The translations under genes and the position numbers were made by a program. A stretch of 62,571 nt of DNA, from assembly GCA_937912045.1 (NCBI GenBank), contig CALDPI010000235.1, forward strand, positions 1 to 62,571, read 5' to 3'. The notes under the pieces were generated by a model. That model saw nothing but the letters and a program-made list of their open reading frames with translations, was not told the DNA's origin and did not search any database. Source of the stretch: an uncultured Clostridia bacterium. GTDB lineage: Bacteria; Bacillota; Clostridia; Oscillospirales; Acutalibacteraceae. The first letter of the stretch is position 1. The number at the start of each line of letters is the position of its first letter. Of this stretch, positions 1-62,571 are shown piece after piece.

Positions 1-693
1 CTCGGTACTGCCCGAGTATGAAAACTGTTCGCCCGCCGCCTTGTTTACAAGGTTTTGCACGCTGCCGTATATAACCGAATGGCCGTTAGCGACCGCCTCA
101 TTAGCGATGGCAAGCGACAGATGGGTTTTGCCGAGACCCGTTTTTCCAAGCAGCAACAAATTTTGTCCGCTTTCTTTGAATCCAAGCGAAAACTCTCGGC
201 AGATTTTAAGCACCTGTGTCATACGCTTTCTGGGAGCTATTCCCCCGTCGGCCTTTTCGCTGTAATACTTAAGGTCGAAATTATCAAAGCGGCAGGAATC
301 AAGCGGCATTTCCTCGCACAGCTGCGTATACGCAAGCTTTTTTGCAATTTCGGTAACGCAGGGACAAATCTTGCCGTTTATGTAACCCGTATCACCGCAT
401 TTTTTACAGGTGTATTCGACCTGCGGCAAGGCGGTTGTGCCAAGAAGTTTTTCTTTTTCTTTTGAAAGCTCTTCGCTTTTGGACTTGAGCTCTGCAAGCG
501 CGGACGTATCGCCCGAAAGTGCAGCAATGGCAATCCTCGCTGCAAGCCTTTGCAGCTCCATTTCCACCTCTGAATAGCGCGGATTTGCCGACCTTATCTC
601 GTTTATGATTTTTTCGTGCTCTGTTTCAGCGTTGTAGCGCTGCTGTTTCTTTATTTCAAACGCGCGGGCATATGTATTCCCAAACAGTCCCAT
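1..693 (-). CDS. DnaC/DnaI-like AAA+ helicase-loader ATPase (C-terminus cut by window edge)
   Basis: The minus-strand ORF is open to position 1, so it is absent from the ORF track. ATG at 691-693 is preceded by an AAAGGGG SD. My own translation gives a Zn-ribbon-like CKKCGDTGY..CPC and a Walker A motif LLLGKTGLGKTHLSLAIANE. It lies directly downstream of the DnaD-like gene. Confidence 0.8.
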   Translation of the reverse strand, partial: MGLFGNTYARAFEIKKQQRYNAETEHEKIINEIRSANPRYSEVEMELQRLAARIAIAALSGDTSALAELKSKSEELSKEKEKLLGTTALPQVEYTCKKCGDTGYINGKICPCVTEIAKKLAYTQLCEEMPLDSCRFDNFDLKYYSEKADGGIAPRKRMTQVLKICREFSLGFKESGQNLLLLGKTGLGKTHLSLAIANEAVANGHSVIYGSVQNLVNKAAGEQFSYSGSTE

Positions 694-706
694 AACGTCA
701 CCCCTT

Positions 707-1630
707 TCAGTCTTCGTCTATTGCGCTCAACATACTGTCGAACAGAGAGGTATCATACGCGGCAATGGAATCCTTTCCCTTTTTGCCGTCTTCCTTTATA
801 TCCTCCACCTGTTTAACGCCGTCTTTATACCATTTTTCAAGAATTTTTGTGATATACGGAATGGAGAATTTTCCCGTGGCGTCGATACAACGGTTGTACG
901 CTTCGCGCAACAGCTCTGTGCTCATTTTACGCTCGCCCACGAAAAGCAGAGAAAACTCCTCTTCCTTTTTGCTGGGCTGGCGACGGTCAATACCAAACGC
1001 CTTTGAAACAATGCCCCAGCAGGAACGGCTTTTATATATTTCGTTTATTTTACTCTCGGCCGCGGCGATATCACACACGCCGTCGTCAAGCCAGGAAAGC
1101 GCCGTTTTTTCTATATAGCCTATGCTGCCCTTGTTGTCGCTGATTGCAAACTCGACAAGCATTAAAAGCACGGCAACGCTCATACCCTCGTCGTCGTGAA
1201 GCCAGACAAGCGTTGATGCCTCGCTCTGACGGAGGGCTCTGCCAAACTTCTGCTCAGCCTCGCGCAGTAAAAACGTTATTTCGGCGCTTTCATTGCCGCG
1301 ACGTGCTACCTCTTCCCTTGTGGGTTTAACACTCGCGGCGCGGACAGATTTTTTCTTTGGCTCCTCTGCCACCACGGGTGTGATAGGCGCCGATTCAGTA
1401 GCAAGTACACCGCACTCTGCCCAGAAAAGCAGCGCATCGAGCACGTCACTCTCCGAAACGGACAGTTTTTTCGCAATTAACTCTGCCGAGATTTCCTCCG
1501 ACATATTACGGAAAACGCAAAGAAGGACACGAAGCTGCAAGGCCCCTGCCATCTTAATATGCTTATCCACCACTGCGGCAGGCACTGGAAACGTGCTCCA
1601 CAAGGCATTTGGGTTTACGTGATAGTTCAT
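707..1630 (-). CDS. DnaD-domain replication/primosome protein
   Basis: Track ORF is 707..1642. GGAGAA sits 4 nt before the ATG at 1630, whereas 1642 is a TTG. Two DnaD-type repeats are visible (GYIEKTALSWLDDGV and PYITKILEKWYKDGVKQVEDI). The gene is paired with the loader ATPase. Confidence 0.72.
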   Translation of the reverse strand: MNYHVNPNALWSTFPVPAAVVDKHIKMAGALQLRVLLCVFRNMSEEISAELIAKKLSVSESDVLDALLFWAECGVLATESAPITPVVAEEPKKKSVRAASVKPTREEVARRGNESAEITFLLREAEQKFGRALRQSEASTLVWLHDDEGMSVAVLLMLVEFAISDNKGSIGYIEKTALSWLDDGVCDIAAAESKINEIYKSRSCWGIVSKAFGIDRRQPSKKEEEFSLLFVGERKMSTELLREAYNRCIDATGKFSIPYITKILEKWYKDGVKQVEDIKEDGKKGKDSIAAYDTSLFDSMLSAIDED

Positions 1631-1761
1631 AGCGTTCTCCAAAAAAATTAATTATGTTTATTATAACACCTTTTTATCATATTGTAAACCGACAAAAAAA
1701 CCTTTTATTTTATCCAAATATGAGTTATAATATACCTATCATACACTAAGGAGATTTTCAT

Positions 1762-2775
1762 ATGGCAGTTTTGGTAACCGGCGGTGCCGGATATATTGGA
1801 AGTCATACCCTTATTTCTATGTTCGAATCTGGTTATGACGTTGTGGTTATTGACAACCTTGACAACTCAAGCAAGGAAGCCATAAAGCGCGTTGAAGAAA
1901 TTACGGGGCGCGAAGTCAGGTTTTATGAAAACGACGTGCGCGACAAGGACGCTCTTAGGAAAATTTTCCGCGAAAATAATATCGAGGCGGTTATTCACTT
2001 TGCCGGTCTTAAGGCGGTTGGTGAATCCTGCAGCATTCCGATTAAATATTATGATAACAACCTTATAAGCACGCTCTATCTTTTGGAGGTTATGGAGGAG
2101 TTTTCGGTAAAGCGTCTTGTTTTCAGCTCCTCCGCCACCGTTTACGGCGTTGCAACCGAGATGCCTCTGCGCGAGGGTATGCCCCTTGGCGCGATTAATC
2201 CGTATGGCAGAACGAAGTATTTTATTGAAGAAATTCTGCGCGACCTTTATTCGTCCGACAACACCTGGTCGATTGCACTTCTCAGATATTTTAACCCGAT
2301 AGGCGCACACGAAAGCGGCAAAATCGGTGAGGACCCACGCGGAATTCCCAACAACCTTATGCCGTATATTTCACAGGTTGCGGTTGGCAGACTTGAAAGA
2401 CTCAACGTTTTCGGCAACGATTATGACACGCCCGACGGCACAGGCGTGCGCGACTATATTCACGTTGTGGATTTGGCAAACGGTCATGCTAAAGCGACCG
2501 ACTGGGTTCTGAATAACACAGGCTGTGAGCCGTTCAACCTCGGAACAGGTAACGGCTGCAGCGTTTTAGAGCTCAAAAACGCATTTGAGGAAGCCTCCGG
2601 CGTTACGGTGCCGTACGTTATTGCACCGCGCAGACCGGGAGACCCGGCATCTGTCTATGCCGACGCCAAAAAAGCCAAGGAGATTTTAGGCTGGGAGGCC
2701 AAAAAGACCATTAAAGAAATGTGTGAGGACACTTGGCGCTGGCAAAAAAACAATCCAAATGGTTATAAAGAGTAA
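1762..2775 (+). CDS. galE: UDP-glucose 4-epimerase
   Basis: Has the N-terminal Rossmann motif VLVTGGAGYIGSH and YGRTK (catalytic YxxxK). Length is 337 aa and the SD is AAGGAG. Confidence 0.93.
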   Translation: MAVLVTGGAGYIGSHTLISMFESGYDVVVIDNLDNSSKEAIKRVEEITGREVRFYENDVRDKDALRKIFRENNIEAVIHFAGLKAVGESCSIPIKYYDNNLISTLYLLEVMEEFSVKRLVFSSSATVYGVATEMPLREGMPLGAINPYGRTKYFIEEILRDLYSSDNTWSIALLRYFNPIGAHESGKIGEDPRGIPNNLMPYISQVAVGRLERLNVFGNDYDTPDGTGVRDYIHVVDLANGHAKATDWVLNNTGCEPFNLGTGNGCSVLELKNAFEEASGVTVPYVIAPRRPGDPASVYADAKKAKEILGWEAKKTIKEMCEDTWRWQKNNPNGYKE

Positions 2776-2782
2776 TCAAAAA

Positions 2783-2809
2783 GACGGTGCAATATGCACC
2801 GTCTTTTTT
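2783..2809 (+). terminator. Rho-independent terminator after galE
   Basis: gacggtgca-ata-tgcaccgtc forms a 9-bp stem followed by TTTTTT. Confidence 0.8.
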
Positions 2810-2815
2810 AAGCTC

Positions 2816-2844
2816 TTGACAAATTATATACTTCGTGTTACGAT
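2816..2844 (+). promoter_or_regulatory. Sigma-A type promoter of the PadR operon
   Basis: TTGACA (2816-2821), 17-nt spacer, TACGAT (2839-2844). A GGGAGG SD and the ATG at 2869 follow. Confidence 0.6.
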
Positions 2845-2868
2845 GTATTACGTGATGGGAGGTATCAT

Positions 2869-3189
2869 ATGGATATTCAATTAAAACGTGGTCTTTTAGA
2901 CGTGTGCGTATTGGCAGCGATTAAAGACGAAGAATCCTATGGATATAAAATAATTAAAGATATGAAGCCGTATATGGAAATGTCGGAATCCACGCTTTAT
3001 ACCATTTTAAAACGCTTGGAAACGGCAAATATGCTGACCGTTCGAACAGCAGAGCACGACGGCAGACTCAGAAAATATTACCACATTACCAAAAGCGGCC
3101 TAAAACGTATTGAGGATTTTAAAAACGACTGGCAGGAGATTTTGTCAATATATAAATTTGTTACCGAGGGGGATGAAAAGCATGACTAA
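2869..3189 (+). CDS. PadR family transcriptional regulator
   Basis: 106 aa. The winged-helix pattern LDVCVLAAIKDEESYGYKI...STLYTILKRLE is typical of PadR. Confidence 0.9.
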   Translation: MDIQLKRGLLDVCVLAAIKDEESYGYKIIKDMKPYMEMSESTLYTILKRLETANMLTVRTAEHDGRLRKYYHITKSGLKRIEDFKNDWQEILSIYKFVTEGDEKHD

Positions 3190-3766
3190 AGCAGAATTTC
3201 TGGCACGCCTGCAAAAAGGGGTTTCTTGTTTGCCGCAGGCCGATGCTGAAGAACGACTCAGCTTTTACAGCGAAATGATTGATGACCGCATAGAAGACGG
3301 ATTATCGGAAGAGGACGCTGTTGCGGAAATCGGAAATGTGGATGAAATCATTGCACAAATAATAGCCGATGCTCCGCTTTCAAAGCTTGTGATGGAAAAA
3401 ATCAAACCGAAAAGGCACCTTTCCGCTTGGGAAATAGTCCTTTTGGTGCTTGGCAGTCCTTTGTGGCTTTCACTGCTCATTGCCGCGATTTCGGTGATAT
3501 TCTCGGTTTTTGTTGTGCTTTGGTCGCTCATAATCTCTCTTTGGGCAGTTTTCGTTTCCCTTTTGGCCTCTGCCCTCGGTGCTTTTGGGGGCGCTTTGAT
3601 TGTTGCAATAAAAGCCAACGCTTTAACAGGGGTGGCTATGCTCGGAGCGGGCCTTGTTTGTGTGGGACTTTCCATCTTCTTTTTCTTTCTATGCAAGGCT
3701 GCAACACGCGGTGCTTTTTGGCTTACTAAAAAGACAGTCGCTTGGATTAAAAGGGGGATAAAATAA
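3182..3766 (+). CDS. DUF1700-like membrane protein (PadR-associated)
   Basis: ATG at 3182 overlaps the PadR stop (ATGACTAA). The N-terminus MTKAEFLARLQKGVSCLP..ERLSFYSEMIDDRIEDG is DUF1700-like. The C-terminal half is hydrophobic. Confidence 0.8.
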   Translation: MTKAEFLARLQKGVSCLPQADAEERLSFYSEMIDDRIEDGLSEEDAVAEIGNVDEIIAQIIADAPLSKLVMEKIKPKRHLSAWEIVLLVLGSPLWLSLLIAAISVIFSVFVVLWSLIISLWAVFVSLLASALGAFGGALIVAIKANALTGVAMLGAGLVCVGLSIFFFFLCKAATRGAFWLTKKTVAWIKRGIK

Positions 3767-4674
3767 TGACAAAAGGTGCAAAAATATGGCTTATTATAGG
3801 CGTTTCCCTTTTCATAGTCGGTGCTTTACTTTTTGCCGCCGTAATGGTTGTGAACGATTGGGATTTTACAAAACTTTCAACCGTTAAATATAACACCGCA
3901 ACACACAACATAACCGAATCGTTTAGCGAAATAAGCATAAAAACCGATACGGCTGATATTGAGTTTTTTGAAAGCACAGACGGTGAATGCAGTGTGGTTT
4001 GCTATGAGGCGGAAAACGAAAAACACGCCGTTTATGTAGAGGACGGCGGTATGCTTAACATAGCACTAAAAAGCAACAAAAAGTGGTATGACAATATCGG
4101 AATAAGCTTTGGAACACCTAAAATCAAAGTGTATCTGCCAAAAGGAGAATATATTACCCTCAATATTGCGGCGGATACAAGCGATATAAAGATACCCGAA
4201 CACTTTACCTTCGTTAAGGTTGATATTTCGGTTAGCACGGGTGATGTTGAATATTATGCTGCTGCCGCGCGTGATATTTGGATTTCAACAAGCACAGGCG
4301 ATATTACTTTAGAAAACATTAAATCCGACACACTTGAACTCAGAGTCACCACAGGCGATACGTATCTTTCAAACGTTCGCTGTCGATATATCCAATCGCT
4401 CGGAGATACAGGTGATATCACACTAAAAAATACTGTAGCCGAGGAACAACTTTTCATAAGGCGCAGTACGGGAGACGTGCGGCTTGAGGATACTGACTCG
4501 GCAACAATTTATATAAAAACCGACACAGGTGACATTATCGGCACGGTGCTTGAAGGCAAGAACTTTGATGCAACCAGCGACACAGGCAAAGTGCGTGTCC
4601 CAGAGGGCACAAACTTCGGCAACTGTGAAATCACCACGAATACCGGTGACATTTTAATTGATATTGCAAAATAA
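3766..4674 (+). CDS. DUF4097-like putative adhesin / beta-helix protein with N-terminal TM
   Basis: Start overlaps the upstream stop (TAATG). There are 8 degenerate repeats of (S/T/D)TGD(I/V)xxxx, consistent with a parallel beta-helix. Confidence 0.8.
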   Translation: MTKGAKIWLIIGVSLFIVGALLFAAVMVVNDWDFTKLSTVKYNTATHNITESFSEISIKTDTADIEFFESTDGECSVVCYEAENEKHAVYVEDGGMLNIALKSNKKWYDNIGISFGTPKIKVYLPKGEYITLNIAADTSDIKIPEHFTFVKVDISVSTGDVEYYAAAARDIWISTSTGDITLENIKSDTLELRVTTGDTYLSNVRCRYIQSLGDTGDITLKNTVAEEQLFIRRSTGDVRLEDTDSATIYIKTDTGDIIGTVLEGKNFDATSDTGKVRVPEGTNFGNCEITTNTGDILIDIAK

Positions 4675-4676
4675 AA

Positions 4677-4701
4677 AAGCACCCTTTAGGGTGCTTTTTT
4701 A
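4677..4701. terminator. Bidirectional terminator between convergent genes
   Basis: aaaaaagcaccc-ttta-gggtgctttttt, with A and T tracts on both sides. Confidence 0.75.
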
Positions 4702-5457
4702 ATGCGAATGTAGAAGCACGTCGCTTGCAAGCATAACGCAGAAGCCGACAAGCAGAGCATAGGTTGCGCCACGCTCGTTTCCGTGGGCGTGTGTTTCGGG
4801 AATCATTTCGTCGCTTATGACGTAGAGCATTGTGCCACCCGCAAAGCTCAAAGCAAAGGGCAAAATCGCGTTTGAAACGCTGACGGCAAAATAACCGATG
4901 AAGGTGCCCAAAACCTCAATCACGCCCGTTAAAGCGGCGGCAATAAAGGTTTTTTTCGGGGATACTCCGACCGCGAGCATCGGTCCTATGATAACCATAC
5001 CCTCGGGTATATTCTGCAGCGCGATACCGCCCGCTATAAGCAAGGCCTGCGCGCTGTCGCCAGAGCCGAAGCCGACACCTGCGGCAATTCCCTCAGGCAG
5101 ATTATGGATTGCAATGGCTATGAGGAAAAGCAACACGCGAGAGATTTCGGTTTTGTTGTGACTTTCTATATCGTCACCCACCATTTTGTGAAGGTGGGGC
5201 ACGATTCTATCTATAAAATTAAGGCAGAGTGCGCCCGCAAATATGCCGAGCACCGCCCACGCGAGTCCCCATTTGCCGCCCGATTCTACCGACGGCAAAA
5301 TAAGGCCCAGCACCGCGGCGGCAAGCATTACGCCTGCGGCAAAGGACAGCACGATGTCCGAAAATTTATGTGATATCTTCTTAAACGCAAAGCCTATAAG
5401 CGAACCGAAAACCGTTGCGCCGCCAACGCCAAGCGCAGTTAATAATACCAGTTCCAT
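4699..5457 (-). CDS. zupT: ZIP family divalent metal transporter
   Basis: 252 aa and polytopic. Shows the conserved HNLPEG and QNIPEG motifs of ZupT-type ZIP proteins. Confidence 0.85.
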   Translation of the reverse strand: MELVLLTALGVGGATVFGSLIGFAFKKISHKFSDIVLSFAAGVMLAAAVLGLILPSVESGGKWGLAWAVLGIFAGALCLNFIDRIVPHLHKMVGDDIESHNKTEISRVLLFLIAIAIHNLPEGIAAGVGFGSGDSAQALLIAGGIALQNIPEGMVIIGPMLAVGVSPKKTFIAAALTGVIEVLGTFIGYFAVSVSNAILPFALSFAGGTMLYVISDEMIPETHAHGNERGATYALLVGFCVMLASDVLLHSH

Positions 5458-5460
5458 AGT

Positions 5461-6261
5461 TTACGGACGCAGGCCCATTCCGCCCTCGAGCGTCAGGGTT
5501 TCACCATTCATATATTTAAAATCGGGCGATGCAAGCTGCACACATACGCGGCCGATTTCCAGCTCGGCGTCGCCATAGTGGCCTGCAGGCGGCATTTTAA
5601 CGTTGGCCTTGAATGCGTCGGGGTATGCCTTTTCAAATTGTTCAAGTTGTGCGGTCCAGGCAAGCGGACACACAACGTTTGTGTTGATTCCGTCCTTTGC
5701 CCACTCGGTTGCGGCGACGCGTGAGAGTCCGCGTATGCCCTCCTTTGCGGCTGCATATGAGCACTGACCGTAGTTGCCGAAAAGTCCTGCGCCCGATGCA
5801 AAGTTTACAATGCTGCCCTTGGTTTCTTTAAGATAGGGGTAGCAGGCTTTCATATAATAAAAAGCGGCATAAAGGCCCGAATACATTGCAAGGTCAAACT
5901 GCTCTGTTGTGTGGTCCTGAATCGGCACACCCGAAGCGGATGCCTGTGCGTTGTTGATGAGCACGTCGATTCTGCCAAACTCGGCTATTGCCTTTTCGAC
6001 AACGCCCTTTGCGGTTGCCTCGTTATCGGCGCCTGCGTTTATATCTGCGGCAAGGGCCAAAACCTTTATTCCGTAAAGCTTTTCAAGCTCTTCCTTGGCT
6101 TTTTCAAGCTTTTTTACGTTTCGACCTGTTATTACAAGGTTGGCACCCTCCTTTGCGTAGGCGGTGGCAATTCCGTATCCGATAGAGCCGCATCTGCCGT
6201 CCTCGAGGGCTGCATAGCCTGCACCCGTTATTATTGCTGTTTTTCCTTTAAGAAAGCTCAT
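5461..6261 (-). CDS. SDR family oxidoreductase
   Basis: Contains TAIITGAG...GIG (glycine-rich with an insert), NNAQ, and YAAAK (YxxxK). Confidence 0.85.
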   Translation of the reverse strand: MSFLKGKTAIITGAGYAALEDGRCGSIGYGIATAYAKEGANLVITGRNVKKLEKAKEELEKLYGIKVLALAADINAGADNEATAKGVVEKAIAEFGRIDVLINNAQASASGVPIQDHTTEQFDLAMYSGLYAAFYYMKACYPYLKETKGSIVNFASGAGLFGNYGQCSYAAAKEGIRGLSRVAATEWAKDGINTNVVCPLAWTAQLEQFEKAYPDAFKANVKMPPAGHYGDAELEIGRVCVQLASPDFKYMNGETLTLEGGMGLRP

Positions 6262-6295
6262 TACTTTTACCTCTTTCAGTTTTTAAGTGTGTTTT

Positions 6296-6324
6296 ATTTT
6301 AGCATATACACATTTATATGTCAA
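6296..6324 (-). promoter_or_regulatory. Sigma-A type promoter of the SDR-ZIP pair
   Basis: On the minus strand: TTGACA (6324-6319), 17-nt spacer, TAAAAT (6301-6296). Confidence 0.6.
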
Positions 6325-6325
6325 C

Positions 6326-6354
6326 AAAAGCCACGCAATATAGCGCGGCTTTTA
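6326..6354 (-). terminator. Terminator after the Gfo/Idh/MocA gene
   Basis: Minus strand reads agccgcgc-tatatt-gcgtggct (one mismatch) followed by TTTTGTT. Confidence 0.55.
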
Positions 6355-6356
6355 TC

Positions 6357-7634
6357 CTACATATTTTCTAATTCCTTTGCCTTGTTTGCCTCTGATTCGG
6401 CCAAAAGACAGAGGAAGTTTTTCTTCTGTTCCTTGCTCGGAGCATAGTCGGGGTGGCTACAGCAGGGCAGACTCGGTGGTGTGCCGTCCGAACTCCAGAA
6501 TGGTGAAAGTGTGTCGTTTTCCCATTTCTTTCGGTCCTCTTCCAGCCTGAAATCAGGAATGTCTTGGGGCATTCCGCCCTCTAACACGCTTCGGTGTGCC
6601 AAAATGCCGACCGACGACATTCGTGTTGCAAAATAAACGTCAAAGTCGGGCTTTTTTTGCTCCCTTATACACTCAAAAAAGGTGCGTATGGCGACAAAAT
6701 CACCGCCACCGTGACCCGATTTTTCAATCTGCTCTTTGTCCTTATCATTAATTTCGGGGGTATAGTAATTGACACATTCCTTATCCTCGGGCTTGTTCCA
6801 AGAATTATAGCGGAGCATAATTTTGCCATCACCGCCGCGGACGTTTTCAACCTGTCCGTATTCTCCGCAGACGCGGTATGAGTTATCACTTGCGCCGAAT
6901 GAGGAACTGGCAACAAACTTAAATACCGAATCGTCATCGTTGAGGGTTGTGATGATTGCTGCCTTGTCACCGCAATTTGACGCTCTTTTGCAGTCACGCG
7001 GTGTGGGTGAGAAAATGGCTGTCGCCGTTACGCGAATCGGGTTTGCCCCTGTCGAATACATAATCGGCGCCAGGGAATGTGTGACATAATATGTACGAGG
7101 AAGAAAGAGCCGCCAGTGCTTTTCACCATCGTAAAGGTCGTCCACTCCCCCGTCGTAATACGGGTCAGCGGCGTGGTTATATTCGCCCTCTGCATAGAGA
7201 AGTTTTCCCAGCGTTCCGCCGTCACACACACGCTTGATTTCGCGCGTCACCGTCATAAACGGATAATTTTCCAAAAGCATATAAATTGCCTTGCTTTTTT
7301 CTGCCGCGCGCACAAGCCGCACGCCATCTGCCATTGTGGCATTACTGATACACTCGCTTAAGACGTGTATGTTTCTCTCAAGACAACGAATTGCATACTC
7401 TGCGTGCTCGTGAAAGTAATTGGCAATCAGCACAGCGTCCATCGGATGCTTTATAAACTCGTCAAAATCGCTGTAAACCTCGGCTTTTGAACAATATTTT
7501 TCCAGGGTGCTTTTTATGCGTTTTGGATTTTTATCGCAAAACGCAACAACCTCTCCGCCGCAAGCCTTTATTATGTCGTGGAAGGCATAACCGCCGCGAG
7601 TAGCACCGAAAATTCCAATACGGATTTTTTTCAT
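6357..7634 (-). CDS. Gfo/Idh/MocA family oxidoreductase
   Basis: N-terminal Rossmann motif KIRIGIFGATRGG. 425 aa with the typical two-domain length. Confidence 0.85.
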   Translation of the reverse strand: MKKIRIGIFGATRGGYAFHDIIKACGGEVVAFCDKNPKRIKSTLEKYCSKAEVYSDFDEFIKHPMDAVLIANYFHEHAEYAIRCLERNIHVLSECISNATMADGVRLVRAAEKSKAIYMLLENYPFMTVTREIKRVCDGGTLGKLLYAEGEYNHAADPYYDGGVDDLYDGEKHWRLFLPRTYYVTHSLAPIMYSTGANPIRVTATAIFSPTPRDCKRASNCGDKAAIITTLNDDDSVFKFVASSSFGASDNSYRVCGEYGQVENVRGGDGKIMLRYNSWNKPEDKECVNYYTPEINDKDKEQIEKSGHGGGDFVAIRTFFECIREQKKPDFDVYFATRMSSVGILAHRSVLEGGMPQDIPDFRLEEDRKKWENDTLSPFWSSDGTPPSLPCCSHPDYAPSKEQKKNFLCLLAESEANKAKELENM

Positions 7635-7731
7635 ATCATCACCGCCGGACTGTTTTATGGGCTTATTGTATCACCATTTTAGGATATAATAAATAGAAAA
7701 AAGCCATATGTTTATTTGTTTTTTCCGCTTT

Positions 7732-8538
7732 TTACAAGTTTTTTGCCCACGCTGCCGCCTGTGAAACCCACTTGGCAATCTCCGGATTATTCCATTTTTT
7801 GTTGCCGCATTCGGTAATTTCGTTGCCGAGTGCAACACCGTGCGGTGCGTCGGGATAGATATGCAGTTCAAACTGTTTTTCCGCATTTCTGAGTGCCGTG
7901 GCAAGCAGGAGCGAATTTTTGACGTTCACCAGCTCGTCGTTTGAGGTGTGCATCATAAATATGGGTGCCGTATTTTCGTCAACCGCTAAATCAACGCTTG
8001 CATATTTTAGTTGTTCTTCTGTCGGGTTGTCCGTACACAAAAGGTTTTTGAAACTACCGATATGTGCTGCAGACTCTATGCCGTTTACAACGGGATAACA
8101 GAGTATTGCGCCTGTGGGTTTGTTGTAGCCGTACGGCATCGGTGCCTCGGCGTACACTTCTTTTCTGTGCCACATTGTTGCAATGCTGCCTGCAAGGTGT
8201 CCGCCTGCAGAAAAGCCGACCACAAAAACTTTATCCTTATCTATGCCGTATCTGTCGGCGTTGTCCTTTATGTGCTTAATCGCCAAGGACACCTCAACCA
8301 GCTGTGCAGGGTACGGGCGCCTTCTTGCAACCGAATAATTAAGCACAAAGGCATTAAAGCCATATGGCATAAAGGCCTCTGCAATCGGCTCACCCTCACG
8401 CTCAGCAATACCGCCGTATCCGCCACCGGGAAGCACGAGCATTGCGCTGCGTGTAAAGCCGTCCATAGCGTTTGCAACATAGGCATCTAAATATACCTTT
8501 TCATCGTTATCTCTTAAATAAATTCTCTCTGTCAGCAT
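7732..8538 (-). CDS. Alpha/beta hydrolase (esterase, HGGG/GxSxG type)
   Basis: Contains VLPGGGYG and the nucleophile elbow GFSAGGHLA. A His lies near the C-terminus (DAPHG). Confidence 0.85.
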   Translation of the reverse strand: MLTERIYLRDNDEKVYLDAYVANAMDGFTRSAMLVLPGGGYGGIAEREGEPIAEAFMPYGFNAFVLNYSVARRRPYPAQLVEVSLAIKHIKDNADRYGIDKDKVFVVGFSAGGHLAGSIATMWHRKEVYAEAPMPYGYNKPTGAILCYPVVNGIESAAHIGSFKNLLCTDNPTEEQLKYASVDLAVDENTAPIFMMHTSNDELVNVKNSLLLATALRNAEKQFELHIYPDAPHGVALGNEITECGNKKWNNPEIAKWVSQAAAWAKNL

Positions 8539-9599
8539 AATATTTCTCCCAACAGGCTACCAACTGTTTTTGCCATGCTCAAAAATCCGCTATCGTTCGG
8601 GTGGGCGCTATCCACAAGGGCGGTTTCCCAGGTATCTTCTGATAATAAATCGGGGCCCGCTATGAAATAGACGTTTTGGTCGCCTGCCGCTTTTGCATTT
8701 TCATAGGTTTTGCGGATTACTTCCATTCTTTGCTTTTCAAGCGGTGTCAAGTGCGCCTTGGGGCGCGATAGCATTATAATCGGCAGGGTGGGCTGCGCCT
8801 TCCTTATAGTCTTAAACATTTTTTCGTGGGTGTCTGCAAGATGCTCAATATTCGGCGCGTTATAGTCATAATCATACACAAAAGCCGACATGGAAAGCCC
8901 TGCTATATACTCTGCCATTTCCTGTTCGCCCTTGGCATTGCCCGAAAAGCCTAAATTCAGAATTTCGGTATCAAGCACGCGCGAAATGATGGTGGGATAC
9001 GTGTTTCCCGGGCGCGATGCCGCTATACCGTGGGTTATTGAGCTGCCGTAAAAAACAACGGGCTTTTCGTTTTTATATGCTCTTGGTTCCTTTACATAGC
9101 AGTCTGCATCTATGCCGATATAAACCTTCGTCACGGGTGAATAAATAGGAAAATTTATGGTAACGAGTCTTTCCTTTTTATTCTTAAGTGGGAAATCCAA
9201 TACGCTTTCATAACCCTCGTCAATTACCGAGGGTGGCATAAACGTGCCTACACACCTTTGGCCCTCGCCCTCGTCTGCGTACATATCAAAGCCTGCAACA
9301 CAGGCAAACGTAATATTAGCCCATGCAGACGCTTCCGATGCGGCTTCCTTCACAGAGATTGCAACGTAAGGGCTATCCGTAACAAAACGAATGCGCCCAC
9401 CTGTTGCACTGGCATTAAGTACCGACACACCATCATTAACCGTGTCGGCAACTGCTTGCGGCATACGGCGGAACTTGCCGTCCTCCTTTTTGATGCCGTG
9501 AATAGAAAATGGTGCTTCCTCCGCATCGTAAAACTTAATATTTTCGCGGTCAATCTTTGTTTTAAAATCCAGATTTTTATCAATATTTTTAATATTCAT
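8532..9599 (-). CDS. SGNH/GDSL esterase with N-terminal GxDLY-type beta-sandwich
   Basis: GFDMY matches the GxDLY motif. Block I is FYGSSITHG. DSAHPND lies near the C-terminus. The stop overlaps the next start (ATGCTGA). Confidence 0.82.
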   Translation of the reverse strand: MNIKNIDKNLDFKTKIDRENIKFYDAEEAPFSIHGIKKEDGKFRRMPQAVADTVNDGVSVLNASATGGRIRFVTDSPYVAISVKEAASEASAWANITFACVAGFDMYADEGEGQRCVGTFMPPSVIDEGYESVLDFPLKNKKERLVTINFPIYSPVTKVYIGIDADCYVKEPRAYKNEKPVVFYGSSITHGIAASRPGNTYPTIISRVLDTEILNLGFSGNAKGEQEMAEYIAGLSMSAFVYDYDYNAPNIEHLADTHEKMFKTIRKAQPTLPIIMLSRPKAHLTPLEKQRMEVIRKTYENAKAAGDQNVYFIAGPDLLSEDTWETALVDSAHPNDSGFLSMAKTVGSLLGEILC

Positions 9600-10337
9600 T
9601 TAAAGCCTCTTAAAATTATCGTATATGAACTCTGCCATTATTTTTGCCGCCTTTGGCATTGGGTGGCAGGCATCGCCGTGGCCGAAAAGCCAATCACCGT
9701 GGCCATAGTTGTCTGCCTGCGGGTCGTAGTGCTTTGTCCACAAATCGTAGGTATCTATCATCGGCAGGTCTTTTTCCTTTACTATCTCATACGTACGATA
9801 AACGTATTCTCTTATGCTGTCGCCGTTGGTGGTGGCGGTCAGGACAATGATTTCCGCCTGCGGCTCTGCCTTTGCCAGCTTATCAAGCATATCGCTATAC
9901 TGCACCTTAAACACGTCGTTTGTGACGTATTTTTTTGGGTCGGGCATCAGTGCATCGTTAATGCCAAACATTGTGAAGATAAAATCAGAGCGTGTGCCAC
10001 AGGGCAAAATGCCTGTATAATCGGAAAAACGGTTCATTGCGCGGACAATTGTGTTTCCGCCCACGCCCGAGCGCAGCACGTTTATTCTGCCCTTGTCGCC
10101 GTCCTGCACCAAAATTTCCTCATAGCCGTCAAGCGGCTCGAGTTCACTCACCACTCTGCCGTCATAACGAACAACCTTTGTATCCTTAAAATCGGCCGCC
10201 AACAAGTCTGTTACGTATGCAACAAAGGTTTCGTCCTTTGTGCTGTGACGCGTTGTACCCTGTGTGATGCTGTCACCCACGAAGGTCAGGGTGACGGTCT
10301 CTCCGTTTGCAATTTTTTCTTTTATTTTATTTATCAT
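9600..10337 (-). CDS. SGNH/GDSL hydrolase
   Basis: Block I is FVGDSITQG, followed by GVGGN, then GINDA, with a C-terminal DACHP. Confidence 0.85.
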   Translation of the reverse strand: MINKIKEKIANGETVTLTFVGDSITQGTTRHSTKDETFVAYVTDLLAADFKDTKVVRYDGRVVSELEPLDGYEEILVQDGDKGRINVLRSGVGGNTIVRAMNRFSDYTGILPCGTRSDFIFTMFGINDALMPDPKKYVTNDVFKVQYSDMLDKLAKAEPQAEIIVLTATTNGDSIREYVYRTYEIVKEKDLPMIDTYDLWTKHYDPQADNYGHGDWLFGHGDACHPMPKAAKIMAEFIYDNFKRL

Positions 10338-10339
10338 CG

Positions 10340-11548
10340 TTATCTCTCCTTATATCCCGTTGTAACTACGCATTCCTTTTCGCCGCAGGTAAATATTACC
10401 TCTATATAATACCCTGTCGCGTCGGTCGGTAGGCTGCCGTTTATAAGCCCGTCCTCACAGCAAAGTGGCAGCGTGTTCCAATCCTGCTTCATAAACGACA
10501 TTTTGTTGCCGTATTTTTCGCGCTCTTCATACTCCATTGGCGAGGTTATGTAATAAAGCGTGGCGCTTTTAAGTGTGGCGCCGTCGCATTTTATTAAAAC
10601 GTTATCTCCCTTGCCTTCTTCCAAAAGCCTTGGCATTTGCGGCGCACCCTTGCAGACGCTGTCGGCAAAGAGCAGGGGCTCCTCCCTACACCAGCCGCAC
10701 GCGTGGCTATGATTCATTTCATTTACAATTGCAATTCGCGTTTGAGCGTTGTTTTTTACCGTGTGATAATATGAAAGCGAATTCGACTGCACAGAAAATG
10801 GGCTGTCATCATTCCAGGCAAGCCACAAGACAGGCATCTCTACATCGCAGAAATTGTTTTCTGCACGCCATTTTTCTGATTCGCCCCTTTTAAAGCTCGG
10901 GCAGATTGTGCCAAGGCCATCCTTAAGGTAACCGCTGCCATATATGGGAACGGCAAAGGCAAAGCGATTATCAAAGCCAATAGTCAGCGAGGTGACAACG
11001 CCGCCCCACGAAATGCCGACAATGCCGATTTTATTTTGGTCAATCTGTTCTTCGCCACGCATAAAGGTGTTTGCCTTTATTGCGGCCGAAACCGCGTGGT
11101 AAATCCACTGTTCGTAAAGCGACTTAGCATCGATATTCATATAATCATTATCGGGGGACGGGACAAAGCCCTCCTCTGAAAAGGGTGAAATGAGCTTTCT
11201 CTCCCAAAGGACGTTATCATCAAAATGCTCGCGGTAGCCTGCATTTCTTGTGTTCGGCATAAAGCCTGTATAATCAAGTGCGATTGCAGCATATCCGCGG
11301 TCGTTCCACTGCTTTACCCAGCAACAAAACGCGTGACCGCCGCCACCGTGCACAAGCACGACGGCAGGCACCTTTTTACCGCTGCTTTTTGGAAGTCCGT
11401 AATAGCCGAAAAGCTTGGTGCGCTTGCCCAAAAGTTCCTCCCCCTCTATCGTAAGGGCACGGATATTACCCATATCCTCAGGGTCGAATTCGGGATAAAA
11501 TTTTACGTTTGGTTTTACTGCTTTAATTTTACTGAAAAGCTCTTTCAT
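10340..11548 (-). CDS. Alpha/beta hydrolase (acetyl-esterase-like)
   Basis: I trimmed the start to the ATG at 11548 (MKELFSK), which lies 1 nt after the upstream stop. Contains VLVHGGGGH and GIVGISWGG. Confidence 0.78.
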   Translation of the reverse strand: MKELFSKIKAVKPNVKFYPEFDPEDMGNIRALTIEGEELLGKRTKLFGYYGLPKSSGKKVPAVVLVHGGGGHAFCCWVKQWNDRGYAAIALDYTGFMPNTRNAGYREHFDDNVLWERKLISPFSEEGFVPSPDNDYMNIDAKSLYEQWIYHAVSAAIKANTFMRGEEQIDQNKIGIVGISWGGVVTSLTIGFDNRFAFAVPIYGSGYLKDGLGTICPSFKRGESEKWRAENNFCDVEMPVLWLAWNDDSPFSVQSNSLSYYHTVKNNAQTRIAIVNEMNHSHACGWCREEPLLFADSVCKGAPQMPRLLEEGKGDNVLIKCDGATLKSATLYYITSPMEYEEREKYGNKMSFMKQDWNTLPLCCEDGLINGSLPTDATGYYIEVIFTCGEKECVVTTGYKER

Positions 11549-11549
11549 T

Positions 11550-13736
11550 TTAAGCCTCCAAGACCAGATGTGTTTTTCCGCTTTTAAGAACGCTGCCGTC
11601 ATAGGTCACCGTCACACCCGCGGGCGCGGCAATATCTAAATATATTTTGCCATTCTTGCGTTCCCACTGTACCGATATTTTGCCCGACACAGTATCGCAT
11701 TCGCCCCTCGCAAAGTCAAGCCCTTTAAAAAAGCAAGGCTTGATTTCGGCAGATTTAAAGCCCGGCTCGGTGCAGTTTATGCCCAGCACCGTTTTGACAA
11801 GCCAGGACATAAAATCAGAATACATATGGTGGTTTTTAGAGTCGATATGCTTATAGTGTGGCCAGTATTCCCAAAGGGTTGTGGCACCGTTTTCAAGCCA
11901 CTCACGATAGGATGGAATACCCGATGCCGTCAATATTTTATAAGCATATTCCGATAGTCCCACCATATTAAGTACGTGCAGAATGCGGCGCATACCAACC
12001 ATTCCGCAATCGTGGTGGAAATTATGCTTTTCTATCAGTGCCATAAGCTGTTTTTTAAGCGGTGCCACGTCATCATAGGCACCGTAATAAATGAGCATTG
12101 CGACCGAGGTTTGTCGGTCTGATTTACATTTTCCGTTTTCGTCAATATAAGTCTTTTTTACAAGCAGCTTTTGGGCTTCTGCCGCCTTTTTATGCTCTTC
12201 ACCGTCCAAGCCCGACAGCTCTGAAGCGAGTGCCGCTATGCGATGAAACTCTGAAACGAGCAGAGCATTTATAAGTTCTATCGGAACAACGTTTATATCC
12301 TCCGGCGTTTCAAACTGCGGTCTTGCCCAATCGTCCAGACCGAAGCGGATAAAACCGTCCTTATCGGTGCGGGTGGAAAGATATTTAAAATAGCGTTCAA
12401 AAAAGGGAAGCGAATCCATAAGCGGTTTCGCATCACCCGTATGAAGATAAATTCTGTACGGAATTTCAAACAAAACACCGTCCGACACAGGTCCGTTTCC
12501 CCACTTGTATCCCCATCCTGCTGTGGGAATTATTCCCGGCATTTCGCCGTCGTCATGCACCGTATCGTGAATGTCCTGCAACCATTTTTTGAAGAATTTT
12601 TCGGCTCTCCAGTTGCACATTATCTGCTCTGCCGAGCTTTGTGCGTCGTTGGTCCAGCCCAGTTTTTCTCTCGTCGGGCAATCGGTCAGGCTATAAAACA
12701 TATTGGAATAAACCGAATATTTGCCTGCTCTCCACAGCTTATTCAAAAACTCATCCGAACACTCAAACTCGGTGCGAATGGGCACGTCCTGATGGACAAA
12801 AACGCCATAAACCTCTGCCTCTGTCTCGCTCTTTAGTCCGTCAATTTCTATAAAACGGAAGCCGTGATAGCAAAAGTGCGGCGACCAGGTTATCTCCCTG
12901 CCTGAGCAGATAAATTTGTCGGTCTGGAACTCGGTTTTCGGATAATGGCGCGCCATATCATTAAGCTCGAGCGAAAAGTCGTCCTTGACCTGCTCTGCAT
13001 ATTTTATGGTAAGCTGCTGTCCGCTTTCGCCCTTTATTTTAAGCCTTATATAGCCCGATATATTCTGTCCGATATCAAAGACGTATTTTTCTTCACCCGT
13101 TTTGGCAACTACCCTGCCCTTATAAACCTCACACTCTCTGATAGGCTCACAAGTGCACTCGCGGAATATGCCGAGCGGCTGAGAATCGGTCACAGCACGC
13201 TTCCATCCACTATCGTCAAAGTTTAAATCCTTCCAATCATCCAAGGCCTTGCGCGCATCAAAAAATTCGCCGCTCCTGAGCGCGTTGAACCGCACAGGTC
13301 CATCGACCGTGTAAACCCAGGTATCATCGGAGGTGAGGACGGTTTCGCCGTCAATATCAAGCCTTAATATAAACTTCGGCACATCGCGCCAAGGCGCCTT
13401 ATCAAAATCCCACGAGGACGGCATATCCTCGTTATACCAACCGTTTCCGCACCATACGGCAAAAACATTTTCACCCTCTTTTAACAGGTCTGTCACGTCA
13501 TACGTGTTATACCAAAGTGTCTTTTTATAATCGCTGACGGGCGCGGTGAATTTATCCTCTGTTACCGCTTTCCCGTTTATGTAATAATATCCATAGCCGA
13601 GTCCGCAAACGCAAAGTCTTGCAGAGCCGACTTTAGAAACCGTAAATATTTTTCTGAACATCGGCGCAAGATTTTCACCTGTAAACTGTGGTGATAATTT
13701 CTCTTTTGGTTTAATAAATGCGATATTTTCAAACAT
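11550..13736 (-). CDS. Alpha-L-rhamnosidase (GH78-like)
   Basis: Start trimmed to MFENIAF (GGGAGA SD). The N-domain pattern ARLCVCGLGYGYYYINGKAV...YNTYDVTDLLKEGENVFAVWCGNGWY is classic GH78. A six-hairpin region follows. Confidence 0.85.
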   Translation of the reverse strand: MFENIAFIKPKEKLSPQFTGENLAPMFRKIFTVSKVGSARLCVCGLGYGYYYINGKAVTEDKFTAPVSDYKKTLWYNTYDVTDLLKEGENVFAVWCGNGWYNEDMPSSWDFDKAPWRDVPKFILRLDIDGETVLTSDDTWVYTVDGPVRFNALRSGEFFDARKALDDWKDLNFDDSGWKRAVTDSQPLGIFRECTCEPIRECEVYKGRVVAKTGEEKYVFDIGQNISGYIRLKIKGESGQQLTIKYAEQVKDDFSLELNDMARHYPKTEFQTDKFICSGREITWSPHFCYHGFRFIEIDGLKSETEAEVYGVFVHQDVPIRTEFECSDEFLNKLWRAGKYSVYSNMFYSLTDCPTREKLGWTNDAQSSAEQIMCNWRAEKFFKKWLQDIHDTVHDDGEMPGIIPTAGWGYKWGNGPVSDGVLFEIPYRIYLHTGDAKPLMDSLPFFERYFKYLSTRTDKDGFIRFGLDDWARPQFETPEDINVVPIELINALLVSEFHRIAALASELSGLDGEEHKKAAEAQKLLVKKTYIDENGKCKSDRQTSVAMLIYYGAYDDVAPLKKQLMALIEKHNFHHDCGMVGMRRILHVLNMVGLSEYAYKILTASGIPSYREWLENGATTLWEYWPHYKHIDSKNHHMYSDFMSWLVKTVLGINCTEPGFKSAEIKPCFFKGLDFARGECDTVSGKISVQWERKNGKIYLDIAAPAGVTVTYDGSVLKSGKTHLVLEA

Positions 13737-13752
13737 AGTGTCTCCCTGCAAC

Positions 13753-13788
13753 AATGCCCACACCGTCCAAAAGGGCAGTGTGGGCATT
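13753..13788 (-). other. Intercistronic 11-bp perfect hairpin between the two GH78-like genes
   Basis: aatgcccacac (13753-13763) pairs with gtgtgggcatt (13778-13788) around a 14-nt loop. There is no U-tract on the coding (minus) strand. Confidence 0.5.
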
Positions 13789-13792
13789 TGTT

Positions 13793-15733
13793 TTATTCAT
13801 AATATTTTGGTGTTTTATCCTCGTAATTCAAAACGTGATAATAATACACGGGCATTGCACTCCATCCGTGGCTTCGGCTTCCGCCGCCAGTTTTTATGCA
13901 GTAATCGTGGTCATATTCCCAGAAGGACGTTGCGCCTGCATCGAGCATCTTTTTATACTCTGTGCGGATATTTTCAAGGATATATTCCTTATATTCCGCT
14001 CCGCAGGTTTTAATAAGCGCATCATACTTGAAGCCAATCATACTAAGACTGATTTCTGTAAATCCGCTATCCTTGCTTGCAAGCTTACGTGCGAGCGCTA
14101 CCGCCTCTTCACCGCTTATCGCACCACAAAGAATTGCGAGAGAGTTCACAAGGTCACTTGCTCTGTTATCAATACTGCTGTTCACAAAAACCTTACGCTC
14201 TTTATCATAAAACTTATCATAAACGGCGGTCTTTATTTCCTCTGCAAGCAGGTCGTAATTATCCGTTCTGCCAAGCATTGCACCCATTTTGTGCATAAGG
14301 CGCAGCGCAATTACAAGCAGACAGTTCATTGCGGTGTCAAACTTATCGTCGTCCGGCTTTAAAAGCTTGCCTTCAAGGCCGTCACGCCATTCGTAGAAGT
14401 TCCACTGGTACTTATCCTGAAACGCGCGGATAAGATTGCCCTCGAGTCGCCCCAAAAATACGTTCAGTATTGAAACGAGCTTTGCATAGGTCTGTTCTAT
14501 GAGGGTTACGTCCTTTGACTGAACGGTGTACTCATAGGTCTGAATCATATAGAAAAGCGAAAAGGTGGTGATTCCCAGCTTTGAGCCGTTAGGGCAGGTT
14601 ATGGTCAGAAGACCGTCCTCACGTCTGTCCTTGCTCATAAGCAGGAGGCCTGAACGTGGGAATGCATATTCCCCGAATGCATAATATCCGCAGAGCATCT
14701 GATTGCGGCTGTCGAGCGCGTAGAGCCCCTGCTCACGATAAGGGGTGTCTTCATAATGGTCGTGCGCACAGACCTGAAGCGTATGTGCACAGACGTCGTA
14801 AATGCGCTGGTCAAGCTCATTTTCGAGCGGGTATTCTTTTTTATTAAAGGTGTAATACGCAGGCAAAAGCGTAAGCTCCTCCACCTCTACCGCCTGCTCT
14901 GCCACTATGCCGAAATAGCGTGTGCCGCAACGCAAAAACGGGTTAAAAAACGTGTTCTTGCCCTTGCGGAGCTTAAACTCATAGCTATAATTTCGGTTGC
15001 AGCTTTTCTGATAAACAATGCGGTTATCGCGGAGATATTCATCAAATATGACGAGTATTGTCTGCTCCACGGGTGAATTGACCGAAAAGGTAAGATAGCC
15101 TGTTTCCTCACGACCAAGGTCGTATATATCGCCGTCAGCCCCCTGAATAACGGTGGTCTTTATGGGCGTTCTTCCAATGTCCATCTTCCTTATGGGACGG
15201 ATATACATCGGCAAATCCTGTCCGACAATTACGCTTTTTTCAAAGCCGTCTGCCTCGCCCGTTTTCCAGTCGTCCTCTTTTGTGAAATCATAGCTGTAGC
15301 TAAACGGAATCTGTCCTGTAAGGAAACGGCAATTCCCGTTTTTATAAGCGGGGCTGATGCGAGCGAGGGTGCCTTCATCCGACTGTGCGACAAGTTTTCC
15401 GTCAGTATAAACCTCATAACGAACGGCGGCATTTCCCGGGTAATAGCTGTAATGTTCAACTTTTCCGAAATACCACACCTCAACAGTGAGGGTGTTTTCA
15501 CCCTCCCTGCAAAACGGGGTTAAATCAAGCTCATCATACACCTTATACCAAGGAAAATCGGGGTACTGTCCTAAATCCACAAACTCGCCGTTAAGATATA
15601 CCACATAGGTAGAGTCGGCAGAAATCTGCAGTTTTGCTTCCTTTCCGTTAAAGGAGAATTTGTCCACAAACTGACAATATACGTCGCGTTCATACTCCGA
15701 ATTTTGCCAAATCCATTTTGACGTTGCCTGCAT
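13793..15733 (-). CDS. GH78-related six-hairpin glycosidase (rhamnosidase-like)
   Basis: The likely start is the ATG at 15733 (GAGAGG SD 8 nt upstream); the track start 15742 is a GTG. The N-domain WIWQNSEY...LQISADSTYVVYLNGEFV...EGENTLTVEVWYFG resembles the rhamnosidase N-domain. Confidence 0.7.
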   Translation of the reverse strand: MQATSKWIWQNSEYERDVYCQFVDKFSFNGKEAKLQISADSTYVVYLNGEFVDLGQYPDFPWYKVYDELDLTPFCREGENTLTVEVWYFGKVEHYSYYPGNAAVRYEVYTDGKLVAQSDEGTLARISPAYKNGNCRFLTGQIPFSYSYDFTKEDDWKTGEADGFEKSVIVGQDLPMYIRPIRKMDIGRTPIKTTVIQGADGDIYDLGREETGYLTFSVNSPVEQTILVIFDEYLRDNRIVYQKSCNRNYSYEFKLRKGKNTFFNPFLRCGTRYFGIVAEQAVEVEELTLLPAYYTFNKKEYPLENELDQRIYDVCAHTLQVCAHDHYEDTPYREQGLYALDSRNQMLCGYYAFGEYAFPRSGLLLMSKDRREDGLLTITCPNGSKLGITTFSLFYMIQTYEYTVQSKDVTLIEQTYAKLVSILNVFLGRLEGNLIRAFQDKYQWNFYEWRDGLEGKLLKPDDDKFDTAMNCLLVIALRLMHKMGAMLGRTDNYDLLAEEIKTAVYDKFYDKERKVFVNSSIDNRASDLVNSLAILCGAISGEEAVALARKLASKDSGFTEISLSMIGFKYDALIKTCGAEYKEYILENIRTEYKKMLDAGATSFWEYDHDYCIKTGGGSRSHGWSAMPVYYYHVLNYEDKTPKYYE

Positions 15734-15746
15734 AAATTGCACCTCT

Positions 15747-17048
15747 CTATTTTATGAGTGTTTTTACACCTTTCTTAACCTTAAGACCGCACTTTTTTTC
15801 TGCCTTTGCTACAGTGGCATCATAATCGCTCTTGCCAAGGGCTTCGTTTGCTTTTTGGGTAAAACTGCTGTCACCCTCGCCTGTGTATCTTACTAAATAC
15901 AGGTTTATTGTATCCTCAACAACGTCCCAGTCGCCCACAGCACGCTTATTGGAATAAACCCAGGCGCGCAGCTTTTCGGATGCCGTTTCTTTAAATACGG
16001 TTGTGGATACGGCACCGCTTAAGGTTTTAAAGTTTGCCTCGGTATTTTCCATGCCTTGCCACTTTGAATATACGGTCTGCATTTTTTCAACCGTAGCATA
16101 CGGGTCTGAGCCCAAGGGCATTGTTACCATCTGCACCTTGCGCGTTTTATAATCAAGCTTATATGGTGCTTTCTCAAGATAGTAAACGGAAAACTGGCCT
16201 GTTCCCTCGAAGATTACAGAGTCGCCGTCCTTGCGTTCTTTATTAAATGCCCAGGCACCAAACTGCGTTCTTTCTTCAAAGGCATATTCCGAAACGGTAT
16301 AATCTGCCAAGGTCTTATCCGAGGATATGGACGATAAATAGTCTGTTGCCGCCTTGTCAAAGCCGAGCGTTTCAATGCGGTTAACCAAGCGCTGTGCCGC
16401 TGATTTTGCTGCGTTATATGCGGCAGTTTTACCCTCCTCGGTTCCGTCCAGTTTTACAGAAATTTCCATATATTTATAATCGACACAGTCAAATTCTTCT
16501 CTGTGGCCGTTATAATATTTTTCATATTCGTCCGCGCCATAGGAAAGCGAGGCATAAAACTTTTCTTTAAACTTTTCAGCCAGCGCCTTTGTCTTCATTG
16601 CATACAGCACGTTTTCGGTGCCGTATTTTTCATAAGCTTTTGCAGACTTTTTAAGTGCCGCCTCTTCCTCGTCGGTTAAGACAATGCCTGCTTCCTTTGC
16701 TGCCTCACAGGCGGCAAGAGTTGTCTTCATATCCGTGATAACGCGGTCATAAAAATATGAAAACCAGCTTTCGCCATAGGGACTTTTTTGCCACTTTAGT
16801 GACTTATCCGCCGAAAGACCGGTGTTTTTTATGTAATCTGCGCCGTAAAGCTCGGTATGCTCGTTTACGTAGTCCTCCATCTCTCCCTTTATGAGATAAG
16901 ACATCATAGCGCCATTAATTTTATAATTATCGGTTGATATTACGGTGATGTTGTTCCCCACGACCGAACGCAAAATTAAAAACCACACCGACAAAAGCAC
17001 AACAAGTATTGCAAGCGCAAACGCGGTAATGCGAAGAGCTTTTTTCAT
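15747..17048 (-). CDS. Membrane-anchored protein, SurA_N/PrsA-like chaperone region, no clear PPIase motif
   Basis: ATG at 17048, 7 nt after GGAGA. One N-terminal TM. The segment ITVISTDNYKINGAMMSYL resembles SurA N-terminal-like proteins. The functional call is tentative. Confidence 0.45.
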   Translation of the reverse strand: MKKALRITAFALAILVVLLSVWFLILRSVVGNNITVISTDNYKINGAMMSYLIKGEMEDYVNEHTELYGADYIKNTGLSADKSLKWQKSPYGESWFSYFYDRVITDMKTTLAACEAAKEAGIVLTDEEEAALKKSAKAYEKYGTENVLYAMKTKALAEKFKEKFYASLSYGADEYEKYYNGHREEFDCVDYKYMEISVKLDGTEEGKTAAYNAAKSAAQRLVNRIETLGFDKAATDYLSSISSDKTLADYTVSEYAFEERTQFGAWAFNKERKDGDSVIFEGTGQFSVYYLEKAPYKLDYKTRKVQMVTMPLGSDPYATVEKMQTVYSKWQGMENTEANFKTLSGAVSTTVFKETASEKLRAWVYSNKRAVGDWDVVEDTINLYLVRYTGEGDSSFTQKANEALGKSDYDATVAKAEKKCGLKVKKGVKTLIK

Positions 17049-17078
17049 ACCCAAATCTCCTTTATTTTTACTACTTTA

Positions 17079-17107
17079 ATTTTACATTCTGCAGCATATA
17101 ATTTCAA
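17079..17107 (-). promoter_or_regulatory. Sigma-A type promoter
   Basis: Minus strand: TTGAAA (17107-17102), 17-nt spacer, TAAAAT (17084-17079). Confidence 0.55.
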
Positions 17108-17146
17108 TACAGAAAGTGATATTTATTATGCTATTTTTCGCTATTT

Positions 17147-17179
17147 TAAAAAAGGTTTAGGCGGGCTGCGCCTAAACCT
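17147..17179 (-). terminator. Rho-independent terminator
   Basis: Minus strand has aggtttaggc..gcctaaacct (10-bp stem) followed by TTTTTT. Confidence 0.75.
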
Positions 17180-17187
17180 CTTTTAAT

Positions 17188-18168
17188 TTATGAAAACTCG
17201 GAATATCTTGCTTTGATTTTTTCTTCTGTTTTATTCTCAGGATACTTTGCATCGGCTGAGAGGAAGAGCTTGAAGTCCTTAAAGTCAATCTTTCCGCCGC
17301 GGTTGAACACAGCAAATCCGAGCTTTGTTCCCTCGGGAACGGCGTACATATCGGCGTAACTGTTCCAATCGCCGACGGATGCGTTGTTCTTTTCCATTAT
17401 GAACTTACGCTTGCCTGCCTTGTTCTGTGTTATGATACCGAAACGGGAATTACCCTTTTCTAACACCTTTGAACTGAAGCAAACGTCATACACGCCGGGC
17501 TTTTCAACCGGCAACCAGGCGATGTAATAATATCCGAGGCCCTTGCCCTCATAGTGGAGAACATCGTCGGAGAACGCCACAAAGTCGCATCTCTCAACAA
17601 ATGGCTCTGACCACTTTTTGAAATCCGCAATAATGTTCTTTTCGGGCTCGCAGGTGTTGGCGTCCTCAACCCAGTTGACAGAAAACGCCTCTGTTTTGCT
17701 GGAAACAGGAATGGCATCTGCCATTTTGAACACGCGAACATCGGAAAGCACAACCTCGCCCTCGGTGCCGTGGGTCCAGAATGCCATTTTTTCATTACTG
17801 CCCGAGGAGAAAGCGTAAACGCGTGTGTATTCACTTCCGTCCTGACCTCTGATTGTCAGCTCCTGGTCGGTGCCGCCGCGGAAAACAAAGAACGAAAGCT
17901 CGTACTTTTGGAAGTGGTTTTCAAGCGGAAGACCCTCACTGTCGCAAATGCCGAACTGGAAATTTGTCCAATCGGGCAGGACAACCCTTCCCGTAACTGT
18001 GAGGAAATAAAGTGTATCAGGTTCGGTTTCGAAGCAGGTCTTTGACACAAGCGTGTCACCCTTGTAGGTTTTTTCGCCCGCTAATCTTAAAATGCATTTA
18101 TCGTCTTTACAGGTCAGGCTGTGGTACTGTGTGCGTCTGCCTGCTGCGGTTTTAGAAAATTCTGTCAT
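17188..18168 (-). CDS. Hypothetical cytoplasmic protein, two beta-sandwich (CBM-like) halves
   Basis: 326 aa with no signal peptide. The start overlaps the upstream stop (TAATG at 18166-18170). I recognise no family. Confidence 0.7.
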   Translation of the reverse strand: MTEFSKTAAGRRTQYHSLTCKDDKCILRLAGEKTYKGDTLVSKTCFETEPDTLYFLTVTGRVVLPDWTNFQFGICDSEGLPLENHFQKYELSFFVFRGGTDQELTIRGQDGSEYTRVYAFSSGSNEKMAFWTHGTEGEVVLSDVRVFKMADAIPVSSKTEAFSVNWVEDANTCEPEKNIIADFKKWSEPFVERCDFVAFSDDVLHYEGKGLGYYYIAWLPVEKPGVYDVCFSSKVLEKGNSRFGIITQNKAGKRKFIMEKNNASVGDWNSYADMYAVPEGTKLGFAVFNRGGKIDFKDFKLFLSADAKYPENKTEEKIKARYSEFS

Positions 18169-19475
18169 TAGAAGGTCACCTTCTTTTCTAGTGTGAGCAA
18201 CGGGGATACCGTACTGCTGCCGTCGGCAAAGAAAGCCGTTACACGATAGGTTTCAAATTCGCCTGCATCGGCGTGGGCGCTGTGCAGAATATCGGGGAAT
18301 TCATCATATTCCTCCTGCTTGACCCTGTCAACCTCAACAAATCCGGCGGGGGTCTGACATTCAAGCAGATACTCTGTTGCACCGCGTGCGCCGAACCACT
18401 GAATGTTGTCGGTTGAATCGGTAATTACAAGACAAGGAACGTCCTTTTCGGTCACGCCCTTGCGTGCGTTTTCCACGTCTATACTGCGGAAACGGAGATA
18501 TGCGGCGGTTTTGCGCAGCTCACCCTCTTTATTGACGATGTGCATCTCGCCGCCACCGCCTGCCCAGCCGTAGCACCAATAAAATCCGCCTGCGACGCCG
18601 AATTTTTCAAAATTGGCGTAGTATTTTTTTAGTACCTCAATCTGCTCGTCGTCGGTCTTGTTTGCGTAATTACCAACGCCGTATTCACCCAGCATTAAGG
18701 GACGTTCAAGCAGCATCTCACGCGTATCGGCAAATGCACCTGCGTCGTTATAAATATCGCAGCCGTAAAAATCGACGTCCACGTCGCTATAGTAGCCGCC
18801 CAAAATTGTGCTGTGGCTCGAGCCTGACGAAACGGTTGTTGCAAAGCGTGGGTCAAACTCCTTAACCGCTTTTGCCACCTGATTTATAAAGCGTTTCATA
18901 GATTTCCACGCCATTCCGCGTGTAACATTCCAAATTGCGCCGTCCGCCTCCGGCTCGGCATATATGTCCACAAGCTCCACACCGTATTTGCGGCTAAGCT
19001 CCAAAATCGGATAGACATAATTTTTTATATACTTATCAGTTTCGGAGGGCACCTGCATAAAGCGTGTGTGCTTGTCATATTCAAACTTATTTCCTGTGAA
19101 TGAGCATTCACAATGGTCAAAGAGGCAAATGCTTATGTTAAGGTCAACGTCACGCGCAATCTGATAAAGTCTTTCAAGATTTTGCAAAAACAAAGGCTCT
19201 ACACCGATAACGGTGCCCTTTTCATCATAGAGCATTCCCTCAAACGCTTCATTAAGCCAGATTTTTGCCATTTCATAGCCCATCATTCTGGCGTTATAAA
19301 AGGTTTTTCTTATATATTTTTCATTAAAACAGCACTCGCCTGCGTTGTTTCCGTAAAAGGTGGTGCCGATATCGCGGCCATACCATTTTCCCTGGAACCA
19401 CGGAATGTAAATTCCGTTTACATAGCCGTTTTTTTCAAGCCTTTCGCTTATATAGGTTTTTGTATTATTTGCCAT
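18168..19475 (-). CDS. Cytoplasmic clan GH-A (GH5-like) TIM-barrel glycosidase
   Basis: Start trimmed to MANNTKTY (ATG 19475). No signal peptide. It is a paralogue of 40966..42960: compare KNGYVNGIYIPWF with KGYVNGIQQPWF, YAEPEADG with FVEPESNG, and MLGEYGV with VYGEFGI. Confidence 0.72.
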   Translation of the reverse strand: MANNTKTYISERLEKNGYVNGIYIPWFQGKWYGRDIGTTFYGNNAGECCFNEKYIRKTFYNARMMGYEMAKIWLNEAFEGMLYDEKGTVIGVEPLFLQNLERLYQIARDVDLNISICLFDHCECSFTGNKFEYDKHTRFMQVPSETDKYIKNYVYPILELSRKYGVELVDIYAEPEADGAIWNVTRGMAWKSMKRFINQVAKAVKEFDPRFATTVSSGSSHSTILGGYYSDVDVDFYGCDIYNDAGAFADTREMLLERPLMLGEYGVGNYANKTDDEQIEVLKKYYANFEKFGVAGGFYWCYGWAGGGGEMHIVNKEGELRKTAAYLRFRSIDVENARKGVTEKDVPCLVITDSTDNIQWFGARGATEYLLECQTPAGFVEVDRVKQEEYDEFPDILHSAHADAGEFETYRVTAFFADGSSTVSPLLTLEKKVTF

Positions 19476-19514
19476 AATATCACCTGTTTCTTTGCGGTAA
19501 ATTCGCTTTATAAA

Positions 19515-19542
19515 TATGTGACAGGGCGTATGCCCTGTCACA
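19515..19542 (-). other. Perfect 12-bp hairpin just downstream of the SBP gene
   Basis: atgtgacagggc-gtat-gccctgtcacat. On the minus strand it is followed by ATTTAT, so it could be an attenuator or an mRNA-stabilising 3' structure. Confidence 0.6.
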
Positions 19543-19556
19543 TACTTAAATGTTGC

Positions 19557-20978
19557 TTATTTAAAGCTGAAAGATTTCTTTTCTTTCTCGTAATCTCTGA
19601 TTGCACCGTCAACAACTGTTGTCCAGGATTTGATGGAGTTCTCCAAGCTCTTTGAAGGGTCGCTGAGCTCAGCATAGAGGGTCCAAACCTGATTGCCGAT
19701 AATGTCGGGTTCAACCGAGAAGTAGGTTTTGCCTGTAACAGCCTTCTTCCAGCGCTCTACCCACGCTTTGTTAGACTGTGAAATAGCCTTCATATTTGCC
19801 TGATAATATGCTCTCCAGTTGACAAGTGAATAGCCCAATTCAGGGTTCTTTGCCTTGCGCGGAACAATACCGAGTTGAACACCTATGGGCTGGTAGCTTG
19901 TTCCACCTGTGTATGACGGGAAGGGAACCCAATCCCATTCAAACTTGGCGTTCTTCCAGCTTTCATACTTGTCAACACGAACAGGGTACTGATCGTAAAC
20001 ATACATTGCAATATTGCCACCCGTCCAAGAGCCCTGGTCCTTGGTCATATAGTTGTTTTTGTTCAGTTTCTTAACGAATTCGTAAGAATCCTTCATTTCC
20101 TTGCTGTTTATTGTGTTTGTGAAGTTGCCGTTGTTAGGTTTAATAACAGAAGCACCTGCGGAAAGCGAGAATGCACCGTAACCGTCATACTTTGCACCCC
20201 ACTGAGTAACATTGCCGCTCTTGTCCTTAACGGTCAAAGCCTCTGCAAGCTCATAGAATGCATCCCAGGTCCACTTGCCCTCGTTATAGTAATCAAGCGG
20301 GGTCTTCTTAACCTTTGTAGAGCTTCCGAAAATCTTCTTATTGAAATATACAAATTTGGTACCGCCCCAAAAATGGTCGGTTATGCCGTAGTATTCGCCG
20401 TTGTACTTGCAGGCGTCCATAAGGTTATATGCAAGCCAGGTGTCCTTGCTCTTATCGATATACTTTGTAAGGGGCTGTGCCAATCTCTTGGTGATAAAGG
20501 ACGGGAAATAGTTGTTGGCATCGAACATTGTTGCATCAGGAGCGTCGTTTGCGGCAATAAGCGCAGTCAGCTTCTGGAACATAAGGGTTGCATCTGCAAC
20601 AGGAATGTATTTGATTTTTGCACCTGTCTGCTTCTCATACTCATCGTAAATCTGCTTCTCCCACGGTTCCGGCGTGTACCAAAGCAACAGCTTTACGGTC
20701 TTGCCCGAATAGTCAACGTCGAAACGGCCTGCCGTTTCCTTGTTGTCAACAACGTTACCGGGCTGGGTTACCTTGCTGGAGGTATCCTTTTTGGACGTTG
20801 TGTCCTTTTTGGAGGAAGCGTCCTTGTCGGTATCGGTATCTTCCTTGCTTACCGTTTCGGTAATGAAAGACTCAACATAGTATTCGCTTCCGTCCTCTCC
20901 GCCTGTGGTGATTGAGCAGGCTGTGAGGCCCAGCACCATCAAAAGACAGAGAACCAAAGAAAGAGTTCTTTTTAACAT
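19557..20978 (-). CDS. ABC transporter sugar-binding lipoprotein (family 1 SBP)
   Basis: Lipobox LGLTAC. A Ser/Thr/Asp/Lys-rich linker is followed by an SBP_bac_1-like body. AAAGGAGA SD. Confidence 0.9.
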   Translation of the reverse strand: MLKRTLSLVLCLLMVLGLTACSITTGGEDGSEYYVESFITETVSKEDTDTDKDASSKKDTTSKKDTSSKVTQPGNVVDNKETAGRFDVDYSGKTVKLLLWYTPEPWEKQIYDEYEKQTGAKIKYIPVADATLMFQKLTALIAANDAPDATMFDANNYFPSFITKRLAQPLTKYIDKSKDTWLAYNLMDACKYNGEYYGITDHFWGGTKFVYFNKKIFGSSTKVKKTPLDYYNEGKWTWDAFYELAEALTVKDKSGNVTQWGAKYDGYGAFSLSAGASVIKPNNGNFTNTINSKEMKDSYEFVKKLNKNNYMTKDQGSWTGGNIAMYVYDQYPVRVDKYESWKNAKFEWDWVPFPSYTGGTSYQPIGVQLGIVPRKAKNPELGYSLVNWRAYYQANMKAISQSNKAWVERWKKAVTGKTYFSVEPDIIGNQVWTLYAELSDPSKSLENSIKSWTTVVDGAIRDYEKEKKSFSFK

Positions 20979-21011
20979 AATGCGTTTCTCCTTTTCATTT
21001 TTATTAAATCA

Positions 21012-21887
21012 CTATCCGACCAGGCCGGAGTGTTCAATACCCTGAATGAAGTATTTCTGCAGTGCCGCGTACATAACTATCATCGGCGTGAGGAAGAGCA
21101 TAACACCCGCCATAAGTTGATTTCTTATGGTGGCAATGCCCGTTGATGCCTGTGAAAGCGTCGATTTCAAGGTTGATAGCAGGGTTGAAAGCGGCGACAG
21201 TTCATCGAAGAACATTGTCGGGATGAGGGTTTCGTTCCAGTACCACACGATTGAAAGTATGGCAACAACCAGGAATGAAACCGCCGACGACGGAACAACA
21301 ATCTTCCAATAGGTCTTAAAGGTGCCGCAGCCGTCGATATATGCTGCTTCTTCAAGCTCTTTGGGCAGGTTTTTAACAAACTGCCTGAATATGTATATCA
21401 TAAGTCCTGAACGGACGCCCTGACCCAAAACCGCAGGCAAGAAATACGTAAAGACCGAATCAAGCAGTCCCATACCCTTAAATATTGCATACTGCTGTAC
21501 TATAAGCATCTGCGGCGGTACGATGATTGTAACAATTACAAGGAAAAACAGGAGGTTTTGTCCGCGGAATTTAAACCTTGCAAGTCCGTACGCTGCCAAG
21601 GAGCAACTGAATATTTGGAAAAGCACGCTCATACATACGAGGAAGACGGTGAACAAGAAGTTAGTTCCGTACTCCATTGTGTTCCAAACTGTAACATAGT
21701 TGCTGAAGGTCACCATCTTTGGCACCCACACGACCGAGGGGTCCAGAAGCTGGTCGTTTGTCATAAGACTTGTGCTTACAGCGTAGATAACCGGGAACAA
21801 AATAATATAAATTATTCCGATTAAGAATGCCCAGCGCACAATGCTTGCCAAAACGGAGCGAACTATATTTGCTGTTTTATTATTCAA
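21012..21887 (-). CDS. Carbohydrate ABC transporter permease
   Basis: 6 TM. The EAA loop LPKELEEAAYIDGCGTFKTYWKIVVP is present. Confidence 0.92.
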   Translation of the reverse strand: MNNKTANIVRSVLASIVRWAFLIGIIYIILFPVIYAVSTSLMTNDQLLDPSVVWVPKMVTFSNYVTVWNTMEYGTNFLFTVFLVCMSVLFQIFSCSLAAYGLARFKFRGQNLLFFLVIVTIIVPPQMLIVQQYAIFKGMGLLDSVFTYFLPAVLGQGVRSGLMIYIFRQFVKNLPKELEEAAYIDGCGTFKTYWKIVVPSSAVSFLVVAILSIVWYWNETLIPTMFFDELSPLSTLLSTLKSTLSQASTGIATIRNQLMAGVMLFLTPMIVMYAALQKYFIQGIEHSGLVG

Positions 21888-21899
21888 TTTGTTCCCTCC

Positions 21900-22841
21900 C
21901 TACATTGCTGCGCGCTTAAGCGGTTTTCTGAATATGAACAGGATTGCACCGATAACGACACCCAAAATTACGAAATAGCTCCACATTATTGCAGATGATT
22001 TGTTATAGTTGCTTTCCTGAATCAAGGTGTATGCCTGTTGCATAACCTGGTTGTTATTGGACGTGAACAGGTCGATACAGGTGTATACAACGTTGAGTAC
22101 GATAACGTTTGCCATCATCGGAACGGTGACGTACCAAAAGGTTTCCCAGCCTGTTGCACCCTCGACCTTTGCAACCTCATAATACTGTGCCGAAATGGAC
22201 TGCAGACCTGCAAGGAACAGAATCGTCTGCACGCCCGAGCTCCACACAAGGTTGAAGATGGACGAAATGTACTCATTAAGCTGTTTGACCAGTGCTGCAG
22301 GAAGACCTACGTTTTCCAGCATTGTGGAAAAACTGAAGGAATTGTAAAGTCCGCCGCTCGAACCACCGCCCGACTCGAGAAGTGCCTGCGCGTTGGAGTC
22401 GCCGTTTAAATAGGTGAGCACAACGCCGCTGGCAATTATAACGGGCAGGAAGAATATTGCTCTGACTATAAGTCTGCCACGGAAATTCTGATTAAGAACG
22501 ATTGCGAACACAAAGCTCAAAAACAGAATGATGGGCAAAGAATAGAAAAAGTCAACAATCGAGTCAAAAAGGTTGGTGGTGAATTTTGTATCCACCGTCC
22601 AGATTTCCTTAAAAAATTCTATTCCCGAGAAACGAGTGGCAAAATAATTTATAATCGTTCCATCATGTTCGTCAAGTGGGTTTGCGTTTGAAAAGGCGTA
22701 CCAGATTGACTGCAGCGCGGGATATAAGAAGAATACAAGAAAGCCCACAACCCACGGGATTGTAAACACGAAGCCCTGACGGGCGCGGCGCTTCTCCATC
22801 GAGGCGGGGAGTTTTGATTTGCTGAATATTGTGTTTTTCAT
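21900..22841 (-). CDS. Sugar ABC transporter permease
   Basis: Polytopic, with the loop ISAQYYEVAKVEGATGWETFWYVTVP. Confidence 0.92.
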   Translation of the reverse strand: MKNTIFSKSKLPASMEKRRARQGFVFTIPWVVGFLVFFLYPALQSIWYAFSNANPLDEHDGTIINYFATRFSGIEFFKEIWTVDTKFTTNLFDSIVDFFYSLPIILFLSFVFAIVLNQNFRGRLIVRAIFFLPVIIASGVVLTYLNGDSNAQALLESGGGSSGGLYNSFSFSTMLENVGLPAALVKQLNEYISSIFNLVWSSGVQTILFLAGLQSISAQYYEVAKVEGATGWETFWYVTVPMMANVIVLNVVYTCIDLFTSNNNQVMQQAYTLIQESNYNKSSAIMWSYFVILGVVIGAILFIFRKPLKRAAM

Positions 22842-22854
22842 ATAAACCTACTCC

Positions 22855-25062
22855 CTATCTCTTAATTATAAAGTCGTTTGCGCCGACACTGACGTTATCA
22901 GAATTATAGTCGACCTCACCACAGTTAATGGTGATTTCCACTCCATTGCTGAAGGTTGTTTTATAAACGTCGTCTGCGAGGACCGAGAAGCCGCTTATCG
23001 TTGCGCCCTGCGTTGCCTCGATAGCTTCTTTACCTCTTGCGACTGTTTTTGCCAAGGTTCCCTTGCGGTCAGAATAGCTGCCTGCCGCAAGTGAATCGAA
23101 TATGGATGCCGAATACTCGCTGGTTTCTGTGCCGCAAACGGTGAAGCAAAGGCCCGAACCGAGTGCCACAGAACGCAGGAATTCATCTGCTTCATTATCC
23201 GACAAGGTGAGCGATGCACCCGACATTGCCTTATAGCCCTTAAATACTATATGGTAGAAGGGCAGCCATTCGTCCTCAACCGAGAAGCCACTGCTGTTTG
23301 TGGGCGAATTAATAATATAATCCGCGCTTACTGCGGCAAAGCTGTTTGCAGAGTCGAGCATAAGCTCTGTACCGTTTTTGCTCAGTACACCTGTTGCTTT
23401 TGTAACGTTTTCCGCAAACTGAAGGGCAACGTAGTTTTCTTCCCTACGATAATCACCATAGCAAATGTTACCGAGTGTGCTGAGCGATACGCCGCCCCAA
23501 CCACTCTTGCTTATGGTTTTCTCAAGCTTTTCTGCCGCTTCCTTAAAGAAATTGGGTGCGAGCAGATAATACTCGTATGCGTTTTTCATAGTTCCGCCCG
23601 TAGAAACCGAGTAGAAATACTGTGACGCCTTAAGCGAGGTTGTTGAGGTTGCTGCGTCGGTATTAACCTTAAATCCGTTAGACGATTTTGTGAAACGGAC
23701 AAGGTCAAAATCGGGGAAAAGCTTTGCGCCGTTTTCTTCTGCGGTGTTAATAAGTGCAGAAATCGCCTTTTTATTACCAAGCTTGCCCTCAGTTTTAAAG
23801 CCGCCTGCAATCTTTGTGGCATCAAGTCCGCCGTTTTGAACACCGGTGAGTCTTACAGCCAATGAAGCGCCTGTTTGCTTTGCCACGTCAGCCACAATTT
23901 CTGCCGCCTGTGCATATGTGGTAATGGGCTTTATAACCTTTTTGGGAATACCAAAGAAGAATTCGCGCTTTGAGGCAGCCATTGGCAAATCAAGATAGAC
24001 TGTGCTTTCTTTTTCTGCCTTTTCGAGTCCTTTTTCTTCTATAAGATATTCTCTATAAACGTCAGCCGTCTTGAAGAAATCTGTATCTGCGCCGTCCAAA
24101 ATCATTATGCGCTGACCAATTTCACCCGTTGCTGCGTTTTTGCTGAACTGGTTACCTATCATAACGCTGCCCCAGCCCTGCGGCAGAGCGATTGCCTCTG
24201 CGCCGCGAATGGCAAAGGTGGTGTATGCATAGGAGAAGCCAAGGTCCAAATCACCTGCGGTGGCGACGATTTCTGCACATTCCTCACCCCTGTCGATGAT
24301 TGTGCAATAGGTCTGCTCCGCATCACTTACCGCATACACGGGAAGCTTGACATCCTCTGTATCGGTAAATCTGTACTGTGTGGTCGAGGCTTTATCCTCG
24401 CCGTATACATAACCCTTATAGGTGCGCATGGCACGGTCTGTATCACAGTACATTACCATACCGCTGCCGTCGGGCATAAACATCTCGTTTTCTTTTTTGT
24501 TCTCAACCGATGAGGCATAAGGCAGAACCGAGATTTTATAAATCTGGTGCTGGCTTTCATATATGCTGTCAAGGTCAATTTTTACATCGAGATATCCGTT
24601 AATCAAACGGTATTCAACCGGAATTGCCACGCACTGCTCGTCAAAGCAGTAAAGCAATCTGATGCCGTTTTCTATTTTATATGAATATGTTCTTCCGTAT
24701 TCATATGCACCTGTGTAGGAGGTGACGGTGTTAAGACCCTTGTCATTTATGCCCTTGCTCTCGATTATGAGCGTGGACTCGAGGTAGCTTTTAACGCCGC
24801 CCTCATACAAATTGCCGAGGTACTGCTCTTTCGGCATACTTGACCATACAAGCGTGTCGCCCTTATATATAAGCAACGCCATACGGTCGGCATCCCAATC
24901 GAGTCTGAGTTCACCGTCCTGTGCGACGGTGCCGCTCGCGGCATAGTTTTCGGTGGTTTTAACGGGTTTGCCCTCTGCATTTTCAGTTACAATGCCGCAA
25001 CCCGATAAGACTGTAATTAGCTGAATCAGACAAAGAATCAGACATATTAATTTTTTTCGCAT
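22855..25062 (-). CDS. Large lipoprotein of unknown function (DUF5696-like by recollection)
   Basis: Lipobox VLSGCG and AGGAGG SD. 735 aa with no motif I can assign. The DUF5696 label comes from memory of similar loci and is unverified. Confidence 0.55.
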   Translation of the reverse strand: MRKKLICLILCLIQLITVLSGCGIVTENAEGKPVKTTENYAASGTVAQDGELRLDWDADRMALLIYKGDTLVWSSMPKEQYLGNLYEGGVKSYLESTLIIESKGINDKGLNTVTSYTGAYEYGRTYSYKIENGIRLLYCFDEQCVAIPVEYRLINGYLDVKIDLDSIYESQHQIYKISVLPYASSVENKKENEMFMPDGSGMVMYCDTDRAMRTYKGYVYGEDKASTTQYRFTDTEDVKLPVYAVSDAEQTYCTIIDRGEECAEIVATAGDLDLGFSYAYTTFAIRGAEAIALPQGWGSVMIGNQFSKNAATGEIGQRIMILDGADTDFFKTADVYREYLIEEKGLEKAEKESTVYLDLPMAASKREFFFGIPKKVIKPITTYAQAAEIVADVAKQTGASLAVRLTGVQNGGLDATKIAGGFKTEGKLGNKKAISALINTAEENGAKLFPDFDLVRFTKSSNGFKVNTDAATSTTSLKASQYFYSVSTGGTMKNAYEYYLLAPNFFKEAAEKLEKTISKSGWGGVSLSTLGNICYGDYRREENYVALQFAENVTKATGVLSKNGTELMLDSANSFAAVSADYIINSPTNSSGFSVEDEWLPFYHIVFKGYKAMSGASLTLSDNEADEFLRSVALGSGLCFTVCGTETSEYSASIFDSLAAGSYSDRKGTLAKTVARGKEAIEATQGATISGFSVLADDVYKTTFSNGVEITINCGEVDYNSDNVSVGANDFIIKR

Positions 25063-25078
25063 CTTTGACCTCCTGCAG

Positions 25079-27193
25079 CTAATTATTTCTATAAACTACT
25101 TCGTTATAAACCGAGCGAATAAACTCTATAACATCCTGGAAAAGTGTGAGCACAAGCAAAATGAGGAATGCGCAAAGAATCATTCCCACGATTGTGACCA
25201 GACTCATTCCGAGTGCACGGAAGAAGCTGTAATCGTGTATGATTGTGAGCTCTACAAGCAACACCACAATGGTGATTAACCAGCAGATTGCCTGTGCGCC
25301 TGAGAGAATCGCCTGCTCGCTATATACAAGAACGTGCGATGCTACAATGAAGAATGCGCTGTATATAATCTGCGGAATGAGGGCAAAGCCCGTTACAATC
25401 ACAATCTCCTTAAAGGTACCCTTGCCTTCAAACAGGGTGCAAAGGCCCCAGTTTACAACACACCACAAGGCTGCAATTCCGACCGTGGTGATAAACACCA
25501 TTGCCGAATTGTACTTGTCGGGGTCGAAGTTTGTATACATGAATCCGCCCCAGGTGGTTTCAAGCACCTTGCCGATGAACATAAGCAGCATTATGCCAAC
25601 GGATATCAGCACGTAAATATTAAGCTGCTTGGATTTCTGCTTGCGAAGTGCCCTCATTTTAAGCGAGGTCTGAATCGGACGCCAGGGTGCCAAAAGCGCC
25701 GTCATGGCGATGCCGGGCTCACGCTTTTCACGCGGGTGCTTCTTGCGCCAGATGAGATATGCAATTATTCCTGCAACCGCCAGAATTGCAACAATAAAGA
25801 TAATTGCAAAGTTATCGGCAAGCAGATTAAGTCTTACCTGCTCAAACGCACGCTCGTAAATGTCACGCTCGTAACCGAGTTCTGCATATTTGAGGGCGTT
25901 TTCATAATCCTCAACCGCGATATAATAGTTGGCTATACCAACGTACGCCATCTGGTTGTAGCCGTCCTGCTCCTTAACCTGAAGCCAGAGCGGATATGCG
26001 CCTTCAAAATCGCCGTCCTCTGTTTTTGCCATTGCCGAAAACAGAAGCTCACCAAAATCTGTAAGGCCGAAGACCGTAACGCTGTTGGTGGTTGAGTCAA
26101 CAACAAGCACTTCCTGTCCGTTAATGGCAATTTCTGCGGCATTCTGGAAGGTGCCGACCTGCTCGCCCAAGCCCTTGCCGCCGCCAAATGCTGTAACAAG
26201 GTTGCAGGTTTCATCATAGACAAAAACTCTGCCATAGGTCGAATCAAGTCCGTATATATAGCCGTTGTCATCAACCGCGATAGCAACAAAATGCTCGGTT
26301 GCGGAATGCTTATCAATAAGTGTTATGGATTCACCGTTGCCGAAGGCAAAGTTATCAGCCGATTCACCGTCGCGGTTAAGAATGTTTATTCCCGAATAGC
26401 TGAGCTTTCTAAGCTGACCCTTGCCACTTTCGGAGTTTGCCGTTGCGGTATAAATAAAGCCGCCTTTTTCATAAATATCGTCAAACTCATATGGAAGCTC
26501 ACGCAGAGAATATTCATACTGCGCATCGGTTTTAAGTGTATTAACAAAGAAATTCTTTATTGCATCAAGCACCGTTGCAGAGGTCAGGTTTGCGCCGAAA
26601 AAGCCGCAAAACTCATACTTAGAATTAAATACGAGCGCGCCATAAATACCACCCTCACAGAGAACAAATATAAATCCGTCCTCATCCTCTACTACCTTTG
26701 TCGGCTTAAACTCCATATCATCGGGAACGATGGCCGAATCGGGCTTTGTTATTATCTTGCTGACTGTGCCCGCGGCATTTATAACGACAACATACTCATT
26801 GGTGCTGTCGGCTATGTATATCGTACCTTCAGCTGTGACAAAAAGTCCGTTTGCACTTGAAAGGTCAAGTGCCTCTTCCCCGTTTGCAATATGGTCGATA
26901 ACGCGAATAAATTTATAGTTCTTATCAAGCACGACAATGCGGGAATTTCCGCTGTCAAGCAGGTAGATATAGTCGCCGCAAACGCATATATCGTTTATTG
27001 CGTTGAATGCGCCTATGCCTAAATCCTGTCCTTCTAAATATAGCTTGCTTGCAAAGACATCCTTCTGCTGTACGAGAACGGTCTTACCCTGACCGTTTCT
27101 CTCCTGAAATGATGCAGCGCTTGCGCTGAAGCCCGCTGTCATAATGAGGACGGTCAGAGTGATGCAAACTATCGTTTTAAATAATTTTTTCAT
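25079..27193 (-). CDS. NHL-repeat beta-propeller / TPR / Yip1-domain multi-pass membrane fusion protein
   Basis: Signal peptide, then repeated NHL-like blades (YIYLLDSGNSRIVVLD, TIYIADSTNEYVVVIN, YIYGLDSTYGRVFVYD, VLVVDSTTNSVTVFG). A TPR-like helix pair and one TM follow. The C-terminal ~230 aa has 5 TM and is Yip1-like. Confidence 0.7.
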   Translation of the reverse strand: MKKLFKTIVCITLTVLIMTAGFSASAASFQERNGQGKTVLVQQKDVFASKLYLEGQDLGIGAFNAINDICVCGDYIYLLDSGNSRIVVLDKNYKFIRVIDHIANGEEALDLSSANGLFVTAEGTIYIADSTNEYVVVINAAGTVSKIITKPDSAIVPDDMEFKPTKVVEDEDGFIFVLCEGGIYGALVFNSKYEFCGFFGANLTSATVLDAIKNFFVNTLKTDAQYEYSLRELPYEFDDIYEKGGFIYTATANSESGKGQLRKLSYSGINILNRDGESADNFAFGNGESITLIDKHSATEHFVAIAVDDNGYIYGLDSTYGRVFVYDETCNLVTAFGGGKGLGEQVGTFQNAAEIAINGQEVLVVDSTTNSVTVFGLTDFGELLFSAMAKTEDGDFEGAYPLWLQVKEQDGYNQMAYVGIANYYIAVEDYENALKYAELGYERDIYERAFEQVRLNLLADNFAIIFIVAILAVAGIIAYLIWRKKHPREKREPGIAMTALLAPWRPIQTSLKMRALRKQKSKQLNIYVLISVGIMLLMFIGKVLETTWGGFMYTNFDPDKYNSAMVFITTVGIAALWCVVNWGLCTLFEGKGTFKEIVIVTGFALIPQIIYSAFFIVASHVLVYSEQAILSGAQAICWLITIVVLLVELTIIHDYSFFRALGMSLVTIVGMILCAFLILLVLTLFQDVIEFIRSVYNEVVYRNN

Positions 27194-27206
27194 TTACAAG
27201 ACTCTC

Positions 27207-28067
27207 CTATCCCTTAATGCCCGAGCTGCTCATTGTCTTGGTAACACTCGACTGAGAAATGAGATAAACAGTTGTCGGGAACAGAAGCATTATAACCGAT
27301 GCCGCCATTGTACTGCCCTGACGGGTAATACCAGCGGAAGAAATCTGCTCTATAATATTGGGAAGCAACTTTATGTCCTCGTCGAAAATCATTGAAGACG
27401 AGCTCGTTGCCCATAAATCTCTGAACGCGAACAAAACGAGTGTCAGCACGGCAGGACGAATAAGCGGCAGTGCAATCTTGAAATAGATTGTGAAGCAGTT
27501 TGCGCCGTCGATTTTAGCTGCCTCCATCAAAACGTCGGGAATACTGCTGTCCATATACTGTTTAAGCAGGAAAACACCGAGTGTTGACGGTATGTAGGGC
27601 AAAATATATACGAGATAAGTGTTAAGAATCTTAAGCTCTGACATAATTACATACTGCGGAATTGCAAGTGTGTAGGTATTGAAAAGCAGAGCCATCTGAA
27701 CGAGTGCAAAAATGAGTGTATATGCCTTGTGGTGATATTTTGAAAGCGTAAATGCCGCCATGGAGGCAACAAAGACGTGCAGCATTGTCGTAACAACGCT
27801 GACGAAAACGCTGTTGATGATATATCTTGAAAACGGAACCCACTCGGTCGATAACAACTGCGGTAACGCCAGATAGTTTTCAACTGTTGGCGACACAACG
27901 TAAAACTTTGGTGGGAATGCCATGATTTCATCCAAAGGCTTTAATGATGTAACAATAAGATATACAAGCGGCAAAAGCATGAATGCGCCGAACACCGTCA
28001 AAAATATTGCAATGACTGCGGTGCCGAACTTTGAACGCGTATATCTTTTTACCTGATTACGTGCCAT
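27207..28067 (-). CDS. Carbohydrate ABC transporter permease
   Basis: Polytopic, with the EAA loop IPDVLMEAAKIDGANCFTIYFKIALP. Confidence 0.92.
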   Translation of the reverse strand: MARNQVKRYTRSKFGTAVIAIFLTVFGAFMLLPLVYLIVTSLKPLDEIMAFPPKFYVVSPTVENYLALPQLLSTEWVPFSRYIINSVFVSVVTTMLHVFVASMAAFTLSKYHHKAYTLIFALVQMALLFNTYTLAIPQYVIMSELKILNTYLVYILPYIPSTLGVFLLKQYMDSSIPDVLMEAAKIDGANCFTIYFKIALPLIRPAVLTLVLFAFRDLWATSSSSMIFDEDIKLLPNIIEQISSAGITRQGSTMAASVIMLLFPTTVYLISQSSVTKTMSSSGIKG

Positions 28068-28102
28068 AAGTGTTAAACCTTTCCCTTCAATTAATCCAAT
28101 TA

Positions 28103-29005
28103 CTATTTATCAAGCGTATTAAGCAGTTTTCCTATTACATATCTTGTAATTGCCATAAGGGCAAACAGGAAGACCGCTATTGCCGAGGCATAACCCATTT
28201 CGTACCTGACAGTACCGTAGTCTGCCATATGGGTAACGATGGTGTGGGTTATATAGTTAGTACTCGGATTACCGGTAAGGGCTGTTGCAACAGAACTGAC
28301 AGAGAATGCCGCCTGAATCTGCATAACAGCAGAGAAAAGCAGTATGCTCTTCATCGAGGGCAGGGTTATATACCAAACCTCCTGCCAACGATTGCGGATA
28401 CCCTCAATCGCGCCAACCTCGTAAAGCTCGCTTCCGACATTCTGAAGACCCGAAATGTTGGCAAGGAACGAGGTTCCCATACTCATCCACAACTGGACTA
28501 TCATAACAATCGGCAGTGCATAGGCCTCTTCCTTGAGCCAAATAATCGGCTCGGTTATGAAGCCATACTCAAGCAGGAAACCGTTTATGAGACCATAGCT
28601 GTCGCCGCTGAATATAAACAGCCAGATGAAATACACGTTTCCGACAAGCGCGGGCGAATAGAAAACGAAGGAAACAACCGCTCTTGCAACGCGCGGAAGC
28701 TCGTTTATGAACCACGCAAGCAGGAAAGCAAACGCGTATCCGAGAGGACCTGTTATAACAGCGAAAATAAGGGTGTTTTTGAGTGCGATTTTAAAAATAT
28801 CATCGTACAAAAACAGTCTTATGTAGTTCTGCACACCGTTAAACGTCGGCAGATTGAGCATATCAAAGGTTGTAAAGCTCAGCACCACCGATGAAAGAAT
28901 CGGCAAAACGGTGAACAGGAAAAACAGCGCCAAAAAGGGCGTTAAAAGTAACGTAGGCTGAAGAAAGCTTTCGCTTCTGTAGCGTTTTTTAAGTTTCGAT
29001 TTCAC
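28103..29005 (-). CDS. Sugar ABC transporter permease
   Basis: Polytopic, with the loop VGSELYEVGAIEGIRNRWQEVWYITLP. Confidence 0.92.
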   Translation of the reverse strand: MKSKLKKRYRSESFLQPTLLLTPFLALFFLFTVLPILSSVVLSFTTFDMLNLPTFNGVQNYIRLFLYDDIFKIALKNTLIFAVITGPLGYAFAFLLAWFINELPRVARAVVSFVFYSPALVGNVYFIWLFIFSGDSYGLINGFLLEYGFITEPIIWLKEEAYALPIVMIVQLWMSMGTSFLANISGLQNVGSELYEVGAIEGIRNRWQEVWYITLPSMKSILLFSAVMQIQAAFSVSSVATALTGNPSTNYITHTIVTHMADYGTVRYEMGYASAIAVFLFALMAITRYVIGKLLNTLDK

Positions 29006-29017
29006 TTGCTTTCCCTC

Positions 29018-31825
29018 CTACTTATTTACGGAATATTCTTTGCTCTTTCTTTCCATTTCTTCATCTATCATAAGCGCCCACTTGGTAAGAGCATCCTTGG
29101 GTGCTTCGCCATCACTGTAAACGGCATAAAATGCGTTTTCGAGTGAACGAGTTACATAGTAGCTTCCCGGAACCTCGGGTATAAATTCTGCGAGTTTATA
29201 CTGCTCAAGTATAACCTTTGCGTCGTCTCTGCTCCAAGACAGCTGCTGCAGAGCGTTTACGTTTGCTGTGGGCACACGTGCGGCAATACCAACAATCGAC
29301 TCAACGTCCGAGCTGTATCTGTACTGAACGTCGGCGCTGGTCCACCATTTGAGGAACTCCCACGCCTCTTTGGGCGAGTCGGTATCCTTGAGTATTACCG
29401 TCGCGGTCGAGGTGCCGATTGTCTTGTTGTTAAGACCGTCCTTACCTTCAAAGCCCGGAAGCTGATGCACGCTCCAACGGCCGCTGATTTCGGGTGCCGC
29501 CGCCATAAGCGTAGCATAGGTTGTGTAAGGCTCAATGCCCAGCGGCATTTCACCCGTACGGAAACGGTTGTAAAGGCTGAAAGCTACGGGCAGCTTGTAT
29601 TCAACGTACAAATCCGTATAGAAGTTAAATGCATCAAACGCCTCTGCGGTATCAAGGTTGGTTCTTGAAAGGTCGTCCGTATAGAGTGTTCCGCTCTTCT
29701 GATAAAGGAAGGTTCTATAGTTCTGCGGAACGCCCACAGAAAGATTATTTCTCATAAGCACCGCGCAGCAACGCAAAAACTCGTCCCACGTTTTCGGCAC
29801 AGAAATTTCAAACTGTTCAAAAATATCGTCTCTGACGTACATCATATTAAAGGTGATGCTGTCGGCAAGGCCGTAAACGCCACCCTTATATCTGAATGGG
29901 TTGATGGGCTTATCGCTGCCGTAGTTTGCTTGCAGTGTTTCTTCAAAATCCTCAAACTGTGACAAATCATAAAGTGCTCCACGCATTGCAAGGTTAACGG
30001 GTGTGTCATTGCTCTGCATAATGGTGCAGTCAGGCGCATTGCCCGAAAGCTTTGCCTGAATTATTGATGCTGCAGCAATTTTTATGTTGACCTTTATGCC
30101 TGTTTTGGGTGTAAAGCTATCCTCGACCATTTTCTGAAGAACTCTTGACTGGTCGCGGCCGATGTTTACCCAAACGTCGATAACACCCTCGCCCTCTGCC
30201 GTGGAAAGTGAGTTATAGTCAACAATATATGAGGCAAGAAGCTTGTTAAAGCCGAAGACAAATCTTTCAATAAAGTTGGACTTGTACTGCTTGGCGTCAA
30301 CGCTTTCTCCACCTATTATTATCTTTTCAATGTCGAGCGGCATCTTGCGCATTTCGTAAATCCATGCGCCTGCACTACTGTAGTTATTGAAAAGGTCACT
30401 TACGTATTTATGTGCCTTGAACTTCGATTCCAGCATACGCTCGAGAACGAGTGCAAGACTTTCAAGGGTGACGGCATTAGAGCCGCCCTTTGCGCCGGTA
30501 ATGGCGTTATATTCTTTAACCAAACCGTCGATTTCCTCGATATAGCTCTTAAGGTCATCATTAAGAGTAGGAATTTGGTCGTAAAGACGGTAGTCGCGGT
30601 TGGCATCGGGGGTGGTACCCGTAATCATAATTATCTGGCGATACATTTCGCCTACATTATATATAAGTGTCTCAAGTCTGCGGCTGATATCCGCAACGGA
30701 GCCTAAGGTAGCCTTAAGAGAAATGGTGTGCGGACCCTCTTTGAGATAGACATAATAGGGGGTCTCGCCGCCAAAGGTGAGAAGGTTCCACTTGGTGCTG
30801 TAGGGGAACTTGATTTCACTTGCCTCTGCAAACGGGGTTTCCCCGTCTATTTGCAGACTTCTGATTGCACTGGCATTGGTAAGATAACCCTGCTTATATT
30901 TGAAGGTTATGCTATAATATGCATCCTTTGGCGCATTGAATTCCCAGGTGATTCTCTCGCCTGCGGCATCCCAGTTGCTGCCGCCGATGCAGTTAATTGA
31001 GGTGTGGTATGCGCTTGACGGATTGAGCGACGGGTCTGTGCCGTCTGCCAGGGGACGAAGCTCCTTAGAGCTTTTATCTTTTGCCTCCTGCGCTTCAATT
31101 ACAACGTCGGCTCCGTCATAAATGTCTGATGCGTCTTCGGCTGAATACGCGGGGGTCTTCACAGCGCCCGAAAGTGTGATGGATTCAAGCGCAATTGTGC
31201 CCGAATAAAGCTCGATTGTGATGGTGTTTGCACCTTTTGCGAATGCGAACTTAAGCGGCTCTAAATAAAGCTCGTCGGGGTCAATCAGCTTTTCTGACAC
31301 CCATTTTGGCAGCTGTATCTGAGTGGGGCTGGACTGATTTCCGAGGGCATCCTCTGTGGGCTTTCCTTCGTCAACCCAAACGCGCGGCAGGAACATGCTG
31401 TCTGCCTCCGCGAAGGGCTCTGTGCCGTTGATTTTGCAGGAAAGCTCTATTTTTGATTCGCTGTTGTCAACAGCGGCATAGTTAAGTGCGATGTTGTAAA
31501 GCGCAGCTGTCTCACAATTAACGTTAAAGGAAACAGGGCCGCTTTCTGAATCTATAATAAGGACGTTGTCCTTATCGCAATATGAACCAAGCTTTGCGCT
31601 TGAGCCCTCTGTGGCAACGAAACCTGACGCATCTATTTTCATAGATGCGCCGGTATAATCGTTTTTGCCTTCGAGGTAATCGATGTATCCGCTGCCGGCT
31701 GTAGCGGCGGCAGCGGTTGGATTGATGTCAGACACCGTGTCAGCAGAGCATATGACCTGCGAAAACAGTGTTGTTATCAAAGATATAATTAAAACTGTGC
31801 AAGTGAACTTTGAAACGTATTTCAA
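29018..31825 (-). CDS. Oversized extracellular solute-binding protein (N-terminal ~520-aa CBM-like/helical extension + family-1 SBP body)
   Basis: The track ORF starts at 31840 (TTG). That TTG lies inside a GGGAGG sequence which sits 7 nt before the TTG at 31825, so 31825 is the more likely start. N-terminal signal/TM. The C-terminal ~400 aa are SBP-like (IDVWVNIGRDQSRVLQKMVEDSFTPKTGIKVNI...). Confidence 0.78.
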   Translation of the reverse strand: MKYVSKFTCTVLIISLITTLFSQVICSADTVSDINPTAAAATAGSGYIDYLEGKNDYTGASMKIDASGFVATEGSSAKLGSYCDKDNVLIIDSESGPVSFNVNCETAALYNIALNYAAVDNSESKIELSCKINGTEPFAEADSMFLPRVWVDEGKPTEDALGNQSSPTQIQLPKWVSEKLIDPDELYLEPLKFAFAKGANTITIELYSGTIALESITLSGAVKTPAYSAEDASDIYDGADVVIEAQEAKDKSSKELRPLADGTDPSLNPSSAYHTSINCIGGSNWDAAGERITWEFNAPKDAYYSITFKYKQGYLTNASAIRSLQIDGETPFAEASEIKFPYSTKWNLLTFGGETPYYVYLKEGPHTISLKATLGSVADISRRLETLIYNVGEMYRQIIMITGTTPDANRDYRLYDQIPTLNDDLKSYIEEIDGLVKEYNAITGAKGGSNAVTLESLALVLERMLESKFKAHKYVSDLFNNYSSAGAWIYEMRKMPLDIEKIIIGGESVDAKQYKSNFIERFVFGFNKLLASYIVDYNSLSTAEGEGVIDVWVNIGRDQSRVLQKMVEDSFTPKTGIKVNIKIAAASIIQAKLSGNAPDCTIMQSNDTPVNLAMRGALYDLSQFEDFEETLQANYGSDKPINPFRYKGGVYGLADSITFNMMYVRDDIFEQFEISVPKTWDEFLRCCAVLMRNNLSVGVPQNYRTFLYQKSGTLYTDDLSRTNLDTAEAFDAFNFYTDLYVEYKLPVAFSLYNRFRTGEMPLGIEPYTTYATLMAAAPEISGRWSVHQLPGFEGKDGLNNKTIGTSTATVILKDTDSPKEAWEFLKWWTSADVQYRYSSDVESIVGIAARVPTANVNALQQLSWSRDDAKVILEQYKLAEFIPEVPGSYYVTRSLENAFYAVYSDGEAPKDALTKWALMIDEEMERKSKEYSVNK

Positions 31826-31875
31826 AATTATACCTCCCAAATTAAGTGCCTGACATCAATAAAACTCATTTTGCT

Positions 31876-34800
31876 TTACTGAGCAGTTTGTTCTTTTTTC
31901 CTTTTCTTCTTCACAAGGAAGATGATAAGGAAGGTGATTGCGGCGAGTACAACAACCGCAAGGGCAATCATCAAAATGATGAACCAGGTTGCAAGTCGAA
32001 CAGGGGTGCCCTTCTTCTTGTACTTCTGTACAACCTTCTTGGTTGTTTCCTCGGTTTCGTCGTCGTCATCGTCGTCAGAATCGGTGTCATCTACGTAGTC
32101 GTCATCCGAATCGGTGTCTTCAACGACGTCGTCCTTCTTTTCTTCCTCGTCCTTCTGGAGGCCGTCTGTTCCAAGAACAGTATCAGCGAAGGTGAGGCCG
32201 CCCTTAGGCATATCCTCTGCAAGAGTGAGAGCATAACCGTTTTCTGCTTCGAAAAGACGGAACTTATCGAATACGGCTTCACCGTCCTTATCGTACATTG
32301 CGAAGGAAACTTCACTTTCCGCATAAGTCTTGAAGCTGATGGAAACAAGAGTCCATTCACCGCGGTTTATAGAAACATCCTGCGGGGTGCTGATGAACGC
32401 GCGCGGATTCTTGAGTGAAACAATACCGAACTTCGCGCTTTCGCCGTTGAGAGTTCTGTACCAGAACGAGAATGTGTATGACTTGTTAGCCTCAAGCTTA
32501 ACGGTGGGAAGGAAGTAATAACCCCAATTTGAGCCCTTATAGTGAAGCATCTTGTTGCCTTCACTGGTTACAACCTCGACAAATTTGCCCATACCGTTGA
32601 AGTCCTTCCAGAACTCTGTTCCCTTATCGAACATACCGTTCTTAATCAGGTTGTCAGATTCGTCGCAGGCAAATTTTGCTTCGTCGTAGTTGTAGGTGTC
32701 AATATCGGTGATGTTTACGCTTTCCTTCGCAGGCTTAGCGTCGGCGGTTTCGAAAATCTTGATATCGTCGAAGTACATTTCGCCCTTGATGCCCTGGATA
32801 AAGAAGTAAACCTCTGTGTTATCCTCGGTATTGAACTGATATGTACGGTTGTACCAAGTACCGTCGGGATACTTAATAGTGATTTCCTGCTTGGACGAGC
32901 CATCGCGTGTCCATTCGCTTGTTTCATAAGTCGACTTCGGATTTTCGAAAGGAAGCAGGTTCATATCCATAATACCGAAATGAACGTGCGGAACGACTGT
33001 ATCCGAATAGCCCATGCCGTAAAGGCTTAAATAATAGGTGGTGTTGGGCTTAACAGTTATTTTCTTAACGAAAAGGCCCTGGCCGCTTACCTTAAGCGAA
33101 GTGTTGCCATCATATTTTTCCTCTGTTGTGATGGTTGCAAAGCCTGTGGAATCTGCCCAGTAGGTTGCATTATCACAAGCAGCGTTTGTAATGAGGTTCT
33201 TTGCGGGGTCGCAAATTTGGTTTGCAAATTCTCTTCTGAGACCGAAGCCCGAAGGTGCAAAGCCTCTGTTAATTTTGTCATTTCTGACATAATCCAGATA
33301 GTACTTAGCGCAGAGCGAAACGTAGGTTTCGTTCTTGGTTGCGGTACTGAGAACAGGACTTACGAGTCCGCGCCACATATCATATTTTGAATCATAAACG
33401 CCATCCGCGCCGAATACCTTTGCAGCAACGTCTACAATCGCCGAGTTGAGAACGCCGATTCTGTAGCTGTCGATAACCGCAGCAGCCGCTGCGACGTCGT
33501 CGGGTAATGCGTGGATTGTAAGACCGTCAACGTAGATTGCCTTTCCTGCGGAAAGCACGCTTGTATCAAACTCGATAAAGTTTGCATAGTCGCCTGCGTT
33601 GATAATGGCAGTAACCTTGGTCCAGCCGTTATTATTAGCAGCCGTCTTAATGGTGCGTGTCGATACGCCGTTGCTTACGAGGTCGGCGGTTACCTTGTCT
33701 GCCGACTGGAAGCCTGCGGTCTTAACCCAGTATGTGACGAGATAGTAGTTACCATAGGAAACTGCAGGCAATGTAATCTTGCCGTTCTGTGCAGTAACCT
33801 CAAACACCTTAGAGCCGTACTTTGCAGAAGAATTTGCGGTGCCGCTCTGCTCGAACGAGCCGTCAGTTGCAAGGTTGCCTTCAAGGCCAAACTCATATCC
33901 GTCAACGGCGGGTGTTGTGGCGGCGGTGGTCTTCTTGTAAAGAATCTTGCCTGCCTCAAGGCACTCTGCGCCATATGCAGACTCAAGCTTGTAAACGGCA
34001 ATATCGTCTACATAGCCCTTTGTCTGAGAGTATAAGCTGAGGTTAGGCTCAGAGAAGGTGGAAGCACCTGTGTAGATGAGCATGGTTACTCTCTGCCAGG
34101 AGTTCTTGCTGCCGAATATGCCGTATCTTATGTTAAGGTTTGCGCCTGTTGAGGACTGGAAGCGCATTTCTGCATCGTTTCCTTCAACCTTAATCCAGAA
34201 GGTAACAGCATAGTAGGAGCTGGGCTCCATCTTGGGTAGCGGTATGCAGTAGTTTTGAACTTCGCTGCCCGGCAGTACGATAGCACCCGAGCCGTCGTTT
34301 GTGTGCGAAACCGTGGTATCATTACTCAAAATTCCGCGTGCCTTGGGGCTGAACCACATATTCGGCTTGGTAGCACCTGCATTAAACTGCTGATACTTGT
34401 TAACCGCCTTGCCCCAAATTGCGTTTGCGTTTGCAACGCCGGAGCCTGTGGTTTCGTTCTGATAATATGCCTTATAGGTGCCGTCTGGGTTAAATTCCTT
34501 AACCGTCGGGTCGGGAACAAGGTTGGTTCCGAGTGTAGACCAATCTAAATCAGAATAGTCATAAATTGTTTCGCCCTTGGTTGCGTTCTTATAAACGGCA
34601 ACAAACTCGGGGTCAACAGGCGGGTCAGGCTCCTTAGCGGGTGCCTGTGTCGGGTCAACGCCGTCAGCAACCAGCTTGCCTGCGGTGAGGCACTGGAGTG
34701 CATACTCATCATTTGTCAGCTTGTAAACAGCAACATCGTCAACAAAGCCAACAGAGTTGTTGTAAATTTCGATGAACGGGTCTGCATGTGTCTTGTCAGC

Positions 34801-37413
34801 CATGTAAACCAAGAAGGTTACACGCTTCCAGTTCTGCGAATCAAACTTGCTATAGTTTGTTTCGATGGCCATCTGGTCGCTGCCACCCGCGGTCTTATAC
34901 AAGCGGATGTTGTGATTTTTGCTCGAAACAAACTTAACCCAGAAGGTAATAACGTAGGTGTTGTTTGCCTCCATCTTGGGCAACGGTAAGCGGTAGTTGA
35001 ACTGATTCTTCTTCATTATAATCGCGCCGGAGCCGTCATCTGTGTGAGAATACTTTGTCTCACTTGTGAGCGCGCCGTTCGGCTTCGCACCACCGTAGTT
35101 AGTCAGACCGCTTGCATTCGTATGGAATGCCTGCCAGTTGTTAGCAGCTCTGCCCCACCAAGCGTTTTCGTTGGCAACGCCTGTGCCTGCGGCTTCATCA
35201 GCATAGTATGCCTTGTATGTGCCGTCAGCGTTAAACTCCTTAACTGTCGGGTCGGTGATGAGGTTTGTGCCGAGAGAAGTCCAATCAACATTACCGTCAT
35301 AGAGATACGGCCAGTTGCTTGAGTTTAAGGTTACGTCCTTATACGTTGCAGTAGCCGGGAAAGTAGGTCTTTGAATATTTTCAATAAGTTTGCTTTCGTC
35401 AATGCACTGCTTTGTATATGCATCATCAAGGGGCTGAACGTTGATATCGTCAATGACAGCGCCTGTGCTGCTGAGATAAATTCTCATAGAATAGTTGGAA
35501 GCAGCGTTTTCACCTGTGTAGTAGAACCAGGTGACTCTCTGCCAGCCCTTAGAATAAGAGGTCTGTTTCTTAGAGAGCTCTGCAAGACTTCCGTTAAAGA
35601 TTTGGGTGGTCAGGGTCGAATCGGCAGCCAGGTTAACCCAGGCAGAAATTACATAACCCTTCTTTGCCTCCATCTTGGGCAGCGGCAGATAAACCTGCTG
35701 CTCGCCGCTTGAGGGCATTGTGATAACACCGGAATTATCCGCGGTGTGTGAAAGTGCGCTGTTGTTAGAGAGAAGGCCGCGAGCCTTGGGGCTCTTATAA
35801 ACGTTAACGTTAGCAGAAAACGCCTGATATTTGTTAACGGCCTTGCCCCACCAAGCATTTGCATTGGCAACGTCTGTGCCTGTGGCTTCATCAACATAGT
35901 ATGCCTTGTAGGTGTTGCCGTCGAATTCCTTAACAGTCGGGTCGGTAACGATTGTTGCGCCGAACTGTGCGAAATCAACATACTTAGTGTCGGCAGGTAA
36001 TACGTTGAATATCTTGCTTTCGTTGGGGAGCTCAACAGGCGGTGTTGCAGGCGGGGTCAGAGCGATAAGCTCTTTTGCTGCAACACTCTTGCCGCCGACG
36101 CCTGAGGACAGCTTGTAAACTGCGAAGTCGTCAGCATAAACTGTGCCGTTGTTGGACAACAGATAAAGACCTGTGCCGTGCGTGCCGTCGCAGTTGTTAC
36201 CGCCGATAGACTTGCTTCCGTAATAAAGAATGTAAGAAACACGTGTCCATTCGCCATTCGGATTAACGTTATAAGCATCCTTGAATTCCTTATTCCAGGA
36301 GAGATGATGTCTGATGTTTACCGTCGAATCAGCCTTAATCCAATAGGTTACAAGATAGTAAGAATACTCTTCTGCCTTGCTGTTGGTAAGACGGATTGTG
36401 CGTGAGCTTGAATCGTTAATTTCATACTTAAGCACGCCCGAGCCATCGTTTGTGTGTGATGCGGCAGTGTCAAGTGTGGGTGCGTTAAGCGCAGCAGGTG
36501 TTTGCCACATTGTAGCCGTCTGGCCGCTCAAAACAGTTCTCGAATAAACTGCATTAGGTGCAGTTGAAGCATCATAGGTCTTGTATGACGTGCCGCTGAA
36601 CTCCTTAACGGTCGGGTCGGCTGCAAGGTTCTCACCGAGAGCGGTAAAGTCATAACCGTCGGGGATTGCAACATCCGTCATAGCAGGGTCCGTTGCCGAT
36701 GCATAGGTTATATCATCGGGTGAAAAGAGTTTGCCCGCAGCAACAGATTTTTCAGCAGCAGCGGTATCCATCTTATAAACTGCAAAATCGTCAAAATATG
36801 CGGTGCCTGCCTGTATATATCCACCCATATTCATAGCCGTTGCATATGAGCCGGAATATACAATATAGGAAACGCGTGTCCAATCAGTTGCACCTGTAAC
36901 GATCGTAATCGATGCATCACCGGAAGGAATCTGGTTATAGCTGAAATAATGTCTTAACTGCAGTTGGGGTCCCTTGTAATAGAAGGTTACAAGATAATAT
37001 GTGTGTTGCTCAGAATTAGGAGCAACGCGGAAAAGACGGTGATTCGCACCTGATAAGGTGTACTTTAACGCACCGCTACCATCCTGTGTGTGTGAATCGG
37101 CGGTGGCAGAGGAATATGCTTCGTACACTGCAGGTGAACCCCACATGTCTTTATTTGTATTGGTGACACCTCCAACACCACGTATACCTGTTGTTGTATC
37201 ATAAACTCCACCAGTGAATTTTGATACGTTAGAATCATACGCAAGGTTGGTGCCGAGGGCATCAAGGTCAAAACCGTCTGCAATGCTGACAAGCTTTGCA
37301 CTTGGTGTGTCAGATGCCGTTTCTGCATTTGTTAAAAGGCCAAGAGAGCCTACAAGCACCGTAAGCGCCAGCACAACAGACAATATTCTGCCTAATTGTT
37401 TTTTAATAATCAT
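31876..37413 (-). CDS. Giant (1845 aa) secreted, C-terminally membrane-anchored multi-module putative glycan-binding surface protein
   Basis: GAGGT SD and signal peptide ...LLTNA/ET. Five long modules plus three shorter CBM_4_9-like modules (NLIKNGMFD-type starts). An acidic spacer, a TM helix and a KKKRKK tail follow. Confidence 0.85.
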   Translation of the reverse strand: MIIKKQLGRILSVVLALTVLVGSLGLLTNAETASDTPSAKLVSIADGFDLDALGTNLAYDSNVSKFTGGVYDTTTGIRGVGGVTNTNKDMWGSPAVYEAYSSATADSHTQDGSGALKYTLSGANHRLFRVAPNSEQHTYYLVTFYYKGPQLQLRHYFSYNQIPSGDASITIVTGATDWTRVSYIVYSGSYATAMNMGGYIQAGTAYFDDFAVYKMDTAAAEKSVAAGKLFSPDDITYASATDPAMTDVAIPDGYDFTALGENLAADPTVKEFSGTSYKTYDASTAPNAVYSRTVLSGQTATMWQTPAALNAPTLDTAASHTNDGSGVLKYEINDSSSRTIRLTNSKAEEYSYYLVTYWIKADSTVNIRHHLSWNKEFKDAYNVNPNGEWTRVSYILYYGSKSIGGNNCDGTHGTGLYLLSNNGTVYADDFAVYKLSSGVGGKSVAAKELIALTPPATPPVELPNESKIFNVLPADTKYVDFAQFGATIVTDPTVKEFDGNTYKAYYVDEATGTDVANANAWWGKAVNKYQAFSANVNVYKSPKARGLLSNNSALSHTADNSGVITMPSSGEQQVYLPLPKMEAKKGYVISAWVNLAADSTLTTQIFNGSLAELSKKQTSYSKGWQRVTWFYYTGENAASNYSMRIYLSSTGAVIDDINVQPLDDAYTKQCIDESKLIENIQRPTFPATATYKDVTLNSSNWPYLYDGNVDWTSLGTNLITDPTVKEFNADGTYKAYYADEAAGTGVANENAWWGRAANNWQAFHTNASGLTNYGGAKPNGALTSETKYSHTDDGSGAIIMKKNQFNYRLPLPKMEANNTYVITFWVKFVSSKNHNIRLYKTAGGSDQMAIETNYSKFDSQNWKRVTFLVYMADKTHADPFIEIYNNSVGFVDDVAVYKLTNDEYALQCLTAGKLVADGVDPTQAPAKEPDPPVDPEFVAVYKNATKGETIYDYSDLDWSTLGTNLVPDPTVKEFNPDGTYKAYYQNETTGSGVANANAIWGKAVNKYQQFNAGATKPNMWFSPKARGILSNDTTVSHTNDGSGAIVLPGSEVQNYCIPLPKMEPSSYYAVTFWIKVEGNDAEMRFQSSTGANLNIRYGIFGSKNSWQRVTMLIYTGASTFSEPNLSLYSQTKGYVDDIAVYKLESAYGAECLEAGKILYKKTTAATTPAVDGYEFGLEGNLATDGSFEQSGTANSSAKYGSKVFEVTAQNGKITLPAVSYGNYYLVTYWVKTAGFQSADKVTADLVSNGVSTRTIKTAANNNGWTKVTAIINAGDYANFIEFDTSVLSAGKAIYVDGLTIHALPDDVAAAAAVIDSYRIGVLNSAIVDVAAKVFGADGVYDSKYDMWRGLVSPVLSTATKNETYVSLCAKYYLDYVRNDKINRGFAPSGFGLRREFANQICDPAKNLITNAACDNATYWADSTGFATITTEEKYDGNTSLKVSGQGLFVKKITVKPNTTYYLSLYGMGYSDTVVPHVHFGIMDMNLLPFENPKSTYETSEWTRDGSSKQEITIKYPDGTWYNRTYQFNTEDNTEVYFFIQGIKGEMYFDDIKIFETADAKPAKESVNITDIDTYNYDEAKFACDESDNLIKNGMFDKGTEFWKDFNGMGKFVEVVTSEGNKMLHYKGSNWGYYFLPTVKLEANKSYTFSFWYRTLNGESAKFGIVSLKNPRAFISTPQDVSINRGEWTLVSISFKTYAESEVSFAMYDKDGEAVFDKFRLFEAENGYALTLAEDMPKGGLTFADTVLGTDGLQKDEEEKKDDVVEDTDSDDDYVDDTDSDDDDDDETEETTKKVVQKYKKKGTPVRLATWFIILMIALAVVVLAAITFLIIFLVKKKRKKEQTAQ
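33943..37275 (-). repeat. Five tandem in-frame copies of a ~185-205-aa protein module (aa 47-229, 253-449, 478-676, 708-914, 955-1157)
   Basis: Each copy has the same motif order: LGxNLxxDPTVKEF ... SHTxDGSG ... (LPLPKME) ... WxRV(T/S) ... (V/F)DDxAVYKL ... C..AGKL. At the DNA level, ccttaacNgtcgggtcgg recurs near 34498, 35236, 35928 and 36602. Confidence 0.75.
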
Positions 37414-37459
37414 AATCGTTACCTCGTATCAATGAGATGATTATATATAATGAATATAT

Positions 37460-37488
37460 ATAATAGGTACCTATTTTCATATGTGCAA
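37460..37488 (-). promoter_or_regulatory. Candidate internal sigma-A promoter for the giant gene
   Basis: Minus strand: TTGCAC (37488-37483), 17-nt spacer, TATTAT (37465-37460). Confidence 0.4.
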
Positions 37489-37617
37489 GGACGGCCCGTG
37501 CCGTCGATGCGTTGCGATGGGTGTTGACGAGTGAATAGTTAACGTGTCGCGTTGCGACGGAATATAGCATTCACTCCCCCAGTCACCTTTCGGTGACAGC
37601 CCCCTCTAAGATGGGGC

Positions 37618-38013
37618 CTATTCTGACCAGGGTGACCAGCCGTCCATATTCTCCTTGTCTTTATCAGACTGGGTGGCGGTGCTTGTCACCTGGGAGCTGC
37701 TCTGTGGTTTAGAGCTGCTTTGCGGCTTTGAAGAGGACGACGGGTTTTTGGTGGTTGACGTTACGCTGCCTGTGGCGAAATCAATCGTGATGTCGGGGTT
37801 ATCAAAGGCATTGTCGTCAATCGCGTCCTCACCTTGTGTTTCCTCCGACGACGTATCCGAAGATACGCCGTCGGTATTTGTTTCGTTTTGCGATTGTGTC
37901 ACTTCGCTGTCTGCATCCGAAAGGTAAACTGCTTTATCCTTTTTGCAGGCACTCAAGCAGAGCAAAAGAGCGAAAGCGCACACAAACGCAGATATTTTTT
38001 TGAAGCTCAGCAT
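37618..38013 (-). CDS. Small low-complexity lipoprotein (Ser/Thr/Gln/Asp-rich)
   Basis: The start is most likely the ATG at 38013. This gives MLSFKKISAFVCAFALLLCLSAC with a perfect lipobox, followed by a tandem SSSKPQSSSKPQSSS. Confidence 0.8.
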   Translation of the reverse strand: MLSFKKISAFVCAFALLLCLSACKKDKAVYLSDADSEVTQSQNETNTDGVSSDTSSEETQGEDAIDDNAFDNPDITIDFATGSVTSTTKNPSSSSKPQSSSKPQSSSQVTSTATQSDKDKENMDGWSPWSE

Positions 38014-38018
38014 AGCCC

Positions 38019-38153
38019 TTAACCAACAATAAAGGGAAGTGAGGTGGTTGGTTCCTGACCGCCGTCTGCTTCGTCTTCTTCGCCTGCACACATAGCGCGG
38101 TCAGCCATCAGGCTGATAACTTCAAACTCGGGAGCATCATATATGTTTTTCAC
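38019..38153 (-). CDS. Unannotated 44-aa acidic small ORF (MKNIYDAPEFEVISLMADRAMCAGEEDEADGGQEPTTSLPFIVG)
   Basis: GTG at 38153 lies 7 nt after AAGGAGGA (38168-38161). I hand-translated 44 codons to a TAA at 38021-38019. The ORF fills 135 of the 156 nt in this gap and ends 5 nt before the lipoprotein ATG. It is below the ORF-track length cut-off. Confidence 0.5.
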   Translation of the reverse strand: MKNIYDAPEFEVISLMADRAMCAGEEDEADGGQEPTTSLPFIVG

Positions 38154-38169
38154 AATAATCTCCTCCTTC

Positions 38170-40938
38170 TTAATTACTTACGTGGTTAGAGTACTTGTCG
38201 GACTTGATTGTATTAGAGAATACCAATTCGTCGTCTGCAGTTGTAACGTATCCAACTGCGGTGTACTCTACGTCTGCAAAGTTCTGTTCAACATTGTAGA
38301 GACGTACTGCGTACTGAAGCTCTGTGTTTTCAGAGTTCTTCCACATATACTTTGTGCGGTCAACGTACATAACGGCAATAACTTCACCTGCGTTACCAAC
38401 GTTAACAGCCTCACCTGATGCAATGTTATTTGTCTTCAGGTTGTTATAAAGTATATTGAAAATCTGTTCTCTCGTATATGAGGGGAGTGTTGCGCGGAAA
38501 GCGTCGAAATCGCCACGGATTACGAGTGTTCCGTGTGATTTGGTGCTCAGATTGTCTGTAACGAGTGAGCCAAACTGAATGCCTTTATCACCCGTTATCT
38601 TTACAGACGCGCCAAACGTTCCGACAATGCCTGAGGGGTATTTGAACTGCTTATAGCTGTAAGTGTCTGCGGTCTTTGCAAAAAATTGTCCGTTGCCAAG
38701 CTTTTCTGCCATTGTACCGCCTGTGGTTGCCATTGCACCATAAGGAATAAAGTAGCCTTCATCCGGTGTGATGGTGTATGCGGTATTTGCGGTAGCCTCA
38801 ACACTTGCTGTATTACCGGCGTTTCCAAGCAATTTGCCGGCAGTCATGCATTCTGCACCATAGTAAGCGTCAATTTCATACAAGCCAATGTCGTCAACGT
38901 AGGTTTCTGATTCTGCATAAATATTAATGGCGTTTGTAGCGGCGAGGTCAGACGTTCCTGTGCGAATGAGGTATGTATATCTGTTCCAACCTGTACCAGT
39001 ATTATAAACTCGCTCCTGAGCCTTAATTGCCGCACCGCCATTTTTGAACAAAGTGAGCATTGCATTATTTTTACCGTTTTTAATCCAAAGCGTCAAAACA
39101 TAGTATGTTTTTGCTTTAAGCGTGGGCAGCGGTAAATAAAGGTTTGTACTTGTAGTAGTCTTTAAAGCACCGCTTCCATCGCCGATTGTGTGTGAATACT
39201 GGTTATCGTTTGTTATTTTGCCCGTCTGCAAGCCTGGACCAATCCAGTTGCTCCAACCGCCCCACTGTCCTTGAACGTGGCTAAAGGAGGCCGGAACAGC
39301 CCACCAAGCATTCGGGTTAGCAACGGTTGAAGTTGCGTGTGTTGAACCCATAGATGCATAATAAGTTTTGTATGTGCCGTCTTCATTGAATTCTTTAACG
39401 GTCGGGTCGGGAATGAGATTTTCTGTGAGTGTTTCGAAATCAAAATCTTCAACCGCAGTGCCTGTCATTGCAGTTGCGGTGAACGAAGCAAAATCTTCAT
39501 CTGCACGCAAATCAGTTTCCGTTAAAAGTTTACCGGCAGTTACACACTTTGAAGCATATTCAGGGTCAAGTCTGTAAACACCGAAATCGTCAAAGGCAAT
39601 TTCACAAATGTTATATGTACCAATAGCTCCTGAATGCGTTTGGTTACCGGTATAAACAATATAGGTAAATCGCTTCCAACTGGTAGAATAGTTTCCTCCC
39701 AATTCTTTCCAGTTACCGGAAGCCCAGTTTTGGGCACAAACATGACGAATGTTACAACCGGTAGAAGATGCTGTCTTGAAATAATACGTTATAAGATAAT
39801 ATGACTTTTTCTGCAGTTTTGGTGCTATTTTAAGGGTCCAGTTTTTCGTTGTGCTATACACAATTGCACCACTGCCGTCATTCGTGTGCGAAACATCGGT
39901 TTTTGCAGAATTCTGGTTTTTAGGAGAACCAAACTCGTCGGTTGTGTAACCGTCTTCGCCCGCTCTCATTCCGTTGGTATCGTCGTAAACCATTGTGCCT
40001 GTTCCATCATCAACAAACTTTGAAACGGTCGGGTCATAAGCAAGGTTTTCACCGAGATAATCAAAATCAAAGGTTTCATACTGACCTGAAGATGTAAGGT
40101 TTGTAAGTCCTACTGTGTCACTTGTTATATATTCTTCTTTTCCGTTAAGAAGTATGTTTCCTGCATCTATGCATTTCTGTGCATAATCTAAATCAACTTT
40201 ATACTGCTCGATTTCATCAACATATACTGTTTTTGTGCCAACTTCTTCTACGCAAACATAAGCACCGTATCTGTCCTTATGGTTAACAGGGTCATAGCAG
40301 TAAGCCAATGCGGTAATACGCTGCCAATCGGTAGTTGCATTAACTTCAAATACGTTATATGTTCCGCTCCAGTCGTTCTTTGTATGGAGCTTTACATTAC
40401 CGGCAGAAGATGCCTTTATCCAGAATGTGATAAGATACCAGGAATCCGCACGCATACCGCTGCCTATAGGCATATTAAGACGCTTACCTTCATAGTCGTC
40501 TTCACTTTTCGGTGTAATACATAAAGAGCCGGAGCCGTCTGCAGTGTGGGATACGTTCTTATCTATTTGTCCTCGTCTTGCGGGGCCCTTATACTCTTCT
40601 TCTCCTTTGCTATAAGCGTTGTGCTTCAGAGTCGCTTTTCCCCAATGGGCATTCGGGTTGTTTAGGCCCGTGCCGTTTGTTTCGTCTGCATAGTAGGTGT
40701 CATAGTTACCTTCACTGTCAAACTCCGCAACTGTAGAGTCGGGGATAAGGTTTTGTCCCAAAAGGCTCCAATCCATATCTTCTTCGGTTGAAGAAAGAGT
40801 CAAACGTGACATTTTACAAGTTGTCGGAAGTGTTGCCGTTGCATCCTCCGCATTTGCCACTGCGCCGGTGCAGAAAACTGCCGACAGGAGCATTGCGAGG
40901 GTGAGTGCTAAGGAAAGAATTTTGCGTGTTTTAAACAT
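38170..40938 (-). CDS. 922-aa secreted multi-module protein, paralogue of the giant protein
   Basis: Signal peptide ...GAVANA/ED and AAGGAG SD. Three long modules precede a ~220-aa C-terminal domain I cannot assign. There is no anchor. Confidence 0.85.
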   Translation of the reverse strand: MFKTRKILSLALTLAMLLSAVFCTGAVANAEDATATLPTTCKMSRLTLSSTEEDMDWSLLGQNLIPDSTVAEFDSEGNYDTYYADETNGTGLNNPNAHWGKATLKHNAYSKGEEEYKGPARRGQIDKNVSHTADGSGSLCITPKSEDDYEGKRLNMPIGSGMRADSWYLITFWIKASSAGNVKLHTKNDWSGTYNVFEVNATTDWQRITALAYCYDPVNHKDRYGAYVCVEEVGTKTVYVDEIEQYKVDLDYAQKCIDAGNILLNGKEEYITSDTVGLTNLTSSGQYETFDFDYLGENLAYDPTVSKFVDDGTGTMVYDDTNGMRAGEDGYTTDEFGSPKNQNSAKTDVSHTNDGSGAIVYSTTKNWTLKIAPKLQKKSYYLITYYFKTASSTGCNIRHVCAQNWASGNWKELGGNYSTSWKRFTYIVYTGNQTHSGAIGTYNICEIAFDDFGVYRLDPEYASKCVTAGKLLTETDLRADEDFASFTATAMTGTAVEDFDFETLTENLIPDPTVKEFNEDGTYKTYYASMGSTHATSTVANPNAWWAVPASFSHVQGQWGGWSNWIGPGLQTGKITNDNQYSHTIGDGSGALKTTTSTNLYLPLPTLKAKTYYVLTLWIKNGKNNAMLTLFKNGGAAIKAQERVYNTGTGWNRYTYLIRTGTSDLAATNAINIYAESETYVDDIGLYEIDAYYGAECMTAGKLLGNAGNTASVEATANTAYTITPDEGYFIPYGAMATTGGTMAEKLGNGQFFAKTADTYSYKQFKYPSGIVGTFGASVKITGDKGIQFGSLVTDNLSTKSHGTLVIRGDFDAFRATLPSYTREQIFNILYNNLKTNNIASGEAVNVGNAGEVIAVMYVDRTKYMWKNSENTELQYAVRLYNVEQNFADVEYTAVGYVTTADDELVFSNTIKSDKYSNHVSN
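38830..40776 (-). repeat. Three further copies of the same module (aa 55-263, 289-472, 498-703)
   Basis: LGQNLIPDSTVAEF, LGENLAYDPTVSKF and LTENLIPDPTVKEF are each followed by SHTxDGSG, WxR(I/F/Y)T, DD/DE..YK/YR/YE and C..AG(N/K)(I/L)L. Confidence 0.75.
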
Positions 40939-40965
40939 TTAAAAAATCAACTCCTTATATTATAT

Positions 40966-42960
40966 TTACTTCGCAGTTTCGAAGAGATAAACGTCGTCGA
41001 TGTACCAATCTATTCTCGATTCAGGCTCGTTCTGCTGAGCGCCGCCGTGCCATGCATAGAACATGAGACGTGTGTCGGTTATGTCGCCGCTGTTGAACTT
41101 AACAGTGTGACGTACCCAATCGCCGTGCTTGTTTTTATCAAGCGGACGAATTCTGCCCACAAGGCTGTTCACCTTGTTTCCCGGGTCGGCGTCCGAATTT
41201 TCGGCGTAGTCTGTCAGGAACGCAATTATCGAGTTCCAATAGCCCTCGACCTCGTCATACTTATAATAGAAGGTGAAAGTATAGTCTGTGTTGGGCTTGA
41301 GTGTTACTCCCTGATGGAGCTTGGTAATCTGATATACAGAGCCCTTGCCCGAATGTGCAGCCTCACCGTTTCTATAGTGGGTCATATCATATTCGGATTT
41401 AGTCTGGTTGCAGATTATCCAGCCGTCAACGCCGTCGCCTATTGAGCCGTCGACGTTGCTGCGAATCTTGAGGGGGCCGTTTTCAAAGCCACCGTTTTTA
41501 ATGAGGTTGTCTTCCTCCCCACAGGTGACGATATCTGCTGTGAGAGAAATGGTTTCCGAGGTTGCGGTTTTGCCGTCAGCATCGGCTGCAACTGCACGAT
41601 AATGCCAGGTTTCGCCCTCCTTAACGTCGAGGTCAATCCATTCGTACATCATCGAGCCAAACTCGTAATTTTCAACTGCCTCGGGGTCGTTGGGGTCAAA
41701 GGTGAGGACCTTTTTCCAGCCCGTCTTACCGTCCTTTGAGCGCTCAACGGTGATTGCGCTGGCGCCGCGGGAGCCGAAGAAGCGGATTGCCTCACTCGTC
41801 GAGTACATAAACGTGGGAGCATCTATTCCCTCGTAGCCTGTTTTGGCATACTCGGCATCGAGCGACCAGGCGCGAACCGCCCAGGTGAACGGACGCAGAC
41901 GGTTTTTGTCATCTGTCACGCCCTGTGCGCCGCCGGGGAAGCCGTAATACCAATAGAATCCTGCCTTTACGCCGTTTTCAACAACCGTGTCAAAATAGTT
42001 GCCGAAATAAGACGTCATAAACTCGTCGGAGCGGGTGAGTGAATTACTGCTGTCGGAAATACCGAACTCACCATATACCAAAGGTTTATTAAGGAAAAGC
42101 TCACTTGTGTCGTGCGCGGGCTTGCCGTCTGAATAGAAGTCATAGCCGTAGCAGTCAAAGTCAATGTTCTTATAATATTCAAAGGTCTCATTAACACTGC
42201 CCGTTGCGCCCGCAAAGGTTGTGATGCGGGGGTTAAGCTTATGTATTGTATCGTTGACGGTAGTCATAAACTTAGAAAGGTTTTCCCAGCTTGCACCTGT
42301 CTGAATTCCCCAGCGTCCGCCGTTGGATTCAGGCTCAACAAATACGTTTGCCATTATTATATTATCGTGCTTTTTAGCCATCTCAATCACGGGGGTCAGC
42401 CAGTTGTCAACAAACATCTTGGTCTGTTTTTCATTGTGCATGAAACGGCAGAGCTCTTCATAACGGTATTTACCGTTTACATATGTGGAGCTTTCGGTGT
42501 GGTTTACGATGCCAAGGCAGAGGTAAATGCCGCACTCTTCTGCAATCTCGAACACGCGTGCAAGATTTTCTTTATAGGTCGGCTCAATGCCGATAACCTG
42601 GCATTCGCTGTCAAACAGGATGCCACCAAACTGATATGTCATCCAAAGCTGGACGATATCAAAGCCCATTGCCTTTGAGTTTTTGAAAACCTCATAGAAC
42701 ATTGCGTCGGTATAGTTAGTGGTACCATAGTTCGAAGTGATACTCTTACCGATACAGTTACCCGTCGAGTTCTGGATGAACCACGGCTGCTGAATGCCGT
42801 TTACATATCCCTTTTCCTCAACAAGCTCGTCGAAGGTTTTCCACTCCTTTTTGCCTGTCTCTGCGGCGCTGACCGTTGTCGCAGGAACGACCAAAAGAGC
42901 CATTACCGTGAGGATGGTTAACACCACGCTCACAATTCGTTGGATGTTTTTCACAATCAA
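40966..42960 (-). CDS. Secreted clan GH-A (GH5-like) glycosidase + Ig-like domain + CBM_4_9-like module
   Basis: Signal peptide ...TTVSA/AE. The catalytic region is paralogous to 18168..19475. The C-terminus begins EEDNLIKNGGFENG, a CBM_4_9-type start. The start may instead be the GTG at 42954, which is 10 nt after GGAGG. Confidence 0.8.
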   Translation of the reverse strand: MIVKNIQRIVSVVLTILTVMALLVVPATTVSAAETGKKEWKTFDELVEEKGYVNGIQQPWFIQNSTGNCIGKSITSNYGTTNYTDAMFYEVFKNSKAMGFDIVQLWMTYQFGGILFDSECQVIGIEPTYKENLARVFEIAEECGIYLCLGIVNHTESSTYVNGKYRYEELCRFMHNEKQTKMFVDNWLTPVIEMAKKHDNIIMANVFVEPESNGGRWGIQTGASWENLSKFMTTVNDTIHKLNPRITTFAGATGSVNETFEYYKNIDFDCYGYDFYSDGKPAHDTSELFLNKPLVYGEFGISDSSNSLTRSDEFMTSYFGNYFDTVVENGVKAGFYWYYGFPGGAQGVTDDKNRLRPFTWAVRAWSLDAEYAKTGYEGIDAPTFMYSTSEAIRFFGSRGASAITVERSKDGKTGWKKVLTFDPNDPEAVENYEFGSMMYEWIDLDVKEGETWHYRAVAADADGKTATSETISLTADIVTCGEEDNLIKNGGFENGPLKIRSNVDGSIGDGVDGWIICNQTKSEYDMTHYRNGEAAHSGKGSVYQITKLHQGVTLKPNTDYTFTFYYKYDEVEGYWNSIIAFLTDYAENSDADPGNKVNSLVGRIRPLDKNKHGDWVRHTVKFNSGDITDTRLMFYAWHGGAQQNEPESRIDWYIDDVYLFETAK

Positions 42961-43634
42961 TCTTCCTCCTTTAAAAGAATTTTTGCCGAAAATATCACAA
43001 TCATATTATAATACGCGTACATTATGTAAGTCTTCTCATTTTATAGCAAATCACTCTCAAAAATCATTATTTACTAACTTTTTTACACTTTTTTACCATT
43101 TTTTTGCCGTTTTTTTCTTTGGATGCAGTTTTGCGATTGACACTTCTTCTAAAAACCAGCGGCATATTTTCAAATTCATTCGTCATTTTCACAACGTTTT
43201 TGTCCCATTTTTCCTTCGGATTTGTGTTTTTTGGGATTGTTTTCACTAAAACAGACATTTTCTCGCACAACATATTGTGTTTTTGGATAAAATACACCAC
43301 AAAAATGTGGTTTTTATGTACATATAGTATATATAATATCGGCGTTCTCATCCTGATTTTTTCGAATTCACTGACGGTGCGTGTTGGTAAAATTTTTATC
43401 TCAAAAAACACGAAAATAATTGTTTTTTGCATTGCTTTTTTACTTTATAGATGTTACAATTACCATAAAGACACATATTTTTTATTACATTTGTTACAAC
43501 TTTTTATCAAGCAATTATTTTAAAAACAAACTTTTTTAAATAATTGTGTGGTTATTTTCTATAGAGTTTAGACCCATTTAGTGTTATTATTATTTTATCA
43601 ACCGTTGTTCCCCTATTATGAAAGGAGAAGCAAA

Positions 43635-44456
43635 ATGCCAGGTTCTGTTTTGGAAATTCCAAAAAGCGACGCGGGCGAACAAGGCATTGCCATTCGCAAG
43701 CGCTGCATCACTTCCCGGTATCCCACCCACCTACATAGTGTTTTTGAGCTCGAGTATATCCTCGACGGCGAGGCGGTAACCTATATTGACAGCACTCCAT
43801 ATCCTCTCAAAAAAGGCGCGCTCAAACTTTGCACCCCTCTCGACGTTGAGACTCTCGAGGTTGCATCGTCTGTAACCCTGCTCAACATTAATTTTACAGA
43901 GGCTTTTGTCAGCTCAGAGCTGCTGCCCGATATTACCACAGGCTTTGCCGTTCAAGACGTGGACGACAGGCTCATTACCCTGCTGCGCGACGAGTATCAT
44001 AACAACAAGCCATACAGCACCCTCTACCAAAAGAGTCTGCTCAATCTGATTCTTCTCGACATTATTCGCAGAAAGACTCAATACCTTCCGCAGAGCGACT
44101 CTAAAAAAAGCAACAGCATTGCACAACAGGTTGCACTTTTCATACATCTGCACTACCGCGAGCAGCTCACGCTCAAGGATATTTCAAGTCATTTTTCCTA
44201 CACGCACAACCACCTGAGCAAGCTTTTCCAAAACACCTTTAATATGTCAATCACACAATACCTCTGCAAGACGAGGCTCGAGCAGGCCGAAAAGCTTTTG
44301 CTCTGCTCTGATTTGACGGTTACCGAAATTTCTAACGAGGCAGGTTTCCCCTCGATTTCCACCTTCTTCCGCGTGTTTAAGCAGCAGCGCGGTATCAGCC
44401 CGAAGGAATTTCAGCGCGGGGCAAACACCGAAAACAACGGGACTGAAGAGCATTAA
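43635..44456 (+). CDS. AraC family transcriptional regulator
   Basis: ATG at 43635 after an AGGAG SD (track start 43581 is upstream). An N-terminal cupin-like region is followed by a C-terminal double HTH (ISNEAGFPSISTFFRVFKQQRGISPKEF). Confidence 0.9.
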   Translation: MPGSVLEIPKSDAGEQGIAIRKRCITSRYPTHLHSVFELEYILDGEAVTYIDSTPYPLKKGALKLCTPLDVETLEVASSVTLLNINFTEAFVSSELLPDITTGFAVQDVDDRLITLLRDEYHNNKPYSTLYQKSLLNLILLDIIRRKTQYLPQSDSKKSNSIAQQVALFIHLHYREQLTLKDISSHFSYTHNHLSKLFQNTFNMSITQYLCKTRLEQAEKLLLCSDLTVTEISNEAGFPSISTFFRVFKQQRGISPKEFQRGANTENNGTEEH

Positions 44457-44460
44457 AAAA

Positions 44461-44482
44461 GACCACGATGAAAATCGTGGTC
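44461..44482. terminator. Bidirectional terminator
   Basis: gaccacgat-gaaa-atcgtggtc, flanked by AAAAAA and TTT. Confidence 0.8.
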
Positions 44483-44515
44483 TTTAATTATACATATTTA
44501 CGAAAAGTTTTCGTT

Positions 44516-46132
44516 TTAGATAACATCGGGCTGACGTAGGTCGAGCTCAACCGGTGTAACACCCTTTGCTTCCTTCTTTCCGAAGAGGATATCGCAAAGG
44601 CCTTCGGGGTTGACAACACTCATTGAGAAGGTATTAACAACCGTCTTTGCATATGGGAAGGTGCAGGGGATAAATGGTGAGCCGTGGCAAATCATTATTA
44701 CCGGAATGTCGAGTTTAAAGAGGTATTCGTAAACCTTCTGGAGCATCTTGCCGCAGGGCTGCATATTGAGGCCGCCCCAAACAAAGCCGTAATAGAAGTT
44801 AAGGATGAGCGCATCTGCCTTTGGCAAATCCTCAACGCTGACAATGCCGTTTTCTTCATATTCGCCGTATTTCAAAACCTCAATTCCTCTTGCTCTCAGC
44901 GTATCGTCAAATGTGGTCGGACGCTTGCGCTCGGTATTTGTGAGGTCAACGCTTATAATCCTTTTAATCTTCTTTTCGTCAAGCGGAAGATGTCCTGCCT
45001 CGTTTTTGAAAATCGAGATGGAATTTTCACCTATGCGCTTTGAAGTTTCCGAAAACTTTTCGCGGTCTTCGGTAGAAACGGGCTTATAGGAATACTTTGT
45101 GTCGCCGTCGAACAGGCCAAGGCGCTCCTTCTCCTTATAAATTCTGTAAACCGATTCTTTAACACGCTCGATGGTGATTTCGCCGTCGTTAACAGCCTTT
45201 TCGAGAATGTCAACCGTTTCGGTCATCGACGAGCAGAAGTTTGTGAAGATGAGCATATCGCAGCCGGCCTGAATCGCTCTGACGTATGCTTTATCATAGC
45301 GGACGTAGGGTACGAGGCCGCCCATATTAAAGCCATCCGAAACAACAAGGCCCTTAAAGCCCATTTTTTCGCGGAGGAGTTTTGTTATAACGTTGTAACT
45401 TAAGGTGCAAGGAATGATTCTTCCGTCAGGCTCTGCCGCGGGGAAACAGGCGTGTGTAGGCATTATCGCGCGAACGCCGTTATCGATTGCGCTCTGCCAG
45501 GCCTTGCCGTTGGTTTCCCACCACTGTTCCATAGACTGTGTTTGGAAGGTTGCGTGAATATGGCTGTCACCTGTGCCGTCATTACTCGGGAAGTGTTTGC
45601 CCGTTGCAATCGCGCCGTTTTGCTGAACACCGTTCACAAAGGCGTTAGCCATTCTTGCGGTTGTTTCAGGATTGTTACTCCAAGCGCGTGTGTTGGTTGT
45701 GCTTGCAGCGGACAGGCACATATCATAAACCGGGCCGAAGGTCCAATGAACGCCAACCTCAAAGCCTTCCTTGGCACAGGATTCGCCCGCTGTGTAGGCG
45801 TCCTCCTCCGAGTTAGCGGCAGAGATTACCATTGCGGAGCCGAAGTTCGAGCCGCCGTCATTAATAAACACAGGAGAAGTTTCCATATCGGTGGCGAACA
45901 GAGGATAATTGCCGCAATATTCCTTGAGCTTTTTGGTGAGGTTTGTAATATCCTCCTTTTTTGACGGGAACATATAAAATGCGCCCGGCTTAACGTCGGT
46001 ATCCTTGAAAACATTTTCAAAATACTCGCGCGGGTCGGAATCCTCTTTATATGTAGCGCGGAGTGCAGGACATAAAAGCTGTGCAACAAGGTCACGCGTG
46101 GTCATACCCTCAATATACTTTTCAAACGTCAT
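44516..46132 (-). CDS. Glycoside hydrolase family 3 protein (NagZ/beta-glucosidase-like), cytoplasmic
   Basis: Contains KHFPSNDGTGDSH and GLVVSDGFNMGG (GH3 nucleophile region). No signal peptide. Confidence 0.87.
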   Translation of the reverse strand: MTFEKYIEGMTTRDLVAQLLCPALRATYKEDSDPREYFENVFKDTDVKPGAFYMFPSKKEDITNLTKKLKEYCGNYPLFATDMETSPVFINDGGSNFGSAMVISAANSEEDAYTAGESCAKEGFEVGVHWTFGPVYDMCLSAASTTNTRAWSNNPETTARMANAFVNGVQQNGAIATGKHFPSNDGTGDSHIHATFQTQSMEQWWETNGKAWQSAIDNGVRAIMPTHACFPAAEPDGRIIPCTLSYNVITKLLREKMGFKGLVVSDGFNMGGLVPYVRYDKAYVRAIQAGCDMLIFTNFCSSMTETVDILEKAVNDGEITIERVKESVYRIYKEKERLGLFDGDTKYSYKPVSTEDREKFSETSKRIGENSISIFKNEAGHLPLDEKKIKRIISVDLTNTERKRPTTFDDTLRARGIEVLKYGEYEENGIVSVEDLPKADALILNFYYGFVWGGLNMQPCGKMLQKVYEYLFKLDIPVIMICHGSPFIPCTFPYAKTVVNTFSMSVVNPEGLCDILFGKKEAKGVTPVELDLRQPDVI

Positions 46133-46245
46133 AAAAACCTCTCCTTTTTATTTGTTTAATATGCTTGAAGACAAGTACATAATACACTTTTTTGATGCAA
46201 AAGTACTCTCATTTTTAACTTTTTTTATCTCAATTAATACTGTTT

Positions 46246-47118
46246 TTACATCGTCCACGAGCTGTGCTTTGCGCGGAGCTTTGCAGGGGTTATGCCGTAT
46301 TCCCTTTTGAATATCTTCTGAAAATGGCTGAAGCTGGCATAGCCGACATCCTCTGAAATCTGCTCGATGCTTTTCGTGGTAAGCACCAGTTCCTTATGCG
46401 CCGCTTCAAGTCGAAGCCGCAGCACATACTCGTGCAGCGACATTGACAGATGCTCCTGCATTAGTCTTGACAGGCGGCTTTGACTATAATTCGAAATGCG
46501 CATCAGCGCGGAAACGCCCTCTTTGACGTTTTCGGGCCTTCGCATTTCCTTCAGCGTTTCGGCAAGCCATAGCGGCATTGACGCGGTTTCGGTCTTGGCG
46601 ATGTCAACATACGCTTTTACAAGGTAGCTTAAAAGCAGACGATAGTCCTGCTCTGCTGTTAGCGCCTCGGCATTTTGAAACATTGAATAAAAGCGCGCTG
46701 AAAATTCGGGACTTTTAAAAATAATCGGTTCGGTGGCTTTGCGCTCCTTATCAAGTGACAAATCAAACACGTAGCACATTTTTTCAAACTCTTCACGTTT
46801 GACCGAAAGGCAAAGCGCAGTAACGTCGGGAGACTGACTTATCGAGTCGTGAAAGTCACCCGGCTTTAAGAGAAGAACCTCGTCCTTTTCGAGCTTATAA
46901 AGTTTGTTATTCACGTTGTGAACGTTATTACCCTTTAGTATGACGAGCCACTCATAAAAGTCGTGCGTGTGCCACACAGCGCTGAGTCTGCGGTGCTTTT
47001 CCCCCTGGAGATACTGAAAGATGTAGTTGCTGTTTTCGCTGATTTCATCAAACCGCAAAGTGCGTCCGGTATCTGTTTTGTCCACACACACCACCACCGT
47101 TTCAAACTTCGGCTTCAT
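46246..47118 (-). CDS. AraC family transcriptional regulator
   Basis: Cupin-like N-terminus and a C-terminal HTH (ISEDVGYASFSHFQKIFKREYGITPAKLR). Confidence 0.9.
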   Translation of the reverse strand: MKPKFETVVVCVDKTDTGRTLRFDEISENSNYIFQYLQGEKHRRLSAVWHTHDFYEWLVILKGNNVHNVNNKLYKLEKDEVLLLKPGDFHDSISQSPDVTALCLSVKREEFEKMCYVFDLSLDKERKATEPIIFKSPEFSARFYSMFQNAEALTAEQDYRLLLSYLVKAYVDIAKTETASMPLWLAETLKEMRRPENVKEGVSALMRISNYSQSRLSRLMQEHLSMSLHEYVLRLRLEAAHKELVLTTKSIEQISEDVGYASFSHFQKIFKREYGITPAKLRAKHSSWTM

Positions 47119-47260
47119 TTTAGCACAGCGTCTTTACTTTTACAACCCTGCAACGAAAAATCGCATAAATATAATCAAAAAATGCCTATTTTGAGGTATA
47201 AAATCGTGGTATTTTTAGTTTCAAGGTAAAAAAACCGCATAAATTGGGAGGTGATGCCTT

Positions 47261-48106
47261 TTGGATTATCTGCTTTTAACAGCATCCATTCTTTTGGCAA
47301 CCGGCTGCAACCTTACGTATCACAAGCTGGGCGGCGGAGAGCGGTATAACCCCTATCTTTTTTCGGCCGTTTCCTCTTTTGTGTGGCTTGCTGTTCTGGC
47401 ACCGAGCGGCATAAAAAATTTGCAATCATCAGAGGTGCTTTGGGGCATTGCCTATGGCACTGTGCAGGCGCTTTTCTTATTCTTTAAAATGCGCGCGATG
47501 AGCACCGGTCCGGTGTCCATCACGACGGTTGTGGGCAACTGTTCTATGCTGCTTTCCACACTCTTTGGAATTCTATGCTTTAGAGAAAGCGTCAGCATTT
47601 TTCAGATTTTCGGTGTTGTAGGCATACTCGCTTCGGTTTTGCTCTGCCTGGACACAAAGGCTGATATGAAAACAACGGCAAAATGGAAGCTTTTCTGCAC
47701 AGGCTTCTTCCTCTTTGCCGCAGGGGTGGGCATAATTTTCAAGCTTTTTTCTGCCACGGACGGCTTTGCAGGCAATATGCTGATAATATCGGCCGTCACA
47801 ATGGTGATACTTATGACGCTTTTGTCCTTTTTTGCAACAAAGGGTCACATGCGCCTTGAAAAAAAGCATACGCTTTACGCACTCGCCGCAGGACTTATGA
47901 GTCTTGGCTATAACCGACTCAACCTATATTTATCGGGCGCGCTACCATCGGTTGTGTTCTTCCCCATTTTTAACGGAGCGATTGTGCTGCTTGCGGCAAG
48001 CTTTGGCGTGTTCCTTTTCAAAGAGCGGCTTTCAAAAAAGCAAATTTTTGGAATACTGCTTGGCCTTTTTGCAATAATTTTGCTCAGCGGAGTATTTAAA
48101 ATATAA
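47261..48106 (+). CDS. DMT-superfamily sugar porter (GRP/GlcU-like)
   Basis: TTG start 10 nt after GGGAGG. About 10 TM and 281 aa. The N-terminal YHKLGGG resembles the GlcU-type KLGGG motif. Confidence 0.65.
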   Translation: MDYLLLTASILLATGCNLTYHKLGGGERYNPYLFSAVSSFVWLAVLAPSGIKNLQSSEVLWGIAYGTVQALFLFFKMRAMSTGPVSITTVVGNCSMLLSTLFGILCFRESVSIFQIFGVVGILASVLLCLDTKADMKTTAKWKLFCTGFFLFAAGVGIIFKLFSATDGFAGNMLIISAVTMVILMTLLSFFATKGHMRLEKKHTLYALAAGLMSLGYNRLNLYLSGALPSVVFFPIFNGAIVLLAASFGVFLFKERLSKKQIFGILLGLFAIILLSGVFKI

Positions 48107-48117
48107 GGAGAATTATT

Positions 48118-49749
48118 ATGATAGAATTTGAACACAAGCTGCCCTCAATGAATATAGACGGCAGGCAAAACGGCACTTATAACAATCACGAACTCGGTTT
48201 CCCCTCTGTGCTTACGACGCTTGATGCCCGCTTGGGTCTGTTTATCAAAGCGCTCAGAAACAGTATTCTATCCGAGCGTTCACTCGTTTTTATCGACGGA
48301 CGGGTGCTGCTTTGTGACAAAAACTGGATACGTGACCACGTGCACATCACCAAGGCTATGCGCCACTGGGAGCACGATTTCGGCAAGTTTATTGATTTCA
48401 TAATCGACACACAGCGCGAGGATGGCCAGTTTTATGAGCTTATAAAGCAATATGACGATTACCACTGGAGAATGGTCAACGAGGACTGCTACGTTATGTA
48501 TCCCGACGATAACCTCGCCCTTGTGCGACTTGAGCTGGAGGCCGACGTTGAATATCTCGTTGTGGAGGGTGCAATGTATCAATACCGCACCACAGGCGAC
48601 AACGAATGGCTCTGCCGCGTTCTGCCGCGGCTTGAAAAAAGCATTGAATATATGCTAAGCGATGATAAGCGTTTTGATGCCGAGCACGGTCTTGTCAAGC
48701 GCCCCTTCACCATCGACACCTGGGACTTCACCTACGACCCGACAAACAACGCAAAAAGCGCGGAAGACCGCCGTATAAACCCCGACACGCCAATGTCGAT
48801 TATGCACGGCGATAATTCGGGCGTGTATCAGGCAATGCTGCAGCTTGCGTGGTTTAACCGCCGACTCGGCCGCGAGGAAAAGGCAACCGAGTGGGAAAGC
48901 AAGGCCGCGGTTTTAAGAGAAAATATGTTCAAGCACCTTTGGAACGGCAACTTCTTTATCCACCAGCTGCACTTAGGTCACGACGGTGCCGACAACCTTG
49001 AAAACGTGCGTCTCTCCCTTTCCAACACCTATGACATCAACCGCGGCGTGACCGACACAGAGCAGTCACGTAAAATCATTGAAGAATATATGCGCCGCCG
49101 AAAAACAACCGATTTGTTTGCCGAATGGTTTACGGTTGACCCGCCCTATGAAAACTTTATTGGCTACACCGCAGGCGAATACGTAAACGGTGCCGTTTCA
49201 CCCTTTACGGCAGGCGAGCTTGCAAAGGCGGCATTTCAAAACGGCTATGAGGAATACGGCTATGATATCATAAAGCGGTTTATGGAGCTTGTAGAGCGCG
49301 ACGGCACGTCCTATTTCCTTTACTTCCCCGATTCCGCTCCGCAGGCCGACAGGGGACCGAGCGCGTGGGGCGCTGCCGCACTCATAAGCGCGATTGACGA
49401 GGGGCTCGCAGGTATTGAGGACATCGGCGTGTGCTATGATGAGATTAAGTTCTCTCCCCGTTTCCCCGTCACCGAATACAAAGAGCTTCGTTATCTGACG
49501 GGATATGAGTGCACCGAAACGACGGTTGATTTGCGTTATATTTTAAAGGAAGACGGCATGCGCTACGACCTTTATTCGCCCAAAAGCACCATACACGCAC
49601 ATATTTTGTTGCCCAAGGGCAAAGACGTAAGCGCACTCTACGTGGACGGAGAAAAGCGTGAGTTTTCTGTCTCTTGCGTTGGAGACAGCCGCTATGTTGA
49701 CCTGCTCGTTGAAAGCGACGGTCTTATAAGCTTCCAAATCATTTTCTGA
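48118..49749 (+). CDS. Putative (alpha/alpha)6 six-hairpin glycosidase-like protein, family uncertain
   Basis: 543 aa and cytoplasmic. The helical-repeat pattern with acidic residues (EADVEYLVVEGAMYQYRTTGDNEWL, FTIDTWDF) suggests the fold. I could not assign a family by eye. Confidence 0.5.
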   Translation: MIEFEHKLPSMNIDGRQNGTYNNHELGFPSVLTTLDARLGLFIKALRNSILSERSLVFIDGRVLLCDKNWIRDHVHITKAMRHWEHDFGKFIDFIIDTQREDGQFYELIKQYDDYHWRMVNEDCYVMYPDDNLALVRLELEADVEYLVVEGAMYQYRTTGDNEWLCRVLPRLEKSIEYMLSDDKRFDAEHGLVKRPFTIDTWDFTYDPTNNAKSAEDRRINPDTPMSIMHGDNSGVYQAMLQLAWFNRRLGREEKATEWESKAAVLRENMFKHLWNGNFFIHQLHLGHDGADNLENVRLSLSNTYDINRGVTDTEQSRKIIEEYMRRRKTTDLFAEWFTVDPPYENFIGYTAGEYVNGAVSPFTAGELAKAAFQNGYEEYGYDIIKRFMELVERDGTSYFLYFPDSAPQADRGPSAWGAAALISAIDEGLAGIEDIGVCYDEIKFSPRFPVTEYKELRYLTGYECTETTVDLRYILKEDGMRYDLYSPKSTIHAHILLPKGKDVSALYVDGEKREFSVSCVGDSRYVDLLVESDGLISFQIIF

Positions 49750-49754
49750 TAAAA

Positions 49755-49779
49755 AGGGGCACTCTGTGCTCCTTTTTTT
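49755..49779 (+). terminator. Rho-independent terminator
   Basis: aggggcac-tct-gtgctcct (one G-U pair) followed by TTTTTTT. Confidence 0.7.
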
Positions 49780-49780
49780 A

Positions 49781-49809
49781 TTGCCAAAGTATGAGGTTTA
49801 TGTTAAAAT
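49781..49809 (+). promoter_or_regulatory. Sigma-A type promoter
   Basis: TTGCCA (49781-49786), 17-nt spacer, TAAAAT (49804-49809). Confidence 0.55.
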
Positions 49810-49838
49810 CAAAATATAAACAAGAAAGGATGTGCGTT

Positions 49839-50561
49839 ATGATAAAATACGAAATCGAGGGCGGAAATTTGCCCGTTGTTATCTGCTATCCCGAGGCTTA
49901 TGAAACACTTTGCACCCAAAGCGGCGCTATGAGCTGGATGAGCCCGAATATGCAGATGGACACAAACACAGGCGGCGGAATTAAAAAGGTTTTTGGCCGT
50001 CTGCTCTCGGGAGAATCGCTTTTTATAAACGAATATACCGCCGTGGGCGGCTCGGGAATGATTGCCTTTGCATCCAGCTTTCCGGGCTCGATTATCCCGT
50101 ATGAAGTCAGCGCCGGCAACGGCATTATCGTGCAGAAGCGCGCCTTTCTTGCTATGGAAAAGGGGCTTGACCTTTCGCTCTTTTTCCACAAAAGGCTTGG
50201 CCGCGGACTTTTCGGCGGCGAGGGCTTTATTATGCAGAAAATAAGCGGTGAGGGACTGGTCTTTTTGGAGATTGACGGTCACTGCAAGGAGTATGACCTC
50301 AACGTTGGCGAGACGATTATTGTCGATACGGGCTATCTCGCCGCAATGAGTGAAACCTGCACAATGGACATACAGGCAGTGCCCGGCGCTAAGAATATGT
50401 TCCTCGGCGGTGAGGGACTTTTCCACACACGCATCACAGGACCCGGAAAGGTTTACATTCAGTCGATGCCGCTTTCTAACACCGCGGCAGCGCTTTCACC
50501 CTATCTGCAGATACATAATAGCGACGGCGGCGACGGAATTAATATCCGCCTCGGAAACTAA
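49839..50561 (+). CDS. TIGR00266/AIM24 (DUF124) family protein
   Basis: ATG at 49839. MIKYEIEGGNLPVVICYPEAYETLCTQSGAMSWMSPNMQMDTNTGGG matches the characteristic N-terminus of the family. Confidence 0.82.
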   Translation: MIKYEIEGGNLPVVICYPEAYETLCTQSGAMSWMSPNMQMDTNTGGGIKKVFGRLLSGESLFINEYTAVGGSGMIAFASSFPGSIIPYEVSAGNGIIVQKRAFLAMEKGLDLSLFFHKRLGRGLFGGEGFIMQKISGEGLVFLEIDGHCKEYDLNVGETIIVDTGYLAAMSETCTMDIQAVPGAKNMFLGGEGLFHTRITGPGKVYIQSMPLSNTAAALSPYLQIHNSDGGDGINIRLGN

Positions 50562-50564
50562 AAA

Positions 50565-50591
50565 GAAAACCCCGACTGAGTCGGGGTTTTC
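50565..50591. terminator. Bidirectional terminator
   Basis: gaaaaccccga-ctgag-tcggggttttc. Confidence 0.8.
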
Positions 50592-50593
50592 TT

Positions 50594-51265
50594 TTATCTT
50601 GTGAAATCAAAATCACATTTTTTGAGAAATGCTTTGGCAAGAATGTGCGCACCGAGGAAGTTCGGATGAATTCTGTCCCACGCAATATATGCCGAATGGT
50701 AGTGCTGCAAAAATTCGTCAAACGCGGCCTGAAAATCAACGAGTATACAACCGTGTTTTTTGGCAACCTTTTTACAAATTGCACCGTACTCGTCCATACG
50801 CTTGCGCATAGCATCCTCTTTGCAGGGCTCCATCATAAACGGAGTGGCAATGAAAATGCCCTTTACGTTTAAGTTTTCCTGAATTCTTTTAATCATTTCC
50901 TCAAGGTTTGCCTCATATTCATCGGGCAAAACGTGTCTATCGGGCATAACGGGATTGTCAAACTGACGCCAGACGTCGTTAATACCAAGGCAGATTGAAA
51001 CCCAGTCCGGCTTGTATTCCACGGGGGCAGGATTTAAAACGTCGCTATTAAAATTTGCAAGGTATGAGCGCGTTGTGGCACCTGAATGTCCCGCGTTGGA
51101 AAGACGAAGCTTAAGCTCGGGGTAGCTTGCGCTCAAGAAACAATGCATAATATTAACATAGCTCGTGGAGCCAAGACCGTTTCCCTCACCTATCGGCTGA
51201 TTACTGCCCATATCGGTTACAGAGTCGCCTGCGAATAAAATTCTGTCGCCTTTTTCAAAAATCAT
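50594..51265 (-). CDS. SGNH/GDSL hydrolase
   Basis: Contains FAGDSVTD, GHSGAT, GINDV and DRIHPN blocks. Confidence 0.85.
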   Translation of the reverse strand: MIFEKGDRILFAGDSVTDMGSNQPIGEGNGLGSTSYVNIMHCFLSASYPELKLRLSNAGHSGATTRSYLANFNSDVLNPAPVEYKPDWVSICLGINDVWRQFDNPVMPDRHVLPDEYEANLEEMIKRIQENLNVKGIFIATPFMMEPCKEDAMRKRMDEYGAICKKVAKKHGCILVDFQAAFDEFLQHYHSAYIAWDRIHPNFLGAHILAKAFLKKCDFDFTR

Positions 51266-51274
51266 AAAATCACC

Positions 51275-53596
51275 TTAAAATCCTTGTATTTCTAAAAGGT
51301 CGCCGCGTTTTAACCAGTTTACAACATCTGTAAAATCGTAAGGCGCGGGACCGCTTATGTAATGGTTTTTACATGTTTTTCCGTCGACCGTCCACTCTAT
51401 AAAATAGAAATGGTTTTTATCGTCGGGTTTAATTGTGTCAAGTTCTTTTGCGCTATTTCGGTCTACTATGAATTCGCCCTCAAGTATAAAACTGTCATCC
51501 GTAAAATCGGTAACCTTATATTTAACAGTTTTGGGCACAAGATATTCGTTTGCGGCTATGAGTGTGAGCGCGTCCGGTTTATCCTCACTGACCATAATGC
51601 AAACGGGCTCTTGAATGCGCTTTATGGTGTGGTATGCCAGCTTTTTGCAGTAATAATAGTCAACAACCGAATCGGAGAACTGCGGCCAGCCGTCAACCAA
51701 ATTCCACCAAATGAGGCCTGTTCTTCTCCACTTTGCCGTGCGGAAACGCTCGATAAAGAATTTCTTTGCCTCGCTCTGCGAAATCTGACTGGCCAGTGCG
51801 AAATCTTCAAGTGTTTCGGGTTTGAAACCGAAAAGCACCTCAATCTGTGACGCCATAAGCGGATTGCGGAAGGAATATTCCACGCCCTCGCCAAGCTCCA
51901 TACAGGTGGCGTGAACCTGCCAGTCATCGTTATTCTGCCAGGGCCAAAGTTTGTCTTCGGGTATAAACTTTCTTATAGATTCGGGCGACGGGCAGCCGTG
52001 ATAACCCGTTTCACTTGCAAAGTATGCAGGGGAAGTTGTGTAAAACTCGCCCTTATAATAATCGCGCGGACCCCAAAGGTGAGCCTCGGGCAGACTGTTT
52101 TCGGTCGACTCCATATACGTGTGCTCTGAAACGTACGGCGAGCTTGCAAGGAAGTTTCTCGACGGGTCAAAATCTGCCACAACACGCGGCAATACCTCAC
52201 GCGTTAATTTGTTGAGCGCAGGGTTGCGTTTAACCTTTGTCCACTGGCACGCCGCAACGTCGCACTCGTTATCACCGGCCCAAAGCGCAATGGACGGGTG
52301 CATACGCAGTTTTTTAACAACGGCAATCGCCTCGGTTCTCAGCATTTCACAGGCGCGGTCGTTTTGCGGATACGCGGCACAGCCCATTGCAAAATCCTGC
52401 CAAACAAATATTCCGTGCGAATCACAGAAATCAAAAAACTCGTGGTCTTCATAAACGTTGCCGCCCCAGCAGCGCACCATATTGCAGTTGATATCATAAA
52501 GCATTTCGAGTGCCTTGGGCAGACGCTCCTTATCGCGCGAATGGAAGGCGTCCATCGGCACCCAGTTTGTGCCGCGGGCGAAGAATTTTTCGCCGTTGAC
52601 CATAAAGCAGAACTCGCCCTTGCCGTTTTGGTCAAGAATTTCGGTGCGGTTGAGCCTTACGGTACGAATGCCCACTTTAAGCTTTTTACTGTCAACAATT
52701 TCGCCATCCTTTTTAAGCACGGCCACAACGTCGTACATTGCCTGCTGTCCCATATCACGCGGCCACCACAGAACAGGGTTTTCCACTGTGAATATAATCT
52801 TTCCCTGTGTGTGCCAGAGTGCGTTTTGCGACCACAAAAACTCGCTGTCGCCACATTTTCCGCTGATTTCAAGCGAATAATCGGTGCTGTAATCGCCCGA
52901 TACGGTCGTGCTGTAGATGCCGTGCATATAAGCAACGCCGTCCTCAATTTCGGCGGTGTATATGTAAATATCGTCAATTCGGTCGGTCTTTACACCCTCA
53001 AGATAAACGTCGCGCCAGAGACCGCCCGATACCATTCGCGGCATAATGTCCCAGCCGAACATATGAGAGGCTTTTCTGAGGTTGAGAGAGCCTGCGTTGT
53101 ATGGCAGGTGGGTTATAACGTCGGCATCGAATGTGTATTTCCTTGCCTCGATTACTGCAGGCTTTATGTGCACGAGCAGCTCGTTTTTGCCACGCTTCAG
53201 CAGCTGCTTTTTGAGCAGGATTTTGTGCTCTATAAACATATTTTCAGGAGAGCCCACAAGCGTGCCGTTAACGTAAACGTCGGCTACGGTGTCAACCCCG
53301 CAAAGCACGAGAGAGACGTCCTCTGCCGCCTTTAGCGAAAACTCGCGCACGTACCACAGGTGTCTGTTCTCCAGCTTTTGAACCTTAAGCGGATTTTGTG
53401 AATAAAACGGGTCGTCGATAAGTCCTGCCCTGAACATATCCAGTTCAAAATTGCCGGGCACCACCGCACTGATGGAAAAAAGCCCTTTTTTCTTTAAAGC
53501 CTTTTCGGTATTAACGCTGTCGGCATACTGCACGCAGTCCTTATTCTCTGCTATGTAAAGTCGCCATTCGCCGTTTAATAAAGTTTTATCTATCAT
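51275..53596 (-). CDS. Glycoside hydrolase family 2 protein (beta-mannosidase-like)
   Basis: LNGEWRL start. Contains RCWGGNVYE and VWQDFAMGCAAYP (the GH2 beta-mannosidase-type WQDFMF motif). No signal peptide. Confidence 0.82.
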   Translation of the reverse strand: MIDKTLLNGEWRLYIAENKDCVQYADSVNTEKALKKKGLFSISAVVPGNFELDMFRAGLIDDPFYSQNPLKVQKLENRHLWYVREFSLKAAEDVSLVLCGVDTVADVYVNGTLVGSPENMFIEHKILLKKQLLKRGKNELLVHIKPAVIEARKYTFDADVITHLPYNAGSLNLRKASHMFGWDIMPRMVSGGLWRDVYLEGVKTDRIDDIYIYTAEIEDGVAYMHGIYSTTVSGDYSTDYSLEISGKCGDSEFLWSQNALWHTQGKIIFTVENPVLWWPRDMGQQAMYDVVAVLKKDGEIVDSKKLKVGIRTVRLNRTEILDQNGKGEFCFMVNGEKFFARGTNWVPMDAFHSRDKERLPKALEMLYDINCNMVRCWGGNVYEDHEFFDFCDSHGIFVWQDFAMGCAAYPQNDRACEMLRTEAIAVVKKLRMHPSIALWAGDNECDVAACQWTKVKRNPALNKLTREVLPRVVADFDPSRNFLASSPYVSEHTYMESTENSLPEAHLWGPRDYYKGEFYTTSPAYFASETGYHGCPSPESIRKFIPEDKLWPWQNNDDWQVHATCMELGEGVEYSFRNPLMASQIEVLFGFKPETLEDFALASQISQSEAKKFFIERFRTAKWRRTGLIWWNLVDGWPQFSDSVVDYYYCKKLAYHTIKRIQEPVCIMVSEDKPDALTLIAANEYLVPKTVKYKVTDFTDDSFILEGEFIVDRNSAKELDTIKPDDKNHFYFIEWTVDGKTCKNHYISGPAPYDFTDVVNWLKRGDLLEIQGF

Positions 53597-53679
53597 TTAA
53601 ACACATCCTTTTGGGTGTCACCGTCTTTATTTTAATATATATTAACTCCAAAATCTATACCATTTTAAATTATTTTATA

Positions 53680-54600
53680 TCAAATTTCCTCTTTTTTGTC
53701 GCTGGTGAGATTTTCAGGTCTTTCGTTCCTTATAAATTCTATAAAATCTCTCATCACGGGCGATACCCAGCGCCTTTTATGACAAATGAGCTGGCTGTAA
53801 TACGGCTGCTCCTCTGCGGCAACGTCGAGCTTTTTAAGCCGCCCCGTCTTTAGCTCGTTTGTTACGCAATATTCGGGCAGAAAGGCAAGCCCCATTCCCT
53901 TTTCAGCGAGGGAAGCAATGACGAACACGTTGTCAATCTCCACAACGTCCTTAACCACTGTGCCGTGCTCTGCCGCAAGCGTACGCAGACGCTTGTTACA
54001 GGTGCCCTCACGCTCGGTCACCAGAAAATCATACTCCATAAGCTCGCGCAAGGGTATATTCTCGCGCAGGGCGAGCGGATGCTCTTCACCGCAAACAAAA
54101 ATCAGGCTTTCCTTTCGGACGTAATGCGAGCAAAAAGCAGGCTCTGTATTGAGCGGCACAGAGGCATACACAATGTCTAAGCGGTTCTGCTTAAGGTCTT
54201 CAAACAAATCGTCCACCCTGTGCCCCGTTTTTATGTTGAGAGATACGTCGGGATGCTCGCTTTTGAAAAGCGGCAAAAGGTCGGTTATGACCGAAAACAA
54301 AAGCGACTCCGACACGCCGATGCGCAGCCTTCCGCGGCGGGTGTGCACGCCCGTGCCGATTGCCTCGGCCTCATCCATCATATTGAGCATTTCATACGCA
54401 AGCGATAAAAACTCCTTGCCTGCCGCCGTGAGCGATATGCTGCGGCCAATGCGGTCGAAAAGCGGGAAGGAAAGCTCCTTTTCCAGCTGCTTTATCTGCA
54501 TTGTAACGGTGGATTGCACGTAATTGAGTTCCTCTGCCGCTTTGGTAAAGCTTCTGCACTCTGCCACCTTTATGAAGGTTTTCAGATACTTAATATCCAT
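53680..54600 (-). CDS. LysR family transcriptional regulator
   Basis: The N-terminal HTH FIKVAECRSFTKAAEELNYVQSTVTMQIKQLE is typical of LysR. 306 aa. Confidence 0.92.
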   Translation of the reverse strand: MDIKYLKTFIKVAECRSFTKAAEELNYVQSTVTMQIKQLEKELSFPLFDRIGRSISLTAAGKEFLSLAYEMLNMMDEAEAIGTGVHTRRGRLRIGVSESLLFSVITDLLPLFKSEHPDVSLNIKTGHRVDDLFEDLKQNRLDIVYASVPLNTEPAFCSHYVRKESLIFVCGEEHPLALRENIPLRELMEYDFLVTEREGTCNKRLRTLAAEHGTVVKDVVEIDNVFVIASLAEKGMGLAFLPEYCVTNELKTGRLKKLDVAAEEQPYYSQLICHKRRWVSPVMRDFIEFIRNERPENLTSDKKEEI

Positions 54601-54714
54601 TCCGTTCTCCTATTATCAAAAGTTTTAATAGTTAGTATTTAAAACATTCGTTTTTCAAATTTATGGTAACACATTATACTGTTTTTGTAAATAATTTTAA
54701 TGGGGATTTTTTGA

Positions 54715-55596
54715 ATGAAAAAAGCTACAAAAACACTTATTTCTTATGCGGTCATAACCGCAATGGCTCTGCTTCAGTCGGTCAACTACCACTTTTTCGT
54801 TGTGGAAAACGGCTTTGCTCCTGCAGGACTTAACGGTATTGTGACCATGATTCAGTACAAGACAGGCTTCAGCATCGGTTATATGTCGCTTATTATAAAT
54901 ATGCCTCTGTGTGTGCTGCTTTTCTTCCTTGTCAGCCGAAAATACGCGGTGCGGTCGGCGGTTTTTACGCTTATAAACTCCTTTTCGTACCTGTATTTGC
55001 AGAAAATCGGGCTTGACAGCTTTAAATATGACTCTGGCGGACACGACACCATTTTCCCTGCCATTATAAGCGGCGTGCTGGCAGGTGTGATAAGCGGACT
55101 GTGCTTTAGTCACCACTCGGCATCGGGCGGAATGGAGATGTGCTCAAAATACATAAACAAAATAAGGCCCACCACAAATTTCTTTATTGTTTCGTTTGTG
55201 CTTAACGCCATTGTGGCTTTTATATCGCTTTTCGTGTATTCAGACAAGGGCTTTTTGGATTATAAGCCGGTTGCGCTTTGCATAACCTACTGCTTTGTTT
55301 CAAGCGTGGTGGGCAACTACATATTAAAGGGCTCAAAAACCGCATATAAGTTTACCATAATCACGACCCATCCGCGCGAAATTACGGATGATATTATGCA
55401 CATTCTGCACCACGGCGCAACCGAAATCACAGCAACCGGCGCATACACAGGGGACAAAAAAACCGTGCTGCTTTGTGTTGTCAACAAGCATCAGCTGACC
55501 GATTTTAAGAAAATTGTGGGCAGCTATGAAAACACCTTTTCTTTTTACGAGCTTGTCAATGAAACCTACGGCAATTTTAAGCATATAAAGAATTGA
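54715..55596 (+). CDS. YitT family membrane protein (DUF2179 C-terminal domain)
   Basis: Polytopic N-terminus. The C-terminal soluble part KFTIITTHPREITDDIMHILHHGATEITATGAYTGDKKTVLLCVV is typical of YitT proteins. Confidence 0.82.
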   Translation: MKKATKTLISYAVITAMALLQSVNYHFFVVENGFAPAGLNGIVTMIQYKTGFSIGYMSLIINMPLCVLLFFLVSRKYAVRSAVFTLINSFSYLYLQKIGLDSFKYDSGGHDTIFPAIISGVLAGVISGLCFSHHSASGGMEMCSKYINKIRPTTNFFIVSFVLNAIVAFISLFVYSDKGFLDYKPVALCITYCFVSSVVGNYILKGSKTAYKFTIITTHPREITDDIMHILHHGATEITATGAYTGDKKTVLLCVVNKHQLTDFKKIVGSYENTFSFYELVNETYGNFKHIKN

Positions 55597-55638
55597 CAAG
55601 GCGTATTTCTCTGTGTTATAAATTTCTTGGGTGATATT

Positions 55639-56346
55639 ATGAATTTCAAAGAACAAAACAAGCTAAAAGCCGTTACGTTCAGCTTTGACGACGGCGTTAC
55701 ACAGGATATTCGAATGGTGGAGTTGCTTGCCAAATACGGACTTCCCGCAACCTTTAACCTGAATTCCGAGCTGCTTTCAAAGCGCGGCATTCTGATACGA
55801 AAGGACAAGCGCATTTCACATTATAAGCTTCACCCCGAGGACGTAAAGCCGCTCTATGACGGACACGAGGTTGCGGTTCACACGCTGACGCACCCGTTGC
55901 TACCTGCAATAAATGACGAAAACGAAATCATAAGGCAGGTGGAAAAGGACCGCGAAAACCTATCAGACCTTGTGGGCTATGAGGTTATCGGAATGGCCTA
56001 CCCCTGTGGTGGTGAAAACAACGACGACCGCGTTGCCGAGATTATTAAAAATCACACAGGCGTAAAATATGCGCGCACCATAAAAAGCGTACATAATTTT
56101 GATGTTCAGGAAAATCTCTTCCGCTTTAACCCAAGCGTTTATTATCTCCACTTTGACAAGATGATGGAGCTTGGACAGCAGTTTATAGAGCTCAAAACCG
56201 ACACCCCCAAGATTTTTTATATTTGGGGTCATTCGTATGAGATGGATTTTGAGGAGGATTACTGGGTGAAGTTTGAGGAGTTTTTAAAGCTCATCTCAGG
56301 CCGCGAGGATATCTTTTACGGAACAAATAAGCAGGTGCTGTTATAA
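55639..56346 (+). CDS. Polysaccharide deacetylase (CE4/NodB-like)
   Basis: ATG at 55639. Contains the VTFSFDDG motif plus HTLTHP and AYPCG. Confidence 0.83.
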   Translation: MNFKEQNKLKAVTFSFDDGVTQDIRMVELLAKYGLPATFNLNSELLSKRGILIRKDKRISHYKLHPEDVKPLYDGHEVAVHTLTHPLLPAINDENEIIRQVEKDRENLSDLVGYEVIGMAYPCGGENNDDRVAEIIKNHTGVKYARTIKSVHNFDVQENLFRFNPSVYYLHFDKMMELGQQFIELKTDTPKIFYIWGHSYEMDFEEDYWVKFEEFLKLISGREDIFYGTNKQVLL

Positions 56347-56897
56347 TGAGATTAGAAACCGAAAGACTGCTTTTGCGTCGTTGGGAGGACGCGGACGCAG
56401 AGGCGCTGTATGAATATGCCAAGGATTCCGCCGTGGGACCTGCTGCAGGATGGCCGCCGCACAAAAGCGTTGATGAGAGCCTATCGGTTATCAGAAACAT
56501 TTTTAACCGTCCCCAGTGCTATGCCGTTTGCGAAAAGGAAAACGGTAAGGCAATCGGAGCGATTGAGCTTAAATTAAACGGACATACCGATATGACCGAA
56601 AGCGACGACGAGTGCGAGCTTGGCTATTGGCTCGGAAAGCCCTTTTGGGGCAAAGGCTATATACCCGAGGCAGCGGCGGCGCTGTTGCGTTACGGCTTTG
56701 AAACGCTCCAAATGACTGTTGTTTGGTGCGGATACTATGACGGAAACGAAAAATCAAGGCGCGTGCAGGAAAAACTCGGTTTTGTTTACCACCACACCTG
56801 CGAACACGTCCCCGTTCCTCTTATGAACGAGGAGCGGGTTGGACATACAAGCTGTTTGACGCGGGAGCGTTGGGAAGCGATGAATAAAAACATATAA
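56346..56897 (+). CDS. GNAT family N-acetyltransferase (RimJ/RimL-like)
   Basis: Begins MRLETERLLLRRWEDADAEALYEYA. The start overlaps the CE4 stop (TAATG). Confidence 0.9.
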   Translation: MRLETERLLLRRWEDADAEALYEYAKDSAVGPAAGWPPHKSVDESLSVIRNIFNRPQCYAVCEKENGKAIGAIELKLNGHTDMTESDDECELGYWLGKPFWGKGYIPEAAAALLRYGFETLQMTVVWCGYYDGNEKSRRVQEKLGFVYHHTCEHVPVPLMNEERVGHTSCLTRERWEAMNKNI

Positions 56898-56901
56898 TCG
56901 G

Positions 56902-56948
56902 GCACACCGAAGAAATAAAAAGGGACGCGATGCGTCCCTTTTTATTTC
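56902..56948. repeat. Direct repeat copy A (~47-50 bp)
   Basis: gcacaccgaagaaataaaaagggacgcgatgcgtccctttttatttc. Compare copy B at 57756-57806. Confidence 0.7.
56921..56939. terminator. Bidirectional terminator (copy 1 of a duplicated element)
   Basis: agggacgc-ga-tgcgtccct, flanked by AAAAA and TTTTT. Confidence 0.8.
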
Positions 56949-57154
56949 TTCTCTCTTTCTTCTATTTCAACAAGTAAAGAGCCCCTTGCTTGTTCCTTTG
57001 CATCAGCAATGCACCGCAAAAAGATTCCATCCTCTGTCGGTGTTATTACAACCTGTGTACCATTTTCCATATCGTATGCTCTTCGCATTTCTATGGGTAA
57101 ACAAATTCTTCCAAGACTGTCAACCGGTCTTATATACATAAAATCTCTTTTCAT
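56942..57154 (-). CDS. AbrB/SpoVT/MazE-type DNA-binding protein (70 aa)
   Basis: Contains IRPVDSLGRICLPIEMRRAYDMENGTQVVI, a SpoVT-AbrB swapped-hairpin motif. I chose the ATG at 57154, which is 5 nt after GGGGG; the track ORF extends to 57214. Confidence 0.72.
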   Translation of the reverse strand: MKRDFMYIRPVDSLGRICLPIEMRRAYDMENGTQVVITPTEDGIFLRCIADAKEQARGSLLVEIEEREKK

Positions 57155-57172
57155 AAAAACCCCCATAAAAAT

Positions 57173-57200
57173 AAAAAAGTGCGCAACCGAAGCCGCGCAC
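57173..57200 (-). terminator. Intrinsic-terminator-like hairpin inside the leader of the AbrB-like gene
   Basis: Minus strand reads gtgcgc-ggcttcggtt-gcgcac followed by TTTTTTATTTTT, ending 18 nt before the start codon. Confidence 0.5.
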
Positions 57201-57223
57201 CGAAAAACGCACAACTCCGCTTG

Positions 57224-57338
57224 TTGTCACACAATTTTTCACAGTACTGTAAGCATGCGAAAAGAGTATGCGTTTTTGCCAATAGTAAAAACACACGCTT
57301 ACAAATTGTACTGCATAAAATATAAAATTGTGTGACAA
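57224..57338 (-). promoter_or_regulatory. Perfect 15-bp inverted repeat pair (operator or long leader stem)
   Basis: ttgtcacacaatttt (57224-57238) and aaaattgtgtgacaa (57324-57338). The promoter-proximal arm overlaps the predicted transcription start. Confidence 0.55.
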
Positions 57339-57342
57339 GTGG

Positions 57343-57371
57343 ATTATAACACATTTACCATAAATTGTAAA
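57343..57371 (-). promoter_or_regulatory. Strong sigma-A promoter with extended -10
   Basis: Minus strand: TTTACA (57371-57366), 17-nt spacer ending in TGt, TATAAT (57348-57343). Confidence 0.62.
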
Positions 57372-57486
57372 TAATTAAATATTTACCTTTTTCGACAATA
57401 AACTGCAATGTTGGGGACAGTGCGCACGACGCGCCGTTGCTTTTTATGAAAAATAAAATTTTGTTTCCGCTTATGCCGCGGCGGCA

Positions 57487-57743
57487 CTTCCTTTCTGCCC
57501 GTTTGCAGAAAGGAAGCAAAGAAAAACTTAAGGGGAATTCCGATTTCCCCTCGGACAGAAAGGCTTTATGTCATAAAAATCGTTTCGGTAATACGTCTAT
57601 TACCGAAACGAAAACTTATTATTTTATAAACTTTTATCTCCCTGTCCTCACCCCAAACGGCAAGGGCTGCCGCCCTTAACCCGCCATAGACGGTCGTCCG
57701 AACGATTGCCTTTTTTATGTGTATTATTCTCAAAAACACATAA
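57487..57743. other. Cluster of five perfect hairpins in non-coding DNA
   Basis: 12-bp stem 57487-57516, 6-bp stem 57532-57550, 14-bp stem 57580-57611, 6-bp stem 57662-57677, 8-bp stem 57715-57743. I saw no convincing ORF or SD. Confidence 0.5.
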
Positions 57744-57755
57744 TCAGTGCCGCCA

Positions 57756-57806
57756 GCACACCGAAACAACAAAAAAGGGATGCGATGCGTCCCTTTTTAT
57801 TATTTC
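57756..57806. repeat. Direct repeat copy B
   Basis: gcacaccgaaacaacaaaaaagggatgcgatgcgtccctttttattatttc. The core of 29-30 nt differs from copy A at one position. Confidence 0.7.
57777..57793 (-). terminator. Terminator of the 1024-aa gene (copy 2 of the duplicated hairpin)
   Basis: Minus strand has gggacgcatcgcatccc followed by TTTTTTGTTGTTT. Confidence 0.75.
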
Positions 57807-60800
57807 GTTTCTGTAATTCTGGGTGCGGAGAGAATGCCAAGCGGACGGAAGCGGTAGCTTTCGGTCCATTCTGCACCCTTTGTGTGCCACATATCCGGTC
57901 CAAGCCAAAAACGCTCTGCGTCGGCAAGGTGAAGCGCACCGAACGCGTTATAGCGATTACCGAGAAGCGTCAGTTTTACCGTGTGCTTGCCTGCGGGCAA
58001 ACGACCTAAGCTGAGGGTGTAGGGCGGATAAATGATGTAATCCTTTTTATCTGCCAGCTCCACCTTGACTGCGGCGCCTGCATAGTGCGGCACCGCCAGC
58101 TCTACATTGCCGCCGTTTGTTTCTATTTCGACATTGTAGGTAATGTTGCCTGTATAATGTGCAAGACCCTGATGTGTTATATCGTCAAAGCCGAGCATCG
58201 TGGGCTTCTTTCCGATGCTGCGGTGTTCACCCTTGACGCTGACACCAAAGTCACCGAGCAGATAGCACCACTCAAGATTTATACGGCGGCCAAAGGGCTG
58301 TGTAAGTTCGAGCACGTTTGCACCCTTTTTGAGTGTTGGGAGTGCCACCGTTTCAATGCTCTTATCAACAAACCAGCCGTCCGGCTCTGATTTAATAGCC
58401 TTGCCGTTTAAGACAATTTTTGTTTCTCTTGCATCCTCAAGCGCGAGCTTTACGTTCTTTACCTTTTCGTCACAATGGAAGGTATAGCGCAGATAAACGC
58501 TGTGGTCGGGTGCCTGTTTGCCGTAAACCCAGGGCTGTGTTACCCAGCCGTCGTTCTTCGGCCAACCAAGAGTCGCTCGGACAGCGTTATCAACGCGCAT
58601 AATCTCGGTTTCGGGCATAAGGGGGCCGCCATCAAGCGAATATTCCGCCTTGTCGAGCACGAATGCGTTGGGCTCGTCAAGTGTGAAGGATACGAGCTTC
58701 GGCACTGTGAGTGCAACGGCTTCTGACGCCGGCTCTGTCTCTTTTGCGGCCGGCACACTGCCCCTGTCGGTAAACCTGAGCAGTAGCGAATCCAAATCAT
58801 AAATCACTGTGTTTATAACGGTGTTACCGTTTACGAGCTCCGATGCGAGCGGCTTAATATCGCCCGTCAGCGTATCGTAAAGCATTACGCCGTATTCGCC
58901 CTTTAGCGTGATTTTAAGCTTTTCTTCTACGGGCACGTCCTTGTTATACGGCTTTTCACAGTGGGCAATAAACAGCCAACGGTCATCGCCGTCTGCGCGG
59001 AGCTGATGAATGAGGTTTTCGGTGCGCTCGCCCTTATTATTGCGAATATCCACCATTCGTGAGGGGGCGGCGGCATCCAGCACGGCCTCTTTCATATAAT
59101 CGGTCCTCTGAGACGCGTCGAACAAACGCTTTCCGCGCTCACTTATTACAGCGTTTTCATATTTCGGTGCGGCACCGAGGAAGACAAGTCTTCCGCCTGC
59201 CTCTTTGAATGCTTCGAGTCTTTCAAGCGTTGTGCTGCGGAGAGTTTCGCAAGCAGGTACAATTATGGTGTCGTACTCCATAACGCCGACCCTGAGCGGT
59301 GCGCCGCCTTTTTCACACTGTGAGGGTAAAAGTGACTCGCATATGAAGTCAAAATCGATATTGCCGCTTATGAGCCATTTTGTCAGGTTCTTGAAGTTGT
59401 TATCCATCTGCTCGCGGATTGCGGCGGTCTGCTCTTCGGGTCCCATATGGAGCCAATAGCTCTCAATCGGGTGGATAACGCCGACCTTAATAAGCGGCTT
59501 GCCACGTGTAAGCGCCGTATGTATGCGTGAATAATGGTCTTCAACCGCGCCGTAATCCTTCCACCACGGCGACTGATAGTTAAAGGTTGCAGGATAGTCG
59601 TGCTTTGCCTCGCCCTTCATAGATACCCAGGCAAGATGATGAACACGTGTGGTAACACCAAGTGCCGCCTGCCAGTCGCCCTGGAACTTGTGACCTCTGA
59701 AGTCGAAATCCCAGCCTGTAACACCGTAAAGCTCGCTCAGCACGCCGTCACGACCGTACTGATGCGATGCCGATGCCGCCTGTTTTACGGTTGTGAACTC
59801 GGTCTGATTGCAGAGCATATCAACGCCGGGCAGTTGGAAACTGCGGTATGAACGCATTGCCTCGCCCAGCGCCTGTGACTGACTCAGAAGCGAGGGCTCC
59901 TCCATCATATGACCGGTGAGCATAAGACCGTGCTCCTCGCACCATTTGCCGCACTGGTCCGCAAAGGCAGATGCAAAACGCTCTGCCACGTGGTCGTGAT
60001 AATGATAGCGCACGGTGGAAATCTTGCCGTCGGGCAGCTCCCACAAAAGCTCGGGCAGGCTGTCAACCAAATCCTCACCGTATGCTGCCTTAAAGGTTTC
60101 CTGTATGTCGTGCGTCCAGGGCAGAAGCACCTTTTTGCTCTCCCCTGCAAAGCCGAGTCTTGTTTTGTGTGTGAACTGCGGCTCGTCTGTGAACATAGTG
60201 GGGATTAACGTGCCGAAATCGTCACCGACAACCTCGTTATACCTTTCATACGTAACCTCGATAAAACGGCGCATTGCCGCCGGGTCAAGCGTGTTTATAT
60301 AGGTCTGGTCGTTAAACCACGGGGTCGGGTCGGGCTCCTCCATATAGGCATACCACTTGACACCCTCTGCCTCATCGTTTTCGCCAATTCTTTTGGCGCT
60401 TGCAAGGCAGCCGTTTTGGTCGAGCACAACGTCAAAGCAGGCAATCAGCTCGTCCTTGTTTTCCATATCCTCGCGGTGAAGTCTTTTAATTTCCTCTTCA
60501 ATGCTGCGGTCCATAAAAAGCAGATACTTTTCGCGGTATCTGGGGTCCTTTGTGACGATTCCGCCTGCCGCGCCCGAGGGCCAGCGGTCCTCGTCGTACA
60601 GGTAGGCAAGCATATTTTCCCGGCGGAGCTTTTCTGTGCAGGTCTTTATAAGCTCCATATGCTCGTCACTCAGATATTCGGTTGCCATTCCCGTGCGAAC
60701 GTGCATATGCGCGCCGCCCATTCCCATTTTTTTGAGAACGTCTATCTGCCTTAAAAGCTCATCCTTTTCGAGCTCACAGTTCCACGCCCAGAACGGTGTG

Positions 60801-60874
60801 CCGCGATACTCGCTTGTGGGGTTTTTAAAAAGCTCTGACGAAAGGGCTTTTTCTTTATTTTTAGGATACAGCAT
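57800..60874 (-). CDS. Large cytoplasmic glycoside-hydrolase-like protein (family uncertain; possibly GH106-type rhamnosidase-like)
   Basis: 1024 aa with no signal peptide and a GGAGGT SD. The N-terminus RGTPFWAWNCELEKDELLRQIDVLKKMGMGGAHMHVRTG resembles a TIM-barrel glycosidase family I recall only loosely. Confidence 0.6.
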   Translation of the reverse strand: MLYPKNKEKALSSELFKNPTSEYRGTPFWAWNCELEKDELLRQIDVLKKMGMGGAHMHVRTGMATEYLSDEHMELIKTCTEKLRRENMLAYLYDEDRWPSGAAGGIVTKDPRYREKYLLFMDRSIEEEIKRLHREDMENKDELIACFDVVLDQNGCLASAKRIGENDEAEGVKWYAYMEEPDPTPWFNDQTYINTLDPAAMRRFIEVTYERYNEVVGDDFGTLIPTMFTDEPQFTHKTRLGFAGESKKVLLPWTHDIQETFKAAYGEDLVDSLPELLWELPDGKISTVRYHYHDHVAERFASAFADQCGKWCEEHGLMLTGHMMEEPSLLSQSQALGEAMRSYRSFQLPGVDMLCNQTEFTTVKQAASASHQYGRDGVLSELYGVTGWDFDFRGHKFQGDWQAALGVTTRVHHLAWVSMKGEAKHDYPATFNYQSPWWKDYGAVEDHYSRIHTALTRGKPLIKVGVIHPIESYWLHMGPEEQTAAIREQMDNNFKNLTKWLISGNIDFDFICESLLPSQCEKGGAPLRVGVMEYDTIIVPACETLRSTTLERLEAFKEAGGRLVFLGAAPKYENAVISERGKRLFDASQRTDYMKEAVLDAAAPSRMVDIRNNKGERTENLIHQLRADGDDRWLFIAHCEKPYNKDVPVEEKLKITLKGEYGVMLYDTLTGDIKPLASELVNGNTVINTVIYDLDSLLLRFTDRGSVPAAKETEPASEAVALTVPKLVSFTLDEPNAFVLDKAEYSLDGGPLMPETEIMRVDNAVRATLGWPKNDGWVTQPWVYGKQAPDHSVYLRYTFHCDEKVKNVKLALEDARETKIVLNGKAIKSEPDGWFVDKSIETVALPTLKKGANVLELTQPFGRRINLEWCYLLGDFGVSVKGEHRSIGKKPTMLGFDDITHQGLAHYTGNITYNVEIETNGGNVELAVPHYAGAAVKVELADKKDYIIYPPYTLSLGRLPAGKHTVKLTLLGNRYNAFGALHLADAERFWLGPDMWHTKGAEWTESYRFRPLGILSAPRITETK

Positions 60875-60898
60875 TTTATTACCTCCGTTTACATTGTC

Positions 60899-60928
60899 TT
60901 GACTTTACAATAACGCATAGCTTATAAT
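60899..60928 (+). promoter_or_regulatory. Sigma-A type promoter of the third AraC gene
   Basis: TTGACT (60899-60904), 18-nt spacer, TATAAT (60923-60928). Confidence 0.55.
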
Positions 60929-60982
60929 AAGTAAACACCCTTTTTTATGATTTTTAAAGATTTTAGGTGGTGATTTTAAGAT

Positions 60983-61831
60983 ATGGGCAATAAAATTGCA
61001 ACCTTTCGTTCACAAATTGGCGACGGTCAAATCCATATGGAGCATATCAAACCGATAAACGACCGTCTTCACCGACACGCTTTTTTCGAGCTGGTGTACG
61101 TCATAAACGGCAGCGCAACACATTATCTCGGTGAGGAATGCACCCAGCTTCGCAAAGGGGATTATTTTATAATCGATACGGGCAGCGCCCACTGCTACCG
61201 CGACATAAAGGATTTTGAGATTATAAACTGCTTATTCCTGCCCGAATATATTGACAGGGCGCTTTCTGACTGTCCGTCCTTGTTTTCTATGCTTTCAAAC
61301 CAGGTGCTTCGGTTTGGTCTGCCCTTTGACGTGCGGACCGCCGACCGCATTTTTCACGATACCGACGGCTCTGTCCGCCGTCTTTTCAGCGCAATGGAAA
61401 AGGAACACACAAAAAAGAAGACGGGGTATTTTGAACTGCTCAGATGCTATCTGACACAGGTGCTCGTCTGTGCTGTGCGCGCCTCGGAGGAGGCCGAATC
61501 AAACCGCCTGCGCCACAGCGCCACAACCGCCGCGGCCGACTATCTTTGTGCCAATTTTAAAGAGCCGCTCTCGCTTCAAAAACTCGCGTCGCTGGTGGGC
61601 TACACACCGCAATATTTGAGCCAGGTTTTTCAAAAGGACACAGGAATGAGCCTTCGCACCTTTTTGCAGAGACTACGCGTTGAGGAGGCCTGCCGTCTGT
61701 TATCCCAGACGGATATGCGCCTTTCGGACATTGCCGAGGCGGTTGGCTACAGCGATGCAAAGCATTTTTCACGCGTGTTCCGCAAGCATAAACAACTTTG
61801 TCCGCGCGAATTCCGCGCAGGAATAATATGA
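60983..61831 (+). CDS. AraC family transcriptional regulator
   Basis: Cupin-like N-terminus (HRHAFFELVYVINGSATHY) and a C-terminal HTH (IAEAVGYSDAKHFSRVFRKHKQLCPREFR). Confidence 0.9.
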   Translation: MGNKIATFRSQIGDGQIHMEHIKPINDRLHRHAFFELVYVINGSATHYLGEECTQLRKGDYFIIDTGSAHCYRDIKDFEIINCLFLPEYIDRALSDCPSLFSMLSNQVLRFGLPFDVRTADRIFHDTDGSVRRLFSAMEKEHTKKKTGYFELLRCYLTQVLVCAVRASEEAESNRLRHSATTAAADYLCANFKEPLSLQKLASLVGYTPQYLSQVFQKDTGMSLRTFLQRLRVEEACRLLSQTDMRLSDIAEAVGYSDAKHFSRVFRKHKQLCPREFRAGII

Positions 61832-61866
61832 TTTTAGAACAAATTTTTAGTTAGAAGACAGACAAT

Positions 61867-61903
61867 AAAAGACACGGTAATGCTTGCGCATACCGTGTCT
61901 TTT
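61867..61903. terminator. Bidirectional terminator
   Basis: aaaagacacggta-atgcttgcgca-taccgtgtctttt, a 13-bp stem. Confidence 0.8.
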
Positions 61904-61904
61904 A

Positions 61905-62571
61905 TTACGGTGTTGGAATCTCGCCGTCACGCACCTGCTTTATAAGCGCGGCTCCGCGCTCTACCGTTTCTTCGTTCGGCAGCATAACGTAGGCATTAAA
62001 GCCGAGGGAATACGGTCGACGCCAGGCACCCGTTCCGTCTGCGGAGTAGGTTGTGACGTTCCATTTCGTACCGTTATTTATTTGCTGTTTTATAAGCGCC
62101 GTAATTTTTTCATACGGCATATCAGTTTCAAACGTGCCCGACATACTGTCAAGCGTGGACTTATAGTTTGTGATTATGGCAGGGCTTGTGACCTTATCGA
62201 TAACGCCCTTTATAACCGCCATCTGATTTTTTCCGCGCTGGCGGTCCCCCCCTGCGACCGAGTAACGCTCGCGCGCGAAGGAAAGCGCTTTTGTTCCTGT
62301 TAAGAAGTTTTCGCCCTTGTTAAAGGAATATCCGCCTGAAGAAAACGCATACTGCGAGTTGACGGTTACTCCGCCAAGGGCGTCTATTATATCGCGGAAG
62401 CCGTCAAAATTCACCCTGAAATAATAATCAATTTTTATATCGTAAAGCATACCGAGCGTGTCGCGGCTGACGTTTATTCCGTAGATGCCGGCACCACCGC
62501 CCGCACCCTGGAAGCCCGGCGGAAAGAACTGATGGAAGAAGTGGATTCCCCGGAAAAAAAAGCAGCACTGG
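61905..62571 (-). CDS. LCP (LytR-CpsA-Psr) family protein, N-terminus beyond window edge
   Basis: IDYYFRVNFDGFRDIIDALGGVTVN and ALSFARERY..GGDRQRGKNQ are LCP hallmarks. My hand translation shows the frame stays open upstream of the M at 62450 through to position 62571. Confidence 0.85.
   Translation of the reverse strand, partial: QCCFFFRGIHFFHQFFPPGFQGAGGGAGIYGINVSRDTLGMLYDIKIDYYFRVNFDGFRDIIDALGGVTVNSQYAFSSGGYSFNKGENFLTGTKALSFARERYSVAGGDRQRGKNQMAVIKGVIDKVTSPAIITNYKSTLDSMSGTFETDMPYEKITALIKQQINNGTKWNVTTYSADGTGAWRRPYSLGFNAYVMLPNEETVERGAALIKQVRDGEIPTP

Follow-up and report, generated by a model that had tools for sequence, protein, structure and literature searches.

A conserved seven-gene module combining two CUT1-type permease pairs with a Yip1 membrane protein and a GH129-related DUF5696 lipoprotein in monoderm bacteria

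Seven genes form a conserved unit in the DNA analysed here and in related loci of other genomes. They encode a giant secreted solute-binding protein (SBP-L), a first permease pair (pA/pB), a membrane protein with NHL, TPR and Yip1 parts, a DUF5696 lipoprotein and a second permease pair (pA2/pB2). The reading that fits best, to which we assign a probability of roughly 0.5, is that of a surface complex with the Yip1 protein as its scaffold, which would capture, trim and import a carbohydrate in monoderm bacteria.

Accounts of how Gram-positive gut bacteria take up glycans usually speak of an ABC transporter with nearby enzymes, and they define no core comparable to the SusC/D of Bacteroidota. 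The seven-gene module is undescribed in the literature that we found. Searches for DUF5696, for PF18952, for Yip1 together with solute-binding proteins (SBPs) and glycoside hydrolases, and for SBPs with carbohydrate-binding module (CBM) extensions returned no description of it, and a 2026 review of bacterial glycoside transporters makes no mention of 'accessory', 'DUF', 'CBM' or 'additional domain'.

Organization of the locus

The window, i.e. the whole stretch of 62.5 kb of DNA that was analysed, contains the seven genes together with an optional SBP gene downstream and a large gene upstream:

31876–37413, minus strand: surface protein of 1845 amino acids with a CBM4_9 domain (Pfam CBM_4_9, E 2e-14) and a C-terminal transmembrane tail; context only, outside the conserved core
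29018–31825, minus strand: SBP-L, secreted solute-binding protein of 935 amino acids (ORF as listed, 29018–31840)
28103–29005, minus strand: pA, MalF/UgpA-like permease of translocator 1, 300 amino acids; BPD_transp_1 (Pfam)
27207–28067, minus strand: pB, MalG/UgpE-like permease of translocator 1, 286 amino acids; BPD_transp_1 (Pfam)
25079–27193, minus strand: NHL/TPR/Yip1 protein of 704 amino acids; Pfam Yip1 and NHL
22855–25062, minus strand: DUF5696 lipoprotein of 735 amino acids; lipobox LSGC; Pfam DUF5696
21900–22841, minus strand: pA2, MalF-like permease of translocator 2, 313 amino acids; BPD_transp_1
21012–21887, minus strand: pB2, MalG-like permease of translocator 2, 291 amino acids; BPD_transp_1 (E 6e-17)
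19557–20978, minus strand: optional lipoprotein SBP of 473 amino acids; SBP_bac_1; lipobox LTAC

The ORF listing confirms that the region 22855–31825 holds five tightly packed, co-directional genes, as had been noted in the first-pass annotation; all are on the minus strand, with gaps of 12, 35, 13 and 16 nt. Comparably short gaps of 13, 12 and 33 nt lead from the DUF5696 gene through pA2 and pB2 to the gene for the 473-residue SBP. Translation of SBP-L starts at a TTG codon at position 31825, 7 nt after the ribosome-binding site GGGAGG, which gives the product of 935 amino acids. Scans for consensus promoters and terminators did not yield an operon map that could be used within the cassette.

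The module is part of an array of co-directional genes that extends over about 38 kb and also comprises GH78, GH106-like, GH5, GH3 and GH2 genes as well as genes for esterases and AraC regulators. The gene for the 1845-residue surface protein lies directly upstream of the SBP-L gene, and its product is paralogous to that of an ORF of 922 codons at 38170–40938. Homologues of this surface protein precede SBP-L in only four of the related loci described below (L002, L003, L004 and L007).

Conservation of the module

Synteny was assessed in the top 80 related loci of other genomes, which were found by a genome scan with a closer set of DUF5696 sequences, and each component was counted only in those loci whose flank reached far enough to show the neighbour in question. 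Under this rule the Yip1 protein is present in 73 of 73 loci, pA and pB in 71 of 71 each, SBP-L in 67 of 67, pA2 in 74 of 74 and pB2 in 64 of 70. By contrast, an SBP gene follows pB2 in 34 of 59 loci, which makes the trailing 473-residue SBP an optional component. The median intergenic gaps across related modules are 3–14 nt. Because the arrangement recurs in 80 loci of other genomes whose lipoprotein is mostly 26–32% identical to that of the window, the shared gene order is, by this comparison, far beyond chance.

These counts change the outline of the locus. It had been described as a five-gene cassette followed by a separate 'second, ordinary importer', whereas the conserved unit has seven genes: the permease pair of the supposed second importer is as fixed in position as the rest, and only the 473-residue SBP is optional. 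The statement in the first-pass annotation that genes annotated as Yip1 and DUF5696 recur beside importers has been borne out as an obligate linkage, both in the 80 loci and in eleven further contexts, namely around eight distant DUF5696 proteins (21–27% identity; 714–1243 amino acids) and around three Yip1 variants. The accessory role suggested for these two genes has thus decisively withstood the gene-neighbourhood comparison, in which conserved synteny with importers was found.

The seven proteins have also diverged in parallel. Their distance matrices are congruent (r 0.86–0.95), and the highest values belong to the three extracytoplasmic proteins (SBP-L/Yip1 0.95, SBP-L/DUF5696 0.94, Yip1/DUF5696 0.94). 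The NHL/TPR and Yip1 parts can be fused, as in the window, whereas in L099, L104, L106 and L107 they are encoded by split, adjacent and overlapping genes (about 480–500 and about 205 amino acids, respectively). Clustered at 50% identity, the DUF5696 family as a whole falls into more than 4000 clusters, and at least 506 of its loci lie in genomes that serve as species representatives.

Taken together, these observations bear on the view that the locus consists of two independent, ordinary CUT1 importers with unrelated genes in between, a frozen accident of operon history that involves no physical complex. Such independence would be compatible with the complete EAA motifs of each permease pair, so that each could work alone, and with the fact that each pair has its own SBP in the window. 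It is, however, difficult to reconcile with a gene order that is invariant across so large a family, with the congruent divergence of all seven proteins, with the occurrence of the NHL and Yip1 genes in both fused and split form, and with an anchorless SBP-L that in a monoderm cell needs a partner. We consider two unconnected importers very improbable.

The large solute-binding protein SBP-L

Across the module SBP-L has a size of about 950 amino acids. Its Pfam SBP domain (SBP_bac_8/SBP_bac_1) is confined to residues 567–845, in keeping with the initial estimate of an SBP of about twice the normal size, and a search of PDB sequences returned sugar SBPs over residues 548–911, which delimits a CUT1-type SBP domain of about that extent. 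The N-terminal extension of some 510–550 amino acids is likewise conserved and consists of two weak CBM6/35-like beta-sandwiches and a helical region. Residues 291–390 match the CBM35 of a CITase in the PDB sequence search (E 2.8e-5), and Pfam gives a weak CBM_35 match. Since the profile of the extension matched CBM6/35 families only, and these at a sub-significant level, the CBM label is a tentative one.

SBP-L carries a cleavable type-I signal peptide and has neither a lipobox, a lipid anchor nor a transmembrane anchor; a lipobox-like motif occurs in only 6 of 67 homologues. A secreted protein of this kind in a monoderm bacterium would need a docking partner at the membrane.

Permeases, ATPase and genomic context

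All four permeases match PF00528 (BPD_transp_1), and an EAA-type motif can be read in the sequence of each. pA, with an EAA-like motif, has NCBIfam matches of the UgpA/PotB/MalF type, and pB matches GlcU/UgpE/MalG and contains the EAA motif 'MEAAKIDGA'. The corresponding motifs are 'YEVAKVEGA' (EAA-like) in pA2 and 'LEEAAYIDGCG' in pB2. The two pairs are not close relatives, with pA only 23% identical to pA2 and pB 26% identical to pB2. A cluster-B/family-1 SBP domain (SBP_bac_1/8) is present in both SBPs of the window, and the smaller one, which probably serves translocator 2, has a long tether rich in Ser, Thr, Asp and Lys behind its lipobox. An ORF with both Walker A and LSGGQ motifs, as expected of an ABC ATPase, was found neither in the 62.5-kb window nor in the 80 related 22-kb loci, and a MalK/MsmX-type ATPase is presumably encoded elsewhere.

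Among the module components pA is the most conserved (median identity 59%), pB has a median of 54%, and the SBP domain of SBP-L is about 45–50% identical across modules. For these three, conservation is unusually high when set against that of pA2/pB2 and the small SBP. Because this conservation exceeds what would be expected if each module served a different ligand, it hints at a common ligand or at a mechanical role of these parts.

The flanks of the modules are variable. Downstream neighbours include GH36, GH3, GH2 and GH16 genes, genes for beta-helix proteins and AraC regulators, and housekeeping genes; in the further contexts GH32/GH123, GH30, GH26 or GH130 genes occur. Three stand-alone modules (L097, L100 and L101) have housekeeping neighbours, no CAZyme genes and no second SBP, and copies of this type adjoin SUF, enolase, purine and threonine biosynthesis genes. 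With such neighbours, an interpretation of the module purely as part of polysaccharide loci fits poorly.

It could thus be argued that the module handles one common ligand, for example a cell-envelope or host-independent glycan that it recycles or senses, and that the variable SBP and the CAZymes are secondary acquisitions. Both the housekeeping surroundings of the stand-alone copies and the strong conservation of pA, pB and the SBP domain of SBP-L point in this direction. Several genomes, however, carry divergent paralogous modules (at least two in 8 of 72 assemblies, even when only the top 80 loci are counted), the CAZyme and AraC genes around most modules differ from case to case, and DUF5696 is the fastest-evolving component (median identity 29%), as expected for a diversifying specificity. 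A single shared ligand therefore appears improbable to us.

The NHL/TPR/Yip1 membrane protein

The Yip1 protein begins with a signal peptide, which is followed by an extracellular six-bladed NHL beta-propeller (residues 28–377), four TPR-like helices (379–440), a transmembrane helix at about 460–483, a cytoplasmic loop of low conservation and a Yip1 membrane domain of five helices (523–703). The Pfam Yip1 match covers residues 514–676 with 35.3 bits (cut-off 28.6), the NHL part is recognized by both Pfam and PDB matches, and TPR matches in Pfam were found in homologues. In the AlphaFold2 model (pLDDT 85.5) the helices of the Yip1 domain span residues 523–703 and are set apart from the transmembrane helix at about 460–483. 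Foldseek searches returned NHL propellers as top matches and otherwise generic propellers, and for the membrane domain they gave no match. Faint SGL matches raised the possibility that the propeller is a lactonase- or lyase-like enzyme; this was rejected on the ground that the conserved residues D80, D129, D317 and D366 are repeated structural residues of the NHL motif.

The DUF5696 lipoprotein

The lipoprotein matches DUF5696 (PF18952) over profile positions 7–612 of 612 with 422 bits (cut-off 25.6; E 5e-126). Its signal peptide ends MRKKLICLILCLIQLITVLSG-C22; the cysteine is invariant in the alignment of homologues, 68 of 78 of which have a lipobox. The AlphaFold2 model (pLDDT 88.7, pTM 0.88) consists of an N-terminal beta-sandwich, a (beta/alpha)8 barrel and a C-terminal beta-sandwich, an architecture known from the GH129-like fold. 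The closest structures in Foldseek are 5opq (E 4e-29), which is the GH129-like DagB of Zobellia (ZGAL_3152; also 8rzk, the Michaelis complex), and 5wzn (E 5e-24), which is the Bifidobacterium alpha-N-acetylgalactosaminidase NagBb of family GH129; they are followed by GH101, GH36 and GH31 structures. The TM scores for the model against 5opq and 5wzn are 0.59–0.71 over about 710–770 columns.

The same relatives emerged from profile searches. The DUF5696 profile matched 5opq (E 1.5e-9) and NagBb (1.6e-4) among PDB sequences, hhalign aligned DUF5696 with the DagB family (99.8%, E 2.6e-29), for which sequences were taken from a metagenome scan, and one protein of the DagB family itself exceeds the Pfam gathering threshold of DUF5696. 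The relationship is a distant one. Sequence identity to the GH129/DagB relatives is 12–16%, a single-sequence search against PDB sequences retrieved nothing, so that GH129 was revealed only by profile and fold searches, none of the 41 DUF5696 members scanned matched Pfam Glyco_hydro_129 at E<=1, and a sub-profile of residues 425–665 produced chance-level matches in the PDB. Judged by the modelled fold and the profile alignments, DUF5696 is a remote homologue of GH129 and GH129-like alpha-glycosidases and not a family of unknown fold. A lipoprotein that had been listed as having no established role in ABC import thereby gains a plausible one as a relative of alpha-glycosidases, and the earlier idea of a 'processing' function gains support from the glycosidase fold.

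Residues D223, D537 and N573 and the motifs PDGSG and PFY are near-invariant in DUF5696; among 289 sequences D537 is conserved in 280, D223 in 277 and N573 in 274. The nucleophile of NagBb, D435, corresponds to D486 of DagB. In the window protein D537 precedes the PFY motif by 64 residues, compared with 63 residues between DagB D486 and its PLF motif, and D570 precedes PFY by 31 residues, compared with 32 for DagB E517. However, hhalign places DagB D486 opposite the variable N532 and not opposite D537, in a nucleophile region that is aligned with low confidence. DagB E517 aligns with D570, and an acidic residue at position 570 or 571 is present in only about half of the 289 sequences; in this region N573 is invariant instead.

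Because the acid/base position is not conserved and the alignment of the nucleophile region is of low confidence, the lipoprotein could be non-catalytic. It would then be a dead glycosidase fold within the same assembly, a surface protein that binds or delivers glycans and replaces the SBP of translocator 2. The gene order lends this alternative some appeal: DUF5696 occupies the usual place of an SBP before a permease pair, such that DUF5696-pA2-pB2 mirrors SBP-L-pA-pB, and in the stand-alone modules, which have no second SBP, pA2/pB2 would otherwise be left without a dedicated binding protein. On the other hand, a conservation of 95–97% for D223, D537 and N573 over 289 very divergent sequences is typical of an active site, and we know of no type-I importer that uses a non-SBP fold as its receptor. 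The nearest characterized relatives of DUF5696, moreover, are all active glycosidases. DagB is a proven exo-alpha-1,3-(3,6-anhydro)-D-galactosidase although the acid/base residue of NagBb (E478) is not conserved in it (E517) (PMC5698469). We therefore regard a dead enzyme as rather unlikely.

Proposed mechanism

In the preferred reading of a scaffolded surface complex, an ATPase of the MsmX/MalK type, shared and encoded elsewhere in the genome, would power both translocators. SBP-L would catch the glycan and feed it to pA/pB while being held at the membrane by a partner. The Yip1 protein may provide the scaffold: on a base of six membrane helices, its NHL/TPR ectodomain would dock SBP-L and/or the lipoprotein, and its helix bundle would contact the permeases, for which YknW of Bacillus offers a precedent. 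The DUF5696 lipoprotein may be a membrane-tethered glycosidase, probably with alpha specificity, that works next to the translocators and shortens the captured glycan there; the trimmed products would enter via pA2/pB2, assisted by the optional lipoprotein SBP where it is present. Given that the flanking enzyme genes differ between loci, the module would be a core that is used again in different settings, with a role comparable to that of SusC/D.

It is tempting to speculate further that the module represents an unrecognised ABC 'utilisome' of monoderm bacteria (Clostridia and Paenibacillaceae), in which two coupled CUT1 translocators lie beneath an anchorless, CBM-bearing SBP-L and a GH129-like lipoprotein, both tethered by the Yip1/NHL/TPR scaffold. 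Such an obligate seven-gene machine would have been duplicated and retargeted thousands of times and would be the Gram-positive counterpart of the SusC/D core. We regard this extended reading as possible rather than probable.

Comparison with known systems

CUT1-family sugar importers of Firmicutes (TC 3.A.1.1), such as those of the MalEFG type, resemble the module in their BPD_transp_1 permease pairs with EAA motifs and in their family-1 SBP domains, and the lack of an ATPase gene in the operon is a frequent trait of those that depend on MsmX. The module differs from CUT1 importers in that two translocators are locked together, with two obligatory genes (NHL/TPR/Yip1 and DUF5696) between the pairs, and in that its first SBP is of unusual length, with a conserved N-terminal extension and no lipid anchor.

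With the GH129 and GH129-like enzymes DagB and NagBb, GH101 being the next neighbour, DUF5696 shares the three-domain architecture and the PFYQMV/PLFNLV motif. In contrast to these enzymes, the lipoprotein is lipid-anchored on the surface of a monoderm cell instead of being periplasmic or cytoplasmic, it is always found inside an ABC importer module, and its acid/base Glu is not conserved.

In the Sus-like systems and utilisomes of Bacteroidota, too, a transport core that can be reused is joined by a binding protein at the surface and by a lipid-anchored protein of glycosidase fold; these systems also occur in several paralogous copies per genome with variable CAZyme genes around them. The module, however, lacks a TonB-dependent transporter and a SusD fold, an outer membrane is absent as well, and import would proceed via ABC transporters; neither SusC TonB-dependent transporter nor SusD domains were detected among the window ORFs scanned. 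No component is homologous, and the likeness would be a purely functional analogy.

For the Yip1 protein, the nearest parallel is the YknWXYZ system of Bacillus, in which the Yip1-family membrane protein YknW modulates how the ABC complex of YknX and YknYZ is assembled (PMC4887032, citing Yamada 2012). The resemblance, drawn via the Pfam Yip1 domain, lies in a Yip1-domain membrane protein that is encoded with an ABC transporter and needed by it. YknYZ differs in being a MacB-type exporter, and YknW has no NHL/TPR ectodomain.

With its GH78, GH5, GH3, GH2, GH106-like, esterase and AraC gene neighbours, the module of the window resembles the gpPULs of Sheridan et al. 2016 (PMC5320581), which are loosely defined by the presence of a transporter, a regulator and CAZymes. 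By contrast, no fixed multi-gene core like the module described here is known for gpPULs, and not all copies of the module are situated within a locus of this type.

Being fixed and searchable, the module could serve as a signature by which glycan-utilisation loci in Oscillospirales, Lachnospiraceae and Paenibacillus can be found and delimited. A large domain of unknown function would acquire a probable activity class, that of a GH129-like alpha-glycosidase, and bacterial Yip1 proteins would acquire a testable role; if the utilisome reading is true, they could be general assembly scaffolds of ABC transporters. The module also raises the structural question of how an unanchored SBP works on a monoderm surface and why two translocators are coupled. 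It is carried by gut Clostridia and by Paenibacillus, and since cultured Paenibacillus species, for example Paenibacillus tundrae (CM128574.1, about 1.57–1.59 Mb), are among the carriers, it is open to experiment.

Conservation of the seven-gene module

The first-pass annotation had described a five-gene cassette at positions 22855-31825 and interpreted it as an accessory-equipped uptake or processing machine for a bulky glycan. ORF calls and Pfam matches bear out its genes, coordinates and packing, the five genes being separated by 12-35 nt within a long, co-directional minus-strand array that runs through the window. That interpretation is supported in part: the association of accessory genes with an importer is real and, as judged by conserved synteny, stronger than had been supposed, but the boundaries of the unit were drawn too narrowly, since it comprises seven genes, at times followed by an eighth:

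29018-31840, minus strand: large solute-binding protein (SBP-L), 935 aa from its real start, a TTG at 31825 that follows a GGGAGG site by 7 nt
28103-29005, minus strand: pA, BPD_transp_1 permease
27207-28067, minus strand: pB, BPD_transp_1 permease
25079-27193, minus strand: NHL/TPR/Yip1 protein (Yip1 protein), 704 aa, Pfam Yip1 at 35.3 bits (cut-off 28.6) plus NHL matches
22855-25062, minus strand: DUF5696 protein, 735 aa, end-to-end Pfam DUF5696 match (E 5e-126), lipobox LSG-C22 at its start
21900-22841, minus strand: pA2, of a second permease pair downstream of the DUF5696 gene
21012-21887, minus strand: pB2, of the same pair
19557-20978, minus strand: small lipoprotein SBP, 473 aa, downstream of the second permease pair

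Searching a single genome per GTDB species for a DUF5696 motif yielded 506 loci encoding a relative, and the best 80 were taken with 10-kb flanks. These stem mostly from gut MAGs of Acutalibacteraceae and other Oscillospirales, with some Lachnospiraceae, Emergencia and Clostridiaceae and a Paenibacillus. ORFs called in the 80 loci were matched to the window proteins by phmmer. This gene-neighbourhood check upheld the proposed co-occurrence of the 735-aa and 704-aa genes with SBP and permease genes, order and strand being kept wherever the flanks sufficed: the Yip1 protein was found in 73/73 such loci, pB and pA each in 71/71, a large SBP (over 850 aa) in 67/67, pA2 in 74/74 and pB2 in 64/70. 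Median intergenic gaps in the related loci are 3-14 nt. The gene order must be ancient because the DUF5696 proteins of nearly all loci that keep it are only 26-32% identical to that of the window (exceptions among the 80 are loci L001 with 78% and L002 with 45%). By contrast, an SBP follows pB2 in just 34/59 loci, two rounds of HMM iteration included, and is thus optional.

At the far edges of the family, each of eight distantly related DUF5696 proteins (21-27% identity, 714-1243 aa) and each of three Yip1 variants of 479-1092 aa is encoded in this module too, in one of the 11 cases up to a contig end. Among 1.84 billion cluster representatives searched by profile, 4083 DUF5696 clusters reached E<=1e-30, implying thousands of module variants. 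Two copies occur in 8 of 72 assemblies, counting the top 80 loci alone. Distance matrices of all seven proteins are congruent (r 0.86-0.95), the tightest correlations being those among the three extracytoplasmic proteins, although longer proteins give less noisy distances.

The DUF5696 lipoprotein

The lipoprotein of the cassette is probably an enzyme, and DUF5696 is likely to be a glycosidase family. In a confident AF2 model (pLDDT 88.7, pTM 0.88), a (beta/alpha)8 barrel stands between an N-terminal and a C-terminal beta-sandwich. The top Foldseek hit in the PDB was 5opq, the GH129-like protein DagB of Zobellia (E 4e-29); GH129 NagBb came second (5wzn, 5e-24, TM 0.61/0.71), and GH101, GH36 and GH31 followed. 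Sequence shows the kinship as well: three collinear stretches of 5opq match the family profile (E 1.5e-9), as does NagBb (1.6e-4), and hhalign aligned DUF5696 with ten DagB-family sequences from marine metagenomes over 628 columns at 99.8% probability. One homologue of Zobellia DagB from a marine metagenome (L082:2155-4248) scores 30.3 bits with DUF5696, above the Pfam gathering threshold of 25.6, versus 14.8 bits, below threshold, with Glyco_hydro_129. Thus, one peripheral member of this "domain of unknown function" is already characterised and crystallised.

DagB is by experiment an exo-alpha-1,3-(3,6-anhydro)-D-galactosidase whose activity needs D202, D486, E517 and E531 (PMC5698469). Near-invariant among 289 DUF5696 sequences are D537 (97%), D223 (96%), N573 (95%) and the PDGSG and PFY motifs. 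D537 may correspond to DagB D486: by manual count from the hhalign alignment it lies 64 residues from PFY, compared with 63 between D486 and PLF in DagB. Alignment confidence from hhalign is low around D537, which AF2 puts in a loop ten residues past a strand. The position matching E517 is D570, and an acid at 570 or 571 is found in only about half of the 289 sequences. The protein might instead be non-catalytic and serve the second translocator as its binding protein, which we regard as unlikely. A lipobox is present in 68/78 DUF5696 homologues; the small SBP is likewise a lipoprotein.

SBP-L, the Yip1 protein and the translocators

The SBP domain of SBP-L is confined to residues ~548-911. 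All homologues carry the N-terminal extension. From ~280 onward it is as strongly conserved as the SBP domain; two places in it weakly resemble CBM35/CBM6, and a helical segment comes after them. A lipobox-like motif is lacking in 61/67 homologues, the N-termini inspected being type-I signal peptides with an AxA-type cleavage site, and the window protein sequence has no C-terminal anchor. Being unanchored on a monoderm surface, SBP-L must be held by something.

In the AF2 model of the Yip1 protein (pLDDT 85.5), a signal peptide leads into a six-bladed NHL propeller (28-377) and four TPR-like helices (379-440); after a TM helix (~460-483) come a basic, poorly conserved cytoplasmic loop and a five-helix Yip1 bundle (523-703). 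Foldseek matched only NHL propellers. In four lineages an NHL/TPR gene (~480-500 aa) and a ~205-aa Yip1 gene that overlaps it take the place of the single gene. In Paenibacillus tundrae (L104; CM128574.1, 1570494-1591933), where the module adjoins a GH30 gene, separate genes encode NHL/TPR (479 aa) and Yip1 (207 aa) proteins; as a cultured organism with a complete genome it offers a tractable model. The Bacillus Yip1 protein YknW has a role in organising an ABC complex (PMC4887032). This role, together with the invariant gene order, the fusion and splitting of NHL and Yip1 and the anchorless SBP-L, argues for one assembly, and we consider it very unlikely that the genes serve independent functions and are merely adjacent.

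All four permeases have EAA-type motifs. Across modules pA (59%) and pB (54%) are conserved far above pA2 (40%), pB2 (37%), SBP-L (37%), the Yip1 protein (34%), DUF5696 (29%) and the small SBP (26%). An ABC ATPase was found neither in the window nor in the 80 related loci. We propose that the Yip1 protein may serve as a scaffold that keeps both SBP-L and the GH129-like lipoprotein above a pair of CUT1 translocators, for which a distal ATPase of the MsmX/MalK type would supply the energy.

The component kinds (CUT1 ABC importers, GH129-like fold, NHL/TPR repeats, Yip1) are already known. In the literature searched, no description was found of the fixed arrangement of seven genes, of the giant SBP without an anchor or of the obligatory Yip1 partner, and there is a substantial, though less than even, chance that the module represents a truly new type of uptake machine built from several proteins. 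The SusC/D analogy drawn earlier would be one of function only; the module is not a Sus system, as it has neither a SusC/D pair nor homology to one.

Flanking genes

Flanks vary by locus and include GH36 with AraC regulators, GH3, GH2, GH16 and beta-helix proteins, GH32/GH123, GH30, and GH26 or GH130; those in the window encode GH78, a GH106-like protein, GH5, GH3, GH2, SGNH or alpha/beta-hydrolase esterases and AraC regulators. Such variation is consistent with a reusable core for capture, trimming and import, a reading to which we assign a probability of roughly one half. Three copies of the module (L097/L098, L100, L101) stand amid housekeeping genes (SUF, enolase, purine, threonine or pyruvate-oxidoreductase) with no CAZyme cluster nearby and no second SBP; in these copies both SBP-L (1059-1169 aa) and the DUF5696 protein (996-1243 aa) are enlarged. 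These stand-alone copies and the high conservation of pA/pB and SBP-L would suit a machine for a common ligand, used in envelope recycling or sensing, which seems rather improbable to us.

About 25 minus-strand genes with tiny gaps (~4699-42960) encode GH5, the module, two GH78 proteins, alpha/beta-hydrolase and SGNH esterases and oxidoreductases, and an AraC gene (43581-44456, plus strand) diverges from them. The arrangement is suggestive of a single, very large locus for a rhamnose-related glycan, its regulator being divergent. The sole clear hairpin in the scanned 17-37 kb (17153-17179) lies within a 133-nt gap after a 326-aa ORF (17188-18168) that resembles residues 1455-1721 of a 1845-aa protein (31876-37413, minus). 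The latter, encoded upstream of the cassette, is a paralogue of a 922-aa protein (38170-40938, minus), with which it shares 31% identity over 720 aa; the two also align at several offsets, a sign of internal repeats. No catalytic domain is recognisable in either, and the 1845-aa protein has CBM4_9 and a C-terminal TM tail. A 457-aa ORF (18168-19541, minus) without Pfam/NCBIfam match shares 30% identity over 440 aa with the protein at 40966-42960 (GH5+CBM4_9) and is, by sequence, probably a cryptic GH5-like enzyme. Outside the main array, near AraC regulators, are a 1024-aa protein (57800-60874, minus) with a weak GH106 (alpha-L-rhamnosidase) match and a 543-aa MGH1-like/GH63-like protein (48118-49749, plus). 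At the window edge (3110-4674, plus), genes for a HAAS-domain protein and a DUF4097 "toastrack" protein form an unrelated two-gene unit.

Follow-up and report, generated by a model that had tools for sequence, protein, structure and literature searches.

What is a protein that joins an extracellular NHL propeller and TPR repeats to a Yip1-type membrane domain doing among the genes of a sugar importer? The question is raised by one gene in a 62,571-nucleotide stretch of DNA (hereafter the window) from an uncultured Clostridia bacterium of the Acutalibacteraceae. The original prediction regarded the product as a fusion and offered a sensor, a gate or a scaffold as its role. Gram-positive fibre degraders of gut and soil are thought to import oligosaccharides by simple SBP-plus-permease ABC systems, and the fixed, widely distributed cassette described here adds to an importer pair two conserved and unstudied surface and membrane proteins. 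A literature search found no paper describing an NHL-Yip1 protein, and in databases the family is named 'YIP1 family protein'.

Domain structure of the NHL-Yip1 protein

The gene is a single 704-codon open reading frame on the minus strand (window positions 25079-27193), with the ATG at 27193 and the stop at 25079-25081. An AGGAG is found 10 nt upstream of the start codon, where it overlaps with the stop codon of the permease gene before it. The product carries, in this order, a signal peptide, a six-bladed NHL propeller, about 2.5 TPR repeats, a TM helix, a 43-aa basic cytoplasmic loop and a 5-TM Yip1 domain (Table 1). Every element of the order first proposed is present by reading frame, Pfam, hydropathy and the AF2 model (pLDDT 86), and the NHL and Yip1 assignments both lie above their Pfam cut-offs.

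Table 1. Positions in the window of the protein's parts and of the neighbouring cassette genes
Feature	Position	Strand	Basis
Second, ordinary-sized SBP, 473 aa, closing the cassette	19557..20978	-	Pfam SBP_bac_1
'B' permease pair, 313 and 291 aa, BPD_transp_1	21012..22841	-	Pfam; NCBIfam UgpA/UgpE/MalG-like
DUF5696 lipoprotein gene, 735 aa, lipobox LSGC	22855..25062	-	Pfam DUF5696, 422 bits
Yip1 domain, aa 523-704, five TM helices	25082..25627	-	Pfam, hydropathy, AF2
Basic cytoplasmic loop, aa 486-522	25628..25738	-	Charge count, conservation
TM helix 1 (TM1), aa 461-485, outside to inside	25739..25813	-	Hydropathy peak 3.03; AF2 helix 462-485
TPR-like helical pedestal, aa 379-460, running straight into TM1	25814..26059	-	AF2, profile
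Extracellular six-bladed NHL beta-propeller, aa 28-378	26060..27112	-	Pfam, profile, AF2, Foldseek
Signal peptide, aa 1-27 (MKKLFKTIVCITLTVLIMTAGFSASAA)	27113..27193	-	Hydropathy segment aa 3-27
'A' module: 940-aa giant SBP and two permeases (300 and 286 aa)	27207..31840	-	Pfam

It had been considered that a frameshift or an assembly error might have made one frame out of a gene for NHL-TPR and a gene for Yip1. Split versions in other genomes would fit such a joining, as would a paralogue on contig C120 of the same MAG that looks frameshifted. Against it, a 98%-identical protein from other assemblies also has 704 aa, eight homologues with 74-82% identity have exactly this length, more than 100 more distant homologues of 690-730 aa each carry both Pfam domains, and the fused size is found in 87 of the best 150 representatives. 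Since the same frame recurs in independent assemblies and more than 200 full-length homologues exist, a sequencing artefact is excluded and the gene is real; we rate the chance of a chimera as negligible.

The hydropathy segment of the signal peptide is followed by an ASA-A motif (...SASA/AS), of which A26 is at least 90% conserved, and we infer cleavage after SASA. The next part was first read as a propeller with at least four blades. The propeller stands and the count was short, since the AF2 strands group into six blades (pLDDT mostly above 85), with a low-confidence helical insert (aa 200-235) between blades 3 and 4. Pfam NHL (PF01436) scores 23.3 bits against a cut-off of 20 and matches 49 of 52 homologues (best E 8e-17), and the family profile matches the PDB NHL domains of PknD, TRIM71, Brat and Thin at E 1e-18 to 1e-35. 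In Foldseek, six-bladed NHL domains make up the whole of the top 20 (target TM-score 0.55-0.77), and the best of them reach 0.70-0.77 at E 1e-10 to 1e-12. The TPR part, first described as a helical pair, was likewise undercounted: the AF2 model has five helices (379-392, 396-409, 414-426, 430-439 and 443-460). With the family profile, aa 388-442 align to consensus-TPR structures (E about 1e-14 for designs of three repeats), and TPR families of Pfam (TPR_2) match 17 of the 52 homologues; this protein alone matches only TPR_21, at E 0.086, which is under the cut-off.

The propeller itself could be the working part, with Yip1 as no more than its membrane tether. It would then act on the substrate independently of the transporter, either as a glycan-binding lectin or as a lyase, lactonase or esterase-like enzyme. 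Six-bladed propellers of the NHL/SGL type do include enzymes, a point that also counts against the adaptor role proposed below. The SGL (SMP-30/gluconolactonase) lactonase family is matched by 12 of the 52 homologues, one split homologue (P0109) is named 'Gluconolactonase' by one source, and virginiamycin B lyase (at a lower rank), a lactonase-family protein and the B12-binding lipoprotein BT2095 are among the Foldseek matches. However, the top structural matches are non-enzymatic NHL interaction domains, and the conserved propeller residues form repeated structural Y-x-x-D and G-N-x-R-I-V-V motifs. Conservation in the propeller falls on structural signature positions of NHL and TPR, and no evident catalytic set stands out among them. 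In addition, a conserved 5-TM domain bearing conserved cytoplasmic-loop motifs is more than a plain tether calls for, and the strict adjacency to the DUF5696 and permease genes would be left unexplained. We therefore consider a working propeller of this kind unlikely. A specificity domain was also sought by comparing divergence rates, with no difference found between parts: because propeller, TPR and Yip1 diverge equally (about 31-33% identity), nothing marks the propeller as the specificity element, which also counts against the adaptor role.

Among known proteins, PknD of M. tuberculosis has the same six-bladed NHL propeller (PDB 1rwi; profile E 1e-23), and there too it is extracellular and carried by one TM helix. 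The propellers of the eukaryotic Thin, TRIM71 and Brat are six-bladed too and give Foldseek target TM-scores of about 0.76; TRIM2 is likewise a eukaryotic NHL protein. The present propeller differs from all of these in its helical insert and in the TPR repeats that follow it. Furthermore, the TM helix of PknD leads to a cytoplasmic Ser/Thr kinase, whereas the one here leads to a Yip1 bundle without an output domain.

In the membrane part, the loop RKKHPREKREPG...RALRKQKSKQ (aa 483-525) holds 13 K/R against 2 D/E, which agrees with the positive-inside rule and places the N-terminal side of Yip1 in the cytoplasm. No Pfam or NCBIfam match was found within these residues. P506 of the loop is invariant in 52 sequences and belongs to the family motif HP...F. 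The Yip1-like 5-TM C-terminus was read correctly at the outset: Pfam Yip1 (PF04893) scores 35.3 bits against a cut-off of 28.6 over aa 514-676 (profile positions 12-170 of 173), and it matches 51 of the 52 homologues (best E 8.8e-19). Five hydropathy segments follow the loop (526-545, 564-585, 597-619, 632-652 and 660-685), in agreement with the AF2 helices (523-548, 563-587, 594-618, 624-653 and 657-703). A motif N581-W582-x3-T-L-x2-G590-x-G592 is conserved in a cytoplasmic loop, as are H653 and E698 in the same domain. Searched by sequence in the PDB, the Yip1 part matched no solved structure, and Foldseek of the whole model returns propellers alone because these dominate the alignment.

The eukaryotic Yip1/YIPF proteins belong to Golgi and ER trafficking and interact with Rab/Ypt GTPases, which to our knowledge are absent from bacteria; a role of this kind is not to be expected here. 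They share PF04893 above the gathering threshold with the protein here, and in both the five TM helices come after a cytoplasmic segment. In the eukaryotic proteins this segment is a cytoplasmic N-terminal domain, whereas here it is the 43-aa basic loop, preceded by an extra TM helix and a large ectodomain. The eukaryotic signature motifs of Pfam Yip1 are DLYGP and GY; before the first Yip1 TM helix, the present family has its own H-P-x3-F (APWRP in this protein) rather than DLYGP.

An extracellular NHL domain, one TM helix and a cytoplasmic segment recall the sensor domain of PknD, and the cytoplasmic motifs HP..F, the EGKG loop and H653 are conserved. Ligand binding to the propeller might be relayed by TM1 and Yip1, so that the ABC importer next to it is opened, closed or regulated, or a regulator receives a signal. 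Yet Pfam and NCBIfam searches found no kinase, HAMP, GGDEF or DNA-binding domain as a cytoplasmic output, the cytoplasmic part being the 43-aa basic loop and short turns. Nor do the cassettes have the same regulator beside them: locus L001 has a LacI, L002 has a sigma factor, and here no regulator is adjacent. A classical sensor is judged unlikely because there is no output domain, and we regard the sensor or gate reading as improbable.

The family, its DUF5696 partner and the sugar-uptake cassette

The fusion first noticed here is real but not peculiar to this locus. We found the NHL-Yip1 family in 32 of 401 sampled genomes (8%), distributed across the Bacillota, and the fusion is its commonest form. 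A search for related loci with a 9-sequence alignment had returned only three Acutalibacteraceae MAGs, and the wider survey was made by genome search. Split forms occur in 9 of the 32 carrier genomes. The split point is the cytoplasmic loop, which gives an NHL-TPR-TM gene and a Yip1 gene; the NHL half retains TM1 as a C-terminal anchor, and the Yip1 gene begins just before the HP..F motif and encodes 205-230 aa. This alternation between fused and split forms implies that the two halves work as one physical unit. The present MAG (1.6 Mb, 83% complete) has five NHL-Yip1 copies with a mutual identity of 25-30%. An exact look-up of the homologue P0094 from Paenibacillus thermotolerans gave no match on record.

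Immediately downstream of the gene lies a DUF5696 lipoprotein gene, which the original prediction did not mention. It occupies this place in 26 of 26 loci (25 related loci and the divergent G350 locus). The NHL-Yip1 and DUF5696 families occur in 32 of the 401 genomes each, 31 of them shared and both exceptions explained, and the present MAG has five copies of DUF5696 beside its five of NHL-Yip1. By these counts, DUF5696 is the constant, obligate partner gene of NHL-Yip1. The AF2 model of the DUF5696 protein (pLDDT 85, pTM 0.86) matches ZgGH129 (5opq, E 3e-28) and NagBb (5wzn, E 2e-23) in Foldseek, with target TM-scores of 0.64-0.72, and the DUF5696 profile reaches 5opq among PDB sequences at E 1.6e-5. 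As modelled, the protein has a GH129/GH101-like glycosidase fold. The HMMER alignment with ZgGH129 spans chain residues 35-104, 282-417 and 615-663 only, and the catalytic residues, D486 among them, lie outside it.

The predicted location inside a sugar-import operon was borne out by SBPs and BPD_transp_1 permeases on either side. Two sets of an SBP and a permease pair, with the features of CUT1-type importers, flank NHL-Yip1 and DUF5696. The giant SBP has SBP_bac_1/8 matches and a CBM-like N-terminal half (weak CBM_35 match), and the permeases of its 'A' module are of the BPD_transp_1 family. The gaps from NHL-Yip1 to the flanking permease genes are 12-35 nt here, and permeases flank the gene in the 25 related loci as well. 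Among these, the giant SBP and the 'A' permeases stand directly upstream of NHL-Yip1 in 17 and the 'B' pair follows DUF5696 in about 22; cassettes that are rearranged keep the NHL-Yip1, DUF5696 and 'B' permease block intact. A counterpart of the second SBP is placed in the same way in L001, L044, L046, L053 and others. The CAZymes nearby (two GH78, GH106, GH2, GH3, GH5-CBM4_9 and SGNH esterases) mark the locus as one for glycan utilisation.

An ATPase is essentially absent from the cassettes (1 of 322 ORFs, located in a flank). MalK-type ATPases are encoded elsewhere in all eight complete carrier genomes that were searched. The present MAG, 83% complete, yielded no MalK-type ATPase, its sole GPSGCGK-type ATPase being a PotA orthologue, and this weighs against the adaptor role discussed next. 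The CUT1 importers of Gram-positive PULs likewise combine SBP_bac_1/8 proteins and BPD_transp_1 pairs with adjacent glycoside hydrolases and, as in the complete carrier genomes, an ATPase encoded elsewhere (a shared one of MsmX/MalK type). An ordinary CUT1 operon has one SBP and one permease pair, without Yip1, NHL or DUF5696. In the present cassette there are two pairs of permeases, a giant SBP that bears a CBM, and NHL-Yip1 together with DUF5696, and their order is fixed.

A possible membrane adaptor for glycan import

Bacterial Yip1 proteins were at first taken to be essentially uncharacterised, and this is not wholly so. YknW of B. subtilis is a Yip1-family subunit that modulates the assembly of the YknXYZ ABC exporter (PMC4887032, PMC4338810), and in bacteriocin clusters Yip1 proteins are repeatedly encoded next to ABC transporters (PMC10707071). 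YknW (known from B. subtilis and B. amyloliquefaciens as the fourth subunit of YknWXYZ) and the BawG-type proteins likewise consist of a multi-pass Pfam Yip1 domain of about 200 aa. They too are encoded in operons with ABC membrane components, and they are considered to serve the transporter as accessory or assembly subunits and not to form the path of transport themselves (PMC4887032, PMC4338810, PMC10707071). The split Yip1 proteins of the present family are of YknW size, the likeness being one of Pfam family, size and operon context. The exporter partnered by YknW is of MacB type (type VII) and comes with a membrane fusion protein and a dedicated ATPase, whereas the partners here are CUT1-type type I importer permeases and SBPs, with no membrane fusion protein and no ATPase in the operon. 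YknW is also without an ectodomain, and the protein here has, or pairs with, a 430-aa NHL-TPR ectodomain and an extra TM helix.

Of the roles first offered (sensor, gate or scaffold), the evidence favours the scaffold. We suggest, at about even chances and from genetic linkage and analogy, that NHL-Yip1 may be a non-catalytic membrane adaptor of a conserved Bacillota glycan-uptake cassette. The architecture, the alternation of fused and split forms, the linkage, the co-occurrence, the lack of an output domain and of a catalytic set, and the Yip1 precedent all speak for this role. Within the membrane, the importer permeases, most likely the 'B' pair, would be the docking site of TM1 and the Yip1 bundle, in parallel to the association of YknW with the YknXYZ exporter. 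The propeller on its TPR pedestal would stand on the outer face and hold DUF5696, a glycan, an SBP or several of these above the transporter, so that an oligosaccharide released at the surface could be handed directly to import. The energising ATPase, of MsmX/MalK type, would be encoded elsewhere and be common to several cassettes. The partners of YknW belong to a different ABC class, and the analogy may not transfer.

Alternatively, the protein could be a factor for biogenesis or assembly and not belong to the working machine in stoichiometric amounts. Its Yip1 domain would then aid the large surface proteins of the cassette (giant SBP, DUF5696) or the permeases in insertion, folding or oligomerisation. 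Membrane trafficking is where the eukaryotic Yip1 proteins act, and TPR domains are common interaction modules of the chaperone type. YknW is also reported to modulate the oligomeric state and assembly of YknX and YknYZ rather than to transport (PMC4887032, PMC4338810). Each of the five cassettes in this small genome, however, has its own strongly diverged copy, which fits a specific structural partner better than a general assembly factor, and we see little likelihood in this reading.

If the adaptor role is extended to the whole cassette, the NHL-TPR-Yip1 protein and the GH129-fold DUF5696 protein might form the core of an unrecognised multi-subunit machine of monoderms for glycan capture and import, a counterpart in function of the Bacteroidota Sus. 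In such a machine Yip1 would represent a new class of transmembrane accessory subunit, coupling the processing of glycans at the surface to one or two type I ABC importers. We put this forward tentatively, at somewhat less than even chances. Should the Yip1 bundle dock to the permeases, no earlier transmembrane accessory subunit would have been described for CUT1 importers, and bacterial Yip1 would gain, besides its part in the YknW exporter, a second role that can be tested. Because fused and split forms both occur in nature, they offer a ready-made design for interaction experiments; in Anaeromicropila herbilytica, the two halves are encoded as a separate 482-aa NHL gene and a 206-aa Yip1 gene.

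Reading frame, topology and predicted fold

In the present study, the NHL-Yip1 gene was found to be one open reading frame (see the table), and the translation of the plus strand over the same interval is full of stops. The ATG is preceded at 10 nt by an AGGAG, which shares bases with the stop codon of the permease gene upstream. The original prediction had named two genes joined by a sequencing error as the case that would count against it; this is not so, since the same 704-aa frame is present in other assemblies (one protein 98% identical and eight 74-82% identical, each of exactly 704 aa), and the probability of an artefact is negligible.

Features of the NHL-Yip1 protein and its cassette (nucleotide positions in the window; aa, residues of NHL-Yip1)
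Feature	Position	Strand	Evidence
NHL-Yip1 gene, 704 codons	25079-27193	-	translation
Signal-like N-terminal segment	aa 3-27		hydropathy
NHL repeat	aa 64-88		Pfam, 23.3 bits (cut-off 20)
TPR_21	aa 384-438		Pfam, sub-threshold only
TM1, one strong TM segment	aa 461-485		hydropathy
Yip1 PF04893	aa 514-676		Pfam, 35.3 bits (cut-off 28.6)
Five further TM segments	between aa 526 and 685		hydropathy
Cassette order: 940-aa SBP with CBM-like N-terminal half; two permeases; NHL-TPR-Yip1; 735-aa DUF5696 lipoprotein; two permeases; 473-aa SBP	from 31840 downward	-	DUF5696, 422 bits
457-aa and 326-aa proteins	17188-19541	-	no Pfam or NCBIfam match
435-aa protein, N-terminal TM/signal segment	15747-17054	-	no Pfam match
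CAZyme-rich stretches	8532-15742 and 40966-60874		

The domain order read earlier from the translation (signal peptide, NHL propeller, TPR, TM helix, basic loop, Yip1) was right according to Pfam, hydropathy, the AlphaFold2 model, Foldseek and the family profile. The HMM searches that had been called for placed both Yip1 and NHL above their Pfam cut-offs, and the basic strings quoted from the loop are present after TM1. This loop (aa 483-525) carries 13 K/R vs 2 D/E, a charge expected of a cytoplasmic loop. An NCBIfam search of the protein added nothing specific; among 52 homologues, Pfam matches were obtained for Yip1 in 51, NHL in 49 and TPR_2 in 17.

The AlphaFold2 model, built from the alignment of these 52 homologues (A1), had a mean pLDDT of 86 and a pTM of 0.73. 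In it, the strands of aa 28-378 form six four-stranded blades, the helical insert at aa 200-235 being predicted poorly; aa 379-460 form five helices continuing straight into the TM helix 462-485, and aa 523-703 form five long helices. Thus the propeller and the TPR-like helices of the original prediction were recovered in larger numbers, six blades instead of at least four and five helices instead of a pair. The best Foldseek matches in the PDB were the six-bladed NHL domains of Thin, TRIM71, TRIM2/3 and Brat (E 1e-10 to 1e-12, target TM-score 0.70-0.77). Searched against PDB sequences, the family profile matched these NHL domains again, together with the sensor domain of PknD (1rwi) and, at aa 388-442, consensus-TPR proteins; for the Yip1 part, no relative of known structure was found by sequence search. 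By the HMM and fold criteria of the two families, the protein belongs to both Pfam Yip1 and the NHL propellers.

Family spread and the fused and split forms

The homologue search gave 213 matches, mostly of 690-730 aa with both PF04893 and PF01436, and those that bear a name in their source database, from Clostridia, Paenibacillus thermotolerans and Halanaerobiaceae, are called 'YIP1 family protein'; among named relatives, Acutalibacteraceae MAGs are the nearest. HMMER, run exhaustively with aa 455-704 as query, returned 1173 cluster representatives when E <= 1e-3 was required, and 609 of these also passed E <= 1e-10. Of the best 150, 87 have the length of the fusion (650-760 aa) and 33 that of a lone Yip1 protein (190-300 aa). 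The proposed survey of distribution demonstrated that the fusion is recurrent and not one-off: the family is carried by 32 of the 401 sampled genomes of the phylum, in 19 of 278 genera, with two to three candidates scored per genome, so that NHL-Yip1 and DUF5696 copy numbers in this sample are lower bounds. The family is already catalogued and named in databases, and the interest lies in an unstudied family and cassette rather than in the uniqueness of this locus. Full-text literature searches found no paper mentioning DUF5696, none combining Yip1, polysaccharide utilisation and ABC transporters, and nothing pertinent on a 'YIP1 family protein' together with glycoside hydrolase.

At the equivalent cassette position, Anaeromicropila herbilytica has two genes, one for a 482-aa NHL protein and one for a 206-aa Yip1 protein, with the stop of the first overlapping the start of the second. 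This split form occurs in 9 of the 32 carrier genomes, one of which (G377) carries a fused copy as well. In eight split loci the NHL-TPR half retains the signal peptide, the C-terminal TM helix and the basic tail, and the Yip1 half begins just ahead of a conserved H-P-x3-F motif (P506 in the window protein). The break thus falls exactly in the cytoplasmic loop, which supports the topology. By the usual logic of fusion and splitting, this alternation is an argument for the Yip1 bundle acting as one physical unit with the NHL-TPR-TM1 part. The window's own genome has a clean loop split on contig C98 (490 + 205 aa), unlike the break on its contig C120 (7358-9395, locus L012), where one of five paralogues is interrupted within the propeller and reads as overlapping frames of 152 and 577 aa; this is a pseudogene with a frameshift or else an error of assembly.

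Obligate pairing with DUF5696 and linkage to importer permeases

The gene neighbourhood gave the principal finding. From 31840 down to 17188 all genes lie on the minus strand with gaps of 12-35 nt, and solute-binding proteins (SBPs) and permease pairs flank NHL-Yip1 on both sides, as expected from the sugar-import operon described originally. In 25 related loci, with ORFs labelled by BLAST against the window proteins and their paralogues, DUF5696 directly follows NHL-Yip1, fused or split, in 25/25; the downstream 'B' permease pair comes next in about 22, and in 17 the giant SBP and the two 'A' permeases are immediately upstream. Where the locus is rearranged, NHL-Yip1, DUF5696 and the B permeases still form one block and the 'A' module is relocated. 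In some lineages (L049-L052, L054, L062, L066) this module is displaced or missing from the 20-kb neighbourhood, with the others still together. Since these genes stay joined without it, a minimal core of four genes is suggested.

DUF5696 was present in 32/401 sampled genomes, 31 of them common to the NHL-Yip1 carriers. The sole genome with only NHL-Yip1 holds merely a contig-end fragment, and in the sole one with only DUF5696, the gene directly upstream proved to be a divergent NHL-Yip1 fusion of 635 aa. The window's genome, a 1.63-Mb MAG of 83% completeness, carries five NHL-Yip1 and exactly five DUF5696 genes, all in the same order, with paralogue identities of 25-29% (NHL-Yip1), 21-28% (DUF5696) and 39-55% (A permeases).

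The predicted model of DUF5696 (pLDDT 85, pTM 0.86) matched GH129 best in Foldseek (ZgGH129 5opq, E 3e-28; NagBb 5wzn, E 2e-23; target TM-score 0.70-0.72), followed by GH101, GH36 and GH31. Its sequence profile also matches ZgGH129 (E 1.6e-5), in an alignment without the catalytic Asp. As modelled, DUF5696 is a protein of the GH129 fold and a putative glycosidase. In one metagenomic cassette (L002:11166-17180) it is nearly three times as long as usual (2004 aa) and, from this length, must carry large extra domains.

The genes of the 457-aa and 326-aa proteins, just downstream of the cassette, share one base where the stop of one meets the start of the other (18168), and their position is kept in the closest relatives (L044, L046); the gene of the 435-aa protein separates the cassette from two GH78-like genes. 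In the complete genome of L047 (G132:C1:213800-233799), the A2 permease gene is broken (189 + 215 aa) by an opposite-strand 442-aa ORF, probably an insertion element.

Proposed role, ATPase and substrate

The precedent is the Yip1-family protein YknW of Bacillus, which is required for the exporter YknXYZ and modulates its assembly (PMC4887032, PMC4338810), and Yip1 proteins recur next to ABC exporters in bacteriocin clusters (PMC10707071). By analogy, we propose that NHL-Yip1 works like YknW. YknW partners an exporter of the MacB type that has a fusion protein, whereas NHL-Yip1 has a large NHL-TPR ectodomain and is encoded beside sugar importers. As exporter and fusion protein are wanting, it should be called a Yip1 accessory protein with large NHL-TPR ectodomain on sugar importers.

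TM1 and the Yip1 bundle would dock onto the permeases, probably the B pair, and the TPR pedestal and propeller would hold DUF5696 and/or the glycan or a binding protein over the transporter. We regard such an adaptor as having an even chance of being correct. That NHL-Yip1 is instead an assembly factor is improbable to us, and the same low probability is given to a ligand-operated gate or sensor, against which stands the absence of a cytoplasmic output domain from the architecture; a PknD-type sensor was rejected for this reason. A propeller acting as lectin or enzyme is somewhat less improbable, while still unlikely. The propeller, TPR and Yip1 parts have diverged at the same rate, a comparison that sets none of them apart.

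Location of the ATPase outside the operon is usual for CUT1 importers, which include the type I importer permeases of the cassette. Only 1/322 ORFs in the 25 loci is ABC ATPase-like, located in a flank, and a MalK/MsmX-type ATPase is encoded elsewhere in 8/8 complete or near-complete carrier genomes. In the window's MAG no such ATPase (OB_MalK domain) was found despite at least ten CUT1-type permease pairs, and the single ATPase of GPSGCGK type there (C100:3640-4728) is an orthologue of PotA. Incompleteness of the MAG is probably the cause, being the simplest explanation because 17% of the genome is absent.

The CAZyme-rich stretches of the window encode two GH78 rhamnosidases, GH106, GH2, GH3 and GH5 with CBM4_9, together with two SGNH esterases and an alpha/beta hydrolase. 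From this content, the substrate of this cassette copy is probably a rhamnose-containing complex glycan, and acetylation of the glycan is likewise suggested.

Follow-up and report, generated by a model that had tools for sequence, protein, structure and literature searches.

A CBM_4_9-related module repeated eight times in two surface proteins of an uncultured Clostridia bacterium: a putative glycan-capture array

We analysed a 62,571-nucleotide stretch of DNA (hereafter the window) from an uncultured Clostridia bacterium of the Acutalibacteraceae, in which two neighbouring genes encode proteins of 1845 aa (the giant) and 922 aa that together carry eight copies of one module. We interpret these modules as putative non-catalytic glycan binders which form an enlarged sub-family of CBM4/9/16/22 and serve as a multivalent capture array in a Gram-positive polysaccharide-utilisation operon, a reading to which we assign a probability of about 0.68. 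The demonstrated basis for it is the repeat itself, the homology of the module core to CBM_4_9, its predicted fold, the architectures of the proteins and their gene context, and carbohydrate binding is the most likely function of the modules.

Eight copies of one module on two proteins

A sequence-only reading of this DNA had proposed eight copies, five in the giant and three in the 922-aa protein, between positions 33943 (residue 1157 of the giant) and 40776 (residue 55 of the 922-aa protein). When the window was scanned in all six frames, exactly these eight full-length modules were returned and no more. They align end to end, in the single motif order that had been described, with pairwise identities of 24-43% and lengths of 189-218 aa; D6, D17, V20, F23, S-H-T, D, S, G, Y116, W158, R160, Y180 and D188 are the columns invariant in all eight. 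An HMM built from the three modules of the 922-aa protein only detected each of the five giant modules, with scores of 84-181 bits (E 1e-27 to 1e-57), and one built from the giant modules only recovered the other three at 130-151 bits, while the top score among 400 shuffled sequences was 9 bits. The eight-copy repeat goes far past chance expectation. The features of the two proteins are listed below; module limits and clades were obtained by profile scan, alignment and clustering unless another basis is given.

31876-37413, minus strand: ORF of the 1845-aa giant (ORF translation)
37324..37413, minus strand: signal peptide of the giant (read from translation)
36718..37284, minus strand: giant module 1, aa 44-232, clade A, connector Ser
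36058..36666, minus strand: giant module 2, aa 250-452, clade A, connector Ser
35368..35991, minus strand: giant module 3, aa 475-682, clade B
34654..35301, minus strand: giant module 4, aa 705-920, clade B, the copy whose structure was predicted (profile scan, AF2)
33925..34560, minus strand: giant module 5, aa 952-1163, clade B
33487..33840, minus strand: insert-less sixth module of the giant, aa ~1192-1309, start LEGNLATDGSFEQ (33 bits, profile positions 78-196)
32734..33216, minus strand: CBM-like module of the giant, aa ~1400-1560, start NLITNA, common to many family proteins
32227..32652, minus strand: canonical CBM_4_9 module of the giant, aa 1588-1698, envelope to ~1729 (Pfam, 54.3 bits)
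31912..31995, minus strand: C-terminal transmembrane anchor of the giant, between an acidic linker and KKKRKK (translation)
38170-40938, minus strand: ORF of the 922-aa protein (ORF translation)
40852..40938, minus strand: signal peptide of the 922-aa protein, MFKTRKILSLALTLAMLLSAVFCTGAVANA (read from translation)
40135..40788, minus strand: module 1 of the 922-aa protein, aa 51-268, in a small 'first-module' group of its own (276 bits to the module HMM)
39508..40083, minus strand: module 2 of the 922-aa protein, aa 286-477, clade A, short insert of 42 aa
38812..39456, minus strand: module 3 of the 922-aa protein, aa 495-709, clade B, insert of 65 aa
38173..38811, minus strand: C-terminal ~210-aa domain of the 922-aa protein, without family match (no Pfam and no PDB match)

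Two subtypes had been distinguished by eye, and on clustering they correspond to clades A and B, except that module 1 of the 922-aa protein falls outside subtype B. Their proposed signatures are less uniform than had been thought. LPLPKME, assigned to subtype B, is exact in giant modules 3 and 4, but reads IPLPKME in giant module 5, LPLPTLK in module 3 of the 922-aa protein and LNMPIGSGMRA in its module 1; the IRH of subtype A is LRH in giant module 1. Likewise, the Cys said to stand in every connector is found in six of the eight modules, its place being taken by Ser in giant modules 1 (KSVAAGKL) and 2 (KSVAAKEL). Family-wide, this residue is Cys in 69 and Ser in 19 of 104 modules. Since the 922-aa protein holds several other Cys, the connector Cys carries little weight.

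Both proteins had been called secreted, and both have signal peptides, but the giant is tethered by its C-terminal transmembrane helix and KKKRKK tail and is not freely secreted. A tail of this type is also kept in the family members P0002, P0004, P0006, P0011, P0012, P0016 and P0037. The sixth module of the giant matches the core of the module profile only. In the 922-aa protein the C-terminal ~210-aa domain occupies the place of the dockerin or membrane anchor of its relatives; it also ends nine other family proteins at 49-57% identity, with 96% identity in the ortholog P0005, and a PDB sequence search with it returned nothing useful. An exact look-up of the 922-aa sequence found no record. 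A domain scan detected no dockerin or cohesin in either window protein, and by that criterion they are not cellulosomal components.

Relation to CBM_4_9 and predicted fold

Against Pfam-A and NCBIfam the earlier statement that no named family covers the module held up, no model being assigned to any of the eight, and no PDB entry covers them. When scanned singly against Pfam-A and NCBIfam, seven of the modules gave no CBM-family match even at E <= 10, one of these seven having two unrelated chance matches only (E 0.05-0.25). Giant module 4 gave a partial CBM_4_9 match of 20.2 bits, restricted to residues 106-168 and below cut-off: the gathering threshold of Pfam CBM_4_9 (PF02018) is 25.9 bits, and all eight modules fail it. 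The CBM_4_9 matches of the whole giant arise from its shorter C-terminal modules. A profile search of all PDB sequences with the module reached E 0.0055 at best.

Profile-profile comparison was more sensitive. Using hhalign, the eight-module profile matched canonical CBM_4_9 modules at 97.9% (E 5e-13) and the 104-module family profile at 98.3% (E 2.6e-14), with confidence confined to the C-terminal ~110 residues from SHT to VYKL. The module profile also recovered canonical multi-CBM_4_9 proteins from a library of 1.84 billion representatives, via positions ~80-195 only. On these profile alignments the module core, SHT...VYKL, is homologous to canonical CBM_4_9.

It had been suggested that the module is a derived CBM_4_9-type jelly-roll in which the canonical start is replaced and ~50 aa are inserted. 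The core homology supports this derivation, the insert (the gap from F23 to SHT) being 41-65 aa in the window, but the start is diverged and not replaced. The classical NLIKNG(G/M)F(E/D) start is present in the shorter modules as had been reported, at aa 1588 of the giant and aa 485 of the GH5-like enzyme encoded nearby, and the start of the sixth module, LEGNLATDGSFEQ, stands midway between NLIKNGGFE and NLxxDPTVKEF. Across the family the core is constant in size, with a median of 110 aa, and the insert, at 28-114 aa, is of hypervariable length, as expected for specificity-determining loops.

The module shares with CBM_4_9 (PF02018; CAZy CBM4, CBM9, CBM16 and CBM22; clan GBD) the motif logic …HxGxxSL… / V.L.p..Y.l.fW.K / W…t / DDv.v, the beta-jelly-roll, tandem occurrence and adjoining glycoside hydrolases, and canonical copies are present in the neighbourhood of the two module-bearing proteins. 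At 190-215 aa it is nevertheless longer than CBM_4_9 (~135-150 aa), whose compact layout, with the NGxFE strand leading straight into the sandwich, is not found in any of the eight; the NGxFE start has become DPTVxxF. Three elements are new relative to CBM_4_9: the ordered, aromatic-rich insert of 28-114 aa after strand 1, two extra invariant Asp (D17 and the D of SHTxD, the latter missing from the canonical CBM_4_9 modules compared) and the C-terminal connector helix. The module is an enlarged offshoot of the CBM4/9/16/22 jelly-roll and not a new fold.

The AlphaFold (AF2) model of giant module 4 is a beta-sandwich (pLDDT 88.4, pTM 0.88) in which the insert is ordered (pLDDT 89-98). A Foldseek search of the PDB with this module gave CBM16 as the best match (E 1e-7, ~128 columns, TMt 0.59), followed by CBM61, CBM70 and MAM; toxin receptor-binding domains also matched, and CBM22 and CBM4-2 were matched via a first, lower-confidence model. 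These fold matches span only ~128 of its 216 residues, and nothing in the PDB covers either the insert or the helix. In a viral structure library, CenC/CBM16-like domains of tail proteins match the module. The best structural match is the CBM16 of Caldanaerobius polysaccharolyticus Man5A (PDB 2ZEX, 2ZEY, 3OEA), with an rmsd of ~3.6 A and a TM of 0.59 on the target. This is a type-B binder of glucan and mannan chains which occurs in tandem like the modules, although it shares 16% identity with the module and gives no sequence match at E <= 10; by sequence search the module matches none of the detectable structure-solved CBM families. A common fold for the eight segments, on which the sequence-only reading depended, is consistent with their mutual homology and with the confident beta-sandwich model of giant module 4. 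The predicted fold of the module is a beta-jelly-roll (galactose-binding-domain-like, GBD clan).

The wider family and the gene neighbourhood

An exhaustive search of 1.84 billion representatives placed the family in about 40 clusters, all metagenomic and none named, and a word-indexed search of a 5.8-billion-protein set with the module alignment returned P0001 only. Cluster look-ups of 20 family proteins yielded no names and no accessions. Searching for related loci with a three-module alignment, we obtained one GTDB locus and none in JGI metagenomes. The modules are always N-terminal and in tandem, directly behind the signal peptide, and their C-terminal partners are a membrane anchor, the ~210-aa domain, dockerins or cohesins. 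Among 41 family proteins scanned, Dockerin_1 was found in 14, Cohesin in 3, an extra CBM_4_9 in 6 and a GDSL esterase in 1, and a glycoside-hydrolase family match in none; P0026 and P0036 combine modules, cohesin and dockerin. Relatives with a signal peptide, modules and a type I dockerin (14/41), or with cohesin and dockerin, resemble the non-catalytic CBM proteins and adaptor scaffoldins of Ruminococcus-type cellulosomes, whereas the window proteins use the transmembrane anchor and the ~210-aa domain, without dockerin or cohesin.

The genes adjoining the two module-bearing proteins lie in the same strand block, one upstream and three downstream.

40966..42960, minus strand: secreted, very divergent GH5-like enzyme with a C-terminal CBM_4_9 (Cellulase 25.9 bits; CBM_4_9 35.8 bits), upstream
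27207..31840, minus strand: 940-aa solute-binding protein (long N-terminal extension), two ABC permeases, downstream

The genes on this strand are closely spaced, running from the GH5-like enzyme through the 922-aa protein, a lipoprotein, the giant, the solute-binding protein and the two permeases, and then to a Yip1/NHL protein, DUF5696, a second ABC system, two GH78 genes and esterases. A divergent AraC regulator lies upstream, and the surroundings also contain GH3, GH2 and GH106 genes. A promoter/terminator scan showed no terminator-like site between genes but was uninformative, its counts being at or below shuffle expectation. For the GH5-like enzyme no sequence relative was found in the PDB; the window also encodes an intracellular paralog of it, at 18168-19541. 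In an Acutalibacteraceae MAG the ortholog of the giant is again followed by a paralog of this enzyme. Literature searches found no papers on DUF5696 and a review only on CBM75-80.

The xanthan locus of Ruminococcaceae UCG13 contains an unclassified GH5 carrying tandem CBMs (bioRxiv 10.1101/2021.06.02.446819). Like the window, it is of gut Oscillospirales type and combines a secreted GH5 outside known subfamilies and CBMs with ABC importers, esterases and AraC regulators, a likeness of origin and gene content. It differs in that the accessory enzymes here are GH78, GH106, GH2, GH3 and DUF5696, and in that the CBM-like modules here are on separate non-catalytic proteins.

Glycan capture and alternative functions

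In the arrangement that we propose, each module opens with a first strand that has diverged (LGxNLxxDPTVxxF), followed by an insert that is ordered, rich in loops and in Tyr, Trp and Asn, and variable in length; next come a canonical sandwich extending from SHTxDGSG via (L/I)P(L/I)PxxE-x3-YYxxTxWxK and WxRV to xDDxxVYKL and a C-terminal amphipathic helix (YxxxCxxAGKL) that joins the next module. Placed at the distal N-terminal end of the membrane-tethered giant and of the co-encoded secreted 922-aa protein, the modules could capture a complex polysaccharide at the cell surface in a multivalent and possibly multi-specific manner (clades A and B). The adjoining GH5-like endo-enzyme would cut the captured polymer, and its fragments would be imported by the adjoining ABC system with its giant binding protein. 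Modules fused to a dockerin, or to a cohesin and a dockerin, in related bacteria would be the substrate-targeting parts of cellulosome-like complexes. With three rhamnosidase and four esterase genes near the module genes, a possible ligand is a heteropolysaccharide that contains rhamnose and is acetylated, a proposal drawn only from these neighbouring genes.

The same fold serves for receptor binding in iota-toxin Ib, the CDTb receptor-binding domain, the gingipain K3 adhesin and MAM, all of which are among the Foldseek matches, and phage tail proteins match structurally as well. The modules might then be adhesins or receptor-binding domains that recognise a protein or the surface of a host or partner cell, such as the protein cores of mucin or another bacterium, and not a dietary polysaccharide. 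This would suit the architecture, a long tandem array exposed at the surface on a membrane anchor; in addition, Acutalibacteraceae are described whose cohesin-dockerin systems target host mucin (PMC12997984). We consider such a role unlikely, since true CBMs are the best structural and profile matches and the genes are surrounded by a sugar-utilisation block comprising the GH5-like enzyme, two ABC sugar importers, rhamnosidases and esterases. Moreover, modules that bind mucin glycans would be CBMs anyway. A mainly structural role can also be envisaged, as a rigid stalk or spacer or as an oligomerisation scaffold, the binding being left to the canonical CBM_4_9 modules that the giant also carries. 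The helix ending each module is conserved and could form a stiff joint, and the strongest conservation lies at core positions. The layout of the giant is, however, the reverse of a stalk: its anchor is C-terminal, so that modules of the eight-copy type are the most distal, with the canonical CBMs lying closer to the membrane. In the relatives that carry dockerins there is little besides modules, which must therefore be functional cargo, and an ordered, aromatic-rich insert of hypervariable length suits recognition, not spacing. These points make a stalk or scaffold quite improbable.

Certain jelly-roll families are catalytic, and three Asp (D17, the D of SHTxD and the first D of DD) are invariant in 104/104 modules, beside the Ser-His-Thr motif; the modules could in principle be cryptic hydrolases or lyases using these acidic residues. 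Against this, 29 of the 104 modules have Leu or Arg in place of the His of SHT, and a Ser-His-Asp 'triad' was rejected because this His varies. The last invariant Asp is the canonical 'DD' position of CBM_4_9, the structural neighbours are all binding domains and, to our knowledge, eight tandem catalytic domains are without precedent. We regard catalysis by the modules as highly improbable.

If glycan binding by the modules is confirmed, uncultured gut Oscillospirales would have yielded a new family or sub-family of CBMs, and with it a natural series of specificity variants, in three clades whose constant core carries inserts of 28 to 114 residues, accompanied by three different modes of surface attachment. 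Nothing would be overturned, as the fold, the tandem layout and the genomic logic are already familiar from CBM biology. It would aid the annotation of large 'hypothetical' surface and cellulosomal proteins left blank in current databases, and could hint at the substrate of a locus with uncharacterised key enzymes, namely DUF5696 and a GH5-like protein without structural relative. A more specific proposal, which we put forward tentatively and would not yet call probable, is that the module founds a new CBM family, distinct by Pfam, NCBIfam and PDB sequences and folds. Here an aromatic-rich sub-domain, possibly stabilised by metal, would be grafted on the CBM4/16/22 sandwich and make a new site for a complex glycan that contains rhamnose or is unusual in another way, and clades A, B and a long-insert clade C, represented for example in P0026, would differ in specificity. 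Uncultured Acutalibacteraceae-type gut bacteria would use the module equally on membrane anchors, on a new 210-aa attachment domain and on dockerin/cohesin scaffolds as their main substrate-targeting device.

On alignment to CBM4-2, the motifs LPLPxxE...YYxxTxWxK, WxRV and DDxxVY form the structural core of canonical CBM_4_9. Since these are the most conserved motifs of the module, conservation alone marks no ligand site. A binding face made up of Y114, T118, W120, K122, W153 and R155 was dropped, as the same alignment assigns them to canonical structural strands and their co-variation follows the clades. The co-varying positions H83, T118, W120, W153, R155 and Y33 track clade boundaries, and their co-variation may be purely phylogenetic. 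We infer that the insert aromatics Y29, Y32, W48 and W49 contribute to the binding surface, and that the three invariant Asp serve as metal or structural ligands.

Eight modules on two adjacent exported proteins

The modules lie in a tightly packed minus-strand gene block at 27-43 kb of the window, five on the 1845-aa giant and three on its 922-aa neighbour.

Features of the window
57800-60874 (-): GH106-like protein
40966-42960 (-): GH5-like enzyme, secreted, very divergent, with a C-terminal CBM_4_9 (Cellulase 25.9 bits, CBM_4_9 35.8 bits)
38170-40938 (-): 922-aa protein, N-terminal signal peptide
38173-38811 (-): ~210-aa C-terminal domain of the 922-aa protein (aa 710-922)
37618-38091 (-): small lipoprotein-like ORF between the two module proteins, with a Ser/Thr/Pro-rich low-complexity body
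31876-37413 (-): giant, 1845 aa, N-terminal signal peptide
33487-33840 (-): insert-less sixth module of the giant (aa ~1192-1309), directly after module 5; matches the module-profile core only
29018-31840 (-): 940-aa solute-binding protein, SBP_bac_1/8 domain
22855-27193 (-): DUF5696 protein (422 bits, full length); membrane protein combining a Yip1 domain with an N-terminal NHL/beta-propeller
18168-19541 (-): paralog of the GH5-like enzyme, without signal peptide (homology via L002 o2, from a related locus)
17188-18168 (-): 326-aa protein similar to the CBM-like region at the giant's C-terminus, next after the paralog
7732-15742 (-): esterase cluster (BD-FAE, two SGNH/GDSL, one alpha/beta hydrolase) and two GH78 rhamnosidases

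The modules were cut by the motifs of the sequence-only reading and then aligned. They were co-linear, 189-218 residues long and 24-43% identical, with D6, D17, V20, F23, SHT, D, S, G, Y116, W158, R160, Y180 and D188 invariant. An HMM of the 922-aa protein's three modules alone detected the giant's five (84-181 bits), one built from the giant's modules detected the other three (130-151 bits), and shuffled sequences scored at most 9 bits. Scanning the window in all six frames gave exactly eight full-length copies. The repeat is not an artefact of segment cutting, and these results bear out the earlier claim of eight copies over two adjacent proteins; its limits, 33943 and 40776, fall at giant residue 1157 and at residue 55 of the 922-aa protein. 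Several motifs had been drawn too widely: giant modules 1 and 2 have Ser in place of the Cys ascribed to every connector, the subtype B mark LPLPKME is exact in giant modules 3 and 4 only (module 5 reads IPLPKME), and the subtype A mark IRH is LRH in giant module 1.

Relation to CBM_4_9 and predicted fold

No curated model covering the module was found. Searched against the Pfam CBM families, seven of the eight modules had no match even at E <= 10 and the remaining one matched CBM_4_9 over part of its length at 20.2 bits, below the cut-off of 25.9; NCBIfam returned nothing, and the PDB sequence set gave partial matches only (E 0.0055-0.35), CBM70 and CBM4-2 among them. The statement that no named family carries this signature thus holds within Pfam, NCBIfam and PDB sequences.

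Alignment to canonical CBM_4_9 using hhalign gave 97.9% probability (E 5e-13), rising to 98.3% (E 2.6e-14) when 104 family modules were used; both alignments spanned SHT to VYKL only. SHTxDGSGA(L/I) aligned with the canonical …HxGxxSLK… strand, LPLPKME…YY(L/V)(I/V)T(F/Y)W(I/V)K with the V.L.p(g/n)t.Y.l.fW.K hairpin, and WxRVT and (V/F)DDxxVYKL with the last strands. An exhaustive search of 1.84 billion representatives yielded whole-profile matches in about 40 proteins; the other ~135 matches covered profile positions ~80-195 only, and scanning two of these, P0042 and P0046, showed ordinary proteins with several CBM_4_9 modules. By sequence comparison, the module is a relative of canonical CBM_4_9. 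The insert-less sixth module of the giant starts LEGNLATDGSFEQ, halfway between NLIKNGGFE and NLxxDPTVKEF, and looks like an evolutionary intermediate between the canonical and the long module. The proposed derivation from a CBM_4_9-type jelly-roll is therefore upheld for the core, and the start has diverged rather than been replaced.

Giant module 4 was modelled using AlphaFold with nine sequences (pLDDT 72.9) and with 28 rows (pLDDT 88.4, pTM 0.88). The 28-row model showed the segment from strand 1 to SHT to be confidently ordered (pLDDT 89-98 at residues 11-60) with little regular secondary structure, and a helix at residues 198-207, after the last strand. The best Foldseek match in the PDB was CBM16 (E 1e-7, ~128 aligned columns, 16% identity; TM 0.59 on target, 0.42 on query), followed by toxin receptor-binding domains, the gingipain K3 adhesin, CBM61, CBM70 and MAM; CBM22 and CBM4-2 were matched by the first model, and a viral structure library gave the same picture. 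Therefore about 60% of the module is predicted to be a known sandwich, and for the insert and helix, about 40%, no structural counterpart was found in the PDB and viral libraries.

The module descends from the CBM4/9/16/22 group and would work like its members. Features additional to canonical CBM_4_9 are an ordered insert, two invariant Asp and a connector helix; the module also falls below the Pfam CBM_4_9 membership threshold and does not qualify as a 'compact module', which makes it a variant of the CBM4/9/16/22 kind. Judged against Pfam, NCBIfam and PDB, it is plausibly a new CAZy CBM family or sub-family.

Clades and architectures of the family

Across 45 proteins, counting the two of the window, the family set amounted to 104 non-redundant modules. 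Three Asp were invariant in all 104: D17, the D of SHTxD and the first D of DD. G89, Y115, V20 and F23 were nearly invariant, and the connector Cys was present in 69 modules. The core from SHT to VYKL had a median of 110 residues, and the insert ranged from 28 to 114. Clustering of the non-insert columns gave three large clades.

Large clades of the module family
Clade B: 45 modules; insert median 61 aa; giant modules 3-5 and 922-aa protein module 3
Clade A: 19 modules; insert 28-47 aa; giant modules 1-2 and 922-aa protein module 2
Clade C: 18 modules; insert 76-114 aa; none in the window

Since this clustering recovers both A and B, the subtype split noticed earlier is real and family-wide, except that module 1 of the 922-aa protein, formerly placed in B, forms its own small group. 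Clade C has an altered signature at H83, T118, W120 and R155.

Family members all came from metagenome assemblies, in clusters of 1-4 sequences without names. They were giant-like, with the same TM anchor at the end, 922-aa-like, with the conserved ~210-aa domain at the end, or dockerin-bearing (14/41, three of these with a cohesin as well). No glycoside-hydrolase family matched any of 41 family proteins, and one carried a GDSL esterase. The ~210-aa domain, for which no Pfam or PDB match was found, is shared by nine other family proteins, which have it at their C-terminus with 49-57% identity (the ortholog P0005: 96%). As it occupies the place of the dockerin or TM anchor of other members, it is a candidate for a new domain of surface attachment or complex assembly. 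The family proteins P0026 and P0036 (and P0047) carry clade-C modules with 100-aa inserts on cohesin+dockerin adaptor-type proteins, so that in these organisms the module appears to be the scaffoldin's targeting element.

An ENA metagenome scaffold (L001, 103-2663, +) encodes at least three family modules, with a run of N breaking into the sequence. Clade-C-like variants account for two of them (SLTDDGSG / SLTDDGTG, YYV(V/I)KFN(M/V)K), and a dockerin-like EF-hand pair closes the protein; only its last 326 aa were retained by the gene caller.

Gene neighbourhood and proposed function

At the giant's C-terminus an acidic linker leads into a transmembrane helix and then KKKRKK, so that the protein is tethered by this end. 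The small ORF at 37618-38091 has a lipoprotein-type signal (…LLLCLSAC), counted from an internal Met, and no family match was found for it. Next after the giant come the 940-aa solute-binding protein and a pair of ABC permeases. The same strand continues with the Yip1/NHL membrane protein, the DUF5696 protein and a second ABC system, and beyond these with three ORFs that had no Pfam match, the two GH78 rhamnosidases and the four esterases. No terminator-like sites were found between genes of the block. A divergent AraC regulator gene lies upstream, with GH3, GH2 and GH106 genes beyond it.

The repeat, homology, predicted fold, architectures and context established here are most economically read as a multivalent glycan-capture device. 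Enlarged CBM modules would be held at the distal end of the membrane-tethered giant and on its secreted companion, their genes presumably co-transcribed with those of an ABC importer and of the endo-acting GH5-like enzyme; relatives would use dockerins and cohesins to plug the same modules into cellulosome-like complexes. The constant core, the hypervariable aromatic-rich insert and the two clades per protein suggest several specificities or sub-sites, and we infer a role for the insert and a metal site at the invariant Asp. Taken together, the esterase, GH78 and GH106-like genes suggest that the region's substrate is acetylated and rhamnose-containing; three rhamnosidase and four esterase genes hint at such a polymer as the ligand.

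Adhesion to a protein or host surface is one rival to glycan capture, as toxins and adhesins use the same fold. Because the modules lie far from the anchor and dockerin proteins have no other cargo, a purely structural stalk is disfavoured, and the variable His of SHT likewise disfavours a cryptic enzyme. The module is in line with current understanding and worth testing by a CBM specialist; it gives an annotation to a group of surface and cellulosomal proteins of uncultured gut bacteria that so far had none.

For the GH5-like enzyme no PDB sequence relative was found at E<0.01, and its paralog at 18168-19541 had no Pfam match; L002 o2 is 71% identical to the paralog and 28% to the enzyme. The only match among GTDB species representatives was this L002 locus of an Acutalibacteraceae MAG, where homologs of the ORFs 18168-19541 and 17188-18168 come after the giant's ortholog, which has 65% identity (L002 4585-6818). 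A literature search found nothing on the DUF5696 domain, whose gene is embedded with the Yip1-domain gene between both ABC transporter gene sets. The solute-binding protein is, at 940 aa, unusually large for an ABC binding protein, and its SBP_bac_1/8 domain is preceded by an N-terminal extension of ~550 aa that gives faint CBM35/Golvesin-like matches.
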